Shown: positions 1-64,000, numbered from the stretch's first letter. The stretch: 64,000 bases of DNA from an uncultured delta proteobacterium (GCA_963699755.1 CAVOVB010000003.1:192001-256000), one strand, 5' to 3'. Notes: generated by a model not told the origin, from the sequence alone. Translations and numbers: made by a program.

Positions 1-521
1 ACCATCGCGTAGTACGCCCGTAGGCCTTCGATTTGGTATCCGTTCCACTCGTCGGCGAGCTCGTCGTACTTTTCGGTGCCGAGCTTCGCTGCATCTAGCT
101 TCGCGACGAAGCCTTGCATATCCTCAGGCTCGAAGCGCGGAAACCTCTTGGGCTGAAGCGGGAGCTCGGTGATCTTCTGGAGCCGGTTCTGCTCATCGAG
201 ACGGAGCTTCATGATTCGGTCGACCTGCGAAACCCAGAACACCGTGGTCCCGTCCGGATAGCGGTAGTCGAGGATTCCGCCGGCGATCGGCGAGGACCAG
301 AGATGATCGATCTGCTCCTCTCCGAGGGCCTGCGTCGGCGCTTCCGGTCCTCTGAGTGGCAGGGCATCGGTCTGGTAGGTGTTGCAGTGAATGGTCGGGC
401 AGGTCCCGTCCGATAGGCGCGTCTGCTCCAGGCCGGGCAGCGGGATCGGCTCGGTTCGAGCACAGCCCATCCAGAGCAAGGCCGTCACGAGAGCTCCGAT
501 TCTCGTCCTCTTCATCACCAT
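1..521 (-). CDS. Hypothetical lipoprotein, 5' part only (runs off window start)
   Basis: Manual translation MVMKRTRIGALVTALLWMGCARTEP... is open to position 1; lipobox-like WMGC; GGAGG upstream. Absent from the ORF track because there is no stop in the window. Confidence 0.7.
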   Translation of the reverse strand, partial: MVMKRTRIGALVTALLWMGCARTEPIPLPGLEQTRLSDGTCPTIHCNTYQTDALPLRGPEAPTQALGEEQIDHLWSSPIAGGILDYRYPDGTTVFWVSQVDRIMKLRLDEQNRLQKITELPLQPKRFPRFEPEDMQGFVAKLDAAKLGTEKYDELADEWNGYQIEGLRAYYAM

Positions 522-599
522 CCGCCTCCAGTCGTGCTTGACGTTATCGATCTAGGGGCCAAATGTCACACCGATCGAACATTGCCAGGAGAGTGACCG

Positions 600-1550
600 A
601 TGAAGACGCTGGAGCTGCGAAGCGGAACGAGGATGCCGGCTCTGGGCCTCGGGACTTGGAAATCGGAACCAGACGAGGTCTACCGGGCGGTCCGCGCGGC
701 GATCGAGGTTGGTTACCGGCACATCGATTGCGCGGCGATCTACCAAAACGAAGAAGACGTCGGCCGTGCCCTCAGCGACGCCTTCCAGGCGGGCGATGCA
801 AAACGCGAAGAGGTATGGGTTACGAGCAAGCTTTGGAACGATTCGCACGCGCCCGAGCAGGTGAGACCGGCGCTCGAGACGAGCCTGCGCAAGCTCCAGC
901 TCGACTACTTGGACCTCTATCTCATTCACTGGCCCGTGGCCTTGCGGCAGGGTGTCCTCCTGCCGACCGGACCCGAGGACTTCATTCCGCTGTCGGAGAT
1001 TCCTCTGGCGACGACCTGGGAGGCGATGCTCAAAGCATCCGAGCAAGGCCTTGCGCGAGAAGTCGGCGTCTCGAACTTCAGTAAGCAGATGATTAAGCGG
1101 GTCAGCGAGGAAACGGGTCGCACCCCGGCGCTCAACCAGGTCGAGCTGCACCCGTATCTTCAGCAAGATGACCTGGTCGCCGCCTGCAAAATGCTCGGCG
1201 TAGCGGTCACCGCCTATTCCCCGCTGGGCTCACCCGACTCCGCTGCCATGATGGGCCGCCACGACGAAGCTCCCCTCACTCGGCATCCGACGATCGTGCA
1301 GGTCGCCACCTCGCACGGGGCGACACCGGGGCAGGTCCTGATCGCCTGGGCTCTTGCCCGCGGCACCAGCGTCATCCCCAAGTCGGTAAACCCCGGCCGC
1401 ATCGCCGAGAACCTTGCCGCAGGCGAGCTCGAGCTCAGCGCCACGGACATGGCCGCCATCGCCGCGCTCGACGAGCATCGGCGGATGGTCGACGGCAGCT
1501 TCTGGTTTCTCGGCGAGACCTACTCGCCACAGACGCTCTGGGACGAATGA
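600..1550 (+). CDS. Aldo/keto reductase
   Basis: GLGTW, GYRHIDCA-IY-NE, TSKLW, YLDLYLIHWP, GVSNF, NQVELHPY, IPKS motifs; GGAG RBS. Confidence 0.95.
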   Translation: MKTLELRSGTRMPALGLGTWKSEPDEVYRAVRAAIEVGYRHIDCAAIYQNEEDVGRALSDAFQAGDAKREEVWVTSKLWNDSHAPEQVRPALETSLRKLQLDYLDLYLIHWPVALRQGVLLPTGPEDFIPLSEIPLATTWEAMLKASEQGLAREVGVSNFSKQMIKRVSEETGRTPALNQVELHPYLQQDDLVAACKMLGVAVTAYSPLGSPDSAAMMGRHDEAPLTRHPTIVQVATSHGATPGQVLIAWALARGTSVIPKSVNPGRIAENLAAGELELSATDMAAIAALDEHRRMVDGSFWFLGETYSPQTLWDE

Positions 1551-1556
1551 AGAGCG

Positions 1557-2160
1557 CTATGCCCTTGGAGCACGCAGCCTTCGCCAGGTAAGGATTGCGA
1601 CGTGCGTGATGCTCTCCGACCCCAATCCCCCCATGTATGGAACGAAGACAATCTCGGTGAGGTCGGGATCGAGGCGAGCGATATACCCATTGCCGCTCGC
1701 CAGTACCTCATCATCGGCGCCAAAGCCCGCGGAGGTCGTCCCGCCGGCGATGTACACGTCCCCGTTGCCGGGGTGAACGAGGAGGGCATTGACGGACTCG
1801 TTGCCGCTGCCTCCGACGTAGGTTGCCTGCAAGAGCGGATCGATGACGAGCACCCTCGACGGATCGTAGGCTCCAAGCTCGAAGCCGTAGCCGCGCTCGG
1901 TCAGCTCATAGGCCACGTCGACCTCGAGACGCGTGCTGCCCATCTCCTGGTACGCGATGGGCGCCGTGAAGGTCCGGGTCCTGCGCTGGTGTCGAGGGTC
2001 AGCTGCCCGCGAGCGTCGAGGGACATGCCGTCGATCCCATCGACGCGGACTTGGATCAGACTCGGGTCGGCGCCTGGCGCTAAGGAGTAGAGCTGCTCGA
2101 CGTTGTTACCGTATGCGCGAAGCTGTAGCTCGATCCCTTCGTAGATCTCGCCGAGGCGCG
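1557..2160 (-). pseudogene. Remnant of an SBBP/beta-propeller surface protein gene (frameshifted, truncated at both ends)
   Basis: One frame reads RLGEIYEGIELQLRAYGNNVEQLYSLAPGADPSLIQVRVDG...; after a shift near 1975 it continues TFTAPIAYQE...YGFELGAYDPSRVLVIDPLLQATYVGGSGNE. This is the typical N-terminal region plus first repeat of SBBP proteins. No start codon or signal peptide. Confidence 0.75.
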
Positions 2161-2161
2161 C

Positions 2162-3037
2162 CTAGTAGAGGAGCTCTACCCAGCGGCCACCGGCCATCAG
2201 CTCGGCCTTGCGTCGTGCCCACTTCTTCTCTGAGCCCGCGATCTCGCTGAACGCGAGGTCGAGCTCGCCCCGCATCTTCTCGAGGCCGGCGACGTAGACG
2301 TAGGTGTTGGGCTTTCCTAGAAGGTCCCAGAGCTCGTCGCCTAGCTCCGAGAGGGCGCCGTCCCAGTTGATGGGGGCTGCCCAAGTCGGTCGGGGGCTCA
2401 GCGCTTTGAACGCTTGGAAAGTCTCCCGATCGTAGTACTGACTGAAATCGTCGCGCTCGTCATTCATGTAGAGCAGCTCGAGCCCGCTTCGGGCGCCGTA
2501 GAAGAGGGTGATGGTTCCCCTCCAGTCCGGGACGTTCTTGTAGAGGTGCTTCACGAACGCGCGAAATGGTGCGATGCCGGTGCCGGTGCCGATGAGGATC
2601 AAGTTGGCGTCCATCTCTTGTGGCACTTCGAACGCCAGGCCGTACGGACCCGTCATGGTGATCTGATCGCCGGGCACGCGGTCGCAAAGGTAGTTCGATG
2701 CGACGCCCGGATACTGCTCGCCGCTGTACTTGTCGACGTAGCTACAACGGCGCACCGCGATCTTGATTCGCGGCAAGCCCTTGGCCCCGCGCTCCGGAAG
2801 GTCCGCGACGCTGTAGAGACGCAAGTGATACTCCTGCCCGAACTCCTTAGTCCCTGGGGCGAGCACGCCAACGCTTTGTCCGAGCTGGAGCGCGAAGTCC
2901 CGGTTCTGAAGGTCCAGCGTGAGCTCACGGACCTCGATGCCCGAGGCCTCCGTGGTGATTCTCTCGCTAGAGACCACGGTGGCTTGAAACCGCTCTTTGG
3001 TGTCGTAGTCCTCGAGGTGGGCAACCGCCTTGTTCAT
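2162..3037 (-). CDS. Ferredoxin-NAD(P)+ reductase, plant-type FNR-like
   Basis: RLYSVA, GVASNYLCD, TGPYG, GTGTGIAPFRAF, FYGAR motifs and C-terminal Tyr. Confidence 0.85.
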   Translation of the reverse strand: MNKAVAHLEDYDTKERFQATVVSSERITTEASGIEVRELTLDLQNRDFALQLGQSVGVLAPGTKEFGQEYHLRLYSVADLPERGAKGLPRIKIAVRRCSYVDKYSGEQYPGVASNYLCDRVPGDQITMTGPYGLAFEVPQEMDANLILIGTGTGIAPFRAFVKHLYKNVPDWRGTITLFYGARSGLELLYMNDERDDFSQYYDRETFQAFKALSPRPTWAAPINWDGALSELGDELWDLLGKPNTYVYVAGLEKMRGELDLAFSEIAGSEKKWARRKAELMAGGRWVELLY

Positions 3038-3249
3038 CGCATTTCCTCCCGGGCCTTACAGGCTCCGCTCGCTGGCCTTCGGTGACAAGCTTCTGAGTCG
3101 TGACAGCCCCGGCATCCGGTACGCCCGGCTAGGGCGTCGGGATCGAGCCCAACATCGGTGAACGATCTCTTCCAGGCGCGCTGGACACCGAACCAGGCCG
3201 CGGACAGGAGTAGGAAGGCTCCGACACCGATGGCGTAGTGGTACATCAT
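3034..3249 (-). CDS. Small membrane-anchored Cys-rich protein (71 aa)
   Basis: MMYHYAIGVGAFLLLSAAWFGV (one TM) followed by CRGCHDSEAC-x8-C; stop overlaps the FNR start; starts 5 nt after the rnfA stop. Confidence 0.7.
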   Translation of the reverse strand: MMYHYAIGVGAFLLLSAAWFGVQRAWKRSFTDVGLDPDALAGRTGCRGCHDSEACHRRPASGACKAREEMR

Positions 3250-3254
3250 CCGTC

Positions 3255-3836
3255 CTATCCCCCCAAACCGCCGAAGCCCATGAAGGTCACCGAAAGCAGG
3301 CCAGCGATCATCAGAGCCATCGCGGTCCCCTTCGTGACGTCGGGCACCTCGGCCAGCTCGAGCTTCTCGCGTAGGCCCGCCATGAGTACCAGGGCCAAGG
3401 TGAATCCGACCCCGGCGCCCAGCGCAAAGACGATGCACTGCAGGAAGCTATACCCCTTGTTGGTTTGAAAGAGCGCCAAGCCAAGGATGGCGCAGTTGGT
3501 CGTGATCAGAGGCAGGAAGATCCCGAGTGAGCGAAAGAGCGCCGGGCTGACCTTCTTGATGAACATCTCGACCAGTTGCACGGTCGACGCGATGACGGCG
3601 ATGAACGAAATGAGCTTCAGGTACGGGGCGTCGATCGCTACGAGCAGGGCCTGGATTCCAAAGGCGCAGATCGAGCTCACGAGCATGACGAAGGTCACCG
3701 CTCCGCCCATGCGGGTGGCGGTCTCGAGCTTCGAGGACACGCCCAGAAACGGGCAGATGCCTAGGAAATACGCCAGGACGAAGTTGTTGACGAGGCTGGC
3801 GTTGATGAAGATCGTCCAGAGGGATTCGTCGCCCAT
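3255..3836 (-). CDS. rnfA: Rnf complex subunit A
   Basis: NNFVLAYFLGICPFLGVS and GIFLPLITTNCAILG motifs; start re-called at MGDESLW, overlapping the rnfE stop. Confidence 0.93.
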   Translation of the reverse strand: MGDESLWTIFINASLVNNFVLAYFLGICPFLGVSSKLETATRMGGAVTFVMLVSSICAFGIQALLVAIDAPYLKLISFIAVIASTVQLVEMFIKKVSPALFRSLGIFLPLITTNCAILGLALFQTNKGYSFLQCIVFALGAGVGFTLALVLMAGLREKLELAEVPDVTKGTAMALMIAGLLSVTFMGFGGLGG

Positions 3837-4489
3837 CACGCGACCTCCTTGCTGAGCCCGAGTGCAGCCGTAGGCTCGCGCTTGGCCTTGCGCTGTTTGA
3901 GCCAATTGAAGAGCAGCAACCAGCCGGCCAGGGTGAAGAAGCCGCCGCTCGGCAGGATCATCACGACCCAGTCTTGGAAGGAATCGTGAAAGAGCTGGGC
4001 GCCGAACAAAGAGCCGGCGCCCAGGACCTCCCGAACCGCTCCGAGGCAGAAGAGAGCGAACGCGAAGCCGATCCCCATGCCGAGGCCGTCCATCATCGAC
4101 CGCCCGACGGTGTTTTTGGAGGCGAACGCTTCAGCCCGTCCGAGGATTAGGCAGTTCACGACGATGAGCGAAATGAACGCGCCGAGCGCCTTGTAGAGGT
4201 CGAGGCTCACCGCTTGGATCGCGTAGTCCACCACCGTCACGAAGGTGGCGATGATCAAAATGTAGGTCGCGATGCGAACCTGCTTGGGGATGAAGCTACG
4301 CAGCGACGAGACCACGATGTTTGACATGACCAAGACGAACGCCGTCGCCAGGCCCATGGCGAGCGCGTTGATCGCCGTGTTCGAGACCGCGAGCACCGGA
4401 CACATACCGAGCACTTGAACGAAGACCGGGTTCTCTTTCCACAAGCCTTTGATGAACTCGTCGGTGCTGCTCTTGGTCGGCGTCGCCAT
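3836..4489 (-). CDS. rnfE: Rnf complex subunit E
   Basis: GLWKENPVFVQVLGMCPVLAVS, LIVVNCLILGRAEAFA, ILPSGGF. Confidence 0.93.
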   Translation of the reverse strand: MATPTKSSTDEFIKGLWKENPVFVQVLGMCPVLAVSNTAINALAMGLATAFVLVMSNIVVSSLRSFIPKQVRIATYILIIATFVTVVDYAIQAVSLDLYKALGAFISLIVVNCLILGRAEAFASKNTVGRSMMDGLGMGIGFAFALFCLGAVREVLGAGSLFGAQLFHDSFQDWVVMILPSGGFFTLAGWLLLFNWLKQRKAKREPTAALGLSKEVA

Positions 4490-4491
4490 GT

Positions 4492-5172
4492 CTATTCCCC
4501 TCCCTGGAAGTCTGAGAGGTTCGCGCCAATGCGAGGCATCCAGTACTGCGCGCTTCGATCGAGGATGTTGGCGATCGCCACGGACGAAATCGTCGCGCCG
4601 GTGATGCCGTCCACCTCCCAGGGGTTGCTCTTCGTGCCGTGTTTGACGGGCACGATGGGATTGGCGAGCTTTGATCGATCGTCGGTGAGCGAGACGTCGA
4701 GGCGCTCGAAGTTGCTCAGGAACTCGGGGTCGCTCTCGATCTTGTCACCGAGTCCTGGGGTCTCCTTGCTCTCGAGGACTTGGATCCCGATGATCGCATC
4801 TTCGGTGAAGGAGTAGCCGTAGATGAGCGCGATCACGTCTTGGTAACCCATGCCCTGCGCCTCCACCGCCAGACCCACGAGATTTCCGTCGGCGTCGTAG
4901 CCGGCGTAGACCAGCTGTTCACCGGCGCCCTCTAGAACCTCGAACGCGCCATCGTCCGCCAAGCGATACGCGTTGCTCGTGCTGGCCGCCGGAAGAACGT
5001 GCAGGATCGCCTCCTGTAGCGCCTCTGCCTTGTTGCGTTCGATGACTGGGCGCGTCACCTGGAACACAGTCACGATGAGGAGGCCACAGAAGACCCCGAT
5101 ACCGACCATGGATCGGTACATGTGCCAGATGCTCGGTGGGGCAGCGGGGCTTGCCAGCTCGTGGGAGCTCAC
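4492..5172 (-). CDS. rnfG: Rnf complex subunit G (FMN-binding)
   Basis: N-terminal TM, ETPGLG, flavinylation motif ITGATISS; GTG start overlaps the rnfD stop, GGAGG upstream. Confidence 0.9.
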   Translation of the reverse strand: MSSHELASPAAPPSIWHMYRSMVGIGVFCGLLIVTVFQVTRPVIERNKAEALQEAILHVLPAASTSNAYRLADDGAFEVLEGAGEQLVYAGYDADGNLVGLAVEAQGMGYQDVIALIYGYSFTEDAIIGIQVLESKETPGLGDKIESDPEFLSNFERLDVSLTDDRSKLANPIVPVKHGTKSNPWEVDGITGATISSVAIANILDRSAQYWMPRIGANLSDFQGGE

Positions 5173-6194
5173 GTCGTGGCCTCCTTTCCTCGGCTGCCAT
5201 AGACCTTGGGTCGCGTCCATCGATCGAGGTGCGGAGTGACGGCGTTGCCCAAGAGGATGGCGTACATGACGCCTTCGGGCAGGCCGCCCCAGGTTCGGAT
5301 CACGATGGTGACGACACCAATGAGCGCACCGTAGAGGTAGCAGCCTGACGAGGTCATCGGTGAGCCGACCATGTCGGTGGCCATGAACATTGCGCCGAGC
5401 ATCAGCCCTCCGGACAGGAGCATGAAAAGCGGAGAGGCGTAGCGCTCGGGGTCCACGAGATGAAGGGCGCCGCTGAAGACGAATACCGCCGCGAAGATCG
5501 CCGCGGGGATGCGCCAGTTCATCATGTTCCGGCTGATGAGATAGAAGCCGCCGAGGAGGATCAGCACCGAGGAAGTCTCCCCGGCCGAGCCACTGATGAA
5601 GCCCATCGCAAGGTCCGCGGCATCGGTGGCCTCGCGGCTGAACTTCCAGAGCGCCAGCGGGGTGGCGCTGGTGAGCGCGTCGTACTCGGGCTGTGTAAAG
5701 GGCAGGGTCAACGTCGACAGAGGCAGGGAAGAGAACCGACCCGCGCCGAAGCCCGGGATCCAGCTGGTCATGGCGACGGGAAAGGCAGCCTGGAGCACGG
5801 CTCGTCCCACCAAGGCCGGATTGAAGGTGTTGTAACCGAGGCCGCCGAAGATTGCCTTGCCCATGGCGACGCAGATCACCCCGCCCACCGCCACCATCCA
5901 AAGCGGCAAGGCCGGGGGGAGGGTGAGCCCATAGAGAAGACCGGTGATCGTCACTGACCAGTCCCCAATGGTGCTCGGTTTGCCCGAGGCGCGGCAGATC
6001 AGGTGCTCGGTCAGGACGCAGGAGCCGAGCGCCACCGAGATCGTCAGCGCGCCGGCGAGGCCGAAGGCGAAGATGGCGAACCCCGTGACCGGCAGCAAGG
6101 CAAGCACCACGTTGAACATGATGGTGTCGACGCTGTAGCCGCTCAGGATGTGGGGCGATGTGCGGATCTCGAGAGTTTTCCCACGCGTCGCCAT
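5169..6194 (-). CDS. rnfD: Rnf complex subunit D
   Basis: SPH, FGGLGYNTFNPALVGR, FMN site TSATPL, GETS, FMATD, PEGVMYAILLGN; start re-called at MATRGK. Confidence 0.93.
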   Translation of the reverse strand: MATRGKTLEIRTSPHILSGYSVDTIMFNVVLALLPVTGFAIFAFGLAGALTISVALGSCVLTEHLICRASGKPSTIGDWSVTITGLLYGLTLPPALPLWMVAVGGVICVAMGKAIFGGLGYNTFNPALVGRAVLQAAFPVAMTSWIPGFGAGRFSSLPLSTLTLPFTQPEYDALTSATPLALWKFSREATDAADLAMGFISGSAGETSSVLILLGGFYLISRNMMNWRIPAAIFAAVFVFSGALHLVDPERYASPLFMLLSGGLMLGAMFMATDMVGSPMTSSGCYLYGALIGVVTIVIRTWGGLPEGVMYAILLGNAVTPHLDRWTRPKVYGSRGKEATT

Positions 6195-7537
6195 CAGGCC
6201 GCTCCCAGCTTGCGAATCTGTGCCTTGGCGGCTCGGAACCTTTGGACCAGCGGGATGTGCGAGGGACAGACGAACGAGCAGGACCCACACTCGAAGCAGT
6301 CCATGAGGTTGTGCTCCTCCGCCATGGCGGAGAACTGTTCGGTCGCCGCCAGCTTCCCGAGAAGAGCCGGGTTGAGGAAGATGGGGCAGGCGTCGACGCA
6401 GTAGCCGCATCGAATGCACGGATAGACCCGACTGTGGGTTCGTTCGGCCGCCGAGTCGGTGAAGGCGGTCACCCCAGAGGTGCCCTTGGTGATCGAAATA
6501 TCGAGGCTCGACGCCGCCGCGCCCATCATCGGCCCACCGAGAAAGACCCGATTCACGTCGTCTTCGACACCCACGCGCTCGAGGACGAAGCGGAGCGGGG
6601 TGCCGATCGGGATGCGATAGTTGCCCTTTCGCTTCACTGCCGGCCCCGTCACCGTGATGACCCGTTCGTGAATCCCCTGTCCGAGGGGAAGCAGATGACC
6701 GATTTGTGCCGCCGTCGCGACGTTGCAGCACAGGGCATGAATATCGAGCGGCAGTCCCCCGGACGGCACCTCACGTCCGAGAAGCGCCGAGAACAACATC
6801 TTCTCGGCCCCCTGGGGGTACTTCACCTGCAACACTTCCACCGAGCCGTTCAAGTCGCTTGGGAACTTGTCCCGCAAGAGCGCCGCCGCGTCCGGCTTGT
6901 TGGCCTCGATGGCGATGATGACCCTCTCCGCTCCGGTAACCTTGAGGAGGTAGCGGATGCCCACGAAGATGTCGTCGCTCTGCTCGAGCATCACTCGGTG
7001 GTCCGTGGTGAGGAACGGCTCGCACTCGACCCCGTTGATGATCAAGGTGTCGACGTACTTGCCCTCGGGAATCTTGAGCTTCACGTGGGTCGGGAACGCC
7101 GCGCCACCGAGCCCTACTACGCCAGCATCTTGGATCGCGGCGACGATCTCGTCGGGCGTTGCGCTGTCGAGCGGACAGGGAGTGCCTTCCTCCACCTCCT
7201 GGGTGGAGCCTGGAAATGGCTCCAGGTACACTGCCGGCACCATTCGGCCGCTGATGCTCGGCGCCAGGGCAATCCTACGGATCAGACCCGAGGCGGGGGC
7301 GTGCATCGAGACAGACATGAAGCCGTCGGCGCGCGCGATCCGCTGTCCTCTTTGAACTTCCTGCCCTTCCTCCACCACGGGCAGCGACGGAGCCCCCATG
7401 TGCTGGACCAGCGGAACGATGAGCAGCGGCGCGAAGGGGAACTGACGAATGGCAAGCCCACTCGTTTCGTCCTTCGACTCCGGTGGGTGAACGCCATGCC
7501 GGAATGTCCTGAGCCCCAAAAGCCTCATCGCTCTCAT
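6194..7537 (-). CDS. rnfC: Rnf complex subunit C
   Basis: GVHPP, HAPASG, GLGGAAFPTHVK, NGVECEPFLTTD, KYPQGAEK, GGPMMG and two CxxCxxCxxxCP clusters. Confidence 0.95.
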   Translation of the reverse strand: MRAMRLLGLRTFRHGVHPPESKDETSGLAIRQFPFAPLLIVPLVQHMGAPSLPVVEEGQEVQRGQRIARADGFMSVSMHAPASGLIRRIALAPSISGRMVPAVYLEPFPGSTQEVEEGTPCPLDSATPDEIVAAIQDAGVVGLGGAAFPTHVKLKIPEGKYVDTLIINGVECEPFLTTDHRVMLEQSDDIFVGIRYLLKVTGAERVIIAIEANKPDAAALLRDKFPSDLNGSVEVLQVKYPQGAEKMLFSALLGREVPSGGLPLDIHALCCNVATAAQIGHLLPLGQGIHERVITVTGPAVKRKGNYRIPIGTPLRFVLERVGVEDDVNRVFLGGPMMGAAASSLDISITKGTSGVTAFTDSAAERTHSRVYPCIRCGYCVDACPIFLNPALLGKLAATEQFSAMAEEHNLMDCFECGSCSFVCPSHIPLVQRFRAAKAQIRKLGAA

Positions 7538-7550
7538 CCCAAGTCGTTCA

Positions 7551-12533
<4,983 letters not shown>

Positions 12534-12565
12534 CGAAACCACCTATCAGGCTTTGGCCCTTGTCT

Positions 12566-13438
12566 TTAGGTCGGGGCGTCGCGGAGCGTGCCCTTTCGAA
12601 TGATCTTCTTGGCTGCCGGGCCCTTCACCGGCCCAGCCTTGGGATCGATCCAAACGATAGCCCCTGTGGGGCACCGTTCAATGGGAGCTTTCGTCTTATG
12701 CGGCCTACTGTAGTCGATCACCGGCAGATTCCTCTTCATGGCGATGAGACCACTTGGGGCGTCCATCTCGCAGCGACCGCAGGCGGTGCAGGCCACCTCG
12801 CAGTCCTCCAGGATCTCGTCGCCGGCCTCCTGGGAGCTGCAAGCGACCCAGAGGCGATGACTCTGCTTGTGAAGCGAGAACAGGTCTTTGGGGCAGACCT
12901 CGACGCAGTCCCCGCACGCTGTGCACAGGTCCTCGTCCACCACCGGAAGCTTGTGGACGTTCATCTGGATGGCGTCGAAGTCACAGGCCCGGTCGCAATC
13001 GCCAAGCCCTAGGCACCCCCAGAAACATCCCTTGCCGCCGCCGGCCACCTTGGCAGCGGCGCGACAGGTCTGCTCGCCGTGATACCGCGCGTGATTGCGG
13101 GCCACGTTGGTGCCGCCCGCGCAGGCGAGTCGCGCCACAATCTTCTCCTGCGCCCCGACGTCGACCCCCAGAAAGCTGGCGATGACCGCTCGTTCCTCGC
13201 CGGAGCTCACCGTGCACTTGCCCGGCAGCGCCTCGCCCTTGGTCAGCGCTTCGGCGAACGGGCGACAGCCCGGGAAGCCACAGGCCCCGCAGTTCGCGTG
13301 AGGCAGCATCTCCTCCACGATATCGATTCGCGGATCCTCGTAGACGTACAGCTTCTTGTTCGCCAGCACCAACGCGGTGGCGAGGATGAATGTAAGGCCA
13401 CTGATGGCCCCAACGGCCGTGAGAAACAGCATGGGCAT
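12566..13438 (-). CDS. rnfB: Rnf complex subunit B
   Basis: N-terminal TM, LPHANCGACGFPGC, GCLGLGDC, CTACGDCVEVCP and further Fe-S motifs; exact start uncertain (13432-13444). Confidence 0.92.
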   Translation of the reverse strand: MPMLFLTAVGAISGLTFILATALVLANKKLYVYEDPRIDIVEEMLPHANCGACGFPGCRPFAEALTKGEALPGKCTVSSGEERAVIASFLGVDVGAQEKIVARLACAGGTNVARNHARYHGEQTCRAAAKVAGGGKGCFWGCLGLGDCDRACDFDAIQMNVHKLPVVDEDLCTACGDCVEVCPKDLFSLHKQSHRLWVACSSQEAGDEILEDCEVACTACGRCEMDAPSGLIAMKRNLPVIDYSRPHKTKAPIERCPTGAIVWIDPKAGPVKGPAAKKIIRKGTLRDAPT

Positions 13439-13527
13439 AAACAAACGGAGCTGCGGCGCAGCCGTCGACTACGTAGCGCCCCCCGGAGGAGAAGTGTAGC
13501 GCTATGTCGTCGGGGTGAAAAGAACTC

Positions 13528-14616
13528 TCAGGTGAGATTGGCCACGTCGCCGACCTTGACGACGCGAGTGAAGGGCTGGGCCGGTGTTTCCTCGGGTAGA
13601 AACCAGCGCGCCCAGAGGACGCCGCTCTTGTGACCCTGGGTGTGGATCCAATTCGGGTGGCCGGGGTCCTGCGCCGAGATCACCAGCGTCCATGACCCGT
13701 CGTCGTTATAGACGACCTGGTGCCCATTGATCGACACGCGCTCGTAGTCGTAGTTGTAAGTATGTAGGAACTCGTTCCAGATGCAGAGGTTCCAGAAGGG
13801 GCACTTGGGTGATCTCCCTTCTATGATGAGCGCCTCGTCGTCCTCCAAGGCGTAGTTGCCCATCCCATAGGAGGCATCACCAGCTCCCCAGCCGTACGTG
13901 ATGGCCCCCACCGGAAGAGGTTCTTGCATGGTGTTGGGGTCGCCGATCGGCGGCACCGGCGTAATCGCGCACTGCTCCCTCATCCAAGTCGTGGCGGCCC
14001 GGAACCGACGCGCCATGTCTTCATCGCTGACGCGGGTCGTCGAGGGCGGGTTGTCCGATTCGATCGTCCAAACGGCGCGCCTGTCCTTGGACGGGTCGGC
14101 GAGATAGTCGCGCGTGATCGCAGCGTTCGTTTTGGGCGACATGTGAATCCAGTTTCCGGGATGCTCGTCTGCGCTCAATACGATGTCGTAGCTCCCGTCG
14201 GCGTTGGCCTCCATTTCACCGATGTGGAGGCTCCCGACGATCCCCTCGGCCGCCCCGCCGTTGTCCGGCCCTTCGTAGACGCTCAGCGAAAGGTAGACGG
14301 CGTCACCTGCGTCCAGGTGGACCCGATAGGTTCGTCCCGGATCGAGCGCAGCGTATTGGTAGTATGCGTCCGCATTGTCGCCGCCCCATTTCTTGTACCG
14401 TCCGACGATCTCGACGAAGTGAGGCCGGTCCTTGTCGGCCCAGACGTAACAGTCGAAGGCCACCTGCGTGAGCGAGAAGATCCATCGGTAGCCTTCGATC
14501 ACCGAGACGTCTTGCTCGACGGCGCGGTCACCAAACAGGAACGTGTCTTCGAGCTCGCGCATGGCGTCGATCAGCTCATGGAAGGCTGCGGTCGTCGCGA
14601 AGTTTCGTTCACTCAT
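13528..14616 (-). CDS. DUF1214-like protein
   Basis: KWGGDNADAYY, DGSYDIVLS, PGNWI, DPGHPNWI motifs; start re-called at MSERNF. Confidence 0.75.
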   Translation of the reverse strand: MSERNFATTAAFHELIDAMRELEDTFLFGDRAVEQDVSVIEGYRWIFSLTQVAFDCYVWADKDRPHFVEIVGRYKKWGGDNADAYYQYAALDPGRTYRVHLDAGDAVYLSLSVYEGPDNGGAAEGIVGSLHIGEMEANADGSYDIVLSADEHPGNWIHMSPKTNAAITRDYLADPSKDRRAVWTIESDNPPSTTRVSDEDMARRFRAATTWMREQCAITPVPPIGDPNTMQEPLPVGAITYGWGAGDASYGMGNYALEDDEALIIEGRSPKCPFWNLCIWNEFLHTYNYDYERVSINGHQVVYNDDGSWTLVISAQDPGHPNWIHTQGHKSGVLWARWFLPEETPAQPFTRVVKVGDVANLT

Positions 14617-14730
14617 GGTCTCCGATGATAGGGATATCAAGCGTTGCTTGCCATCGTGAGCCGCCGATTTGTGCGCCCCAGTTCGACTGGGTAGGGTTCG
14701 TCGCTCCCGAGAGCTGGAAAGGAAATCGAC

Positions 14731-15393
14731 ATGAGATTCGTTCTTACGCTGCTGTTGGTGCTTGGCTTGGCAAGCACCGCTCTGGCGGGCCCCCAGTCGA
14801 CGATCGGCGGGGCCCGTCTGGAGAGCGACATGGCCCACAAGGTCGGAACCGGTTGGCCGAGCACCTCCTACGAGTGGTGGAACAAGGGGAAACGGAAGCT
14901 CGATTGGGCATTGGGCGGTGAGCTCGTTTACGGTCCATGGTCGGGCGCCTGGGACGATCCGCGGATCGCGTTTGCCGCCTACGCGCCTCTGCGCTTCCAT
15001 CTCTGGGAGCACAAACGACCCGCATCGAAGACTGACCTCGGGTTTCGGGTCACGCCGGGGCTCATGATGGGATCGGCCGCGTACAAGACTCCGACCGTGG
15101 TCTCACGGATCGAGCTTGCGGTGCCTGTCAGCGTGGACGTCCATCCCAAGCTGAGCGTGGTCACCGGTGGCGCAATTCCGATCGACCTCGGCTGGGTCAA
15201 AGGAACTGGCTTCGGTGGAACGATCCCTCTACTGGTCCGCTTGGGTGTGGAGGTCAAGGCCGGCAAGAAGACCGCGCCCTTCGTTTTGATGGAGGTCGGG
15301 CCGGGTATCGGTTTCGGACAGGGCCGCTCCGGCGTCGCGCTCGCCGCTCGCATTTGGGCTGGCACGACGTTCTGGTCGGTCACCGGGAAATGA
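14731..15393 (+). CDS. Hypothetical secreted protein, possible small outer-membrane beta-barrel
   Basis: Signal peptide MRFVLTLLLVLGLASTALA; alternating amphipathic strands; aromatic residues near the C-terminus. Confidence 0.6.
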   Translation: MRFVLTLLLVLGLASTALAGPQSTIGGARLESDMAHKVGTGWPSTSYEWWNKGKRKLDWALGGELVYGPWSGAWDDPRIAFAAYAPLRFHLWEHKRPASKTDLGFRVTPGLMMGSAAYKTPTVVSRIELAVPVSVDVHPKLSVVTGGAIPIDLGWVKGTGFGGTIPLLVRLGVEVKAGKKTAPFVLMEVGPGIGFGQGRSGVALAARIWAGTTFWSVTGK

Positions 15394-15455
15394 TCGCTCT
15401 GAGAGAGGGGTGAGAGAACCGAGCCCCCAATCCCGTGCCGCACGCTGTGCCACCT

Positions 15456-17588
15456 CTAGAGGTCGAGCGGGGCTTCGTGCCAAATCGGCGAGGTCCAAGC
15501 GCGTTCGCGGATGACGTCGAAGCGCTTGGTGCCTTCAAAGCTCCCTGGCGAGCCAGTAATGTCGCAACAACCTTCGAAGCCGGCATTGCCGGACTCTACG
15601 GAGAAGATGCCAGCGGCGGCGTCGAGGTCGGCGCACTGGACGCCCTGGCTCACGCAGCGGCGAGTGTTCCATCTACAGGTCGGCTGTTCGAGCACGCGCG
15701 CGTAGTAGTACGCCTCCTCGCTTGGATTGAACTCCGGGTCCTCCCAGACGGCGCAGAGCGTTTCCGGCCGCGCGACCGCGTTGATCGTGCAGTCGGGGTT
15801 TGGTGCGGGGCCGTTCGCCGCGCCTGCGACGGTGATCACCTTGGTCTCCACCTGACCTGACGCGCCGAGCTTGCCTTTGATGATTTGAATCCGCTCGAGC
15901 GGTGCGCTGCCTGCGGCTTGTGCCGCCCAGATTGCGAAACTGGGCGCGCCTGCGCCACCTGCTGACAAGACAGAGCCCATCATCACTGCCTCGACCTCGC
16001 CGTCTTCGACAGGTGTCGCGCCGGCGGAGAGCCTCTCGCAGAAGTCCGATGGAAACGCGCCGAAGCGACCGTAACTGCGAACCTCGATCCGGGGCCCGCT
16101 GGTCGAGTAGCTTCGTTTCGCGCGCAGCGCCTCGAAGATCGCTTCACGCGTGTTTTGCGTGGCCCAGACCGCTGCCAGCCCGCCAGGGTTGTTGGAGAAC
16201 GCGACCGTGCGCTCGAACGCCCGGCCCTCACAGCTCGGGTCGCTCGGGTCCCCGGGCTCACAGGTCCACCGGCCGAGCTGAACCTCGGGGGAATTGTCGA
16301 GCACACCGGCGGCGCCGATGTAGCCATCCTCGCCAACGTCCCCAGGGTTTGCGTTGTGCTGGTCCGTCGCCGCGATGACACCAAACTGGTACGGATTGAT
16401 GCCGACAAGGCCGCGAGCCTTGAGGCCCTCGGCGAGCGCGCCGCGCATGAAGTCGTTGGGGGCCGAGCAGGAGAAGGGGTCCGCCTCTTGCATGGGGTCG
16501 CTGGTGATGGTCTCGCAGATCGTTTCTGCGGGCGGCAGGCAGCGGGGGCTGTCCTGCGGAAGGCCGGTGCAGTACGGCTTGTTGTTCTCGAAGAAGCAGT
16601 CGAGGTCCCGTTCGTCGTTGCCCAGACCATCAAAGCCGAAGCCAGGCATGCACTCCGACTGCCCTTTCAGCTGGTGGATTTCGACGACGACGTCGTTTTT
16701 GGCTCGAAGCTCAGCATCTTCCGGCGTCAGCGGCTGATTGTTGCGCCCCGCAAAGATGCCCTCGGTGCCCACCGGTAAGAACATGCGGCCTGCTCCCAGA
16801 TTGGGGTTGTGCGGAATCGTCAGGTACTCGCAGTTTTCCGTGCTCCCGCACTGCGCTTCGAGATGGTCGAAGAGATCCCATTCGCTCTGGGTGCCGGTGT
16901 ACTGAAAGACGTCGCCCGGCAGCTCGCTGCCGAGGAACAGGACGTTTCGGTGTACGGTCGAGCCGTTGTACAGCGGGCTAAACTCATAGGCTGCGAAGCT
17001 GGTGAACTCGCAGGGCTCGTTCTCGGCCTCGGCGTCCGCGATGATCTGCTGCCAGGCGTCGGCGGTCGGGGCCAGGTTGGGGAACAAACCCAACAACAAG
17101 TCGACGATGTTCATGTTGTTGCCGTTCAGCAGGTCTTCGATGTTGGTCAGAATGAACTGCTCGACGATGCCGCAGGCAGCCTCTGGATCGTCACGACGAC
17201 ACTGCTCGTCGAACAATCCGAGGAACTCGGCGTGGTCGCTGATGGCGGCGAAATCGAGCGGCTGGTCGAGCTGGCGCGTCTCACAGGCCACGTTTCGATC
17301 CTCGCAGGCGACACCGACGGTTCCGCCCTTTGCGAACTGGTAGGCTTCCTGGGTGCCCGCAAGCGAGTTGAACCAGAACGCATCGAGCGAAAGCCGCGTG
17401 TGTACGTGTGTTTCTCCCCAGAGCAGGCGCATCCCTTGGTCGAAGTCATCGCAGATCACCGGGGGGCGGCCACCGACGCCACCCGTGCCAGCGGTGCCTC
17501 CGCCGCCATTCGACCCGCTGCTGCATCCAACCCAAAAGAGGCCAAAGGCGCAGGCGAACATCCATCGCTTTCTCGTCAGAAGATCCAT
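15456..17588 (-). CDS. DUF3604-family lipoprotein (PHP-like metallohydrolase fold)
   Basis: WGETHVHTRLSLDA, LDFAAISDHAE, HRNV, IPHNPN, EIHQLKGQSEC, TDQHNA, ERAWTSPIW; lipobox WVGC. Confidence 0.85.
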   Translation of the reverse strand: MDLLTRKRWMFACAFGLFWVGCSSGSNGGGGTAGTGGVGGRPPVICDDFDQGMRLLWGETHVHTRLSLDAFWFNSLAGTQEAYQFAKGGTVGVACEDRNVACETRQLDQPLDFAAISDHAEFLGLFDEQCRRDDPEAACGIVEQFILTNIEDLLNGNNMNIVDLLLGLFPNLAPTADAWQQIIADAEAENEPCEFTSFAAYEFSPLYNGSTVHRNVLFLGSELPGDVFQYTGTQSEWDLFDHLEAQCGSTENCEYLTIPHNPNLGAGRMFLPVGTEGIFAGRNNQPLTPEDAELRAKNDVVVEIHQLKGQSECMPGFGFDGLGNDERDLDCFFENNKPYCTGLPQDSPRCLPPAETICETITSDPMQEADPFSCSAPNDFMRGALAEGLKARGLVGINPYQFGVIAATDQHNANPGDVGEDGYIGAAGVLDNSPEVQLGRWTCEPGDPSDPSCEGRAFERTVAFSNNPGGLAAVWATQNTREAIFEALRAKRSYSTSGPRIEVRSYGRFGAFPSDFCERLSAGATPVEDGEVEAVMMGSVLSAGGAGAPSFAIWAAQAAGSAPLERIQIIKGKLGASGQVETKVITVAGAANGPAPNPDCTINAVARPETLCAVWEDPEFNPSEEAYYYARVLEQPTCRWNTRRCVSQGVQCADLDAAAGIFSVESGNAGFEGCCDITGSPGSFEGTKRFDVIRERAWTSPIWHEAPLDL

Positions 17589-18616
17589 CCCAGGCTCCGT
17601 TCGAAGCACCAATAAGCCGTCACCGTGCCGATACCATAGATCAGGAGCCGATTGAAAGCGGGGTGCGGCCCAGCCCCCGGCTGATGCCCTCCTACAAGCG
17701 CACCTGCGAGGAGCATCCATGCGCCGGCGGCCAGCACCACCAGCAGTTGTCCGGCTTCGACGCCGAGATTGAAGAGCAGAAGCGGCATGGCGATGCCCCC
17801 GGCCGGCAGCCCGATCTCCCGGAGCGCGCCAGCGAAGCCGAATCCGTGCAGAAGCCCGAACGCAAAGGCGATCAGCCATGGAAATCGCATCGTCAGCGTG
17901 GAGCGGTCATCGCGGGCGAGCTCCACGGCCACGAGCAAGACGCTCAGCGCAATGGCAAGCTCCGTGGGGGTCGTAGGAAGTCTCAACAGGTCGAGGGTCG
18001 CCGCCGCCAAGGTGAGACTGTGACCAATCGTGAATGCCGTGACCGTCGCCAAGAGCGTCTTGGCCAAAGCACGAGCACCCTCGGACGCGCGCGTGCGCCA
18101 GACGATGAGCAGAAGAGCGATCACGAAGAACAAATGATCGAAGCCGGAGAGGATGTGCTCGATGCCGAGTGGGAAGTAGCTCGCGTTGTTCTCGAGGCCT
18201 GCGCGTTCTCGGACTCCGAGCCTCGTCGTCGCCGTTCCTCGGCGCACAATGGTGTTCCAGTCAGGAGCGTCGGGCGACCGAAGCTCGACGAACGCCTCGC
18301 CGAGGACGGCGTCGAGGCCGAGCAACTCGATTTCCATGCCTCTGACCGGCTGCGCACAGCGAATCGCCCAACGTTCGACGAGGCCTTCGTTACGATTGAA
18401 GCTCTTCGGTGCGGAGGTCTCCTCGCATCCGTCGGCAAAGCGGACACGCAGGTCGGGGCTCTTGCCCTCCGTTCTGGGGATCTTGACCAAGACGTCTGCT
18501 TGGTAGCCGTCGCTGGTCTCCACGCTGACGAACGCTGCCGCGAGACCGTGTGCGCTCACCTCGGTGCTGGCGGTCAGGAGGAGGAGGGCGACGAGCGCGC
18601 AGCGCCTCCGCCTCAT
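17576..18616 (-). CDS. HupE/UreJ family membrane protein with N-terminal periplasmic domain
   Basis: GIEHILSGFDHLFFV, TAFTIGHSLTL, FGLLHGFGFA, FNLGVEAGQ. Confidence 0.9.
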   Translation of the reverse strand: MRRRRCALVALLLLTASTEVSAHGLAAAFVSVETSDGYQADVLVKIPRTEGKSPDLRVRFADGCEETSAPKSFNRNEGLVERWAIRCAQPVRGMEIELLGLDAVLGEAFVELRSPDAPDWNTIVRRGTATTRLGVRERAGLENNASYFPLGIEHILSGFDHLFFVIALLLIVWRTRASEGARALAKTLLATVTAFTIGHSLTLAAATLDLLRLPTTPTELAIALSVLLVAVELARDDRSTLTMRFPWLIAFAFGLLHGFGFAGALREIGLPAGGIAMPLLLFNLGVEAGQLLVVLAAGAWMLLAGALVGGHQPGAGPHPAFNRLLIYGIGTVTAYWCFERSLGWIF

Positions 18617-19419
18617 CGTGAGCTCTCGCCGGAATAGCGGGCGCGTAGCTTCGCAATTGCTTCTTCGTTACGGCGGGCGCGCTCCGCATCGATCCAATCG
18701 TCCTCGACCTTCTTACGTACCTCTTCGAGCTCAGGAGCGGCCGGCGCCACTCGATCGCTGACGAACACCAGGTGAAGCCCGTAAGAGGACTGGACCGGAC
18801 CCGACCAGCGCCCGAGCGGAACCTCTTCCAGGGCTTGTGCGAACCCTGCGCCGAACGCGCGGCGTAGCTCGGCAGCGGTGGCTCCCACGAATCTACGGCC
18901 GCGGAAAAACGGGTCGCTGTCTACTATGGTGTTCGGATCGCGTTCGAGCGCGTCCAAGGCGGCCCGCGCATCGGTCGAGAGCGCCGCGCCCCGTTTGCCA
19001 CGACTAAAGAAGAGCTGCGTGAAGCTGGTCTCCGCCGGCTCTGCGAGCTCGTCTGCGTGCTGCTCAAACCATCTCTGTAGTTGAGCGTCACTTGGTGGGT
19101 CGATTCTCTCGGTGTCTTCGAGCAGGAATCGCATCCGTTGCACCAGGCGCCGACGTACGATCGTGTCGTTCTGGTCGAGCCCGAGCTCGATGGCGCGTCG
19201 ATACAAGACCTCGTCTTCGACCCAGTCCTCGGTCAGCACCGCTTCTCGCTCCTTGGAGGGCCAGGCGCCCTTGGCAGCGAACCAGTCCTCGCGCAGCTGC
19301 TCGATTGGCGCGTCTTCCGCAGAGATCACCCGCGACGGCGCCGCTCCAAACAAGAAGTGGTGAGCGAGGAACGCGAGTCCCCCCAAGACGACGAAGTGCA
19401 GAAGTGGTTCGCGCAGCAT
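18613..19419 (-). CDS. PpiC-type peptidyl-prolyl isomerase family protein
   Basis: MLREPLLHF, EVLYRRAIELGLD-D-IVRRRLVQRM, WSGPVQSSYGLHLV. Confidence 0.88.
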   Translation of the reverse strand: MLREPLLHFVVLGGLAFLAHHFLFGAAPSRVISAEDAPIEQLREDWFAAKGAWPSKEREAVLTEDWVEDEVLYRRAIELGLDQNDTIVRRRLVQRMRFLLEDTERIDPPSDAQLQRWFEQHADELAEPAETSFTQLFFSRGKRGAALSTDARAALDALERDPNTIVDSDPFFRGRRFVGATAAELRRAFGAGFAQALEEVPLGRWSGPVQSSYGLHLVFVSDRVAPAAPELEEVRKKVEDDWIDAERARRNEEAIAKLRARYSGESSR

Positions 19420-19429
19420 CGGAGGGCAG

Positions 19430-20140
19430 CTACTCGACGAGCTCCATGATGAGCTCGGGCGCCCCAGGCGGCCCATACGGGCCCTCGAAGCGCAGTATCC
19501 GATTGGGTGTTTCACGTTCGAACCAGAGGTGGTACTGGGGCATCAGCGGCTTGGCGAGTCGCGCGACCGTCGAGCCCACGCGAACGAAGTCGTTGAGGTC
19601 AGGGTAGAGAACTAGCTCGATCGCCTTCCTCGGGCCGCCCGGAAGGTCCAGCGTCGTGTCACCCTTGGTCTCGACGTAGACGCGCGAAACGAAGCGGTCG
19701 TTGATCCAGGAGTAGAATGCCCGCGTGCGCTGTGCGGACGGCCAGCCGAGCATCAGCGGCAGCAAGACCTCGGGGTAGGTGTTGGGTGCAACTCCGAGGT
19801 TTGCATCGAAGCTCACGTCTTCGTGCCGACCCTGCCGGCCTTCGGTGTCGTGCATCGTGCGCATGAGACGCTCGCTTTGGAGCCCCGCAGCCGTCTTCCG
19901 CAGAATGAAGCTTTCCTCGATGGTCCCCGCAGCGACTTCGTACTTGGTCGCGAGCTCGATGCGCTCGGCGCCGGCGTTGCGAAACGTCAAGCTGCCTTTC
20001 GAGCCCGGGACGAGCAGATTGTTCGCGTCGAGGATCGTGTGGAAGGCTCTCTTCGGGCGGGGCTTGAGACGATATTGGCTCGTGATGTCGAAGCCCTCGG
20101 GCGGCAGTGGGAGCAGTGCATCGAGCGTCATTTGTCGCAT
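19430..20140 (-). CDS. Hypothetical protein
   Basis: ~235-aa ORF co-oriented with and 10 nt upstream of the PPIase gene; no family recognised; start uncertain. Confidence 0.6.
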   Translation of the reverse strand: MRQMTLDALLPLPPEGFDITSQYRLKPRPKRAFHTILDANNLLVPGSKGSLTFRNAGAERIELATKYEVAAGTIEESFILRKTAAGLQSERLMRTMHDTEGRQGRHEDVSFDANLGVAPNTYPEVLLPLMLGWPSAQRTRAFYSWINDRFVSRVYVETKGDTTLDLPGGPRKAIELVLYPDLNDFVRVGSTVARLAKPLMPQYHLWFERETPNRILRFEGPYGPPGAPELIMELVE

Positions 20141-20222
20141 ACCCTCCAATACACCGCGGCGCGAGGCAAGGGGACGGGCGATTTACATTGGAAGGGTCTT
20201 CCCTTAGGTTCGCCGGAACGTC

Positions 20223-20636
20223 ATGGATTCCAAGCTCATCTTCTGGCCCGTAGTCGTGCAGATCCTGCTGACAGCATACCTGTACATTCGCCTCAAGAAT
20301 GTGAAGACTGAGGCCGTCAAAGTAGGGGGCGTCGACCGACAGAAGGCCGCGCTCGACCCGGATGCTTGGCCCGACTCCGTAAAGAAGGTCAACAACAACA
20401 TCCGCAATCAGTTTGAAGTCCCCGTTCTCTTTTACGTGCTGACCATCGTCCTTTACGTTTTGGGCGCGGTGAACCCGGTCACACTCGGCTTGGCCTGCTT
20501 GTTCGTCCTGAGCCGTCTCGTTCACGCTTACATTCACACAGGATCCAACATCGTGAAGTACCGTCTCAGGGCGTTCACGGTCGGGCTGTTGGCAGTGCTC
20601 GGCATGCTCGGGGCGACGATTTACGCGCTGGTGTAG
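20223..20636 (+). CDS. MAPEG family membrane protein
   Basis: NNIRNQFEVPVLFY, SRLVHAYIH, four TM segments. Confidence 0.85.
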   Translation: MDSKLIFWPVVVQILLTAYLYIRLKNVKTEAVKVGGVDRQKAALDPDAWPDSVKKVNNNIRNQFEVPVLFYVLTIVLYVLGAVNPVTLGLACLFVLSRLVHAYIHTGSNIVKYRLRAFTVGLLAVLGMLGATIYALV

Positions 20637-20641
20637 CGGCG

Positions 20642-23245
20642 ATGCACGAGCGAATTCATCGGAAGGACTATCGCCCATCGGCGTTCCTGGTCGATACGAT
20701 CGATCTTTGTTTCGAGCTCGACCCGGCCGAGACGATTGTTCGAGCGAAGATGCGGCTTCGGAGCAATCCGAACGCGCAGCTGGCCGGCGAGGGCCTGCTC
20801 CTCCACGGTGACGAGCTGGAGCTCCGCTCGCTGCGGCTCGATGGGGTGCCCCTCGACCCCAGCAGCTTCGAAGTCGATCCTCGGAGCCTACGCATCGACA
20901 ATGTCCCCGAGCGCTTCGAGCTCGAAACCGAGGTTGCGATTCACCCGGCGGCGAACACGAAGCTCATGGGTCTGTACACATCGAGCGGAGCGTTTTGTAC
21001 GCAGTGCGAGGCGGAGGGTTTTCGCCGCATCACCTATTACGTGGATAGGCCCGACGTGATGGCCCGGTTCACCGCCCGCATCGAAGCGGACCGGGCGGCG
21101 TATCCCATCCTGCTTTCGAACGGGAACCGGGTCGGGCAGGGTGAGCTCTCGAACGGCCGCCACTTCGTTCAATGGCAGGACCCCTTCCCGAAGCCCAGCT
21201 ATCTTTTCGCCCTGGTGGCAGGGGATCTGCACTGTCATCGCGGTTCGTTCACGACCGCATCGGGACGAGAGGTCGCGCTCGAGATCTGGGTAGAGCCGGC
21301 AAATGCCGACAAGTGCGAGCACGCGCTCCGTTCGCTTCAGGCGGCAATGAAGTGGGACGAGGACCGGTACGGCCTCGAGTACGACCTCGACCTCTACATG
21401 ATCGTCGCGGTGGACGACTTCAACATGGGCGCCATGGAGAACAAGGGCCTCAACATCTTCAACTCGAAGTTCGTGTTGGCCAAGCCATCGACCGCGACCG
21501 ATGACGACTACGAAGGGATCGAAAGCGTCGTTGCGCACGAGTACTTCCACAATTGGACTGGCAATCGGGTGACCTGCCGGGACTGGTTCCAGCTCACCCT
21601 CAAGGAAGGGCTCACCGTCTTTCGTGACCAGGAGTTCTCGGCGGATATGACCTCGCAGCCGGTGCAACGCATCAAGGATGTGACCCGGCTCCGGACAGCT
21701 CAGTTTGCGGAGGACGCCGGCCCGCTCGCCCACCCGATCCGTCCGGAGTCCTACGTCGAGATGAGCAACTTCTACACCGCCACGGTGTACGAAAAGGGTG
21801 CGGAGGTGGTGCGCCTCTACCAAACGCTTCTCGGGAGGGAAGGGTTTCGAAAGGGCCTTCGACACTATCTCGAAACACACGACGGCTCTGCGGTGACCTG
21901 TGATGATTTTCGCCAGGCGATGGCCGAGGCGAACGGCGCGGACTTGAGCCAGCTCGAGCGCTGGTATTCGCAGGCAGGCACCCCCGTCGTTCGAGCGAGC
22001 GGCGTCTGGAAGGAGTCAGCGGGCGCCTATGAGCTCACCCTAGCGCAGTCGCAGCGCGTCTTTGCGGACGAAGGCGAGCCCCGGCCATTGCCGATTCCGA
22101 TACGCGTCGGCTTGCTGGGTGCGGCCGGAGACGACCTCCCCGGCACGGCGCGCATCCTCGAGCTCCGCGAGGAAGAGCAGACCTTCCGCTTCGAGAACGT
22201 GCGCGAGCGACCTGTTCCCTCCATCGCTCGCGGCTTCTCGGCGCCGATCAAGGTCGAAACCGACCAGAGCCTCGAGGAGCTCTCCTTCCTGATGGCGCAC
22301 GACTCCGATCCGTTCAACCGCTGGGAAGCGGGCCAGACCTTGGCCAAGCGCGTTCTGCTCGGCTTGGTGGAGCGAGTCCTCGACGAGCAGGCGCTCGAGC
22401 TCGACGATTTGCTCGTCGCTGCGTTTCGAAAGGTCTTGTCCGACACGAGCCTCGATGGCTCGATCAAGGCGCTGACGCTGACGCTTCCTTCCGAAGAGTT
22501 GCTGTCCCAGGAGTTGAGCCGCGTCGATCCGGATGCCGTTCATCGCGCGCGCCGGTTCGTGGTCCAGCAGCTCGGCGCTGCGCTTCGCCAGGAATGGCTG
22601 AGCACATACCTGCAGAACGCACGAGGGAGTGACGCGATCGACAAAGCGCAGATCGATCGCCGCCGGATCAAGAATCGCGCCCTGCGCTACCTCGTTGCGC
22701 TCGAAGAGCCCGAGACGATGACCCTCGCCGTCGAGCAGTTCGAAGCCGCGACGGGCATGACCGACTACGAGGCCGCGTTCGTCTGCCTCCTCGGCCTCGA
22801 CTCAGCCGAGACGAGCCGCGCCACCGCAGAGTTTTACGAACGATGGCGCGGCGAGCCGCTGGTCTTGGACAAGTGGTTCCGGATGCAGGCGATGTCGAGC
22901 TCCCCCGCTACGTTCGACCGAGTCCGTGCGCTGTCCAAGCATCCCGACTTCAACATGGCAAATCCAAACCGCGCCCGCTCCTTGCTCCACGCATTTGCGA
23001 CGGGTAACCCGGTGGCGTTCCATAGGGCTGATGGCCAAGCGTACCGGTTCATCGCCGACAAAGTCATCGAGCTCGACGGGATCAATCCCCAAGTCGCTTC
23101 CCGCATCGTGTCGAGCTTCAACCAGTGGCGACGCTACGAGCCTGGTCGGAGCGGCTTGATGAAAGCCGAGCTCGAACGCATTGCGGGGCAGCCCGGAATC
23201 TCCGACGATGTCTCGGAGATCGTCGAACGCGCCTTGGAGAGATAG
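20642..23245 (+). CDS. pepN: Aminopeptidase N (M1 family)
   Basis: TQCEAEGFRRIT, GAMENKGLN, HEYFH-x18-E, NFYTATVYEKGAEV, NPNRARSL. Confidence 0.96.
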   Translation: MHERIHRKDYRPSAFLVDTIDLCFELDPAETIVRAKMRLRSNPNAQLAGEGLLLHGDELELRSLRLDGVPLDPSSFEVDPRSLRIDNVPERFELETEVAIHPAANTKLMGLYTSSGAFCTQCEAEGFRRITYYVDRPDVMARFTARIEADRAAYPILLSNGNRVGQGELSNGRHFVQWQDPFPKPSYLFALVAGDLHCHRGSFTTASGREVALEIWVEPANADKCEHALRSLQAAMKWDEDRYGLEYDLDLYMIVAVDDFNMGAMENKGLNIFNSKFVLAKPSTATDDDYEGIESVVAHEYFHNWTGNRVTCRDWFQLTLKEGLTVFRDQEFSADMTSQPVQRIKDVTRLRTAQFAEDAGPLAHPIRPESYVEMSNFYTATVYEKGAEVVRLYQTLLGREGFRKGLRHYLETHDGSAVTCDDFRQAMAEANGADLSQLERWYSQAGTPVVRASGVWKESAGAYELTLAQSQRVFADEGEPRPLPIPIRVGLLGAAGDDLPGTARILELREEEQTFRFENVRERPVPSIARGFSAPIKVETDQSLEELSFLMAHDSDPFNRWEAGQTLAKRVLLGLVERVLDEQALELDDLLVAAFRKVLSDTSLDGSIKALTLTLPSEELLSQELSRVDPDAVHRARRFVVQQLGAALRQEWLSTYLQNARGSDAIDKAQIDRRRIKNRALRYLVALEEPETMTLAVEQFEAATGMTDYEAAFVCLLGLDSAETSRATAEFYERWRGEPLVLDKWFRMQAMSSSPATFDRVRALSKHPDFNMANPNRARSLLHAFATGNPVAFHRADGQAYRFIADKVIELDGINPQVASRIVSSFNQWRRYEPGRSGLMKAELERIAGQPGISDDVSEIVERALER

Positions 23246-23250
23246 CGAGC

Positions 23251-25179
23251 ATGTCGTCCGATTCCATGATTGTGACCGTGGCCAACCGGCTGGCCAAGCA
23301 TCCTCCTTTCGACCGACTCGAGCGCGAGCTCCTCGAGCGAATCGCGAAGGGAGTTCGAATTCGATACTTGGAACCCGGCGAAATCGTCTTCCAGCAGGGC
23401 GGCACGGCGAGCCCCGAATTTTACGTCGTGGTGAAAGGCGAAGTCCAGGTGAGTCAGCTGGTCAACGGCGAGGAGGTCCTGGTCGATGTCTGCGACGATG
23501 GCGACATCTTCGGGGTTCGTGCGCTGCTCGGAGATCGACAGTACGGCGCCACGACGCAGGCCAAGGACGACACCCTCGTCTATGTGCTCTCGAAGGACCA
23601 ACTCGATCAGCTCCTGGCCGAGGCTCCCCGGGTCGCGTTGTTCTTTGCCGCCAACTTCGCAGCCGACGTGCCGCAGCTCGGAGATACGAACCGCCTAGTG
23701 GCGGTGCGGGCTGCCAGACGACACGAGCGGGCCGCAGAGACAGGGGACGACGTGCGTCGCGTGGACCCGGTGCGAGACGTTCTGACATGCGATGCCAAGA
23801 CGACGATCCGCGATGCCGCTTCGATGATGAGCGAACGCAATGTCGGCTCGATTCTGATCGTCGACGAGGGCCGGCTGCCGCTTGGCATCGTGACCGATTC
23901 CGACCTTCGGTCGAAGGTCGTCGGTCAGGGACGAGACGTTTCGGATCTCATCTCCGAAATCATGAGCGCACCGGTGCTCACGGTCGACGAGCAGACCACT
24001 TTGTCGATGCTCATCGCGACCGTCATGAAAAAGCACCTTCACCATTTTGCCGTGACCGAGGACGGCACTCCTCAAACCCCGGTCATCGGCATCGTCTCCG
24101 AACACGACATCCTCAAGACGCAGGGCAGTCATCCCACGGTGATTCTCAGCGAAATCTCGCGGGCCAAGACCAAGGAGCGACTGAGGGCGCTCCGCGACCA
24201 AGCCGAGGAGCTCCTGCGCCAATACCTCCAAGACGAGGTCGGGATGGGGTTTCTCTCCAACATGATTTCGGAGATCAACGACACGCTGATCCGGCAGGCG
24301 ATTCGATTGTCGCTCCAAGAGCTTGCCGGTCGAGGCATGGAGCCCCCGGTGCCGTTTTGCTGGCTGGCACTCGGCAGTGAAGGGCGGGAAGAGCAGCTTC
24401 TGCGGACCGATCAGGACAACGCCATTCTGTACGCCGACCCTGGTGAAGACGAAGGGGTCGCGGAGCGCTTCTTTCTAGAGCTCGGTCAGCTGGTGGTCGA
24501 CATTCTCGTAGAAGCGGGTTTCAAGCGTTGCCCGGGCGACATCATGGCCAGCAACCCCAAGTGGAATCAGCCTCTTGCTTCGTGGAAGCGCTGCTTCTCG
24601 GGCTGGATTCACGAGCCGGAGCAGATCGCGGTCATGCACACCAACATCTTTTTCGACTTTCGCCCCGTGTACGGGGAGCAGTCCCTCGCGGCCGAGCTCA
24701 AGGGTCATATCTTCGAAAGCATCAAGGTCGACCGATCGTTTTTGTCGTTCTTTGCGTTGAATGCCACCCGTAATCCGCCGCCGCTAAGCTTCTTTCGCAA
24801 CATGATCGTCGAGCGCAGTGGCGAGCATCGCGACGCGTTCGACATCAAGGCCCGTGCGATGATGCCGCTCGCGGACGCAGCCCGGGTCCTCATCTACGAT
24901 CTCGGCATCGACATCTATGGCAGCACCGCGGAGCGCTGGCAGCGGATTGGGGAGACCCACGAGAATTTGGCGCGCCTCGCGAGTGAAGCAGGAATGGCTT
25001 ACGAGATTCTGATGCGAATTCGGGCTCTCGAAGGACTCAGTCGGGGCACCTCGGGCCGGTACGTACACATCAACGAGCTCAACAAGCTCGAGCGCCAAAC
25101 GCTTCGGAATACATTTTCGGTTGTCAAAGACGTGCAGTTGATGTTGACGTCGCGATACCGAACCGATTTCATTCGCTGA
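23251..25179 (+). CDS. cNMP-binding/CBS/DUF294 nucleotidyltransferase-like protein
   Basis: cNMP domain (GDIFG), CBS pair, GSEGREEQ...TDQDNA NTase motif, IFFDFR, FDIK. Confidence 0.9.
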   Translation: MSSDSMIVTVANRLAKHPPFDRLERELLERIAKGVRIRYLEPGEIVFQQGGTASPEFYVVVKGEVQVSQLVNGEEVLVDVCDDGDIFGVRALLGDRQYGATTQAKDDTLVYVLSKDQLDQLLAEAPRVALFFAANFAADVPQLGDTNRLVAVRAARRHERAAETGDDVRRVDPVRDVLTCDAKTTIRDAASMMSERNVGSILIVDEGRLPLGIVTDSDLRSKVVGQGRDVSDLISEIMSAPVLTVDEQTTLSMLIATVMKKHLHHFAVTEDGTPQTPVIGIVSEHDILKTQGSHPTVILSEISRAKTKERLRALRDQAEELLRQYLQDEVGMGFLSNMISEINDTLIRQAIRLSLQELAGRGMEPPVPFCWLALGSEGREEQLLRTDQDNAILYADPGEDEGVAERFFLELGQLVVDILVEAGFKRCPGDIMASNPKWNQPLASWKRCFSGWIHEPEQIAVMHTNIFFDFRPVYGEQSLAAELKGHIFESIKVDRSFLSFFALNATRNPPPLSFFRNMIVERSGEHRDAFDIKARAMMPLADAARVLIYDLGIDIYGSTAERWQRIGETHENLARLASEAGMAYEILMRIRALEGLSRGTSGRYVHINELNKLERQTLRNTFSVVKDVQLMLTSRYRTDFIR

Positions 25180-25180
25180 G

Positions 25181-25903
25181 GTGCGCGTGCTTCCGAGCTT
25201 CCTCAAGAACCTGCTCCGCGCCGGCTTGGTTCCCGCCGGCTCCAAGTCCTGGCCCGAGGCCTTGCGGGACTACATGGCCCGCAAGAGCCGGCCTGTGAAA
25301 AGCACGCCAATTGAGGAAATACGTTTCGTCGTGTTCGACAGCGAGACGTCCGGTCTCGATCTACAGAAGAACCGCCTCCTTTCCATCGCGGGCGTAGCGA
25401 TGACCGGCACCGAAGTGCGGCTCGACGATACGTTCGAAGTCATGGTCGCCCAGACGGACGTTGGGGGAGCGGAAGCCGCCGTGATTCACGGCCTGATTTC
25501 CAAAGACCTCGCGGACGGGCTTCCCGAAGATGAAGCGGCGGCCAGATTCTTGGCCTTTGCGGGCGACGCCGTGCTCGTCGCGCATCATGCAGCGTTCGAC
25601 CTGCGCATGCTCCGGAAGGCTATCGCGTCGCACCGCGGCGCGAAGGTCTGGAACCCGTTCATCGACACGGCGCAGCTCGCCAAGCGCGTCGAGGTCGGTC
25701 CGATGAGCTCGGACGAAGCGGGGGGAGCCGACCAGCGGAGCGAATATCAACTCGACAGCCTGGTGAAGCGCTACGGCATCGAAGTCTCGGAGCGGCACAC
25801 CGCTGCTGGCGATGCGCTCGCCACGGCGCTCTTGTTTCAGCGACTCCTCAAAAAGGCCGAGCGCCGCGGGATCCACACGCTCGGTGAGCTCCTCGCGCGC
25901 TGA
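25181..25903 (+). CDS. DEDDh 3'-5' exonuclease (DnaQ-like)
   Basis: FDSETSGL, HHAAFD, ERHTAAGDA; starts 1 nt after the DUF294 stop. Confidence 0.88.
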   Translation: MRVLPSFLKNLLRAGLVPAGSKSWPEALRDYMARKSRPVKSTPIEEIRFVVFDSETSGLDLQKNRLLSIAGVAMTGTEVRLDDTFEVMVAQTDVGGAEAAVIHGLISKDLADGLPEDEAAARFLAFAGDAVLVAHHAAFDLRMLRKAIASHRGAKVWNPFIDTAQLAKRVEVGPMSSDEAGGADQRSEYQLDSLVKRYGIEVSERHTAAGDALATALLFQRLLKKAERRGIHTLGELLAR

Positions 25904-26025
25904 GTGACCCGAGCGCCACAGTCTGTGCCAATCCGGCACCCCGGCCATGGCGACTACGTGAAATTCGGCGCGTTTAGGGGAGCTGAGGATTGGTCCGCTT
26001 CTTGCTCGGTCCGGCGGAGCCCGAG

Positions 26026-26838
26026 ATGAGCATTCGGTTCGCAACTACGGTTCTTGCTTGCTCCCTGCTCATGGGATGCGGGGACGGCCCCGGACTGGAC
26101 CCGCCGAGGCCGACGGACGACGTCGAATGGGTGGTCCGGATCAATTTCTCGGGTCAGCATTTGTGCACCGGACTGGTGCTGAGCGAGCATTGGTTGCTCA
26201 CGGCCGGTCACTGCGTGCAAGAAGCCCCGGACGAACAGGTGGAGGTGAGTCACGAGGTCTTCGGCGAGCGGAGGGTCGTCTATGAAGGAGGGGCATGGCT
26301 CATCACGCACCCCAGCTACGAAGACGTGGGTCACCTGTCCCATCGTTGGCATGACATTGGTCTGGTAGGTTTGCGTGATGGCACGCTCGATCCGAGCGAG
26401 AGGGCGCGCCTCGGTGGGCTGCGCTGCTCACTCACGGCCTTTTCCGATGAAGTGCATTTGCTCTATGCCGTCGGCTATGGGCGATTGCCGGACGCGGACA
26501 CTGGGGCCTGCTCCGATCGGCTCGGAGCCAAAAAGCGCTACGATGGTTTCATCGTCCGCGGATTACTCGGTCCGCCTCTTGAGAGCTCCTATGCAATCGA
26601 GCTCGAAGGCCGCGTAGGCGCGCTCTGCGACGGGGACTCTGGCGGGCCGCTCCTCTTCGACGTGAATGGCATTCCCCACGCGTTCGCGACCTTTAGCGGA
26701 GAGCGACTCAGAGAAGGGATCTACTACGGCACTCTCATCGGACCGAAGATCAACTGGCTCGAATCGGCTACCGCATCGACTCATGCACCCCTTCAATGCC
26801 TGGATCTCGGCGCCGACGCCTGGGAATGTTACGAGTGA
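26026..26838 (+). CDS. Trypsin-like (S1) serine protease lipoprotein
   Basis: Lipobox LMGC; triad motifs LTAGHC, HDIGL, GDSGGP. Confidence 0.88.
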   Translation: MSIRFATTVLACSLLMGCGDGPGLDPPRPTDDVEWVVRINFSGQHLCTGLVLSEHWLLTAGHCVQEAPDEQVEVSHEVFGERRVVYEGGAWLITHPSYEDVGHLSHRWHDIGLVGLRDGTLDPSERARLGGLRCSLTAFSDEVHLLYAVGYGRLPDADTGACSDRLGAKKRYDGFIVRGLLGPPLESSYAIELEGRVGALCDGDSGGPLLFDVNGIPHAFATFSGERLREGIYYGTLIGPKINWLESATASTHAPLQCLDLGADAWECYE

Positions 26839-27066
26839 CGGCGGGCAGACTCAGGCGGGCGACGCGTTGCGCTCGAGCTCCACGCGGCGAGTGCTTCCTC
26901 GGTCGGGGCGCCCTGGTCGATTTCTGTGCATGGGGGCGTTTCGCGGTCCCGGGCGAGCCGAAGGCTGGTATCGACCGTTCCAAGTGGCTTCGGGTTCGGT
27001 GAGAAGTACCGCACCCGGCGGAGCTCTGCTAGCCTGCGCCCCACTCAAACTGGAGGGAAACGGAAA

Positions 27067-27306
27067 ATGAGCTCAATTCTCAGATACTTGATCATCGCAA
27101 CGGCAATGCTTGCGCTCAGCCTCTCGGCAGCGTGTAAGGACGACGCGAGCCCGGCAGCGCAGGAAGTCACTTCGGGCGCAGAGGCCGGAGCGAAGGCCGG
27201 GGTCCAGGAAGGCGTTCAAAGCGGCATGGAGGGCGGCGCCAAGGAGGGTGCCAAAGAAGGGGGCAAGGCGGCCGGGACGAGCGCTGCATCCGAAGTCGTG
27301 AACTAA
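27067..27306 (+). CDS. Small Gly/Ala-rich lipoprotein (79 aa)
   Basis: GGAGG upstream; signal peptide ending SAAC; repetitive EGAKEG tail. Confidence 0.65.
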   Translation: MSSILRYLIIATAMLALSLSAACKDDASPAAQEVTSGAEAGAKAGVQEGVQSGMEGGAKEGAKEGGKAAGTSAASEVVN

Positions 27307-27326
27307 ACCGACGATCGAAGTCATCC

Positions 27327-27872
27327 ATGACGGAGCGGAAGACGTCGCAAGGGCCGAGCCACGCCACAGTTGCCGCCAGTGCGCTGCTCGTGTTTGCCGT
27401 GCTGATTGGCGCTGCATACTGGCTCGGCACCGAGGGCGAACCGACGACGGCAGAGCCATCGGCCCTTGCGACTTCGACGCTTCGCGCCCTCTATGAACGA
27501 TGCGAAGGCGGCCCCAGCCACGATTTCTTCGACGGGCGGTCCCGTGCGCGCTGCAACAGCAGGACTCACCCGGCCTTCATGATGGAGGTCATCGGGGACG
27601 GCGAAGAGATCGAGCGGGCAAACATGCTGGTCCCGCTCGGCGGTACGATGAGCCAAGTGCTCGATAGAATGCTCGTGGGACTCGAGATGTTTGGCATGGT
27701 CGCTGGCGTTCGCGCCGACCTCTTCCTTCCGAAGCAATACATGGATGCCATCGGCACCAGCAAAACCAGCCTGGTCTACCAAGGGCGGGTGTATCGCACC
27801 GAACCGATTCCCAATGTGGGGCTCATGTTTTCAGTGACCCAAGAGGGCGCCGAGGCCGGCGGTACGAATTGA
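27327..27872 (+). CDS. Hypothetical membrane-anchored protein
   Basis: 181-aa ORF with one N-terminal TM, in a co-oriented run. Confidence 0.6.
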   Translation: MTERKTSQGPSHATVAASALLVFAVLIGAAYWLGTEGEPTTAEPSALATSTLRALYERCEGGPSHDFFDGRSRARCNSRTHPAFMMEVIGDGEEIERANMLVPLGGTMSQVLDRMLVGLEMFGMVAGVRADLFLPKQYMDAIGTSKTSLVYQGRVYRTEPIPNVGLMFSVTQEGAEAGGTN

Positions 27873-27910
27873 ATCGAACGAACCACCGTTCGGTGTCATG
27901 GTTCAGCCAC

Positions 27911-28576
27911 ATGACGAGGACGAAAGCGGTGTTGTTGGGATTCGCGCTTCTGCTTGCGGGTCTATTCGTGGCGGTCATCGTGAGCCCACGCGCCGAGTTC
28001 GTGTTGGGCGGCGGCTTGGTCAACCTCGGCTACCGATTTCAAGACCGGTTCGGTCATTTCGACTTCGTGCACGACGAATCGATCACGCCCGAGCAAATCT
28101 GGGAGACGGTCGAACGTCAAAACGAGCTCGCATCTGGAATGCGCGGCATCTTTCCCCGCACGCCGCGACATCCCGTGGTCGCGATCCTCGCCTGCATGGA
28201 CGGGCGAATCGACGTGAGTGAGCTGGTGGGCGACACCCGGCACTACTACTACGTCGTGCGTACCGCTGGCTCGGTTCTCTCACCGGCGGAGCAGGAAATG
28301 CTGGAGCTTGCCGTGCTCAACGGGGTGAAGGTCATCGTGCTCACGACACACACCGATTGTGCTGCTGAGGCCGCAGCGGCCGACCCCGAGATGCGAGAGA
28401 AATTCCCCGCCTTGATCTCCTTGATGGACGAGCGTGCGCAGCGGGTCGAGGAGTTTTTGGCTCGGCCAACGATTCGGAACGCCATCGACGAGGGCAGACT
28501 TCTGATCAAGCACGCTCGTATCGACACCGGCACCGATCGCCTGGTCGTCGACATCAAGCACCACGACGCCGACTGA
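27911..28576 (+). CDS. Beta-class carbonic anhydrase-like protein with N-terminal anchor
   Basis: Zn-ligand motifs CMDGR and HTDC; VVRTAG; hydrophobic N-terminus. Confidence 0.8.
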   Translation: MTRTKAVLLGFALLLAGLFVAVIVSPRAEFVLGGGLVNLGYRFQDRFGHFDFVHDESITPEQIWETVERQNELASGMRGIFPRTPRHPVVAILACMDGRIDVSELVGDTRHYYYVVRTAGSVLSPAEQEMLELAVLNGVKVIVLTTHTDCAAEAAAADPEMREKFPALISLMDERAQRVEEFLARPTIRNAIDEGRLLIKHARIDTGTDRLVVDIKHHDAD

Positions 28577-28628
28577 CCGTTTGGGCCGAGACGATTCCCT
28601 GGCGGTCATCTGTCGCGATGCTCGAGCC

Positions 28629-29426
28629 TCACAGGACGAAAGGAACCAACACTCGGCGTTCGCGGGGGTAGTCCGGGAATCTGTCTTTGTACCAACGATG
28701 GGTTTGGAAAGCGCGTGGTACGAGGTTGGCAATGGTGATCAAGAGGATGAAGGTCGCGCCGAGGGACCATGTAGCAATCGCGAATCCCGTGAAGGCGGTG
28801 ATCTCGGTGAGGTAGGAAGGGTTGGACACGAAGCGAAACAGCCCACCCCGCGGGATGCGGTACACTTTGTCTCCACGTTGAACCTCTTCGACGCTCCGAA
28901 GATTCCGGATGATAGTGTCCGAGTGGATGTTGAGCGCAAAGGATGCGTAATAGAGGCTGATTCCAAATAGGAAGCGCGGGGCGGCGAACCAACCAGGGGT
29001 GAACTGTGTCGAAAGGTCGCTGATGAAGACCGCATTGAGATATCCGTGGAGCGTCGTGACGAGCCATCCCATCAACACGATCGTGATGCTGAAAGAAGCG
29101 GTAGCGCCTTTTGGGCTCCGAATGAGGTACGGAAAGACGAAACCAGGGTTTCCGTAGTGCAGCAGCCAGACGAATAGGAAGAACAGCGGGACGATTTCGA
29201 ATCGATTGCGCCCCTGGAAATAGAAGAACACGAAGCTCAGCGTCGCGGGCAGCTCCATCAGAAACCAGCCGAGGCGCGGGCTCAAGTTGACGCCCCATTT
29301 GTCGGACGCGAATCGTCCATACGGGCTCTTCATGAATGCAGCGCCGATGAACACGAGGATCACCAGGCCGAAGGATAGCGTCAGGACCGTGTCGTAGGTC
29401 GGGTCTCCGGTGTACCAGGCCGTCAT
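28629..29426 (-). CDS. Steroid 5-alpha-reductase / enoyl reductase family membrane protein
   Basis: SPYGRF, GWFLMELPA, NIHSD-I-RNLR, YRIPRGGLFRFVSNPSYLTE, NLVPRA--THRWY, FPDYP--R-VLVPF. Confidence 0.9.
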   Translation of the reverse strand: MTAWYTGDPTYDTVLTLSFGLVILVFIGAAFMKSPYGRFASDKWGVNLSPRLGWFLMELPATLSFVFFYFQGRNRFEIVPLFFLFVWLLHYGNPGFVFPYLIRSPKGATASFSITIVLMGWLVTTLHGYLNAVFISDLSTQFTPGWFAAPRFLFGISLYYASFALNIHSDTIIRNLRSVEEVQRGDKVYRIPRGGLFRFVSNPSYLTEITAFTGFAIATWSLGATFILLITIANLVPRAFQTHRWYKDRFPDYPRERRVLVPFVL

Positions 29427-29896
29427 TGGGATGATCGAGTCTCGGCTGCTCCGAGGCGTTGAGCGACCTTGGCATCCAGCTGCAGCTGTGCCCATTCGAG
29501 CGCGTCGGTGCGTTTGGCGAATGCCTGGTGCGGGAACTTCGGAGGGCTGATCCAAAACACCGCGGTGACCAAACCGCGAAGCCAGGCACGCGGCACGATG
29601 AGGGCAGAGCCGCCGTTCCACCGCACGTCGTGTCCCTCGAATCGTCTGAGGTGCTCGGCAAACATCTTGCGTTGCATCGCGCTCGTCGTCCTCAGGTTGG
29701 AGAGGTCGACCACCCAAGCCACAGGGTACTGCGCCTCCGCCGCCCAGTTCTCGCGTGCTCGAATGAACGCCGTCAAGACCTCATTGCTCGCCTCCGCCGG
29801 AAACGTCCACTCGTAAATCGGCACGTGTTTGTGCGAAACCCAGGGGTGATCGATTTCGACGTATGACGATCGAGATTCTGGGGCAGCATCAGCCAT
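29423..29896 (-). CDS. Hypothetical protein (STAS/SpoIIAA-like, myxobacterial type)
   Basis: VVDLS, RGLVTAVFWISPP-FP---F----ALEW pattern; stop overlaps the reductase start. Confidence 0.6.
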   Translation of the reverse strand: MADAAPESRSSYVEIDHPWVSHKHVPIYEWTFPAEASNEVLTAFIRARENWAAEAQYPVAWVVDLSNLRTTSAMQRKMFAEHLRRFEGHDVRWNGGSALIVPRAWLRGLVTAVFWISPPKFPHQAFAKRTDALEWAQLQLDAKVAQRLGAAETRSSQ

Positions 29897-30013
29897 GAGC
29901 TTGCGCCGATGATAGATCCAAAGAGCGGGTTTGTGAGCGGCATCTGGTGGAACTTTCCATTCTTGACTGAACGGACACTAGCCAGGGACACCCATCGATG
30001 CAAGAAGGGTCCC

Positions 30014-30382
30014 ATGGCCGAGGATTTCAAGAGTTTGAGCGAGCTGGAGGAGCTGATGGGCGAAGAAGGCGGCGCCGCGATCATCGACTTCTGGTCTCCG
30101 AGTTGCGGACCTTGCAAGGCAATGGCCCCGGCCTTCGAGGCCCTGTCCAATGAGCTGGCCGAAGAGCCGATCCGCTTCGTTCGAATCAACACTGCGGCTC
30201 AGGCGAGGCTTGCCCAGCCATTCAACATCCAGTCGGTCCCAACCCTCCTATTCGTCCACAACGGTCAGATACTCGACGTCCGCGTCGGCGCGCTCCCTGG
30301 TCCCGCGTTGGCGAAGAAGGCCCAGTGGCTCCTCCGCAAGGCCAGGGGCGAAGGCTTCTTCTCGAAGCTCTTTGGCGGCTAG
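30014..30382 (+). CDS. Thioredoxin family protein
   Basis: IDFWSPSCGPCKAMAP, IQSVPTLL; start re-called at MAEDF. Confidence 0.88.
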   Translation: MAEDFKSLSELEELMGEEGGAAIIDFWSPSCGPCKAMAPAFEALSNELAEEPIRFVRINTAAQARLAQPFNIQSVPTLLFVHNGQILDVRVGALPGPALAKKAQWLLRKARGEGFFSKLFGG

Positions 30383-32361
30383 ATCGGGCTGCCGCCAATG
30401 GCGTTGGCGATGAACGCCTTTTCCATCGGGAACTCGCTCGGAGCATCCCCCACGGGAAAGGTTCGCTCGAGCAGGTTCAGGATGCGGCTCGTGGTTGCAG
30501 GTGTGGCGCGGTTGCTGAACGCAAAGAAGCCACCAAGCGGAGTCATCACCCGGCGCCGCCTATCGACGACGCCATCGAGGATCATCGCGGCCGCACGAGT
30601 TGGCGTCATGACGTCGCGACGTCCGGCATACTCTTGGACGGGCGCCATCATCTCGGTCTTCACCAAGGGCAGGTAAACCGACGAGACGTGAATCCCTTCG
30701 TGTTGGAGCTCGGCCATGAGGGAGTCGCCGAAGGCGTCGAGCGCCGCCTTGGTCGCCAAGTAGGCCGCGAAGTACGGGCCGGGAATGAGCACGCCCATCG
30801 TCAAGACGTGAGAAATCGTGCCGCTGCGCTCGCGAAGGGACGGCAAGAGTCGCAGCGTGAGCCGTACGGGCGCAAAGTAGTTCAACGCCATCGTGCGCTC
30901 GTAGTCGTGGAAACGATCGATCGACGCGACGATCGGGCGGCGAATCGAACGCGCGGCGTTGTGAATGAGGACATCCACCCCGCCGTGCCGCGCGAGCAAC
31001 GAATCGGCCAGCGCATCGACCTCGTCGAACGAGGAAAGATCGGCGGGGTATGCGTGGGCTTCGCCACCGGCCTCTCGGATTCCCTCCACCGCAATTTCGA
31101 GCTTCTCCGCGTCTCGCGCCACGAGCAACACCTTCGCCCCAGCCTCGGCGGCGGTTTGCGCCACCACCAGGCCGATTCCCCGCGAAGCCCCAGTGACGAG
31201 CACGACCTTGCCGGCCAAGGCGCGCCGATATCGAGCCGCGCGCTGCGTCATCGGATCCAGATGATCTTCGTAGTAGCGGTAGAGGGTTCTGGCGTAGCTG
31301 CGCAGGGGTGGGCAGTCGATTCCGGAGCCCAAAAGGGCCGCACGGGTGTTGCTGTCGTCGAAACGAACCTTGGTGTTCATCACGCTGAGGCCGCGACTTG
31401 GTAGACCGAGGTCCTTGAGGAACGCCTCTCGCAGCTCCCGCAAGCTCGGAAGCATCGACAGCAGCGCTACTGTTTTGTTCATGCCGGGCAGCTTCGTCAC
31501 GTCGACCGCGGGACCCAGTCGCGGGCCGCCCGCCGCGGCGACGAACATGTCGGCCATCTTCAAGAGGGAAGGTGGTTTCGGATCTACCAGATGAAAAACT
31601 CGCGCATCGCTCCTGGTGAACGCGATCTGAGTTATCGCATCAGCGACGTAGTCGACCGGAACCAGATTGAACGAGCCGCGAATCCGGGGCACCGGGATGC
31701 GCGCCCAGCGCGGCAAGGCGTATGCGAGCCTTTTGATCGCGCCAAAGCTGAAGTAGACGCCGTCGATGCGGTCCATGGCGCCGGTCCTCGAATCACCCAC
31801 CACGGCGCTTGGCCGGTAGATTCGGAAGTCGAGCCCCGACTCGCGAACTAGCTTCTCCGATGCGAACTTGCTTCGATGATAGGCGCCTGGGAGCCCTTGC
31901 CCCTCTTGGAACATCGCCTCGGTGAAAGTCTCCGCGAAGTCCCCCGCAACCGCGATCGAGCTCACGTGGTGAAGAGTTCCCTCGAACCGAGCCTCCTCGA
32001 GCGCAGAGAGCAGCTGCTTGGTGCCCTCGACGTTGATCGTCTCGAGCGCGTCGGGGTCCGCATTGATGTCGTAGAGCGCGGCGACGTTGAAGCAGTGCGC
32101 GGCGTCGGATAGGGCCCGGAGGCCGTCCTTCGTCAGCCCGAGATTCGGCGCGGAGAGGTCGCCGCTGACCCGCCGTACTAGCGCGCCGTGGACGCCTACA
32201 GCCACCCGGTCGAGAGCCTCAAGCTCGTTCTTTCGACGCTCCGCTGCGCCGCTGCGGAGCATCAAGGTCACCTTCATGCCTCGCCGAAGCAGTCGTTCGA
32301 CCAGAGCGCGCCCAATCAATCCGGTTCCCCCGGTCACGAACACATGGTCGGCAGCGCTCAT
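30379..32361 (-). CDS. Two-domain SDR, fatty acyl-CoA reductase type (extended SDR plus classical SDR)
   Basis: TGGTGLIG...YHRSK...YRPSAVVGDS domain, then TGASRGIG, NAARSIRR, DRFHDYERTMALNYF, YLATK; same architecture as Marinobacter/mycobacterial fused acyl-CoA reductases. Confidence 0.88.
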   Translation of the reverse strand: MSAADHVFVTGGTGLIGRALVERLLRRGMKVTLMLRSGAAERRKNELEALDRVAVGVHGALVRRVSGDLSAPNLGLTKDGLRALSDAAHCFNVAALYDINADPDALETINVEGTKQLLSALEEARFEGTLHHVSSIAVAGDFAETFTEAMFQEGQGLPGAYHRSKFASEKLVRESGLDFRIYRPSAVVGDSRTGAMDRIDGVYFSFGAIKRLAYALPRWARIPVPRIRGSFNLVPVDYVADAITQIAFTRSDARVFHLVDPKPPSLLKMADMFVAAAGGPRLGPAVDVTKLPGMNKTVALLSMLPSLRELREAFLKDLGLPSRGLSVMNTKVRFDDSNTRAALLGSGIDCPPLRSYARTLYRYYEDHLDPMTQRAARYRRALAGKVVLVTGASRGIGLVVAQTAAEAGAKVLLVARDAEKLEIAVEGIREAGGEAHAYPADLSSFDEVDALADSLLARHGGVDVLIHNAARSIRRPIVASIDRFHDYERTMALNYFAPVRLTLRLLPSLRERSGTISHVLTMGVLIPGPYFAAYLATKAALDAFGDSLMAELQHEGIHVSSVYLPLVKTEMMAPVQEYAGRRDVMTPTRAAAMILDGVVDRRRRVMTPLGGFFAFSNRATPATTSRILNLLERTFPVGDAPSEFPMEKAFIANAIGGSPI

Positions 32362-32448
32362 CGGAGCCGAGAATGAACCGAGCCCTCCGAGGGCGCCAGT
32401 GCAGAGCCGGACGGAGATGCGCCAAAGGCTCCTGCCGATTTGCAGGCT

Positions 32449-32949
32449 TCAGTCGCGGCCCCCGACGGTCGGGCCTTCGAACATGCCCGTTCGCGGAACC
32501 TTGCTGCCGAACAGCGCGCGGAAGAAGATCGGAAGCTCGATTACCACCGTGAGCCCCGCCAGGATGAGGGCACCCCGGAGCGCAATCCGGCCCGCTTGCT
32601 GGTCCTGCGGCATCCAGAGAGCAAACCCCGCGACGAAAAGAGCGGTCGCCACGAAGCCTGCAAGCGACATGATCAGAAACTGGCCACGGTCGTTTCGCTC
32701 GGCGTCGTAGCTGAAGAGGAAGGGAGAGATCAGCCGCTTGGCGGGGACGTAGACGCTGCCGGTAAGATGTGCGCCGAGCAGATGGCCCCATTCGTGCAGA
32801 TTGTACGCGCAGACGGCGGCGCCTAGCCCCGCGGCGATCGAAAGCGCCGAGGCGAGCCTCGGTTCCGCTTTCAAGGCGAGGCTCAGCCACCAGAGCGCGA
32901 CGGTGCCCAGGAGGATCGTCAGGTCGCGGATGGCGAAGTGCCGGAACAT
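32449..32949 (-). CDS. Hypothetical membrane protein with HExGH motif
   Basis: About four TM segments; YNLHEWGH. Confidence 0.65.
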   Translation of the reverse strand: MFRHFAIRDLTILLGTVALWWLSLALKAEPRLASALSIAAGLGAAVCAYNLHEWGHLLGAHLTGSVYVPAKRLISPFLFSYDAERNDRGQFLIMSLAGFVATALFVAGFALWMPQDQQAGRIALRGALILAGLTVVIELPIFFRALFGSKVPRTGMFEGPTVGGRD

Positions 32950-32991
32950 CGAAGTTCCCTAATCCTGAGGTTCGCCTCGTCAAGGCGCGGG

Positions 32992-34131
32992 TCAAGCCCC
33001 CCGGAGGAGCTGCCGGCTGATGATGATGCGTTGGACGTCGGAAGTGCCCTCGTAGATCTGGGCAACCCGCACATCTCGGTAGATTTTCTCCACCGGGAGC
33101 TCTCGGGAGTAGCCATAGCCACCGAAGATTTGAATCGCATCCGAACAGATACGTTCCGCCGCCTCCGAGGCGAAGAGCTTCGCCATGCAGGCTTCCTTGA
33201 GGCAGGGTCGCCCGGCGTCCCGCAGCGCGGCCGCCTCGAGCACCATCGTGGTTGTGGCGTGGAGCTGTGTCGCCATTTCTGCGAGGCGAAACGCGACGGC
33301 CTGGTGATTCGAAATCGCCTTCCCGAAAGCCGTGCGCTCTTTGGCGTATCCGATCGCGTGCTCCAGTGCAGCCCGTGCCATACCCGCACACTGGGCCGCG
33401 ATGCCGATGCGGCCGGCTTCCAAATTGGCAAGGGCGATCCGATACCCCTCTCCTTCGTTGCCGATCAAATGGTCGGCAGGGACGAGCGCACCTTCGAAGC
33501 TCAGTTGGGCGGTGTCGGAGGCCTCTTGCCCCATCTTCTGCTCCAGGGACGCGACCCTCATCCCTGGCGTTCCCGCCGGAACGAGAAATGCGGAGATGCC
33601 GCGCTTGCCCGCCGAAGGGTCAGTCACCGCAAAGACGATCACGGCGCCCGCGATCTGCCCGGAGGTGATGAACTGCTTGGTGCCTGTGATCGAATAGCCA
33701 TCGTCGGTTCGAACCGCGCGCGTTTGAAGGTTGGATGCATCGGATCCCGCCTGCGGCTCCGTCAAGGCAAAGGCGCCGATCATTTCACCCGCTGCCAAGG
33801 GTTTGAGGTACTTCTCTCGGAGCACCTCGCTCCCGTTCGACTGCAAAATTGCGCAGACCGGCGCGTTGTTGACACTCATGATCGTCGACACCGCGCCATC
33901 CCCGGCGGCGATCTCCATCAACGCCAAGGCATACGACACGTAGTCGAGCCCGGCGCCTCCACAGGCCTCGGGCACGGTCATGCCCATGAAACCGAGCGCG
34001 CCCATCTCGCGGAGCGCGTCGAGCTCCACGGCCCCGGCCGCTTCCCATCTTCTGCTGTTCGGCGCCAATCGTTCGGCCGCGAAGCGCGCCGCCGACGCGC
34101 GAATCATTTCTTGCTGCTCGGTGAGGATCAT
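32992..34131 (-). CDS. Acyl-CoA dehydrogenase
   Basis: FALTEPQAGSDA, GTKQFITSG, KMGQ, GRIGIAAQ, QIFGGYGY, YRDVRVAQIYEGTS. Confidence 0.95.
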   Translation of the reverse strand: MILTEQQEMIRASAARFAAERLAPNSRRWEAAGAVELDALREMGALGFMGMTVPEACGGAGLDYVSYALALMEIAAGDGAVSTIMSVNNAPVCAILQSNGSEVLREKYLKPLAAGEMIGAFALTEPQAGSDASNLQTRAVRTDDGYSITGTKQFITSGQIAGAVIVFAVTDPSAGKRGISAFLVPAGTPGMRVASLEQKMGQEASDTAQLSFEGALVPADHLIGNEGEGYRIALANLEAGRIGIAAQCAGMARAALEHAIGYAKERTAFGKAISNHQAVAFRLAEMATQLHATTTMVLEAAALRDAGRPCLKEACMAKLFASEAAERICSDAIQIFGGYGYSRELPVEKIYRDVRVAQIYEGTSDVQRIIISRQLLRGA

Positions 34132-34175
34132 GGTCAGTCTCGGGATAGAACAGCCGTCGTCTCCGCGCTAGCCGT

Positions 34176-35213
34176 TCAGAGGCTCTCGTAGTACTGGCGA
34201 GCTTCGACCGCGGTTCGCCGAAGGCCCTCGGTCGTGTCGACTAGGGGCGCATAGCCCAGGTCCCGCTTGGCCTTGTCGATCGAGAAGTAGTGGTCGATGT
34301 CACAGAGCTTCACGTTCGCCGTCGTGAACAAGGGTTTCGCGACGCCCAAGACTTGATAGACCCGCTCCATCACAGTGCCCATCGCCCGCGCCACCGGGTC
34401 GGGCACGCGCAGTAAGCGGGGTTCGAGCCCCATGTTCTTCACCAGCTCGATGCTGAACTGACCCGCGTTGATGGGAGTCTCATCGCTCAAGAAATACGCC
34501 TCCCCGCAAACGGGCGAGCCCTCGAACAGGCGCTCGGCCGCGCGGAGCTCCGCGTCGACGAGATTGTCGATGTAGACGTAATCGAGCCGCGCCTCGCCGT
34601 TGCCAAACACCACGAGCGGTACGCCCATCTTGAGTGCGCGAACGAGGCGTCCATAGGTCATCCGTTCGCCGGGACCGTAGATCCCGCCCGGACGAAGCGC
34701 GCAGGTCAAGAGCCCGTCCTTGCCGTTCGCCTCGAGCACCGCGCGTTCTCCAGCGATCTTGGTGCTCGTGTAGAGGTCCCGAGACCTGCTGTACGGAGCC
34801 GACTCGTCGCCCCCTGCCGCGTCCATGCAGAACGAAGCGACGATCGAGCTCGTATGAACCAAACGCCGCACGCCGTTCTCTCGGGCCGCGCGAATCACGT
34901 TTTGCGTGCCACCGACGTTGATCGACTCGATGGTCCGGGCGACCGAACGTCTTGCGTGCGTCAGCGCTTCGATCACCGCCGCCGTGTGGAACACGGTGTC
35001 GACGTCTTTGCACGCCGCCAGCACGTCGGCGTGATTCCTGACGTCGCCTTGAAACCAGCGAACACCAACCTGGCGCTCCGGCGGGTCCGCCGTGTCGAGC
35101 ACGTTCACCGGGCAGCCCTTGGCACGAAGCGCGCTCACGAGATTTCGTCCGAGAAACCCGGCTCCCCCCGTGACGAGGCAACGCTTTGTGTCCAGTGGCG
35201 AGAGGTTCAGCAT
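34176..35213 (-). CDS. 3-beta-hydroxysteroid dehydrogenase-like extended SDR
   Basis: TGGAGFLG, VFHTAA, NVGGT, YTSTK, TCALRPGGIYGPGE, VYIDNL, GEAYF, AKRDLGY. Confidence 0.85.
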   Translation of the reverse strand: MLNLSPLDTKRCLVTGGAGFLGRNLVSALRAKGCPVNVLDTADPPERQVGVRWFQGDVRNHADVLAACKDVDTVFHTAAVIEALTHARRSVARTIESINVGGTQNVIRAARENGVRRLVHTSSIVASFCMDAAGGDESAPYSRSRDLYTSTKIAGERAVLEANGKDGLLTCALRPGGIYGPGERMTYGRLVRALKMGVPLVVFGNGEARLDYVYIDNLVDAELRAAERLFEGSPVCGEAYFLSDETPINAGQFSIELVKNMGLEPRLLRVPDPVARAMGTVMERVYQVLGVAKPLFTTANVKLCDIDHYFSIDKAKRDLGYAPLVDTTEGLRRTAVEARQYYESL

Positions 35214-35243
35214 GTCGCGCGACTAGTTAGCCCCGGTCGTAGC

Positions 35244-35259
35244 TGTGAACAAGCTCACA
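35244..35259. promoter_or_regulatory. CRP/FNR-type box TGTGA-ACAAGC-TCACA
   Basis: Perfect TGTGA-N6-TCACA in the divergent intergenic region, upstream of TTGACG (35318) and TAGACT (35343) and the lipoprotein gene at 35420. Confidence 0.7.
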
Positions 35260-35419
35260 AATACAGGCCGCTTGGAGCAATTTTCCAACAATTCTAAGCG
35301 GCTGCAGAATGATCCTATTGACGAGCAGGCCCTTGGTGAGGTTAGACTCAGTCCTCTGCGTGAGCCGAGAGTCCGGCGGTGTACTCCCCGTCCTGCCGGA
35401 GGTCGTACCAAGGAAACTG

Positions 35420-36535
35420 ATGATGAATCGGAGCTCGTTACAGGCGCTTGCCTGGTCCCTCATTCTTGGCCTCACCGCGTTTGGCTGCGGAAGCAGCGGC
35501 GGCGAGCCATTTGATCCCTGTGCCGCGTTCTTGCGAATCAACCTCGAACTGAGCGACGGCACCGTCATCAACGCCGTGGACTACGAAATCAGTCGCAATG
35601 GCATGCCGACCATGGCCGGCACCATCAATACGAGCGCGCCCGGGTCCACGGCTTCGGTAGAGACCTTCGGCATTCCGGAGGGTGAGGGCTATGTCGTGGA
35701 GATGGTCGCAACCTCGGTCGATGGCAAGCTCACCTGTGGCGGCCGCGCGACCTTTGATATTGCCTCTGGCATCAGGACCGAGGTTGACGTCATCCTCAAC
35801 TGCAAGGCCACCCAAGAGTTCGGTGGCGTTCGCGTCAACGGGAAGCTCAACATCTGCGCGGAGCTCGAGAAGGTCATCGTCGCGCCGCTTCAGACCGCTA
35901 CCGGATATTCTCTCGCGCTCCAGGCACAGGCCAGTGACGAAGAGGGCGACTCCTTTGAGTACAGCTGGTCCGCAACGGGCGGCTCGATCGATGACGCCGG
36001 CGCTGTGGAGACGGTCTTCACCTGCGCTGACGCCGATGAAGAACAGATCACGATCGAAGTCTCCGACGACGGATTCAAGTACTGCATCGACGACTGGATG
36101 ATCACAGTCAACTGCGTGCCTGACGACGGCACGGGCGGCACCGGTGGCAGCGCAGGCAGCGGCGGTTCAGGCGGCGACGGCGGCAGCGGCGGCACAGGCG
36201 GCACTGGCGGAAGCGGCGGCACAGGCGGCACTGGCGGAAGCGGTGGCTCGGGTGGCACTGGCGGCAGCGGCGGCACAGGCGGCACTGGCGGAAGCGGCGG
36301 CACAGGCGGCACCGGCGGAAGCGGTGGCTCGGGTGGCACCGGCGGAAGCGGTGGCTCGGGTGGCACCGGCGGAAGCGGTGGCTCGGGTGGCACTGGCGGA
36401 AGCGGTGGCTCGGGTGGCACCGGCGGAAGCGGTGGCTCGGGTGGCACCGGCGGAAGCGGTGGCGGCGGCGGCGCCGGTGGGTCCGGTGGCAGCGGAATCC
36501 CGGCCGAGTGCCTTGTCTCTCTCTCCGTTCGCTAG
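35420..36535 (+). CDS. Modular lipoprotein family member (type A N-terminal module plus Gly-rich tail, no C-terminal domain)
   Basis: Lipobox AFGC; aligns by eye to 52492..54318 (SAPGSTASVE-FG-P, VRVNG-xNICAEL, TxxTC); ends just after the GGS/GGT repeats. Confidence 0.8.
   Translation: MMNRSSLQALAWSLILGLTAFGCGSSGGEPFDPCAAFLRINLELSDGTVINAVDYEISRNGMPTMAGTINTSAPGSTASVETFGIPEGEGYVVEMVATSVDGKLTCGGRATFDIASGIRTEVDVILNCKATQEFGGVRVNGKLNICAELEKVIVAPLQTATGYSLALQAQASDEEGDSFEYSWSATGGSIDDAGAVETVFTCADADEEQITIEVSDDGFKYCIDDWMITVNCVPDDGTGGTGGSAGSGGSGGDGGSGGTGGTGGSGGTGGTGGSGGSGGTGGSGGTGGTGGSGGTGGTGGSGGSGGTGGSGGSGGTGGSGGSGGTGGSGGSGGTGGSGGSGGTGGSGGGGGAGGSGGSGIPAECLVSLSVR
36128..36495 (+). repeat. Gly-rich coding tandem repeat (9/27-bp units, e.g. 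GGCGGAAGCGGTGGCTCGGGTGGCACC)
   Basis: Repeated units visible directly; encodes (GGS/GGT)n. Confidence 0.9.
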
Positions 36536-36737
36536 GTCACAGGTAGCCACGGCGGTAGCCGGTCGGACATTTTTGACCGAATCGGGGCGCTGGGCCATTT
36601 CCGCGCAATGGCGCCAAGAGCGTGAATCTTCTGCCTTTTGGCCTCGTCCCCCTACGGTGGCATGGGCTCTGCATCGAGTCGGCCCAGTCGGAGGACACGA
36701 AATGGATTCTTACGGTCACCCTAGGCAAACTTCGCGG

Positions 36738-37316
36738 ATGAGTTGGCTCACTTTGCCTGGCCTATTGCTGGCGGTGTTCGTTTTGGCGACGAACCCTGTT
36801 CACGCAGCGGGCGAGCCCGATGTGCGAACGGCGCAGATCAGTGAAGCGGGGTCCAAGATTTCGTGGGGGCATGCGGTCGGGGTCATCGATCGGCCGATCG
36901 ACCAGGTCCTTCCGGTCGTCGTCGACTACGGCAACTATGCGCACTTCATGCCGAACTTCACGAAGTCCAAGGTGCTCGCCCAACGCGGAAATCGCGCCAT
37001 GGTCTACATGGAAGTCAGCGTGGCGGCTGGGACGTTCACGCTCTGGGGGCAGTTCAAGTTGTCCGAGACCTCTGTCGATGGCGACGCGCGTCTCATCGAG
37101 GCGCGCCTCCTCGAAGGCAACATGGACGCGTTCAGCGCCAGCTGGCGCCTGACCCCGATCGACGATGGCGCGCGCACGGAGGTCGACTTCAAGCTCTACG
37201 TCGATCCGGACATGCCCTTGCCGTCATCGGTGTTCAGCCGCGAGAACGAACGCGCTGCCGGCAACACGATTCGCGCGCTTCGCAGCAGGTTGGCCCGCGC
37301 CGCCGAGCCGTCCTGA
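36738..37316 (+). CDS. SRPBCC/START (polyketide cyclase-like) secreted protein
   Basis: Signal peptide; VVDYGNYAHFMP, GNMDAFSASWRL; start re-called at MSWLTL. Confidence 0.75.
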   Translation: MSWLTLPGLLLAVFVLATNPVHAAGEPDVRTAQISEAGSKISWGHAVGVIDRPIDQVLPVVVDYGNYAHFMPNFTKSKVLAQRGNRAMVYMEVSVAAGTFTLWGQFKLSETSVDGDARLIEARLLEGNMDAFSASWRLTPIDDGARTEVDFKLYVDPDMPLPSSVFSRENERAAGNTIRALRSRLARAAEPS

Positions 37317-37335
37317 GCGGGACCCCCAAAGGCCT

Positions 37336-37515
37336 CTACGGATGTCCGTAGAACCCGTAGTCGTAGCGGTCGATTGGCGCGCGGTAGAACACGTCGCCGT
37401 AGTAGTCCTGGGTGTAGCCGTAGCCCACGTAGCCGCCCGACACGTAGCAAGTCGACGCCCCGAGGCAGCAGACCAACGCCATCAAGAGCACGAATCGTCC
37501 GATGAACCGTTTCAT
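37336..37515 (-). CDS. Small secreted Tyr/Gly-rich peptide (59 aa)
   Basis: GGAGG RBS; start overlaps the VOC stop; signal peptide then CYVSGGYVGYGY...YGFYGHP. Confidence 0.6.
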   Translation of the reverse strand: MKRFIGRFVLLMALVCCLGASTCYVSGGYVGYGYTQDYYGDVFYRAPIDRYDYGFYGHP

Positions 37516-38384
37516 GGGCTGACCTCCGCTTGGGGCGACCACTTTTGAAGCGCGACCGGGGCGCCTGAAGGGTCCAGGACCAGAGCGAGGGTTCCGTCAC
37601 GAACGTCGGGCCGGGGTGCCAGGACGACACGGCCCCCGAGGCTAGGAACGCGCTCCGCCAGCGCGGCTGGGTCCTCTACGCGCACGTAGGGGATCCAGGC
37701 GGATCGGGTCTTCTCGAAGGGGTTGTGCAAGACCCCGGCGCGCGCGTCGCCCGAGCTCCAAAGGACGCGGTAGTCCGAGCCAGGCTTCTTCGCGAGCTCT
37801 TCGACGCGGTAGCCGAATGCGGTCTGGTAGAACTCGACGGCGCGCTCGGCGTGGTTCGCCAGGAGCTCGTGCCAGAGCCAGGTGTAGACCGCGGGCTCGG
37901 CGTCGGGCGGATCGCCCTTGCTCGATGCCAAGAGATGCAACACGGCACCGTCCGGATCCTCGACGGTGACCACCCGCCCGACCCCAGACACCTCGATCGG
38001 CGCTTCGAGTTGCTTCCCGCCAGCTTTGTCGATGGCTGCAAGGGACGCGTCGAGGTCCGGAACCGACATCGCGCTCAGCCAGTGGGCGCCCCTCGACGTC
38101 TTCCCCGTCTTGCTCGTGTCGAGGATGCCGCCGAGGTTCTGTCCCTGGTAGCGGATAACGCTGTACCCTCCATCGTCCTTGACTTCGAACTCCCAGCCGA
38201 AAAGCTCGCCGTAAAACCGGCGGGCTGCTTCGCCGTCGCCGGTGATGAGATTGTGCCAGACGAATTTCCCCGGAAGCTGGGGCGTGGCGGGTCCCTCCAC
38301 GAGAGGCGGAAGGCTAGTGCTACGGCTGCAGCCGGGGAGCGAGGCTGCGCAGAGTAAGGCTAGGGCGATCGTCAGTCGATGCAT
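37512..38384 (-). CDS. Two-domain VOC/glyoxalase family lipoprotein
   Basis: Lipobox LPGC; GKFVWHNL...FYGELFGW and WLWHEL...FYQTAFGY; DPDGA/DPSGA. Confidence 0.88.
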   Translation of the reverse strand: MHRLTIALALLCAASLPGCSRSTSLPPLVEGPATPQLPGKFVWHNLITGDGEAARRFYGELFGWEFEVKDDGGYSVIRYQGQNLGGILDTSKTGKTSRGAHWLSAMSVPDLDASLAAIDKAGGKQLEAPIEVSGVGRVVTVEDPDGAVLHLLASSKGDPPDAEPAVYTWLWHELLANHAERAVEFYQTAFGYRVEELAKKPGSDYRVLWSSGDARAGVLHNPFEKTRSAWIPYVRVEDPAALAERVPSLGGRVVLAPRPDVRDGTLALVLDPSGAPVALQKWSPQAEVSP

Positions 38385-38498
38385 GAGACTTCAATACTTC
38401 CCTTCGAAGCTGGGCGCAGCATACACCATCGGGAACGTTCATGCGCGTTCCCTCTCGCTCTTCTCGGCGTCACCGGCTCGAGCTGAGCCCAGCTTTGC

Positions 38499-39500
38499 TC
38501 ACTCCGCGGCGTCCACGAGTCGGGCCAGCATCGCATCGCGGCCATGCGGCTGGTTGAAGTCGACCCTCGGGCCCATCGGGACGATTCGAGTTGGGTTGAT
38601 GGTCTCGTGGCTGCCGTAGTAGTGCTGCTTGATGTGGTGCATATTCACGGTGCCTCGGACGCCCGGCACTTGGTAGAGCTCGCGCGTGTAGGCCCAGAGG
38701 TTCGGGTAGTCGACGATCCGGCGAAGGTTCGTCTTGAAGTGACCCACGTAGACTGCATCGAAGCGCACCAGCGTGGTGAAGAGCCGCCAATCGGCTTCGG
38801 TCATCTGCTCACCGACGAGGTAGCGCTGCCTCGCAAGACGCTCCTCGAGCCAGTCCAGCGTATCGAAGAGGGCAACGAGTGCTTTTTCGTAGGCCTCCTG
38901 GGTCGTCGCGAAGCCGCACTTGTACACGCCGTTGTTGAGCGTGTGATAGACGCGCTCGTTCACCGCGTCGATTTCGTCGCGAAGCTCTTCCGGATAGAAG
39001 TCGCCTGGTCTGGCCCCGAGGTGATCGAACGCAGAGTTGAACATCCGGATGATCTCCGAAGACTCATTGCTGACGATGGTCCCTGTCTTCTTGTCCCAAA
39101 GCATCGGCACCGTGACCCGCCCGCTGAAGCGATGGTCGGACGCGGTGTAGAGCTCGTGAAGAAACTCTGCATGCAAAACCGGGTCGGGAATCACTCCGTC
39201 CCCTTCGCGGAAGGTCCAACCCTGCGCGCCCATGAAGTGATTCACCACGGAGACGCCGACCATGTCCTCGAGTCCCTTGAGCCGCCTGAAGATCAGGGTC
39301 CGGTGGGCCCAGGGGCAGGCATAGGACACGTACAGATGATACCGATCAGCCTCTGCTTTGAATGCTCTGCCGCTCGGCGCGGTCTCGCCGTCCATCGTGA
39401 TCCAGTTCCTGAATTTCGCGTCGGCCCGCACGAACTTTCCGCCCGTGCTCTTCGTGTCGTACCAAACGTCTCGCCAAACGCCTTCAACTAGCTTTCCCAT
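38499..39500 (-). CDS. yqjG: Glutathionyl-hydroquinone reductase (GST omega/Xi class, YqjG-like)
   Basis: RYHLYVSYACPWAHR, GRVTVPMLWD, NESSEII, NNGVYKCGFA, HIKQHYYGSH, INPTRIVP. Confidence 0.92.
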   Translation of the reverse strand: MGKLVEGVWRDVWYDTKSTGGKFVRADAKFRNWITMDGETAPSGRAFKAEADRYHLYVSYACPWAHRTLIFRRLKGLEDMVGVSVVNHFMGAQGWTFREGDGVIPDPVLHAEFLHELYTASDHRFSGRVTVPMLWDKKTGTIVSNESSEIIRMFNSAFDHLGARPGDFYPEELRDEIDAVNERVYHTLNNGVYKCGFATTQEAYEKALVALFDTLDWLEERLARQRYLVGEQMTEADWRLFTTLVRFDAVYVGHFKTNLRRIVDYPNLWAYTRELYQVPGVRGTVNMHHIKQHYYGSHETINPTRIVPMGPRVDFNQPHGRDAMLARLVDAAE

Positions 39501-39522
39501 CTCGTGTCCTCTTTCCTCGGCG

Positions 39523-40533
39523 CTAACGCAGGCGGCCCATCCTGCCACTTTGATAGTCCGCGAAGGCCTGGCCGATCTCTTCTCGCGTGTTCATGACGAA
39601 GGGCCCATAGGCCACGACCGGCTCGTCGAGCGGCTGTCCCGCGAGCACCAGCACGCGCGCACCCGTGTTCGCGTGGAGCTGCACCGCCCCGTCGTCGTCG
39701 CGATCGAAGACCCCAAAGTGCCGCGACCCGATCAGCTCTCGATCAGGGCCGGCCGTCACGTCTCCTTCGAGCGGGAACACCAGCGTCGTCCAGCCCACAG
39801 GGAGCTCCACCTCCGAAGTGCCGTCCTCGTGGAAGCGAAGATCAAAGGTCGTGATCGGCGTGTGCGTCTGAGCAGGGCCCGTCTTGCCCGCAAGACTACC
39901 GGCAACCAGACGCCCCTCGGCCGCTCCGAGTTGCAAGCGCGGGAACTCCCGATCGAGGAGCGGCTGGTATCGTGGCTCGCTCATCTTCTTGCTCGCGGGG
40001 AGGTTCACCCAGAGCTGCACCATCTCGAAGTCACCACCCCGTTCGGAAAACGACTGAGAATGCTTCTCTTCGTGAACCACCCCCGAGGCGGCGGTCATCC
40101 ACTGAACGTCACCAGGTCCGATCCGCCCACCGCCTCCCGCGGAGTCGCGGTGCTCGACCTCCCCCTCGTAGGCGAAGGTCACCGTCTCGAAGCCTCGGTG
40201 CGGGTGCTCGCCTACGCCCCGCCGATAGGGGGAAGCATCGAAGCGCCTGCGCGCCGCATGATCGAGCAAGAGGAACGGGCTCAGCATCTGCGCGTCGAGC
40301 TGAGGCCAGAACACCGTCTTCACGTAGAAGCCGTCCCCAACCCAGTGCTCAGGCCCAGGCGGAAAGACCCCTTGAACTGCCCTTGCGGACGTCTTTGCGT
40401 TGGCAGCTGCTTTCATGTTCGCCTCCCTCTTGCGACGTCCAAGGAGCCCCGGCGCGAACGCCCAGCCCATCGTCGCGGCTCCTAGGGCAGCGACCGCCGC
40501 CAGCACGCCTCGTCGCGACGTCCCTCGGTCCAT
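39523..40533 (-). CDS. Pirin family protein
   Basis: VGDGF, PFLLLDH, HPHRGFETVT, QWMTAASGVVHEE, QLWVNLP, YGPFVMNT; alternative start at MKAAAN (~40416). Confidence 0.92.
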   Translation of the reverse strand: MDRGTSRRGVLAAVAALGAATMGWAFAPGLLGRRKREANMKAAANAKTSARAVQGVFPPGPEHWVGDGFYVKTVFWPQLDAQMLSPFLLLDHAARRRFDASPYRRGVGEHPHRGFETVTFAYEGEVEHRDSAGGGGRIGPGDVQWMTAASGVVHEEKHSQSFSERGGDFEMVQLWVNLPASKKMSEPRYQPLLDREFPRLQLGAAEGRLVAGSLAGKTGPAQTHTPITTFDLRFHEDGTSEVELPVGWTTLVFPLEGDVTAGPDRELIGSRHFGVFDRDDDGAVQLHANTGARVLVLAGQPLDEPVVAYGPFVMNTREEIGQAFADYQSGRMGRLR

Positions 40534-40590
40534 GCCGTGTCTCTAGAAACGACGGAGAGACCCTGGTAGGCCGCGTTCGATTGACATAAT

Positions 40591-40606
40591 GTTGCAAAAA
40601 CGCAAC
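40591..40606. promoter_or_regulatory. Putative LysR binding site GTTGC-N6-GCAAC (contains T-N11-A)
   Basis: Inverted repeat between the divergent pirin and LysR genes, next to TTGACA (40581-40586). Confidence 0.6.
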
Positions 40607-40618
40607 GATATCTGCTCC

Positions 40619-41515
40619 ATGGCGATAGATAAGGACAATATTGCAACTTTTGTGGAGGTAATTCGGCGCAATAGCCTGGCCGGAGCGGCGAGGCACCTTG
40701 GTGTGCCCAAGTCGACGGTGAGCCGCCGTCTGGCCCGCTTGGAGGAGCAGCTCGACACGAAGCTCGTCCATCGAGACGCGCGCCGACTGACCCCAACTCG
40801 GGAAGGGAGCCGCTTCTATGACTCGGTGGTCGACGCCATCGATGCCCTAGATACGGCGGTCGCGAGCATCGAAGAGAGCACGACCCAACCGCGCGGCACC
40901 ATCAGGATCACCGCGCCGAGCGATCTCGGCCGCATGATCTTACTTCGCGAGCTCGGGAGCTTCCTCGAGCGCTATCCCGAGATCTCCCTCGACCTGGTGC
41001 TCACCAATCGCTTCGTCGACCTGGTCCAGGAGCGTGTCGACCTCGCCGTACGCGCAGGGCAGGTGCGCGAGCCGAACCTCATCGCGCGAAAGCTCCTGCC
41101 TTCGGACTTCCAACTCGCCGCGCCTGTGGATCATGACATCGAGTGCACCGACGTGAGTGGCCTGGAGGCGCATCCGTTCGTCTTGTACCGAAGGCGAGGG
41201 CGCACACAGGTCCTTCGCCTCGAGCGCGGGCACGGCGAGGAACACGAGGCGGTGGAGCTCACCGTCACCGGCCGCGTCAACGTCGATGACTATGGTGCGA
41301 TGGTCGAGCTCGTGGCAGCTGGGCAGGGCATTGGGCTTATGCCTGCGCTCCACGTCGCCGAGGGCGAGCAAGCGGGGCGGCTCGTCCGAATCTTCCCGCA
41401 ATGGTCCTTGCCCGCGTCGCCCATCCATCTGCTGTACTCGACCAGGCAGCTCCCCGAACGCGTTCGATTGCTCGCCGATTTCCTCTGCGACCGGCTCCGC
41501 ACGCCCGCGTCCTGA
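40619..41515 (+). CDS. LysR family transcriptional regulator (CrgA-like)
   Basis: SLAGAARHLGVPKSTVSRRLARLEEQL HTH, PRGTIRITAP, DLVQERVDLAVR. Confidence 0.93.
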   Translation: MAIDKDNIATFVEVIRRNSLAGAARHLGVPKSTVSRRLARLEEQLDTKLVHRDARRLTPTREGSRFYDSVVDAIDALDTAVASIEESTTQPRGTIRITAPSDLGRMILLRELGSFLERYPEISLDLVLTNRFVDLVQERVDLAVRAGQVREPNLIARKLLPSDFQLAAPVDHDIECTDVSGLEAHPFVLYRRRGRTQVLRLERGHGEEHEAVELTVTGRVNVDDYGAMVELVAAGQGIGLMPALHVAEGEQAGRLVRIFPQWSLPASPIHLLYSTRQLPERVRLLADFLCDRLRTPAS

Positions 41516-41581
41516 TCAGAGTCCCGGGTTGACGTCGCGCGCCGAGTTGAAGAGACGATCCGGACACGGTACCTTCGGCAC

Positions 41582-42118
41582 ATGAACCGGCTAGTCCTCT
41601 CCTCGAGCTTGGCTTTTGCGATGGCGATGGTGAGCCGCGCCGAAGCGCAGGAGGGCGTCCAGCAGGGCTCGCAATCTGAGCCCGCGCAATCCCCGCAGAT
41701 CATCACGACTTTGCCCGGCGAGTCGATGGCCTCCGAAGGTTACCCGCCGTCGGGCTTGGGGTACCGCCAAGATGAGCTCGAGGAAGCCAACCGAGGCATC
41801 CGCAACACGCGCAACGCCCTCATCGCAACCAGCGCGGTCGGCCTGGTGGGCATGATCGTCGGCGCCACGGCGTTCAGGCACTGCGAGTGGATCTACTACA
41901 ACGTCAACCGGCCAGACGAGCTGATTTGCACGCAGCGCGGTGATGCCCTCCTCGCTGCCGGAGGGTCGATCTTCGGGCTCGCCGCGGTCGGCATGATCAC
42001 CTCGGGCATCATGCTCGGTGTACGGAAGGGCAAGCGGCGGCGGCTGAACCGCGAGATCCGAAGCCGACAGGGTGCTCATCTCCAATGGAACGTGGAAACC
42101 GCACGCCTAGAGTTCTGA
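41582..42118 (+). CDS. Hypothetical secreted/membrane protein
   Basis: Signal peptide, two TM segments flanking a Cys pair. Confidence 0.6.
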   Translation: MNRLVLSSSLAFAMAMVSRAEAQEGVQQGSQSEPAQSPQIITTLPGESMASEGYPPSGLGYRQDELEEANRGIRNTRNALIATSAVGLVGMIVGATAFRHCEWIYYNVNRPDELICTQRGDALLAAGGSIFGLAAVGMITSGIMLGVRKGKRRRLNREIRSRQGAHLQWNVETARLEF

Positions 42119-42170
42119 CCCCCGTCCAGGGCACTGGCGCTGGCTCTTACGCGGCTGTAGACCCAAGCTC

Positions 42171-44066
42171 ATGCCCTGGGACATCTTGATCAAGAACGCG
42201 TTGCTCTTCGACGGACGCGCAGAGCTTCCCAGTCATCAGGACGTCGCCGTCGCAGATGGCAACATCGCTGAAGTCGGCCCGGGCCTCGACCCGCGTCAGG
42301 CGAGAGAAGTCGTCGATGCGACCGGCCGCTGGCTCATGCCGGGGCTCTGGGACATCCACACGCACCTCGACCTCGAGGTCGAGCTCGACCCAGGGCTCAC
42401 CGAGGTCGTGCGTCACGGGACGACCACCGCGGTGGTGGCCAACTGCTCGATCGGAGTTCCCTTTGGCCGTCAGAACCGCGATGGACACGACCCCGTCATC
42501 TCCTGCTTCGCGCGGGTCGAGAACATTCCGAAGAGCGTCCTGCGGCGCGTCGCGGGCCGGATCGACTGGGACGGCCCCAGGGCCTACCTCGAGCACTTCG
42601 AGAAGATCCCGCTCGGTGCCAACGTCGTGCCGATGATTCCGCACTCGATGCTTCGGATCGAAGCCATGGGGCTCGAGCGCGCAATCAGCGAAGGCCCAAG
42701 CGAAGCAGATCTCACGAAGATGGAAGCGATCCTCGCGCAGGCCATGAAAGACGGCTACGCAGGCTTCTCGACGGACATGCTCCCATTTCACTACTTGTCG
42801 GACGACCCACACCGCGAGAAACGAATCCCAGCCAACCATGCGCCCTTCCGCGAGGTCAAACGCCTCACCGAGGTCGTTCGTCGCTACGGCCGGGTCTGGC
42901 AGGCGACGCCAGAGAAAGACAAGCCACAGAACGTTCTCCGATGGTTCATGCTGAGCAGCGGCCGCTTCTTTCGGAAACCGCTCAAGCTGACCGCCGTCGC
43001 CGCGCTCGACGTCGTCACGAACCGATCGCTTGCGCGCATGGGCGTAGCCCTCACGCGCATCATCAACTCCCCTTTGGTGAACGGGCGCTTCCGGCTGCAG
43101 GCCTTGGCGGCGCCGTTTCGCGTCTATGCGGACGGCGCGATCACCCCGCTCAGCGAAGAGATCCCGGCGCTCCGCGAGCTCAACGCAATCGACCTCGAGG
43201 ACGCAGAGGCCCGCATGGCCTTGCTGGATGACCCCTCGTACCGCGAGCGCTTTCGGGCGATGTGGTTTTACGACAAGAAGGGTTTCTCCTTGGCCCGGAT
43301 CAAACGCTGGCTCCGGATCATGGACGACAGCTTCAGCCGTGACTTGAGAGACATGGTGATGACCGCGCGCCCTCTGCCGGTCTGGGAGGGAGAGACCCTT
43401 CAAGACATTTACGAGCGCCTCCTCGACTGGCAGGCGCGACCCGCCGGGCGGGGAAGGCTTCGCAGGACGGGCCTAGGTCCCCGCAACGAAGCAGAGGCCA
43501 AGGTGTTCGCGAGCTTCCCGCATCCGGTCGGCGACGATTGCGACTTCTTCCTTCATTTGCTTCGGCAGTTCGACACCAATCTGCGTTGGTACGTGCTCGC
43601 CGCCAACGAGGACGAAGAGCGCCTCTCCCGCGTTCTGTTCGACCCGCAGATGCTACCCGGCTTCAACGACTCGGGCGCCCATCTCAGCAACATGGCCTAC
43701 TACGACGCCAATCTTCGCGGCCTGCAGATAGCCCAACGCCGCTCGATGCGAGTCCTGGCGTATCATGTCGGCCGCCTGACACGCGTCCCTGCCGAGTTTT
43801 GGGGCATGGACGAAATCGTCGGCACGATCGAAGCCGGCCGTAAGGCGGACCTCATCTTGGTCGACCCCGAGGCGCTCCGACGCTACGACAGTGAGGCGAG
43901 CACGATCTTCGAGTACCGCGAGGCCATTGCAGCGGAGCAAATGCTGAATCGCAGTGACGGGGTCGTGACCGATGTTTGGATCGGTGGCACCGCGGCATGG
44001 CGCAACTCCCACGCGACCGAGCAGCTCGGCCGCGCACGCATGGGTCATGCGCTCACGGTCCGCTGA
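42171..44066 (+). CDS. Amidohydrolase, N-acyl-D-amino-acid deacylase-like
   Basis: WLMPGLWDIHTHLD, GTTTAVVANC, NDSGAH, GRKADLILVD. Confidence 0.88.
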   Translation: MPWDILIKNALLFDGRAELPSHQDVAVADGNIAEVGPGLDPRQAREVVDATGRWLMPGLWDIHTHLDLEVELDPGLTEVVRHGTTTAVVANCSIGVPFGRQNRDGHDPVISCFARVENIPKSVLRRVAGRIDWDGPRAYLEHFEKIPLGANVVPMIPHSMLRIEAMGLERAISEGPSEADLTKMEAILAQAMKDGYAGFSTDMLPFHYLSDDPHREKRIPANHAPFREVKRLTEVVRRYGRVWQATPEKDKPQNVLRWFMLSSGRFFRKPLKLTAVAALDVVTNRSLARMGVALTRIINSPLVNGRFRLQALAAPFRVYADGAITPLSEEIPALRELNAIDLEDAEARMALLDDPSYRERFRAMWFYDKKGFSLARIKRWLRIMDDSFSRDLRDMVMTARPLPVWEGETLQDIYERLLDWQARPAGRGRLRRTGLGPRNEAEAKVFASFPHPVGDDCDFFLHLLRQFDTNLRWYVLAANEDEERLSRVLFDPQMLPGFNDSGAHLSNMAYYDANLRGLQIAQRRSMRVLAYHVGRLTRVPAEFWGMDEIVGTIEAGRKADLILVDPEALRRYDSEASTIFEYREAIAAEQMLNRSDGVVTDVWIGGTAAWRNSHATEQLGRARMGHALTVR

Positions 44067-44102
44067 GTTACGTTTCGACGCACGGGCCTACGGTCTATGG
44101 GG

Positions 44103-45500
44103 CTACGGGACGTCGGCCGGGCAGAAGACGTTGGCACAGAGCGTCTTGGTGCAGGCGCCGTCGGTCGCATCGACGCAGATCTCGTCCTGGCCGGGGCGGT
44201 CGCAGATGTAGATCGCATCTTGGAAGACCACGTTCGGCGATTGCGGGCAGTCCAGGGTGATTTCCGGGCAGCTCATGTTTTCAGTGTCCTCGAAGCTACC
44301 AAAGAGCGCGCTCAAGGTGAGCTCTAGCGGGAAGGGTTTCTGGTCGGTGTCCCAGCCGCGCGTTTGGACGGTCGTCCAGTTCTGCCCCGGCGGGATGGTC
44401 GAGGGATTCAAGTTGATGACGTTCAGATTCGGGCAGAGGTTCCGTGCGACATCGCTTGGGCAGTCGATCTCCATGCAACGCTTCGCGTCCGGGAGCTCGA
44501 GACACCCTAGATCACCGTCGCTCACCTCCACGCAAACCTCGACGCGGCCGGGCTCACCGCAGCGAAAGGTCGTTTCGGCCGCGAGCGGGTCCCCGAAACC
44601 GCCCCCTTCCGAGGTCCACTTGAGAGTCAGGGTCTCTGGGAATTCGTCCGGGTCCACCGCCGCGACGGCAATGGCGCTCGTGTCCTCTCCGCGTGGAATC
44701 GGGTTGGGGTCCGCGCTCATGCTTTCGATGATCGGGCAGGTATTTTCCGCTGACTCCCCCGGGCAGCGAACGGACTCACAGAGAGTGTCGCTGCAGACGC
44801 CATCGGAGGCCTCCACGCAGATCGAGATCACGCCGCCGAAATTCGGGTCGCAAGTGTAGGTCGTCTCGCGCGCATTCGGATCGGCGAATGTTCCGTGACG
44901 TGCCGTGAGCGTGGTGGCGAGCGCATTTGGATTGTCGTCAGGGTCATTGGCGACAATCGTAATCGAAGCGGTCCCTCCCTCGGGAACGGTCATCGGGGGC
45001 ATGGGGTCGATCGAGAGGCTCGACACCTCCGGGCATACGTTCTTCGTATCGGGACAGTCTACGACAGTGCAGCTCCGCTCAGAGCACTCGATCGGCTCGG
45101 GGAGGCGAACGTGCGACCGACGAACGTACTCTAGGACCGAAGCGACGCCTGGAACCTCGCTCGGGGTGCCGCTTTCAGGATCCGCATCGACGTACACCGT
45201 CGTGACGCAGATATCGACAGGACCAGAGACGTCATAGGCGCAGGCGTAGGTCGTTTCGCGTGCAAACGGGTCGGCGAACGTGCCGCTAATCGCCGAAAGC
45301 TCGGTCTTGACGACAAGCCCGTCGACGGCCCAGGGCACGTGCACGTCGACGAAGACGCTCGTCTCGCCGAGCCCCTCGGGGATCATCGCGGGATCGGCCG
45401 TGACCGAGCCCTGCGGACAAATGGAATCGCCGCCCCGACACCCGAGGATCAACAGGGCGGAACAAAGCACCGCGGTACTTATCGTTCGGACAACGGGCAT
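44103..45500 (-). CDS. Cys-rich lipoprotein with four tandem ~100-aa repeats (related to the second module of the lipoprotein family)
   Basis: Lipobox ILGC; repeats CPx...GTFADPxARETTYxC...ICVxxSDGxC. Confidence 0.8.
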   Translation of the reverse strand: MPVVRTISTAVLCSALLILGCRGGDSICPQGSVTADPAMIPEGLGETSVFVDVHVPWAVDGLVVKTELSAISGTFADPFARETTYACAYDVSGPVDICVTTVYVDADPESGTPSEVPGVASVLEYVRRSHVRLPEPIECSERSCTVVDCPDTKNVCPEVSSLSIDPMPPMTVPEGGTASITIVANDPDDNPNALATTLTARHGTFADPNARETTYTCDPNFGGVISICVEASDGVCSDTLCESVRCPGESAENTCPIIESMSADPNPIPRGEDTSAIAVAAVDPDEFPETLTLKWTSEGGGFGDPLAAETTFRCGEPGRVEVCVEVSDGDLGCLELPDAKRCMEIDCPSDVARNLCPNLNVINLNPSTIPPGQNWTTVQTRGWDTDQKPFPLELTLSALFGSFEDTENMSCPEITLDCPQSPNVVFQDAIYICDRPGQDEICVDATDGACTKTLCANVFCPADVP

Positions 45501-45586
45501 CGGACGCGATCCGTTTTATCAGATCGACCTCCAGATTGCGCTATCAAATCGTTCGGTCTGCAAACCCCAAAACACCTTCAGAGACC

Positions 45587-45602
45587 TGTGAGGCGCATCA
45601 CC
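45587..45602. promoter_or_regulatory. CRP/FNR-type box TGTGA-GGCGCA-TCACC (1 mismatch)
   Basis: Intergenic, ~90 nt upstream of the 44103..45500 start. Confidence 0.5.
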
Positions 45603-45890
45603 GATCTTCGACGTTACCAAGCGAGCTCCGCGCCTTTTCGATGGGCTTCCTCGGTTACCCCTGCGTACCTTGTATGTGTCCGTTTTCGACTAGTCGCGGT
45701 CGATGCCATGTCCGTTTCCGGCAAGGTCCGAGAAACGAGATTTCCGGCCACTGCGATCTCCAGGAATTGGCGCGACGTCGCGTTGCACGGCACGCTTCGA
45801 CCTCTTGACCTTGAATTGCGTCGCGAAATAGCGACACTTCGGGATTCTTGCGCGAGGCCTCAGTTCCCCATAATCATGGAGTAGACGAAG

Positions 45891-46529
45891 ATGACCGACC
45901 GACACGCTTATTTGACGAACATCTTATTCATCGCGACCTGCCTGGCTGTCGGCTGCACCAGCGGGGGAAACCTCGGCTGCGGCAGTGACAGCGGCAGCAC
46001 GAGCACGCCCAGCCTCGACACCCAGCTGCTTGGTATCTACGGGCTCGACACGTATCAAAAGAGCGAGGACAGCTGCGACAACCTGGTGGACGTGGAAGGC
46101 GCTCCGAGTCGCCTTGCGCTTTACACCGTCCGCGCGACTGACGACCCCAACAAGGCCGTGATGGTGGGCCAGTTCTGCGGCAGTGCGCTCGATTGCCGGA
46201 GGAGGGTGGAGGATTTCCCCCAGCTCTTCAGCTACACGTTCCTGCAGGGGAGCGACGCAAGCGAATGGCAAGGCTGGGGGATCGCGAGCCAGGGAATGGC
46301 GGGCGATGAGTGTCTGGTCGAGGTACAGACCCACGTTCTGACTTCAGATGCGAACCGCGCGATCCGGATCGACACGAAGCAAGTGGAAACGCGGTACGAC
46401 TCGTCCGAGCCAGCGCCGGGTTCCAATGAGGTGACCTGCACCATCAGGGCTGCGATCGCTGCAATCAGCAGCGACTCGCCGTGCACCGTACAATTCCTTC
46501 TCGAAGCGACGTTCGAAGCGGAGCTTTGA
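45891..46529 (+). CDS. Hypothetical lipoprotein
   Basis: Lipobox AVGC; several Cys; no family recognised. Confidence 0.65.
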   Translation: MTDRHAYLTNILFIATCLAVGCTSGGNLGCGSDSGSTSTPSLDTQLLGIYGLDTYQKSEDSCDNLVDVEGAPSRLALYTVRATDDPNKAVMVGQFCGSALDCRRRVEDFPQLFSYTFLQGSDASEWQGWGIASQGMAGDECLVEVQTHVLTSDANRAIRIDTKQVETRYDSSEPAPGSNEVTCTIRAAIAAISSDSPCTVQFLLEATFEAEL

Positions 46530-46556
46530 GAGAGCGCCCGGCCGACTCGGGCGGGC

Positions 46557-48377
46557 CTACTCGAAGCGGTTGGTTCGTACCTTGTAACCGTTGTCGCTCG
46601 ACTGCTGCCAAATCGAATGCGCGTGGCGACCTTCGTCCACGGCGATCTGGGGAGCGCGCGCCGAGGACGCGAAGTTCTCGATGCGTTCGGCCGAGCTGGG
46701 TACCCAGCTGTTGTCAGGGTCGATCCGATTGGACCAGATGGTTCGATAGCTGTCCCAAATCTGATTCCAGACGACAAAGACGTTGCCGGCTCGGTTGACC
46801 CCGACGCGGGGCGTGGTGGCATCGCCGTCTTCGTTCGGATCATCGTTCGGAGGCTCGATGAGATCTGGCGTACCCCAGCCCGGCCCTGGAGTGTACTCCG
46901 CGACCCAGATGTTCTTGAAAGCGCCGTCGTCCTGCGACCAAACAGCGTAAGCATTCCCATCCCGGTCGACCGCGATGTCGGGGCCTGTCTTGTCGCCGCC
47001 ATCGTACCCGTCGATTCTGGTTGGCTCGGCATCCCACTCGCCTCCCGAAAAGCGAGTGGCGTAGATATCGACGCGTAGCTCGGGAACGCCAGCGCCGCCC
47101 ACGCCGCCCACGCCGCCTACGCCGCCAGCGCCACCGGTGCCACCAGCGCCGCCAGCGCCACCGGTGCCTCCTCCGTCGCTGCGGTTGTCCTGCATCCAAA
47201 TCACCAACGCGTCGCCGTTCGCCCCCACAGCGAGCTGAAAGCCGTCGGCGCTCGTGTCCTCATCCGATTTGATCGCTTGGGCAGTGCCCCAACCCGAACC
47301 GGGCGTATAGCGGTTGGTCCAGAGGACTCTGCCGCCTTCCCCCGCAGGTCCCGCTCGCCGATCCCAGACCGCGATGGCCCCGCCTTGATCGTCCATCCGA
47401 ACCGCAGTTCTGTCCGCCACAGCAGCCGCTGCTGGCGCGTCGATCGTTTCGGCGTCTCCCCAGCCGGTGTCGGGATCATAGCGAATGGCCCGAACGTCCT
47501 CTCGTCCGGTATCGAGGTTGTTCTGCACCCAGACGGCGGTAGCGTTGCCCGAAGGGTCTGCAGCGACCGACGGCAGTTTGGCGCGCGTCACGTCGCCGTT
47601 CTGCAGAAGCGCCGGCGTTCCCCAGCTTCCGGCTTCGACGTCGTAGCGGTTCGCCCAGATCTTCTGGTCGGAGCTCACAAGGTCGCCGCGCTGCCAGACC
47701 GCGAAGCTGTTTCCGGCGCCGTCCGAAGCGACTCTGGGCCGGGTCGCACGGCCGTTGCCGTCGTCGATCGGCTCCGGTTGCTCGCTCCAGAGACCAGTGC
47801 GCGTGTACCGGTTGGCGAAGATGAAGGTATCTCCAAGCCCATCTTCGAGCACCCAGACCGCGACGGCCCCGAGCTGTCCATCGACCGCAATTTGCTGCGC
47901 AGTGGACTCCCAGTTGCCAAGCGGCTCTTCGAGCCATTCGGGCTTCCCCCAGGCGGCGTCGATGGTCTTGAACGTCCACTGGTAGTCTTCTTTGAGGCTC
48001 GTGCCACCGAAGGACTGGAGCTCCGTGGTGACCGTCACCGTGTAGTTAGTGAGAACCTCGAGCGAGTCCTCGGGAACGAGCTCCGCCGCCGTTCCCATCA
48101 CGCCCGGGTCGGCATTCGGCTCGTCCAAGATGCGGACCGTGCTGGGCACCAGCGTGCCGTCTTCGTCGGCGAGGAAGAACGCACCCTGGAGGGTCGCAGG
48201 ATTGATCGCCGCGTTCATCCGAACCGCGACAGTCGTATCGACGATGACGTCTTCGGCGCCGTTTGCTGGAACGATCTGCTCGACTTCGAGGAAGGCAACG
48301 CCGCTGCCGCCGCCTTTGCAGGCGGCCACGAAACACAAGGAACCAAGCAACACAGAAGCAAGCAAACCAAATTTCAT
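46557..48377 (-). CDS. Lipoprotein with SbsA/Big_5 Ig-like domain and beta-propeller-like repeats
   Basis: Lipobox VAAC; PANGAEDV...YTVTVT...YQWTFKT; repeats PxVAxDxxGNAxAVWxQ...IWANRY...GWG; GGAGG RBS. Confidence 0.8.
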   Translation of the reverse strand: MKFGLLASVLLGSLCFVAACKGGGSGVAFLEVEQIVPANGAEDVIVDTTVAVRMNAAINPATLQGAFFLADEDGTLVPSTVRILDEPNADPGVMGTAAELVPEDSLEVLTNYTVTVTTELQSFGGTSLKEDYQWTFKTIDAAWGKPEWLEEPLGNWESTAQQIAVDGQLGAVAVWVLEDGLGDTFIFANRYTRTGLWSEQPEPIDDGNGRATRPRVASDGAGNSFAVWQRGDLVSSDQKIWANRYDVEAGSWGTPALLQNGDVTRAKLPSVAADPSGNATAVWVQNNLDTGREDVRAIRYDPDTGWGDAETIDAPAAAAVADRTAVRMDDQGGAIAVWDRRAGPAGEGGRVLWTNRYTPGSGWGTAQAIKSDEDTSADGFQLAVGANGDALVIWMQDNRSDGGGTGGAGGAGGTGGAGGVGGVGGVGGAGVPELRVDIYATRFSGGEWDAEPTRIDGYDGGDKTGPDIAVDRDGNAYAVWSQDDGAFKNIWVAEYTPGPGWGTPDLIEPPNDDPNEDGDATTPRVGVNRAGNVFVVWNQIWDSYRTIWSNRIDPDNSWVPSSAERIENFASSARAPQIAVDEGRHAHSIWQQSSDNGYKVRTNRFE

Positions 48378-48438
48378 AAGACCTCCTGAACGACCCGCGA
48401 CACCTGTGATATCACAGCTCTCGCGTCGCTGCATGGGT

Positions 48439-51321
48439 TCAGCGGCGACGGCGTGACCGTCGAACGGCGAGCCCGGCGACCAAGATGAACATCAGCGCGG
48501 CCAGATTGCCTTTGCTCGATGCGCCGATGCGACTTGCCGCACAGGTGACCGTGTCGTTGAAATCGAGCAGCGTGTCGTTGTCGCGATCGATGCCCATGCG
48601 CCTGCCCGAGCCCGGTGGCACGCAGGTGAAGGTCACCGCCTGCCCGGGCTGCTGCGCGGCCGTGAGCAACTGTGCCTTCGTCCAGAGGGAATCTCCCACC
48701 AGGTCGCTCTCGAAGTTGTTTCCGCCGACGTAGAGCCAGCCGCGTTGTTCGTCGTTGACGACGCCCTTGGCGATCAAATCGCACTCTTTGACATCGCCGA
48801 GCGTGGGATCGGTATAGTACGTCGCATTCGCGCGCTGAATGAGCAGGTCGACGCGTGCAAGCATCGCCGAGCCGGTGTTGGCGGTCACGGTCGTCTGCTG
48901 GCCGACGATCGGCGCCAGGTCGCTGTCGAACTCCATGATCAAGGCCTCGAGGTTGCGCTTCTGGGTCGTGTTCAGGTTGAACACGTCGGCACTCAGGAAA
49001 TTGAACACGGTCGAGACGCCGCCATCATGTAGGAAGCCGGTGCCGCGAACCTGGTCCCCCATGAAGGAGCCATCGATGTTCGTGAAGAAGTCGGACGGCG
49101 CCTGACCGAACATGCCAACCTTCTGATAGGCGTTGCGGAGGTGCGCCACCTTGAACTCCATCTCCTCGTTCTCGAAGGTCGAAAATCCGGCGGTCCCAAA
49201 GAAACCCTGCGAACGATCGAAGTGGTGACAGCCCCGACAGGCAGCTACCGTGTCGGTGAGCGGCCCGTTCGCCGGGTTCCCCTGCGCATCGAAGCCAAAG
49301 GTGATCTTACCGGAGGCGGCTGCCGGGCTTAGCGAGTTGTCGAGCGCGCGGATTGGGTTCGGCGGGTAGGTGAGCTCAAGCACGAAGTCGGTGAAGTTCT
49401 GCATATCGGCCGGATCGAGCTCCCCTTCATCGCGCCCGATCAAGCCCGGGAAGGCCACGTTGAACTCGTTGAAGGCACGGTTGGCGCATGCCGGGTCCGA
49501 AGGTGTCGTTGCGCACTCGGGTCCCGTGCGGTCGCCTCGCCAGTGCATCGGCCCAGCCTTGGCCATGCCGCGGAAGCTCTGCGTCGTCATCGGGCCCTTG
49601 AGCGGGTCGAAGTCCTGGAGTCCCGGAAGGAAGCCGAGCAGGGGGAATTCGTTCGTCGGCGGTCTGGGATTCGGGTTTGCTGTCGGCGAGGCATCGGGAT
49701 CGCCGAGGTCCCAGGACAGGTCGTCCATGTCGCCGAAGACGTGACAGCCGGCGCAGCTGGCTTCGCCATTGCTGGAGGTGAGCTTGGTGTCGTAGAGGAA
49801 GTCACGCCCGGTCTTGATGAAGAGTGGCTCGGGGTTGTATCGGCCCGCGCCGATCGTGACGAAGCGGTCGCTCAGCCGGACGCTGTACACGGTATTGGTG
49901 CGGCGGCTCGATACCCAGAGAAAGCCGCGCGCTTCGTCCAGGACGAGCCCGGTCGGGCCCTCGATCGGAATCATGTTGGCGGCGCTCGGAACGAAGGTGT
50001 CGTTTTCGAGTTGCGCGGTGTCGTAGATCGCCACGGTGTTCGAGCCGAAGCCTGCCACATAGAGCGTCGTTCCATCGCTGCTGACGGCCATGTTCAATGG
50101 GGTGGCGATGCTCTTTTCTTTGACGCCCGCAGGAACGGGGCTGACGCCGTACGGTATGTGCTTGTTGAGGTGCCGTGGGGTGACGTTGCCCTGCGCGTCG
50201 ATGACGGTGATTCGGGCCTGATGCAAATTCCCGCGTACCGTTGCTGGGTCACCGGAGGGCTTGGGGCCGAGCTGATTGACGTAGTCGCCAAAGCCTTCGA
50301 ATCGAACCCGGTTTTGCGCGTCGGTGTTCGTGACGTAAAGCTTTCCGTTCGCCGGATTGACGATCATGTTGAAGAGGATCGTGCCGACGCCCGAAAACGA
50401 TTGGATCTCGCTCGGAGTCGCTGCGTTCGCATCGATTTTGAACACATCCAGGTCGGGGAGAGAGAAGCGGACGGCGGGGTTCCAGTTGTTCCCCATCTCG
50501 TCTTCCCAGCGACCGTTGGCTTCGTTGTAGCCGACGATGATTCCCGTTTCCCGGCTGGTGATGCCTTGGAAGTTGGTTTCCGGAAGCGGACGGCCGGCCG
50601 GGTAGGTCGTTCCCTCGATGTTGCAGGGGGCGGAGCCGTTGCAGACGAGGCCCTCGTTGATGGTGACGGTCCGATTCCCCGAGCGGTACACCGCGGCGTA
50701 GACCGTCGAGCCGTCGGGGGACGCGGTCAGCGCGCGAGGACGGTCGCCGAAGAGCCGGATGACCGTGAGCGGATTGCCTTGGAGCGAAGAGCCGAGATTG
50801 TTTGCATTGAAGACCCACACATCTGCACGACCTGTGCCCGGCACGTCATAGTCCCCATCGGGCCAGGGTGTGTTCTGTCCGCGGTGTGCAGTCGCGATGA
50901 AAGCACGGTTCCCGCCGGGACCCGCGAAGACGATGCCGCGAGGCTCATCCCCGACCAGCAGCGTACGGACGACGCGCGGTGGGTCGGACGCGACGTCGAC
51001 GACGCTCACGCTGTCCGAGAGATGATTGACCACCCAGACCTCGGAGTCGTTTCGCACGGCGACGGAGACCGGCTCGAGGCCCACGGGCACCAAGGCCAGG
51101 CTGGTGAGCCTCCCGGCCGGCGTCGGTTCGAAGATCTCCAAGGTGCCGTCCGGCGTATTGACCGCGAAGAGGCGAGTGCCGTCGGGCGACATCGCGATCG
51201 GAGTCACCGGGTCCGACTCGAAAAGGGTGTAGGGGGATAGCTGTGCAGCGGCGGGCGCTGGCTGCAAGACGGCGATCGGACACAGGACGAGAATCAGGAC
51301 CAAGAGATCGAGCTTGCGCAC
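48439..51321 (-). CDS. Secreted YVTN beta-propeller plus di-heme cytochrome c protein with MYXO-CTERM-like tail
   Basis: Signal peptide; VGLEPVSVA, VWVVNHLSDSVSVVD, LYVTN; CAGCH and CRGCH; GFLHDG; C-terminal CAA...hydrophobic...RRSRRRR; GTG start with GGAGG. Confidence 0.85.
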   Translation of the reverse strand: MRKLDLLVLILVLCPIAVLQPAPAAAQLSPYTLFESDPVTPIAMSPDGTRLFAVNTPDGTLEIFEPTPAGRLTSLALVPVGLEPVSVAVRNDSEVWVVNHLSDSVSVVDVASDPPRVVRTLLVGDEPRGIVFAGPGGNRAFIATAHRGQNTPWPDGDYDVPGTGRADVWVFNANNLGSSLQGNPLTVIRLFGDRPRALTASPDGSTVYAAVYRSGNRTVTINEGLVCNGSAPCNIEGTTYPAGRPLPETNFQGITSRETGIIVGYNEANGRWEDEMGNNWNPAVRFSLPDLDVFKIDANAATPSEIQSFSGVGTILFNMIVNPANGKLYVTNTDAQNRVRFEGFGDYVNQLGPKPSGDPATVRGNLHQARITVIDAQGNVTPRHLNKHIPYGVSPVPAGVKEKSIATPLNMAVSSDGTTLYVAGFGSNTVAIYDTAQLENDTFVPSAANMIPIEGPTGLVLDEARGFLWVSSRRTNTVYSVRLSDRFVTIGAGRYNPEPLFIKTGRDFLYDTKLTSSNGEASCAGCHVFGDMDDLSWDLGDPDASPTANPNPRPPTNEFPLLGFLPGLQDFDPLKGPMTTQSFRGMAKAGPMHWRGDRTGPECATTPSDPACANRAFNEFNVAFPGLIGRDEGELDPADMQNFTDFVLELTYPPNPIRALDNSLSPAAASGKITFGFDAQGNPANGPLTDTVAACRGCHHFDRSQGFFGTAGFSTFENEEMEFKVAHLRNAYQKVGMFGQAPSDFFTNIDGSFMGDQVRGTGFLHDGGVSTVFNFLSADVFNLNTTQKRNLEALIMEFDSDLAPIVGQQTTVTANTGSAMLARVDLLIQRANATYYTDPTLGDVKECDLIAKGVVNDEQRGWLYVGGNNFESDLVGDSLWTKAQLLTAAQQPGQAVTFTCVPPGSGRRMGIDRDNDTLLDFNDTVTCAASRIGASSKGNLAALMFILVAGLAVRRSRRRR

Positions 51322-51505
51322 GATGCACCTCCACGACGGGTATGAAATGAAACGGACCAAGTAAGGTGATGACCCTATCACCATCGGCCGGGTCGCGCCA
51401 AGCGCGTCAGCATCGACTCTCCGGGTCGCTGCACCATTTGCCGAAACGCCCCTGAAGCGGGGGCCGTCAGGCCTGACTCGGACGGACCCGTTGGCGCTCT
51501 TAAAC

Positions 51506-51541
51506 GCAAGAACCCGCGCACCTGAGCACGCGGGTTCTTGC
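51506..51541 (-). terminator. Intrinsic terminator after 51574..52311
   Basis: GCAAGAACCCGCG...CGCGGGTTCTTGC hairpin, T-rich on the minus strand. Confidence 0.75.
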
Positions 51542-51573
51542 AGTGATGCTGCGCCTAGGCAGCGCTGGTCGGG

Positions 51574-52311
51574 TCAGGGGACCGTGATGTCCACGCCCGT
51601 GCCCTCGACGTCGAAGGTGCAGACCGACTCATCGACCGTGATGAGCGGGTTGCCACCGAGCGTGAGGTCGAGCGCGTAGGTGCCGTCCCAGTTCACGTTG
51701 TAGGTCGAACCAGAGGCACCGGTTGGGGTGACAGCCGCGCTTCCCTCGGTGATCTCACCAGGGGTGCCGATCGATAGGACGTCTCCGGTGGTGAAGGCAC
51801 CAATCGTCTGGCCCGTCGCTCCCGCCGTCAGCTCACTCTCGATGGGACCGCCCGTGGCGTCGGTGAGCACCGCCGCGATCGCCAGACCGCCAAGCTCAGC
51901 CGCGTTGCCCAAGGTCGGCAGCAAGAACTGCTGCGCTGCGACCGTCCACCCAGTGGTGACATTGTTCGAAGCATCGGCGGCCACATCCAAAGTGATCGTG
52001 ACACTGAGGTTGATGCTCGTGTTGAGCGCCGTCACGAAGACTTCGCAACCGCCGCCCGTGGCAGTCGGCCCACCGTTGGACCCCGCCGGTGTGGTGTTGG
52101 CTTCCCAGACCGTCGTACCACTGGCTCCACCACCGTCACCGCCGGTACCGCCTTCGCCGCCGCCACCGCCGCTGCCTGTGCTACCGCCGCTGCCGGTGCT
52201 GCCACCGCTGCCGGTGCTACCGCCGCTACCCGGCGGGGTGCTTTCATCATCCCCGCAGCCGAACATCGTCAGCGCGGCTCCGAGACCCAAAATCAATACT
52301 GTCTTTTTCAT
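51574..52311 (-). CDS. Lipoprotein: Gly linker plus one copy of the shared ~180-aa C-terminal domain
   Basis: Lipobox MFGC; WEANTTP...FLLPTLGNAAELG...NVNWDG...LTLGGNPL...CTFD; GAGGA RBS. Confidence 0.85.
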   Translation of the reverse strand: MKKTVLILGLGAALTMFGCGDDESTPPGSGGSTGSGGSTGSGGSTGSGGGGGEGGTGGDGGGASGTTVWEANTTPAGSNGGPTATGGGCEVFVTALNTSINLSVTITLDVAADASNNVTTGWTVAAQQFLLPTLGNAAELGGLAIAAVLTDATGGPIESELTAGATGQTIGAFTTGDVLSIGTPGEITEGSAAVTPTGASGSTYNVNWDGTYALDLTLGGNPLITVDESVCTFDVEGTGVDITVP

Positions 52312-52425
52312 GTTCCTCTTTCTCCCGCGTCATATAAGCAAACACGCCGCGGGATTTCCGCACAGGTTGGTGCCCGCGTCAAGTCTCTTTCGACAGATCC
52401 ACTGAACAAACGCTCCTTTTAAACG

Positions 52426-52456
52426 AAGAACCCGCGTGCCTGGGCGCGCGGGCTCT
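52426..52456 (-). terminator. Intrinsic terminator after 52492..54318
   Basis: AGAACCCGCG...CGCGGGCTCT hairpin, homologous to 51506-51541. Confidence 0.7.
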
Positions 52457-52491
52457 CACAGTGATGCTGCGATGGGCAGCTTTGTCTCGGG

Positions 52492-54318
52492 TCAGTTCAC
52501 GGCGAAGTCCACGCCCGCGCCTTGAGCGTCGAAGGTGCAGACCGACTGGTCGACCGAGACGAGCGGGTTACCGCCCAGGGTCAGGTCGAGGGTGAAGTTG
52601 CCGTCCCAGTTGACATTGACGGTCGAGCCCGTGCCACCTGTCGGGCCCGCCGCGCCCGAGCCTGCGGTGATCTCGCCCGGGGTTGCGATCGTCAGGGTGC
52701 TTCCCGTGATGTAGGCACCGATGAGCTGCCCGGTCGCTGCCGCGGTCAGCCCGCTTGCAATCGAGCCAGGGATTGCTCCGCCGACAGAGGCGCCCGTCAC
52801 GTCCGCAGCGATCGCCAGCGCACCGAGCTCAGCGGCGTTGCCCAAGGTCGGCAGCAAGAAGTTCCCGGCTGCGATCGTCCATCCGGTGCTCAGGTTGTTG
52901 GCGCCGTCCGAGACGACATCGAGGGTGATATCCACCTGAAGCTGGATGTTCGTGTTGAGCGCGGTCACGAAGACCGTGCAGCCGCCCGTCGCACCGGGGC
53001 CACCGCCAACCGGCGTGGTGTTCGCCCGCCAGAGGGTGCTGCCCGAACCGGCCTCGATGACCGGGTCCGAGGCGACCACGCACTCGCCGTTCATGCACGT
53101 GCCGGTGTTGTCAAAGCACAACCGGCCATCATCCGCATTGTTGAGGGTGCAGGCGTTGCTTTCACAGGCCGCCACTTGGCACTCGCCGCCGCCCGGACAC
53201 TGGGTCTCGTCTCGGCACTCGACGCACGCGTTGTCGACGCAGACGAGGTCACCGCAGTCGGCGTCTCCGTTGCAGTCCACGCAGGTGCCCGCGCCATCAC
53301 AAACGCCCGCGACGCTGTCGTTCAGGCAATCATCGCCCAGGGTGGCATCTTGCGACACACACACGCCTGCATCGCACGTGTTGATCGTGCAGTCGTTTTG
53401 GTCGTCGCAGTCGATGTTCATTGTGCATTCGGGCTGCCCGCCTGCGCCTCCCGTGCCGCCCGTGCCGACAGCGCCGCCAGTGCCAACTTCGCCTCCCATG
53501 CCGCCCATGCCGCCGGTGCCGACAGCGCCGCCGGTGCCAACTTCGCCTCCCATGCCGCCTGCGCCAGCTTCACCACCCATGCCGCCTGTGCCCGAGCCGC
53601 CCGTGCCACCGGTGCCGCCCTCGCCGGCGACGCAGGTGACGGGAATCGTCCACTGAGCCATGTCACAAACTTCGTCATTGTCGGTGACGCTGATGTTGAC
53701 GAAGTGATCACCCACGTCAACGCAGGTGTAAGTCGTCTCATCGGCGGCCGGGTCGGCGATGGTGCCGCCTGAGCTCGTCCAAGTGTACGTGATCGGATCG
53801 TTGTCGCGGTCGACGCCAATGGCCGAAAGGTCGATGTTGTTCCCGACCGATGTCTCTAGCGGCGAGACGACCGCCTTTGCGAGCTCCGCACAGATGTTGA
53901 ACATGCCGTTCACCCGAACCGCGCCGAGTCGCTGCGGAAGCTTACAGCGCAACATCACCATCACATTGGTCGTCTGGCCTGCCTCGACGTTGAACGGCTC
54001 CGAGCCCCTGCAGGTGGTCGTGCCGTCCACTGAAACCGCTTCTAGCGCGATCGTGTAGTCTTGGGGACCCGGCGGAAGCCCGAACACCTCGACGGATGCC
54101 GTCGAACCAGGCGCGCTCACGTTGATCGCGTCGGACATGTCCATCCCGTTGCCGGTGATGCGCCACTCCACGGTGTCGATCGTGATGTCGTCGGCGAGGA
54201 CGAGCTCGAGCGAGAGCCCGCCCGTCTCACTCGGCGCTGTGTCCGAAGAGCAGCCTGCGAACGCAAACGCAAACACTGTGCTCAGAACGAGGGAAGACAA
54301 CAAACGGTAACCGGACAT
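52492..54318 (-). CDS. Modular lipoprotein: type A N-module, Gly linker, Cys-rich repeats, one shared C-terminal domain
   Basis: Lipobox FAGC; GGAGG before ATG 54318; CDDQNDCT-type repeats. Confidence 0.85.
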   Translation of the reverse strand: MSGYRLLSSLVLSTVFAFAFAGCSSDTAPSETGGLSLELVLADDITIDTVEWRITGNGMDMSDAINVSAPGSTASVEVFGLPPGPQDYTIALEAVSVDGTTTCRGSEPFNVEAGQTTNVMVMLRCKLPQRLGAVRVNGMFNICAELAKAVVSPLETSVGNNIDLSAIGVDRDNDPITYTWTSSGGTIADPAADETTYTCVDVGDHFVNISVTDNDEVCDMAQWTIPVTCVAGEGGTGGTGGSGTGGMGGEAGAGGMGGEVGTGGAVGTGGMGGMGGEVGTGGAVGTGGTGGAGGQPECTMNIDCDDQNDCTINTCDAGVCVSQDATLGDDCLNDSVAGVCDGAGTCVDCNGDADCGDLVCVDNACVECRDETQCPGGGECQVAACESNACTLNNADDGRLCFDNTGTCMNGECVVASDPVIEAGSGSTLWRANTTPVGGGPGATGGCTVFVTALNTNIQLQVDITLDVVSDGANNLSTGWTIAAGNFLLPTLGNAAELGALAIAADVTGASVGGAIPGSIASGLTAAATGQLIGAYITGSTLTIATPGEITAGSGAAGPTGGTGSTVNVNWDGNFTLDLTLGGNPLVSVDQSVCTFDAQGAGVDFAVN

Positions 54319-54352
54319 GGGGGCCTCCATAAAACTCTCTTGGGGGAGGACG

Positions 54353-54445
54353 AAGCTACCACTGTCCGTCGAAGCTTTTCAAGAGTCTTTATTTGGGTCT
54401 TGCTGCAGTGCGGCGAAGCTCCTTCTCCTTGTGTGCTGGCTCACA
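54353..54445 (-). promoter_or_regulatory. Putative promoter TTGAAA-N18-TAGCTT with upstream box TGTGA-GCCAGC-ACACA
   Basis: -35 at 54377-54382, -10 at 54353-54358, box at 54430-54445 (minus strand). Confidence 0.6.
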
Positions 54446-54504
54446 GTTCGACGGCCAGAAGTACCGCGCGAGACGCAGGTCTAGTTCAATCCCGAGCACG
54501 CCGG

Positions 54505-57500
54505 CTACGGCTGATTCACAGCAAAATCGACGCCGGACCCCTGGACGTCGAAGGTGCAGACCGACTCGTCGACGGTCACCAGCGGGGTCCCTCCGAGGGT
54601 CAGCTCGACGGTGAAGGTGCCGTCCCAGTTCACGTTGATGCTCGAGCCGGTCGGAACGATGCGCGCGCTGCCCTCGCTGATTTCCGTCGGCGTGGTCAGG
54701 ATGAAGACGTCGCCGACGAGGAAGGCGCCGATGAGTTGCCCGAGCGCCGCCGGGTTGGCGCTGCTCGGAATCGCGCTTGGCGTTCCGTTGCTGACCTGCG
54801 CGCGGATATCGATGCCGCCGTACTCCGCCGCGTTGCCGGCAGACGGAAGAAGGAAGTGTTGCACTTCGGCGGTCCAAGCGGTGCTGATGTTGTTGGAGCC
54901 GTCGGAGCTCACGCCGAGCGTCAAGGTGACGTCGAGAGGGAGCACGGTGTTGAGCACTGTGACGAAGACCGCGCAGCCAGCGCCGGTCGCGCTCGGCCCG
55001 CCACTCGATCCAAGCGGGGTCGTGCGCGCTTGCCAGACCGTCTGGCCGCTGCCCGCCGCAACCACCGGGGCTGCGACCTCGATACAGACACCGGCCCCGT
55101 CACACTCCCCGAACGGGCCCGTGCCCGGATTGCAGAACGTGCCGGCGGGCTCGAAGGACGATGCCGGGCAGATGCCGCCTGCGGCCGAATCACAGGGCGG
55201 GTCGGCGGTGCAGTCATTGCCGTCGTCGCAGACGATGCCCAGGCAGTTGTCGATGCAGCTTCCGCTCTGGCAGGCTCCGTTGCCGCCGTTGCATGCGGTT
55301 CCGTCGGGCTGGTTGTCCGGCGGCACAGGCTCGCATTGCTCGGTCGATGGGTTGCAGGTCTGTGGCAGCCTGCACTCGGTCCCGGCACTGCAGCCGTCGA
55401 TGGTGCAACCCGCCGGCACGCAAGCGCCCGCCTGACACTCGCCGAGGCCACTGAGGCTCGCCGCGCTGCTGCACGCGGTTCCATCCGCCGCCGGGGCATT
55501 GACGCAGACGGCAGAGCCGCTCGAATCATCGCAGCTATCGACCGTGCAATCGTTGCCATCGTCGAAGCAGTCGGGCGGCGGGGGAGGGGTTGCCGTCGGG
55601 CTGCACGGCAGGTCGCCGAAGCTGACGCCCGAGCCCTGGACGTTGAACAGGCATGCGTCCTGGTTGAACTCGAGCAAGGGGTTTCCGCCGAGGGTGAGCT
55701 GCAGGTCGAACTTACCGTCCCAGTTGACGCGTAGGCCCGGAGCGCCAGGCGTGACCGCCGCAACGCCTTGGGTGATCTCGCTTGGGGTCCCCAAGGTCAG
55801 CAGGCCTCCGGTGACGAAAGCGCCGATCAGCTGTCCGGTCGCCGCTGCATTCGCTGTGCTTGGAATGCTGCTCGGCACGCCGCCCGTGACGATGGCGTTC
55901 AAGCTCAAGCTGCCGTACTCCGCTGCGTTGGACAGGGTGGGAAGAAGGAACTGCTGCAGCGAGACGGTCCAATCGGTGGCGAAGTTGTTGTTCCCGTCGG
56001 ACGTCACGCCCAATACCACGGTCGTGTCGAAGTAGATGGTCGTTCCGATCACGGTCGGATCAACCGCGCAGCCCCCGCTCGTCGCCGTTGGCCCTCCAGT
56101 CGACCCGAACGGAATCGTATTGGCAACCCAGGTCGTCGTGCCGCTGCCCGCCGGGATGATGGGAACCTCGAGACAGGCCCCGTTCTGGCAAGAGCCGGCG
56201 CCCGTGGCCGTGGGCGCAGTGCTACAGGCCGTTCCGTTTGCAAGCGGCGCATTCACGCAGACCGCCGCGCCGCTCGAGTCGTCGCAGCTATCCACGGTGC
56301 ACTCGTTCCCATCGTCGAAGCAAGCCGCGGGCGGGGGAGGGCTCGCCGTAGGGTTACACGGCGAATCGCCGAAGCCGAAATTGATATCGCCGCCGATCAC
56401 GTCGAACTCGGTGGTGTCCTGGTCGATGGTGAGGAGCGGGTTGCCGCCGAGCGTCAGCTCGATGCTGAAGTTCCCGTCCCAGTTGACGCGCACACTCGGA
56501 CCGGTGGGGGTAATCGTGGCGCTTCCCCGGGTGACCTGGCCGGGCGAGCTGAGGGTCAGAGTGTCTCCGTTGAGGAAGGCGCTGATCGGCTGTCCCGTCG
56601 CGGCCGGCGTGAAGGTGCTCGGGATGAAGCTCGGCGTCCCACCGGTGACGACGGCACCGATCGACAAGGCGCCGAGCTCGGCGGCGTCGCCCACGGTCGG
56701 AAGCAGGAAGTTCTGAAGCTCGACTGTCCAGTCGGTCGTGAAGTTGTTGTTCCCATCGGAAGTCACGGTCAAGGTGATATCGACCTGCAATTCGATGGTC
56801 GAGTTGAGCGCAGTCACGAACACCGTGGCGCCGCCACCGGTCGCGGTTGGGCCGCCGTTGGACCCCGGCGGCGTCGTATTGGCGCTCCACGTCGTGGAGC
56901 TGCTGCCGGCGGGGATGGTGCCTGCCGTGTTGCAGACTCCGGACTGGCAGGCGCCCACGCCCGCAGCACACGGCGTGCCGTCGGGAATAGGGTTGTTCAC
57001 GCACAGCGGAGGGCCCGGAGTGCCGGACGACAAGTCGCAAAAATCTGTCGTGCAATCGTTGCCGTCGTCGCAGTCGTCGCCTAGGCAGCCGTCGTCGCCC
57101 ACAATGGTCAGAGCGACCTCTTTGGTCTTGTCGCAGTCGACGTCGCCGTCGGTGGTCACCGCGGTGCAGGTGATGGAGTCACCCGGGGTCGCGGGGACGT
57201 TCGGAGTGTTGGGATCGCCGTCGTCGTCGACCGTTGCGCACGAGACGAAGAAGCCGCCGACGCCTGGGGCAAGGGCGCCAGGAGGCGGATCGCCGATGTT
57301 GCCGAGGGTGTCACCCGAGAAGGTGCAGCTGGCAGCCGGGTTGAGGCCATCGCAGCTAATCGCACACGCGCCGAGGGTGCTCGCGCAGGTGACCGTGGTC
57401 GAGACGCCGGGGTCCGGACCGGGCGTGCAGCTCAGGCCGGTGGGTGTCGGGTTGCAGGTCTGCGGGTCGCAGCTGGTGCCGCACTGGCTGTCGCCATCGC

Positions 57501-58239
57501 GGAAACGCACTTGACAGGCCGTCGCCAACACGTCGCCAACGGGGGGAATCGTGCGAACGTCGAGCTCGGAGTCGATGCAGTTCAGGACGAAGAGGTCGGG
57601 GCAGAAGTTCGCCACGTTGAACGAGAAGTCCCCGTCGAGGTCGAGCATGCCGACCGGCGCCTGGAAGCTGATCCCGCAGTACATGAGGACGTTGACCTTG
57701 GTGACCGAGTCCGCTGCGATGTCGAAGGTCTCGGTCGCCGAGCAGATGACCTCGCCGTCGCCGTCACGCGCGCGGAGCTGCACGGTGCAGCCGGCGGTCG
57801 GCGGCAGGTCCATGAAGCCCTGCCAGACGTAGACCTCCGAGAGGTCCGGGCCGAAGTCCTGGTTGCTGACGCCGCCAGACGCGGTGTCGAGAACCTCGAG
57901 CACACCGCTGATGGTCACGTCGTCCGCGAAGCTCGCGTTGTTGTCGAGGAACGGCCCGTTGTCGGCGCCGTCGTTACACGCGATGGTGTATTCGACCACC
58001 TGGATGTCGAAGGCCGCCGGCTGGGGGGTGCCGTCGGGGGCTGGGGACTGACCGCCGTTGTTGGGAATCACGACATTGAGCTCGGTGTTGCCCACGGAAG
58101 GTTCTGCGCCGCCGTTGCAGCCGACCAACGCGGCTAAGCACAGCGACCCGAACAATCGACCGACAAGCATCAGCGAAGGGCGCGAGCCAAACGCATCGCA
58201 TGGCGCTCCGAAAGCTTTGGCGCCGACTGCAATAGGCAT
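54505..58239 (-). CDS. Modular lipoprotein: type B N-module, Cys-rich repeats, three copies of the shared domain
   Basis: Lipobox LVGC; copies at ~56375-56920, ~55620-56165 and ~54505-55070 separated by DDGNxCTxDxC repeats; start 58239 or 58170. Confidence 0.85.
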   Translation of the reverse strand: MPIAVGAKAFGAPCDAFGSRPSLMLVGRLFGSLCLAALVGCNGGAEPSVGNTELNVVIPNNGGQSPAPDGTPQPAAFDIQVVEYTIACNDGADNGPFLDNNASFADDVTISGVLEVLDTASGGVSNQDFGPDLSEVYVWQGFMDLPPTAGCTVQLRARDGDGEVICSATETFDIAADSVTKVNVLMYCGISFQAPVGMLDLDGDFSFNVANFCPDLFVLNCIDSELDVRTIPPVGDVLATACQVRFRDGDSQCGTSCDPQTCNPTPTGLSCTPGPDPGVSTTVTCASTLGACAISCDGLNPAASCTFSGDTLGNIGDPPPGALAPGVGGFFVSCATVDDDGDPNTPNVPATPGDSITCTAVTTDGDVDCDKTKEVALTIVGDDGCLGDDCDDGNDCTTDFCDLSSGTPGPPLCVNNPIPDGTPCAAGVGACQSGVCNTAGTIPAGSSSTTWSANTTPPGSNGGPTATGGGATVFVTALNSTIELQVDITLTVTSDGNNNFTTDWTVELQNFLLPTVGDAAELGALSIGAVVTGGTPSFIPSTFTPAATGQPISAFLNGDTLTLSSPGQVTRGSATITPTGPSVRVNWDGNFSIELTLGGNPLLTIDQDTTEFDVIGGDINFGFGDSPCNPTASPPPPAACFDDGNECTVDSCDDSSGAAVCVNAPLANGTACSTAPTATGAGSCQNGACLEVPIIPAGSGTTTWVANTIPFGSTGGPTATSGGCAVDPTVIGTTIYFDTTVVLGVTSDGNNNFATDWTVSLQQFLLPTLSNAAEYGSLSLNAIVTGGVPSSIPSTANAAATGQLIGAFVTGGLLTLGTPSEITQGVAAVTPGAPGLRVNWDGKFDLQLTLGGNPLLEFNQDACLFNVQGSGVSFGDLPCSPTATPPPPPDCFDDGNDCTVDSCDDSSGSAVCVNAPAADGTACSSAASLSGLGECQAGACVPAGCTIDGCSAGTECRLPQTCNPSTEQCEPVPPDNQPDGTACNGGNGACQSGSCIDNCLGIVCDDGNDCTADPPCDSAAGGICPASSFEPAGTFCNPGTGPFGECDGAGVCIEVAAPVVAAGSGQTVWQARTTPLGSSGGPSATGAGCAVFVTVLNTVLPLDVTLTLGVSSDGSNNISTAWTAEVQHFLLPSAGNAAEYGGIDIRAQVSNGTPSAIPSSANPAALGQLIGAFLVGDVFILTTPTEISEGSARIVPTGSSINVNWDGTFTVELTLGGTPLVTVDESVCTFDVQGSGVDFAVNQP
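57114..58052. repeat. Direct repeat copy 1 (~939 bp), apparently identical to 59792..60730
   Basis: Offset 2678; off-frame ORFs in both copies translate identically; divergence begins at both edges. Confidence 0.9.
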
Positions 58240-58320
58240 GAGTCAGCAATACGCCCTTTCGTCCAGCGCCGTCAATGACATCAGCGACAGCAATCCAACG
58301 TCCGAATCCGACCATCGCTC

Positions 58321-58356
58321 CCGCAGCCGCAGCCGCAGCCGCAGCCGCAGCCGCAG
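58321..58356. repeat. Simple sequence repeat (CCGCAG)6
   Basis: Read directly; intergenic, upstream of the 54505..58239 gene. Confidence 0.9.
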
Positions 58357-58593
58357 CCACGGCCGCCGCTCGCGCTGGCACTGCCGCTGACACGGACGGT
58401 GATGCAGCCAGGTACCTCGACTTGTACGCAGGGGGGCGGCTCGGGATGGGCAGTACAGCGATTGGGTCGAGCCTAGCCGTAGGTCGTTTTGGAGAGTTGG
58501 GGGGCGAGTGGGTCCCAATCGCGAGCACGCCCGTCGCGAGCCGCCCTCCGATGGCGCAGTTGCGCAACACAGTTGCTATCGCGGCCCTATAAC

Positions 58594-58628
58594 GAGAAAA
58601 CCCGCGAGCCGAAGCCCGCGGGTCTCTC
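58594..58628 (-). terminator. Intrinsic terminator after 58659..60857
   Basis: GAGAAAACCCGCG...CGCGGGTCTCTC hairpin with T-run on the minus strand. Confidence 0.75.
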
Positions 58629-58658
58629 AGTGTGTCGCTGCTTAGCAGCGTGTTGGCG

Positions 58659-60857
58659 TTACTGGACTAGGAAGTTGACGCCCGTGCCCTGGTTGTCGAA
58701 CACGCAGACCGACTCGTCGACCGTCACGAGCGGGTTGCCGCCGAGCGTGAGGTCTAGAGCGAACGTGCCGTCCCAGTTGACGTTGACCGTCGAGCCTACG
58801 CCACCGGTCGGCGTCGCCGCAGCCAAGCCGTTGGTGATCTCGCCAGGGCTCGAGATGACGAGGTTGTTACCCGAGATGAAGGCACCGATGAGCTGCCCGG
58901 TCGCTGCCGCGGTCAGGCTACTCGGGATCGATGCCGGGGTCGCGTTCGTCACGTTTGCGGCAATCGCTAGAGCACCGAGCTCCGCTGCATTGCCAAGGGT
59001 CGGCAGCAGGAAGTTCGCTGCGAGGATCCCCCAGCCCGTGCTCAGGTTGTTGGCACCGTCCGACACGACGTCGAGGGTGATGTCCACCTGGAGCTGGATG
59101 TTGGTGTTGAGCGCAGTCACGAAGACCGTGCAGCCGCCCGTTGCACCGGGGCCACCGCCAGGCGGGGCGGTGTTCGCCTGCCAGAGGGTGGTGCCAGAAC
59201 CGGCCGCGATGACCGGGGGTGTGGAGCACACGCCAGCGTCACAGGCGCCGCCAGCCGGTGGCGAGCACGCGGTGCCGTCGGCCGCGTCCTGCGAACCGCA
59301 CACGTACGGCGAGACACCGGTGTTGCAGAGGCCGACCTGACAATCGGTAGCCGTGCCCACATCCGGACAGTCGGCGTCCGCCTGGCAGGCGTCGCTGCTC
59401 GCGCAAACGCCGGCGGCGTTGCAGGTGCCGACACCGGAGCCGACGCCGGAGTCGCAAGCGCCGCCTAGGTTGGTCGGAGCCTGGCTGCATGAGCCGCCAG
59501 CCTCACAGGTGCCGACGGTGCAGGGGTTGCTGTCTTGGCAGAACGCAGTCGGATCCGGCTGCGCGTTGCAGTCCGTTGAAAAGCAGACTCCACCGGTACA
59601 TGTGCCGGGGAAGCCGCCGCCGTCGGTACAGGCAGTGTTATCCGGCAAGCTCGGGTTGGTGCAGCAGTTGGCCTGTGTGCCGTCGCAAGTCGCGTCGACG
59701 CAGACGTCGGCGGTGCAGGTATTGCCGTCGGCGCAGCTACCGCCGCCTGCCGCGAAGTTCTGGCAGGGCGAGAGACCGGCGATGGTCAGGTCGACCTCTT
59801 TGGTCTTGTCGCAGTCGACGTCGCCGTCGGTGGTCACCGCGGTGCAGGTGATGGAGTCACCCGGGGTCGCGGGGACGTTCGGAGTGTTGGGATCGCCGTC
59901 GTCGTCGACCGTTGCGCACGAGACGAAGAAGCCGCCGACGCCTGGGGCAAGGGCGCCAGGAGGCGGATCGCCGATGTTGCCGAGGGTGTCACCCGAGAAG
60001 GTGCAGCTGGCAGCCGGGTTGAGGCCATCGCAGCTAATCGCACACGCGCCGAGGGTGCTCGCGCAGGTGACCGTGGTCGAGACGCCGGGGTCCGGACCGG
60101 GCGTGCAGCTCAGGCCGGTGGGTGTCGGGTTGCAGGTCTGCGGGTCGCAGCTGGTGCCGCACTGGCTGTCGCCATCGCGGAAACGCACTTGACAGGCCGT
60201 CGCCAACACGTCGCCAACGGGGGGAATCGTGCGAACGTCGAGCTCGGAGTCGATGCAGTTCAGGACGAAGAGGTCGGGGCAGAAGTTCGCCACGTTGAAC
60301 GAGAAGTCCCCGTCGAGGTCGAGCATGCCGACCGGCGCCTGGAAGCTGATCCCGCAGTACATGAGGACGTTGACCTTGGTGACCGAGTCCGCTGCGATGT
60401 CGAAGGTCTCGGTCGCCGAGCAGATGACCTCGCCGTCGCCGTCACGCGCGCGGAGCTGCACGGTGCAGCCGGCGGTCGGCGGCAGGTCCATGAAGCCCTG
60501 CCAGACGTAGACCTCCGAGAGGTCCGGGCCGAAGTCCTGGTTGCTGACGCCGCCAGACGCGGTGTCGAGAACCTCGAGCACACCGCTGATGGTCACGTCG
60601 TCCGCGAAGCTCGCGTTGTTGTCGAGGAACGGCCCGTTGTCGGCGCCGTCGTTACACGCGATGGTGTATTCGACCACCTGGATGTCGAAGGCCGCCGGCT
60701 GGGGGGTGCCGTCGGGGGCTGGGGACTGACTGCCGTTGTTGGGAATCACAACGTTCAGCTCCGTGTTGCCTGCAGTACCGCCCTCGCCGCTTGTGCAGCC
60801 GGCTAGGGCCCCGATACATGCAAGCACGATCCATGGGGTAAATCGTGTCTTAGTCAT
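58659..60857 (-). CDS. Modular lipoprotein: type B N-module, Cys-rich repeats, one shared C-terminal domain
   Basis: AAGGAG RBS, MTKTRF...LAGC lipobox; shared domain at ~58659-59215. Confidence 0.85.
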   Translation of the reverse strand: MTKTRFTPWIVLACIGALAGCTSGEGGTAGNTELNVVIPNNGSQSPAPDGTPQPAAFDIQVVEYTIACNDGADNGPFLDNNASFADDVTISGVLEVLDTASGGVSNQDFGPDLSEVYVWQGFMDLPPTAGCTVQLRARDGDGEVICSATETFDIAADSVTKVNVLMYCGISFQAPVGMLDLDGDFSFNVANFCPDLFVLNCIDSELDVRTIPPVGDVLATACQVRFRDGDSQCGTSCDPQTCNPTPTGLSCTPGPDPGVSTTVTCASTLGACAISCDGLNPAASCTFSGDTLGNIGDPPPGALAPGVGGFFVSCATVDDDGDPNTPNVPATPGDSITCTAVTTDGDVDCDKTKEVDLTIAGLSPCQNFAAGGGSCADGNTCTADVCVDATCDGTQANCCTNPSLPDNTACTDGGGFPGTCTGGVCFSTDCNAQPDPTAFCQDSNPCTVGTCEAGGSCSQAPTNLGGACDSGVGSGVGTCNAAGVCASSDACQADADCPDVGTATDCQVGLCNTGVSPYVCGSQDAADGTACSPPAGGACDAGVCSTPPVIAAGSGTTLWQANTAPPGGGPGATGGCTVFVTALNTNIQLQVDITLDVVSDGANNLSTGWGILAANFLLPTLGNAAELGALAIAANVTNATPASIPSSLTAAATGQLIGAFISGNNLVISSPGEITNGLAAATPTGGVGSTVNVNWDGTFALDLTLGGNPLVTVDESVCVFDNQGTGVNFLVQ
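59792..60730. repeat. Direct repeat copy 2 (~939 bp)
   Basis: Matches 57114..58052. Confidence 0.9.
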
Positions 60858-60927
60858 TCTTTCGCTCCTTGAATTGGATAAATCACTACGACTAGCGCAG
60901 CGGTTCGTGAACGGGTTCACGGAGGAG

Positions 60928-61058
60928 GTGCTATCTCAGCACGTTTCGCGATGTCAACAGTTTCTGTTTCCACTTTGATCGCGCGTACGGCCTCAGGCCG
61001 ATCTGTGTGAGGAGAGATACAATTGCGCAGAAAAACCTACGCGGTGAGCCGGCTTACA
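60928..61058 (-). promoter_or_regulatory. Putative promoter TTGACA-N18-TAGCAC with two degenerate CRP-type boxes
   Basis: -35 at 60952-60957, -10 at 60928-60933; boxes TGTGA-GGAGAG-ATACA (61006-61021) and GGTGA-GCCGGC-TTACA (61043-61058). Confidence 0.55.
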
Positions 61059-61310
61059 GTTGGTGCGCCTTCACCGGTGCTCGGTGGCGGAAATGCAGAG
61101 CAATTCAGATTGAAGGCCTGGCGTCGCGACGGCGGTCCGGGGATCTTGATGCACCACGAGTCGTTGACGGGATTCGGACTGCTCGCCCGTCCAGAGTCCG
61201 CGCGCTCAAGCTCCGCGCTGTTCGAAGATCGCTCCGAGCGAAGCCCGACGTCCGAAAAGATCCAATGATGCGCTGGAACCGGACGCGCGACCTGAGGGGA
61301 CGGGAAAAAC

Positions 61311-61970
61311 CTACTGAATGAGGATCGTGCCCGAGCCGACGCGTGGGGTTGTCCCGAGATCGACACAGGTGCCGTCGATCTGAATGACTTCGCCGTTTTC
61401 GATCAGTGTTCGGTCGTACGGCTCATTGACGCCGCAGGGACGAGCGTCAGGCTCGTCGGAGCATTGGGCGAGGTCGAAGACCACCGAGCGCGCGTCGCAA
61501 TCAAGGCCACACAAGGTCAGCCTCATGAAAAAGCGGCCTCGCGTGCCTGGGTCGGTTTCGAGCAGGAGCGAGATCACTTCGTTCCCGGGGGTCTCGACCT
61601 CGTCGACGAAGACCACGTCGCTAGGCGTTGAGGTGTTGACCAGCTCGACCTTGACGCGGCGCGTGGCGCGATTGACGGTGACCTCGGCCTCGATCGGTGC
61701 TCCCGGGCTCGCCTGGGCCTGCCCCACCGTGGATTGCACCGCGATGCCCGTGAGCAGGAAGATGGGCGGGCTCTGCGCGGGCAGGTCCGGCTGGTCGGCG
61801 GGGAAGCTCGGCTGAATGCAGCCGCCGCCCACCCCGCCGTCGAAGCCGATGTTGATCACGTTCGTGGGCTGACGTGCGCCGCCGCCGGCATCCTTACAAC
61901 TGATCAGAAACGAGCAGACGACGGGAATGAAGAAGAGAGCTAGCGCGGAACGCAGTGGATTAAGTTTCAT
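61311..61970 (-). CDS. Hypothetical lipoprotein
   Basis: AAGGA RBS; lipobox LISC; beta-rich with Cys pairs. Confidence 0.65.
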   Translation of the reverse strand: MKLNPLRSALALFFIPVVCSFLISCKDAGGGARQPTNVINIGFDGGVGGGCIQPSFPADQPDLPAQSPPIFLLTGIAVQSTVGQAQASPGAPIEAEVTVNRATRRVKVELVNTSTPSDVVFVDEVETPGNEVISLLLETDPGTRGRFFMRLTLCGLDCDARSVVFDLAQCSDEPDARPCGVNEPYDRTLIENGEVIQIDGTCVDLGTTPRVGSGTILIQ

Positions 61971-62033
61971 AACGGTCCTTTGGGGAGAATTGACAAGACT
62001 AGACGGACATGCCTTTGAGCTCAAGGGGACTCG

Positions 62034-62663
62034 CTAGTCGGACGGCCTGACAGGAAAGCGGGTCGTGAATCCGCGCAGCTCAGCACTGATGCAATCGGTC
62101 GGCACCTCGACATCGCCGAGGACAAGAGAGATCTGCTCGAGTGCGAGGGCGAGCTCGACTTCGCTGGCGCCCTCCATCGCTGAGGTCGCGGTCGTTGCGG
62201 GGTCTAGCTCGATGCGATGCGGGCCCGCGACTCCGTTCTGGTCGGTGTCGAGCGTGAGGTCGAGGTCGTTGACCCCGTTCGTCAAGGAAGCTTCGAGCAT
62301 CGAAGGGGTCGCGCCATCGAGCGAGGTCGTGATCTCAATCGAATTGACGTCGATGACGTCGAATCCATCGTCGATCAAGGCGAGTGACGCGACTTCGTCG
62401 AAGATCACCGAAGCGGAAAAGGTCAGGTCGACTGAGGTGGCTACGGTGTACGGAGCGCTCAGCAGGTAGGCAAGCTCGATGGTAATGTCGAGAAGCAAGG
62501 GATCGCGGTCGACGGTATCGATCGTACAGCGCAGGGTATAAGAGCCTTCTTGCATCAAAGCGCTTCCGCCGCTTCCGCCAGCCCCGTGTGCTTCGCCATT
62601 GTCGTCGGCGCAGCTCCAGAGCACCGCAAGCAGGAGCAACGAACCATGACCGAGAAGCCTCAT
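62034..62663 (-). CDS. Hypothetical lipoprotein, beta-rich single domain
   Basis: Lipobox LWSC, Gly linker, two Cys bracketing a ~170-aa domain. Confidence 0.65.
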   Translation of the reverse strand: MRLLGHGSLLLLAVLWSCADDNGEAHGAGGSGGSALMQEGSYTLRCTIDTVDRDPLLLDITIELAYLLSAPYTVATSVDLTFSASVIFDEVASLALIDDGFDVIDVNSIEITTSLDGATPSMLEASLTNGVNDLDLTLDTDQNGVAGPHRIELDPATTATSAMEGASEVELALALEQISLVLGDVEVPTDCISAELRGFTTRFPVRPSD

Positions 62664-62778
62664 CGCGCCGAGCTTGGCGCGCCGCGGGCCGGTCAGCAAT
62701 GTCACCGGCGAGGAACCTCATGACCGTTTCTGGCGATCCCAGGCGTCGGCACCGGTCGTCGCACCCTGTCGGAGGGTG

Positions 62779-62872
62779 TGTGAGCCTGCTCACAGAAGCC
62801 GCACAAACCGAGAACGCGCCCCGAGAAGGCATCGAGTTTGAATTGATCTGAGGTGCCGATGCGAGGTAGGTT
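62779..62872 (+). promoter_or_regulatory. Perfect CRP-type box TGTGA-GCCTGC-TCACA with putative promoter TTGATC-N18-TAGGTT
   Basis: Box 62779-62794, -35 at 62843-62848, -10 at 62867-62872. Confidence 0.7.
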
Positions 62873-62923
62873 CCTCGCCTCCCGTCTCTTGAAACTTGGG
62901 CACTGCCCTGCCCACTGAAATTG

Positions 62924-64000
62924 ATGTCGCAAAACTCCTTCATTCGAATGGTAGTGCTGTCCTCTGCCGCATTGTGCGCGGCATGTGACGGTGGCGGCCC
63001 CGCAACGTCAGCCACGGACGCCTCCGACGAGACCGAGATCAATCTCGTCATTTCTGATCCAGCGACGGCAGCGGAAGATCTCGCGATGCTGATCGATTTC
63101 GTGAGCTACCGGATCAGCTGTCCAGCAAGCGGCGAGACCCCTTACGACGACTCGGTCGACATCAGCGGGGTCTTTGAAAGCCATCTGGATCAAAACCCGG
63201 CGGTTTGGACATTGGTTTCAGACCTTCCGCTTTCGCAGTGCACGATCGCGCTCTGGGTCTTCTACGAGGACGAGGTCGTCTGCTCGGGGAGTCAAGCGCT
63301 GCTCATCGCGGAGAACGAACCCTCGGCGCCCAACAAAATCAACATCGACCTCGAGTGCAGTCTCAGCGTGATCCCGCCGTCGGGCGACCTGGACATCGAC
63401 AGCTCGTTCAACCTGGTACACGGCAACTACTGCCCACAGCTCTTTTGGCTGGGCGCGTATCCATCACCCGACCCGACGGTGATGAACGTCCAGACTTCGT
63501 ACATCGACCTCGACGGCACCTGTGGTCAGAACTGCGATCCGACGATCTGCGATTTCACCGCGAACCCTCCGGTCTGTAACCCGGCTCCGGACCCCGGCCT
63601 GTCCAGCACACTCACCGCGCCGGCTGGCAATGGCAGCTTCGGTGACGTCACCGCGACCGACACGACCTATGCCTGCGACCCGCTCTTGCCAGGTCCAACC
63701 GAGATCTGCGTCTTGGTGAGCGACGGGGACAACGACTGTGACCGGATGCGCTGCATCACCATCGAATGCCCAGACCTGTGTGAAGGCGTGGACTGCAGCG
63801 ATGGAAACGAATGCACGCGGGACCTCTGTAACCCGCTCGACGGCTCGTGCAGCAACGTCGACGCGCCCGACGGGATTGCGTGCAATGCTTGCAACGACAC
63901 CTGTCAGTCGGGTGCGTGCGACCCGGGCGTGCCGTTCACTGCGGTTCAGACGGGCGATGACATGATCCTCAGTTCCACCCAGCAGCAGTACAGCGCCACC
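62924..64000 (+). CDS. Modular lipoprotein, type B-related N-module, partial (runs off window end)
   Basis: Manual translation MSQNSFIRMVVLSSAALCAAC...TEINLVI...VSYRISC...GDLDIDSSFNLVHGNYCPQLF...CGQNCDPTIC...PDPGLSST...SDGDNDCD...CSDGNECTRDLC; open to the window end. Confidence 0.8.
   Translation, partial: MSQNSFIRMVVLSSAALCAACDGGGPATSATDASDETEINLVISDPATAAEDLAMLIDFVSYRISCPASGETPYDDSVDISGVFESHLDQNPAVWTLVSDLPLSQCTIALWVFYEDEVVCSGSQALLIAENEPSAPNKINIDLECSLSVIPPSGDLDIDSSFNLVHGNYCPQLFWLGAYPSPDPTVMNVQTSYIDLDGTCGQNCDPTICDFTANPPVCNPAPDPGLSSTLTAPAGNGSFGDVTATDTTYACDPLLPGPTEICVLVSDGDNDCDRMRCITIECPDLCEGVDCSDGNECTRDLCNPLDGSCSNVDAPDGIACNACNDTCQSGACDPGVPFTAVQTGDDMILSSTQQQYSAT

Follow-up and report, generated by a model that had tools for sequence, protein, structure and literature searches.

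Architecture of the lipoprotein array

In a 64,000-nt stretch of DNA (the window) from the genome of an uncultured sediment myxobacterium of the Polyangiales (G000, a metagenome bin with an estimated contamination of 9%), four consecutive minus-strand genes encode lipoproteins ending in a common domain of about 180 aa, here termed the head, which raises the question whether these proteins are pilins, toxins with an exchangeable C-terminus or stalks displaying a binding domain. ORFs, lipoboxes and tblastn results all agree with the four genes and six domain copies reported in the initial annotation, and the differing upstream parts described there (no N-module, type A or type B, with Gly or Cys-rich spacers) are found in the layout as follows.

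51574..52311, minus strand: P0001, 245 aa; lipobox, 44-aa Gly-triplet spacer and one head, without N-module
52492..54330, minus strand: P0002, 612 aa; lipobox, type-A Ig/PKD-like module, 73-aa Gly-triplet spacer, Cys-rich stalk and one head
54505..58239, minus strand: P0003, 1244 aa; lipobox, type-B module and three units of Cys-rich stalk plus head
58659..60920, minus strand: P0004, ORF of 753 aa; lipobox, type-B module, Cys-rich stalk and one head

The likely start of P0004 is the ATG at 60857 (732 aa), because the database protein P0013 begins there. Lipoboxes are located near the N-termini (LTMFGC in P0001, FAFAGC in P0002, ALVGC in P0003 and ALAGC in P0004), with the lipobox Cys lying within the first 19–42 residues in all four proteins. 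The type-A module of P0002 gives a weak PKD match in Pfam. Searching with the C-domain of gene 51574 (tblastn) revealed exactly six head copies in the window, at E-values of 1e-50 to 1e-112.

51577..52131, minus strand: head copy 1 (alpha family), in P0001
52498..53046, minus strand: head copy 2, in P0002
54517..55050, minus strand: head copy 3, C-terminal head of P0003
55618..56145, minus strand: head copy 4, middle head of P0003
56377..56904, minus strand: head copy 5, first head of P0003
58665..59198, minus strand: head copy 6, in P0004

Elsewhere in G000, the same search found copies on contig C1 (64.5% identical) and, distantly related, on contig C7 (25.6%). Copy 5 is the sole one in which both conserved Cys residues are missing, Ala and Thr being in their place. 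Multi-head chains hold exactly three heads each, in P0003 as well as in P0011 and P0012, and in the head tree each head of P0003 groups with the one at the corresponding position in P0011, and partly also with that in P0012.

The spacers of P0001 and P0002 have Gly at every third residue, and a longer such run belongs to a headless protein.

53422..53640, minus strand: Gly spacer of P0002, 21 triplets (shuffle mean 5.3)
35309..36535, plus strand: P0008; type-A module and 131-aa Gly-triplet spacer (41 triplets), no head

Runs of 12 (P0001), 21 (P0002), 28 (P0005) and 41 triplets (P0008) compare with 4.8–8.7 in shuffled sequences. The repeats of the Cys-rich stalk, of the type D-G-N-x-C-T-x-D-x-C, were recognized by eye; Pfam gives only sub-threshold Dicty_CTDC matches for the stalk (20.9 bits at a cut-off of 27), and TIGR02232 of NCBIfam does not match any of the four array proteins. 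Gaps between the array genes amount to 174–419 nt and comprise a terminator and the upstream region of the next gene, with no ORF of at least 100 aa fitting in. Metatranscriptome contigs from four runs of three studies cover all four array genes at 95–100% identity, and the genes are possibly expressed, RNA-library contigs being also a potential product of DNA carry-over.

Neighboring genes and recombination within the array

On both sides, the array is accompanied by further lipoprotein genes and by a beta-propeller gene.

45891..46529, plus strand: small lipoprotein, conserved in the neighborhood at 36–44% identity
46557..48434, minus strand: Big_5 lipoprotein, conserved in the neighborhood at 48–62% identity
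48439..51384, minus strand: beta-propeller protein, conserved in the neighborhood at 63–73% identity
61311..62024, minus strand: P0074, small lipoprotein adjoining the type-B genes, of no known family, found in all fetched orthologous loci at 42–71% identity
62034..62705, minus strand: P0073, lipoprotein with short Gly/Ser spacer and beta-family head
62921..64000, plus strand (gene cut by the window end): P0009, lipoprotein with type-B-like module and Cys-rich part, conserved at the locus at 57–70% identity

Relatives carrying N-modules had been proposed at 35420, 44103 and 62924. The first and the last were recovered, as the type-A module of 35309–36535 (42% identity over 228 aa) and the type-B-like module of the gene starting at 62921 (28–30% identity), while 44103–45500 shares merely a PKD-like sub-module with the array genes.

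Between the array genes themselves, sequence exchange is evident. The type-B N-modules of P0003 and P0004, initially described as nucleotide-identical, are nearly so, with 982 of 989 nt in common (99.3%), but not strictly.

57104..58092, minus strand: type-B N-module of P0003, paired with 59782–60770
59782..60770, minus strand: type-B N-module of P0004, paired with 57104–58092

The head of P0004 is 81% identical to that of P0002 and 61% to the last head of P0003, with which the N-module is shared, and thus gene 58659 is indeed the mosaic it had been taken for. Moreover, this head is 84% identical to that of the C1 paralogue, and both fall into one tight clade with the head of P0002 (SH-aLRT 98), although the N-termini of the three proteins are unlike. 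The paralogues have recombined recently. Plain duplication had been named as an outcome speaking against the initial interpretation; the module trees are incongruent and, therefore, this test favors it.

In five genomes, heads are followed by a hairpin terminator whichever family they belong to.

51511..51534, minus strand: terminator hairpin after head 1, CCCGCG..CGCGGGTT
52429..52452, minus strand: terminator hairpin after head 2, conserved motif
58599..58622, minus strand: terminator hairpin after head 6, the same motif as found behind heads of other families in relatives

Searching the whole G000 genome with a relaxed hairpin pattern resulted in nine matches, five of them at the four terminators behind heads, the palindromic terminator behind P1 being matched on both strands. 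As the hairpin is kept whatever the head family, recombination could be anchored in the stalk on one side and the terminator on the other.

Fold and distribution of the head domain

In line with the initial annotation, in which the C-terminal domain was not assigned to any named family, neither Pfam (threshold E ≤ 1) nor NCBIfam provided a match for the head when the four array proteins and 48 family members were scanned. Among 1.84 billion representative proteins, 62 homologues were found at E ≤ 1e-3, and the domain ends at most five residues before the C-terminus in 40 of 61 homologues (hmmsearch). Within the genus, the head occurs in 6 of 55 genomes, including G000, and the type-B N-module in 37; outside, the head is missing from all 16 genomes of the order's other families that were searched.

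From a 48-row alignment, the head of P0004 (copy 6, 58662–59219) was modeled as an all-beta sandwich (pLDDT 97.1, pTM 0.91), in which a Cys30–Cys172 pair is predicted to close the sandwich and tie together the first and last parts of the domain. Both residues are present in 35 of the 48 rows and both are lost in one; of the remaining rows, one has Ser/Cys and 11 are truncated. The pair covaries, and the beta-sandwich is modeled with confidence. The head is rich in Gly, Thr and Ala, and positions conserved to at least 80% are occupied by G, C, P, L, N, F, A and S, with no conserved cluster of acidic, basic or His residues in the family alignment. Judged by this conservation, the head is predicted not to be an enzyme. 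Three methods agree on PDB entry 3LSO as the best structural match and the only clear solved look-alike (VIA-align wide: Z 8.9, rmsd 3.5 over 146 residues; second look: Z 9.7, rmsd 3.2 over 145 residues; Foldseek: E 3.1e-3, prob 1.00, TMq 0.49), at a sequence identity of 12–14%. This uncharacterized structural-genomics entry, a “putative membrane anchored protein” from Corynebacterium diphtheriae, is envelope-anchored as are, by prediction, the array proteins, and a full-text literature search for the entry code found no paper. Since the nearest solved structure is uncharacterized, the fold does not reveal a function; 3LSO supplies a fold class, not a mechanism.

Type V pilins of Bacteroidota such as FimA and Mfa1 are lipoprotein precursors with beta-sandwich domains. 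The array proteins resemble them in both the lipoprotein signal on the precursor and the beta-rich domain, and an 8-row profile of the head gave weak FimA sequence matches (E 0.15–2.7), as would suit the initially considered lipoprotein pilins polymerizing by strand exchange. However, these matches vanish with the 48-row profile, the fimbrillin families of Pfam are not matched, and pilin structures (SpaD) appear only at Z 4.5–4.7. Furthermore, Pfam analysis of 41 further ORFs did not identify usher, chaperone or other pilus assembly genes in the 64 kb, the head is modeled confidently as a complete monomer whose N- and C-terminal parts are tied by the Cys pair, with no sign of an open groove, heads also occur internally within one chain, and the host belongs to another phylum. 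The strand-exchange reading is thus left without support, and we consider pilins of this kind very improbable.

A beta-sandwich would also suit a substrate- or glycan-binding module, comparable to carbohydrate-binding modules (CBM), on nutrient-capturing surface lipoproteins, with families swapped along with the niche. CBM21, CBM9 and glycosidase Ig-like domains are among the structural neighbors of the head (Z 4.5–5) and the neighboring gene 46557 has a weak GH43 match, but common arrangements reach similar Z-scores, the conserved genes of the neighborhood include no glycoside hydrolase, TonB-dependent receptor or transporter, and a conserved aromatic platform is absent, W13 and W63 of the window copies being less than 80% conserved across the head family. 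Nutrient capture by the heads appears quite unlikely on this basis.

C-terminal cassettes of polymorphic toxins are presumed to be exchanged by recombination at a conserved junction. As far as SitA toxins are portrayed in the sources drawn on here (PMC5562445, PMC8546572), the array shares with them a lipoprotein signal, a conserved N-part, which in SitA is an escort, an exchangeable, strain-variable C-terminal domain and a myxobacterial host. In contrast to polymorphic toxins of this kind, however, the gaps within the array leave no room for immunity genes, the same cassette is found on every array gene and three times in tandem in one chain, conserved catalytic-type residues are absent, and the head is modeled as a Gly/Thr/Ala-rich, disulfide-bearing beta-sandwich. 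The head does not match any Pfam toxin family either, the absence of such a signature not being proof. Altogether, a SitA-like toxin array seems highly improbable.

Exchange of the head across syntenic arrays

The array is a conserved locus of an uncultured Polyangiales genus. Comparison with related genomes, as suggested in the initial annotation, demonstrated that the gene array is kept and the head is exchanged across the whole of it. In all eight syntenic loci with at least two complete array genes (the window, G014, G062, G063, G023, G050, G020 and the record behind L029), which contain array genes of the types B, B, A and no-module, a single head family is present on all complete array genes. 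Within a genome, array heads are 57–95% identical (last 170 aa, pairwise). Between genomes, heads can be aligned only for G000 and G014 (41%), G062 and G063 (45%), G020 and L029 (84%) and, over part of their length, G062/G063 versus G020/L029 (43–57%), resulting in four main families, one of them with a sub-type. Head family does not track relatedness among the genomes. By flanks and N-modules, G023 is the nearest fetched relative of the window (beta-propeller 73%, P0074 71%, Big_5 62% and A-module 66% identity), yet its head cannot be aligned with that of the window, whereas the more distant G014 (Big_5 51%, P0074 43%, A-module 53% and B-module 56–57%) has the head family of the window.

This uniformity is a property of the array. 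In G000, a gamma-family head is present on the lone C7 lipoprotein and the beta-family head of P0073 is of the type carried by the whole array in G050; hence, “one head per genome” is false genome-wide. In the non-syntenic locus L042, a B gene and an A gene have unlike tails. Given the within-genome identities of 57–95% and the positional pairing of heads between P0003 and P0011, head uniformity is old and at the level of the family, not the result of continual homogenization.

Polymorphism incongruent with relatedness, active gene conversion among paralogues and the absence of conserved polar pocket residues are also what a passive, fast-evolving coat or decoy would produce, in which heads have no binding function of their own, differences between strains reflect selection by phages, predators or grazers that disfavors common types, and likeness within the array comes from gene conversion only. 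But the uniformity of the family has outlasted divergence to 57% identity, suggesting constraint rather than accident, and graded stalk lengths and three-head chains are hard to explain by a coat, which we regard as unlikely.

Discussion

Proteins of the C1q/TNF-like and BclA kinds combine a collagen-like stalk with a globular C-terminal head. The array proteins are similar in having Gly at every third residue over 12–41 triplets, a C-terminal beta head and, in multi-head chains, exactly three heads, but their spacers are of the (G-G-X)n type, almost without Pro or charged pairs, and no TNF or C1q structure is among the fold matches listed.

A further parallel is TraA, a polymorphic receptor for outer-membrane exchange in Myxococcus xanthus, whose variable distal domain sets homotypic recognition (PMC6372800). 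Following the portrayal of TraA in that source, both are myxobacterial envelope proteins, the array proteins by prediction, with a strain-variable distal domain held on an anchor and a Cys-rich stalk, which in TraA is made of repeats and in the array proteins shows repeats recognized by eye, and polymorphism of the distal domain between strains is likewise observed here, as different head families on orthologous arrays. According to the same portrayal, TraA carries a type I signal and, at the C-terminus, a MYXO-CTERM anchor; its variable domain is N-terminal and PA14-like, and the variation consists of point polymorphisms in a single domain family at a single gene (PMC6372800). Compared with this, the array proteins have an N-terminal lipobox anchor and a C-terminal variable head, and whole unalignable head families are replaced on two to four genes at once. 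PA14 was not matched by the four array proteins or the 48 head family members (Pfam), and a MYXO-CTERM tag is absent, the array proteins ending 1–3 residues past the head.

Taken together, the array is likely a polymorphic display system, putatively for recognition or adhesion, and not a pilus. More specifically, we give about even credence to predicted outer-membrane lipoproteins with one shared head, replaced array-wide in relatives, which would act as strain-specific binding tip at several distances from the membrane. In such a system, Ig-like modules and Gly-triplet or Cys-rich stalks would end in a common disulfide-stapled beta-sandwich. Head cassettes would be exchanged by recombination between stalk and terminator, gene conversion would subsequently carry a new head to the other array genes, and selection would hold all array members to one family because these meet the same partner, be it a common ligand or each other. 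The initially proposed lipid-anchored stalks, with a single tip domain presented at various heights and valencies, fit this architecture and are strengthened by the orthologous arrays; that the proteins face outward is presumed. To our knowledge, the group of the host has no described export signal for surface lipoproteins. Searching for Slam (PF04575) gave no match in G000, and none in the control genomes either.

Concerted exchange of the head across the array, which is invisible from the window alone, is the main new result. A quite speculative extension, to which we assign a low probability, is a greenbeard device in which heads of the same family bind each other. Such binding might link cells in trans or build small oligomers in cis, with the Gly-triplet stalks and three-head chains pointing, perhaps, to trimers. 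If heads bind their own family, every paralogue must carry the same one. By exchanging the cassette throughout the array, a strain would then change its social identity, and the locus would give myxobacteria, here uncultured marine-sediment Polyangiales, a second system of kin recognition with no relation to TraA.

Layout of the lipoprotein array

ORF listing, translation and tblastn confirm the four consecutive minus-strand lipoprotein genes with six copies of a shared C-terminal domain of about 180 aa (the head; alpha denotes the family found in the window) reported in the initial annotation.

Array genes in the window
51574–52311, minus strand: P0001, 245 aa, Gly spacer and head
52492–54330, minus strand: P0002, 612 aa, type-A N-module, Gly spacer, Cys-rich stalk and head
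54505–58239, minus strand: P0003, 1244 aa, type-B N-module and three units of stalk plus head
58659–60920, minus strand: P0004, likely 732 aa, type-B N-module, Cys-rich stalk and head

The start of P0004 was placed at the ATG at 60857, which is likely because the database protein P0013 begins there. The array proteins are lipoprotein precursors with disulfide-rich extracytoplasmic stalks, all four having a signal peptide with a lipobox Cys at its end, followed by G, S, N or T and then an acidic or Gly-rich stretch. A tblastn search of the entire 5.35-Mb genome (G000), using the last 185 aa of P0001 as query, found the six heads of the window (three in P0003 and single ones in P0001, P0002 and P0004) together with an additional copy on contig C1 (P0005, consisting of lipobox, 91-aa Gly spacer and a head 95% identical to that of P0002) and a distant one on contig C7 (P0006, 26% identity). 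The latter is a lone lipoprotein (L002:7723–8565, minus strand) with a distinct Cys-rich N-terminal part, and its alpha-like head has relatives of its own (P0021, P0023 and P0028). Another lone lipoprotein on contig C7 (about 6270–7196, plus strand) combines a short Gly spacer with a head of the gamma family.

The type-B modules of P0003 and P0004 had been described as nucleotide-identical, of which near-identity holds (982 of 989 nt, 99.3%) and strict identity does not. As the P0004 head is closer to those of P0002 and P0005 (81 and 84% identity) than to the last head of P0003 (61%), the view of this gene as a mosaic stands. Likewise, the array architecture supports the proposal of stalks displaying one tip domain at several heights. 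In the region 35309–37316 (plus strand), P0008 encodes a type-A lipoprotein in which the (G-G-X)n spacer of 131 aa reaches the stop codon without a head; perhaps it has decayed from a full array member or results from a frameshift within the repeat. An overlapping frame (36144–37316) ends as a secreted SRPBCC (Polyketide_cyc) protein with a probable start near MSWLTLPG. Positions 1–25000 of the window carry ordinary metabolic genes unrelated to the array, among them those for Rnf subunits, a 1663-aa pyruvate:ferredoxin oxidoreductase-like protein, an M1 aminopeptidase, a DUF3604 protein and a HupE/UreJ protein.

Family and predicted fold of the head domain

In agreement with the initial impression that the head belongs to no named family, none of the Pfam and NCBIfam models matches it in the four array proteins or in 48 family members, and sequence profiles gave nothing significant for it against the PDB. 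DUF6801, with an ESM Atlas score of 0.86 below the lead level of 0.9, was rejected since its model PF20611 matches no head in G000. A link to DUF5801 via the protein P0069 is weak (E 3.3e-5, six short stretches) and probably due to repeats. Several FimA matches obtained with an 8-row profile (E 0.15–2.7) vanished with a 48-row profile and were treated as composition noise. Near the array, genes for pili, ushers, secretion or immunity were not found. With the FimA matches lost and pilus and usher genes absent there, the earlier suggestion of lipoprotein pilins polymerizing by strand exchange is unsupported and barely credible.

A profile search among 1.84 billion representative proteins gave only 62 with an alpha head at E ≤ 1e-3, and in the local hmmsearch listing the domain ends at most 5 residues from the C-terminus in 40 of 61 proteins. 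Multiple copies occur in P0003, P0011 and P0012, each with exactly three heads. Partners are a lipobox and Gly spacer alone, type-A modules, type-B modules, Cys-rich repeats and, in P0014, long Gly-rich repeats that look beta-helix-like by eye and have no Pfam match. The 534-aa database protein P0043 possesses an internal beta-family domain and a C-terminal alpha-family head, each preceded by a Gly-triplet spacer; a single chain can thus unite different head families. The alpha head is present in six of 55 genomes of the genus (G000 included) and in none of 16 genomes from other families of the same order; none of 69 pattern matches in species-representative genomes was a relative by head profile, while the profile search of the genus genomes did find relatives. 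Alignment of the families by hhalign (alpha with beta, Prob 56%, E 1.1e-4; beta with gamma/delta, Prob 92%, E 5.9e-7; no match of alpha with gamma) suggests that they could be very distant relatives within one old superfamily, which is not built upon here.

AlphaFold modeling of the head from an 8-row alignment was poor (pLDDT 55) and not used, while the 48-row alignment resulted, for the P0004 head (58662–59219), in a model of eleven strands and two short helices at pLDDT 97.1 and pTM 0.91. Cys30 and Cys172 (numbered as in the modeled piece) are both kept in 35 of the 48 alignment rows, 11 rows being truncated fragments; in the first head of P0003 both are gone at once (Ala, Thr), and one other row has Ser/Cys. 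This pattern supports a predicted disulfide that links the two ends of the sandwich. At a conservation level of at least 80%, only Gly, Cys, Pro, Leu, Asn, Phe, Ala and Ser remain, and as these include no acidic, basic or His cluster, the head looks structural or binding rather than catalytic. We give a rather small chance to the reading that the heads bind glycans or other substrates; that the array proteins are SitA-like toxins is very improbable.

The fold searches agreed on PDB 3LSO, an uncharacterized "putative membrane anchored protein" from Corynebacterium diphtheriae, as nearest fold.

Matches of the head model to 3LSO
VIA-align, wide search: Z 8.9, rmsd 3.5, 146 residues
VIA-align, second look: Z 9.7, rmsd 3.2, 145 residues
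Foldseek: E 3.1e-3, prob 1.00, TMq 0.49

Subsequent matches (a portion of TcdA, the rim of MspA, ApaG, adaptin ears and adhesin domains) have Z ≤ 6.8, a range rated as common arrangements by the fold-search tool, and Foldseek gave no match to viral structures at E ≤ 1e-3.

Stalks and N-modules

The Gly spacers are non-random, with Gly fixed in one phase of a 3-residue period over 12 (P0001), 21 (P0002), 28 (P0005) and 41 (P0008) consecutive triplets, compared to 4.8–8.7 when these segments are shuffled. In triplets such as GMT, GMV, EVG and AVG the phase is maintained, and the pattern is also present in spacers of relatives. Because of these Gly-triplet stalks and the one or three heads per chain, putative trimeric assemblies are suggested. 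The Cys-rich parts consist of repeats of the D-G-N-x-C-T-x-D-x-C kind, with all Dicty_CTDC matches below threshold. Both module types have an N-terminal Ig-like domain and, behind it, a PKD-like one (weak PKD matches), and type B is found in 37 of 55 genus genomes (G000 included). Type-B modules also occur on lone genes (L040:1361–5026, L041:1348–4989, L042:2–3184, L026:9704–12910 and L037:9791–12766), which end in two more tail types, …SQAIVSLTNAAALLN and …DIPLSDHYGMRSVI.VP; hence, the toolkit of ends is larger than the described families.

One head family per array, differing between genomes

Orthologous loci were compared in the related genomes G014, G062, G063, G023 and G050 and at further loci (including G020 and L029). 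The neighborhood of the array is conserved among these relatives, and the array itself comprises one or two type-B genes, a type-A gene and a gene without module.

Conserved neighbors of the array (identity to the proteins of the window)
P0009-like lipoprotein: 57–70%
P0073-like lipoprotein: 49–51%
Beta-propeller protein: 63–73%
P0074, small lipoprotein: 42–71%
Big_5 lipoprotein: 48–62%
Small lipoprotein like that at 45891: 36–44%

The beta-propeller protein (48439–51384, minus strand, 981 aa) has an N-terminal propeller of Lactonase/YVTN repeats and, by eye, two CxxCH motifs (SCAGCH and ACRGCH) as well as a C-terminus in which a Cys, a hydrophobic helix and an RRSRRRR tail together resemble a sorting signal of the MYXO-CTERM type; among NCBIfam models no sorting tag matched, only weakly hydrazine-synthase-like ones. 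The type-A array gene of G062 (L022:16018–18385, plus strand) is split into overlapping frames of 413 and 456 aa by a frameshift or assembly error inside the Cys-rich stalk.

Within every syntenic locus compared, the array genes end in a single head family, and this family varies between genomes.

Head families at the orthologous arrays
Alpha (family of the window): G000; G014, as a second sub-type that has an additional Cys-rich insert
Gamma (about 290 aa): G062 and G063; related form in G020 and L029
Delta: G023
Beta (about 200 aa): G050

At all eight syntenic loci with at least two complete array genes, the last 170 aa are 57–95% identical within the genome. Between genomes, alignments were obtained for G000 with G014 (41%), G062 with G063 (45%), G020 with L029 (84%) and, partially, G062/G063 with G020/L029 (43–57%); no other between-genome pair of array genes aligns over this stretch. 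The head-family pattern runs against genome relatedness, as G023, judged by all shared genes, is of the relatives compared the closest to the window (beta-propeller protein 73%, P0074 71%, Big_5 62%; A-module 66%) yet bears delta heads, and G014 is more distant (Big_5 51%, P0074 43%, A-module 53%, B-module 56–57%) yet bears alpha heads. P0074 and the other conserved neighbors track genome relatedness and not head family, and no head-specific partner stands out among them by co-variation.

In a maximum-likelihood tree of 59 alpha heads, one sub-type clade (26 rows, SH-aLRT 98) contains all seven close copies from G000, and the other (24 rows, SH-aLRT 96) all four G014 heads. In the former clade, the three heads of P0003 pair position-wise with those of P0011 and partly P0012, and the heads of P0002, P0004 and P0005 cluster tightly as a recent clade (SH-aLRT 98). 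Uniformity holds per array, not per genome, G000 also carrying a beta-type head (P0073) and a gamma-type one (the lone lipoprotein at about 6270–7196 of C7). At the non-syntenic locus L042, a B gene and an A gene have unlike tails. Gamma heads are widespread, occurring in 28 of 55 genus genomes and often in many copies. Dense runs of five to six genes with a gamma-family head on each were observed in G011 (C1, 227–242 kb) and G061 (C4, 195–211 kb), so shared-head arrays seem to be a general feature among these genomes and not confined to the array locus.

Terminator and possible head exchange

Behind the stop codons of P0001, P0002, P0004 and P0005, but not of P0003, lies a conserved tail of about 70 nt comprising a small hairpin followed by a GC-rich terminator hairpin and a T-run. 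The terminator motif is common to alpha, beta, gamma and delta heads in five other genomes. A relaxed pattern has nine matches in the whole of G000, five of them at four terminators behind heads because the palindromic P0001 terminator matches both strands. Upstream of the head, the stalk in alpha arrays has the conserved end …C-x-x-x-P-[VI]-I-x-A-G-S-G. The 99.3% identical B-modules and the P0002/P0004/P0005 head clade show that the paralogues recombine, and we infer an exchange mechanism in which the head could be a cassette flanked by stalk end and terminator.

Expression and possible function

Four sediment DNA runs contain 27–67% of the sequence words of the window. In metatranscriptomes (four runs from three studies, sediment and estuary), contigs map to P0001–P0004 at 95–100% identity, several without mismatch, a weak sign of transcription given possible DNA carry-over; parts of the window are left uncovered by these contigs, and the gaps were not interpreted. 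A search of G000 for the Slam translocon gave no match, with the control likewise silent.

The heads are polymorphic between strains and uniform within arrays. Diversity of this kind might reflect a coat under selection for it, to which we assign a modest chance. In the favored reading, to which we give about even odds, the heads are predicted binding tips that would face outward, and array members would have to keep one family since all would meet the same putative partner. TraA of Myxococcus is described as joining a Cys-rich stalk to a distal domain that is polymorphic and recognizes itself (PMC6372800). It is the closest functional analogue, but defining sequence features of TraA such as the PA14-like domain and the MYXO-CTERM tag are absent from the array proteins.

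Modular surface proteins with exchangeable ends are already known. In a full-text literature search, however, no description was found of lipoprotein arrays with concerted heads, and an array of two to four paralogues of unlike lengths sharing one end domain, the family of which is replaced between relatives, is apparently undescribed. The interest of the finding lies in unnamed head families exchanged in concert on a conserved array. At least four domain families lacking Pfam or NCBIfam models are now named, one with a confident predicted fold, and stalk junction and conserved terminator supply a concrete recombination model. For recognition or adhesion at strain level, the array provides a candidate amenable to testing from a large uncultured branch of the Myxococcota, where, to our knowledge, social behavior is otherwise known only from cultured Myxococcus.
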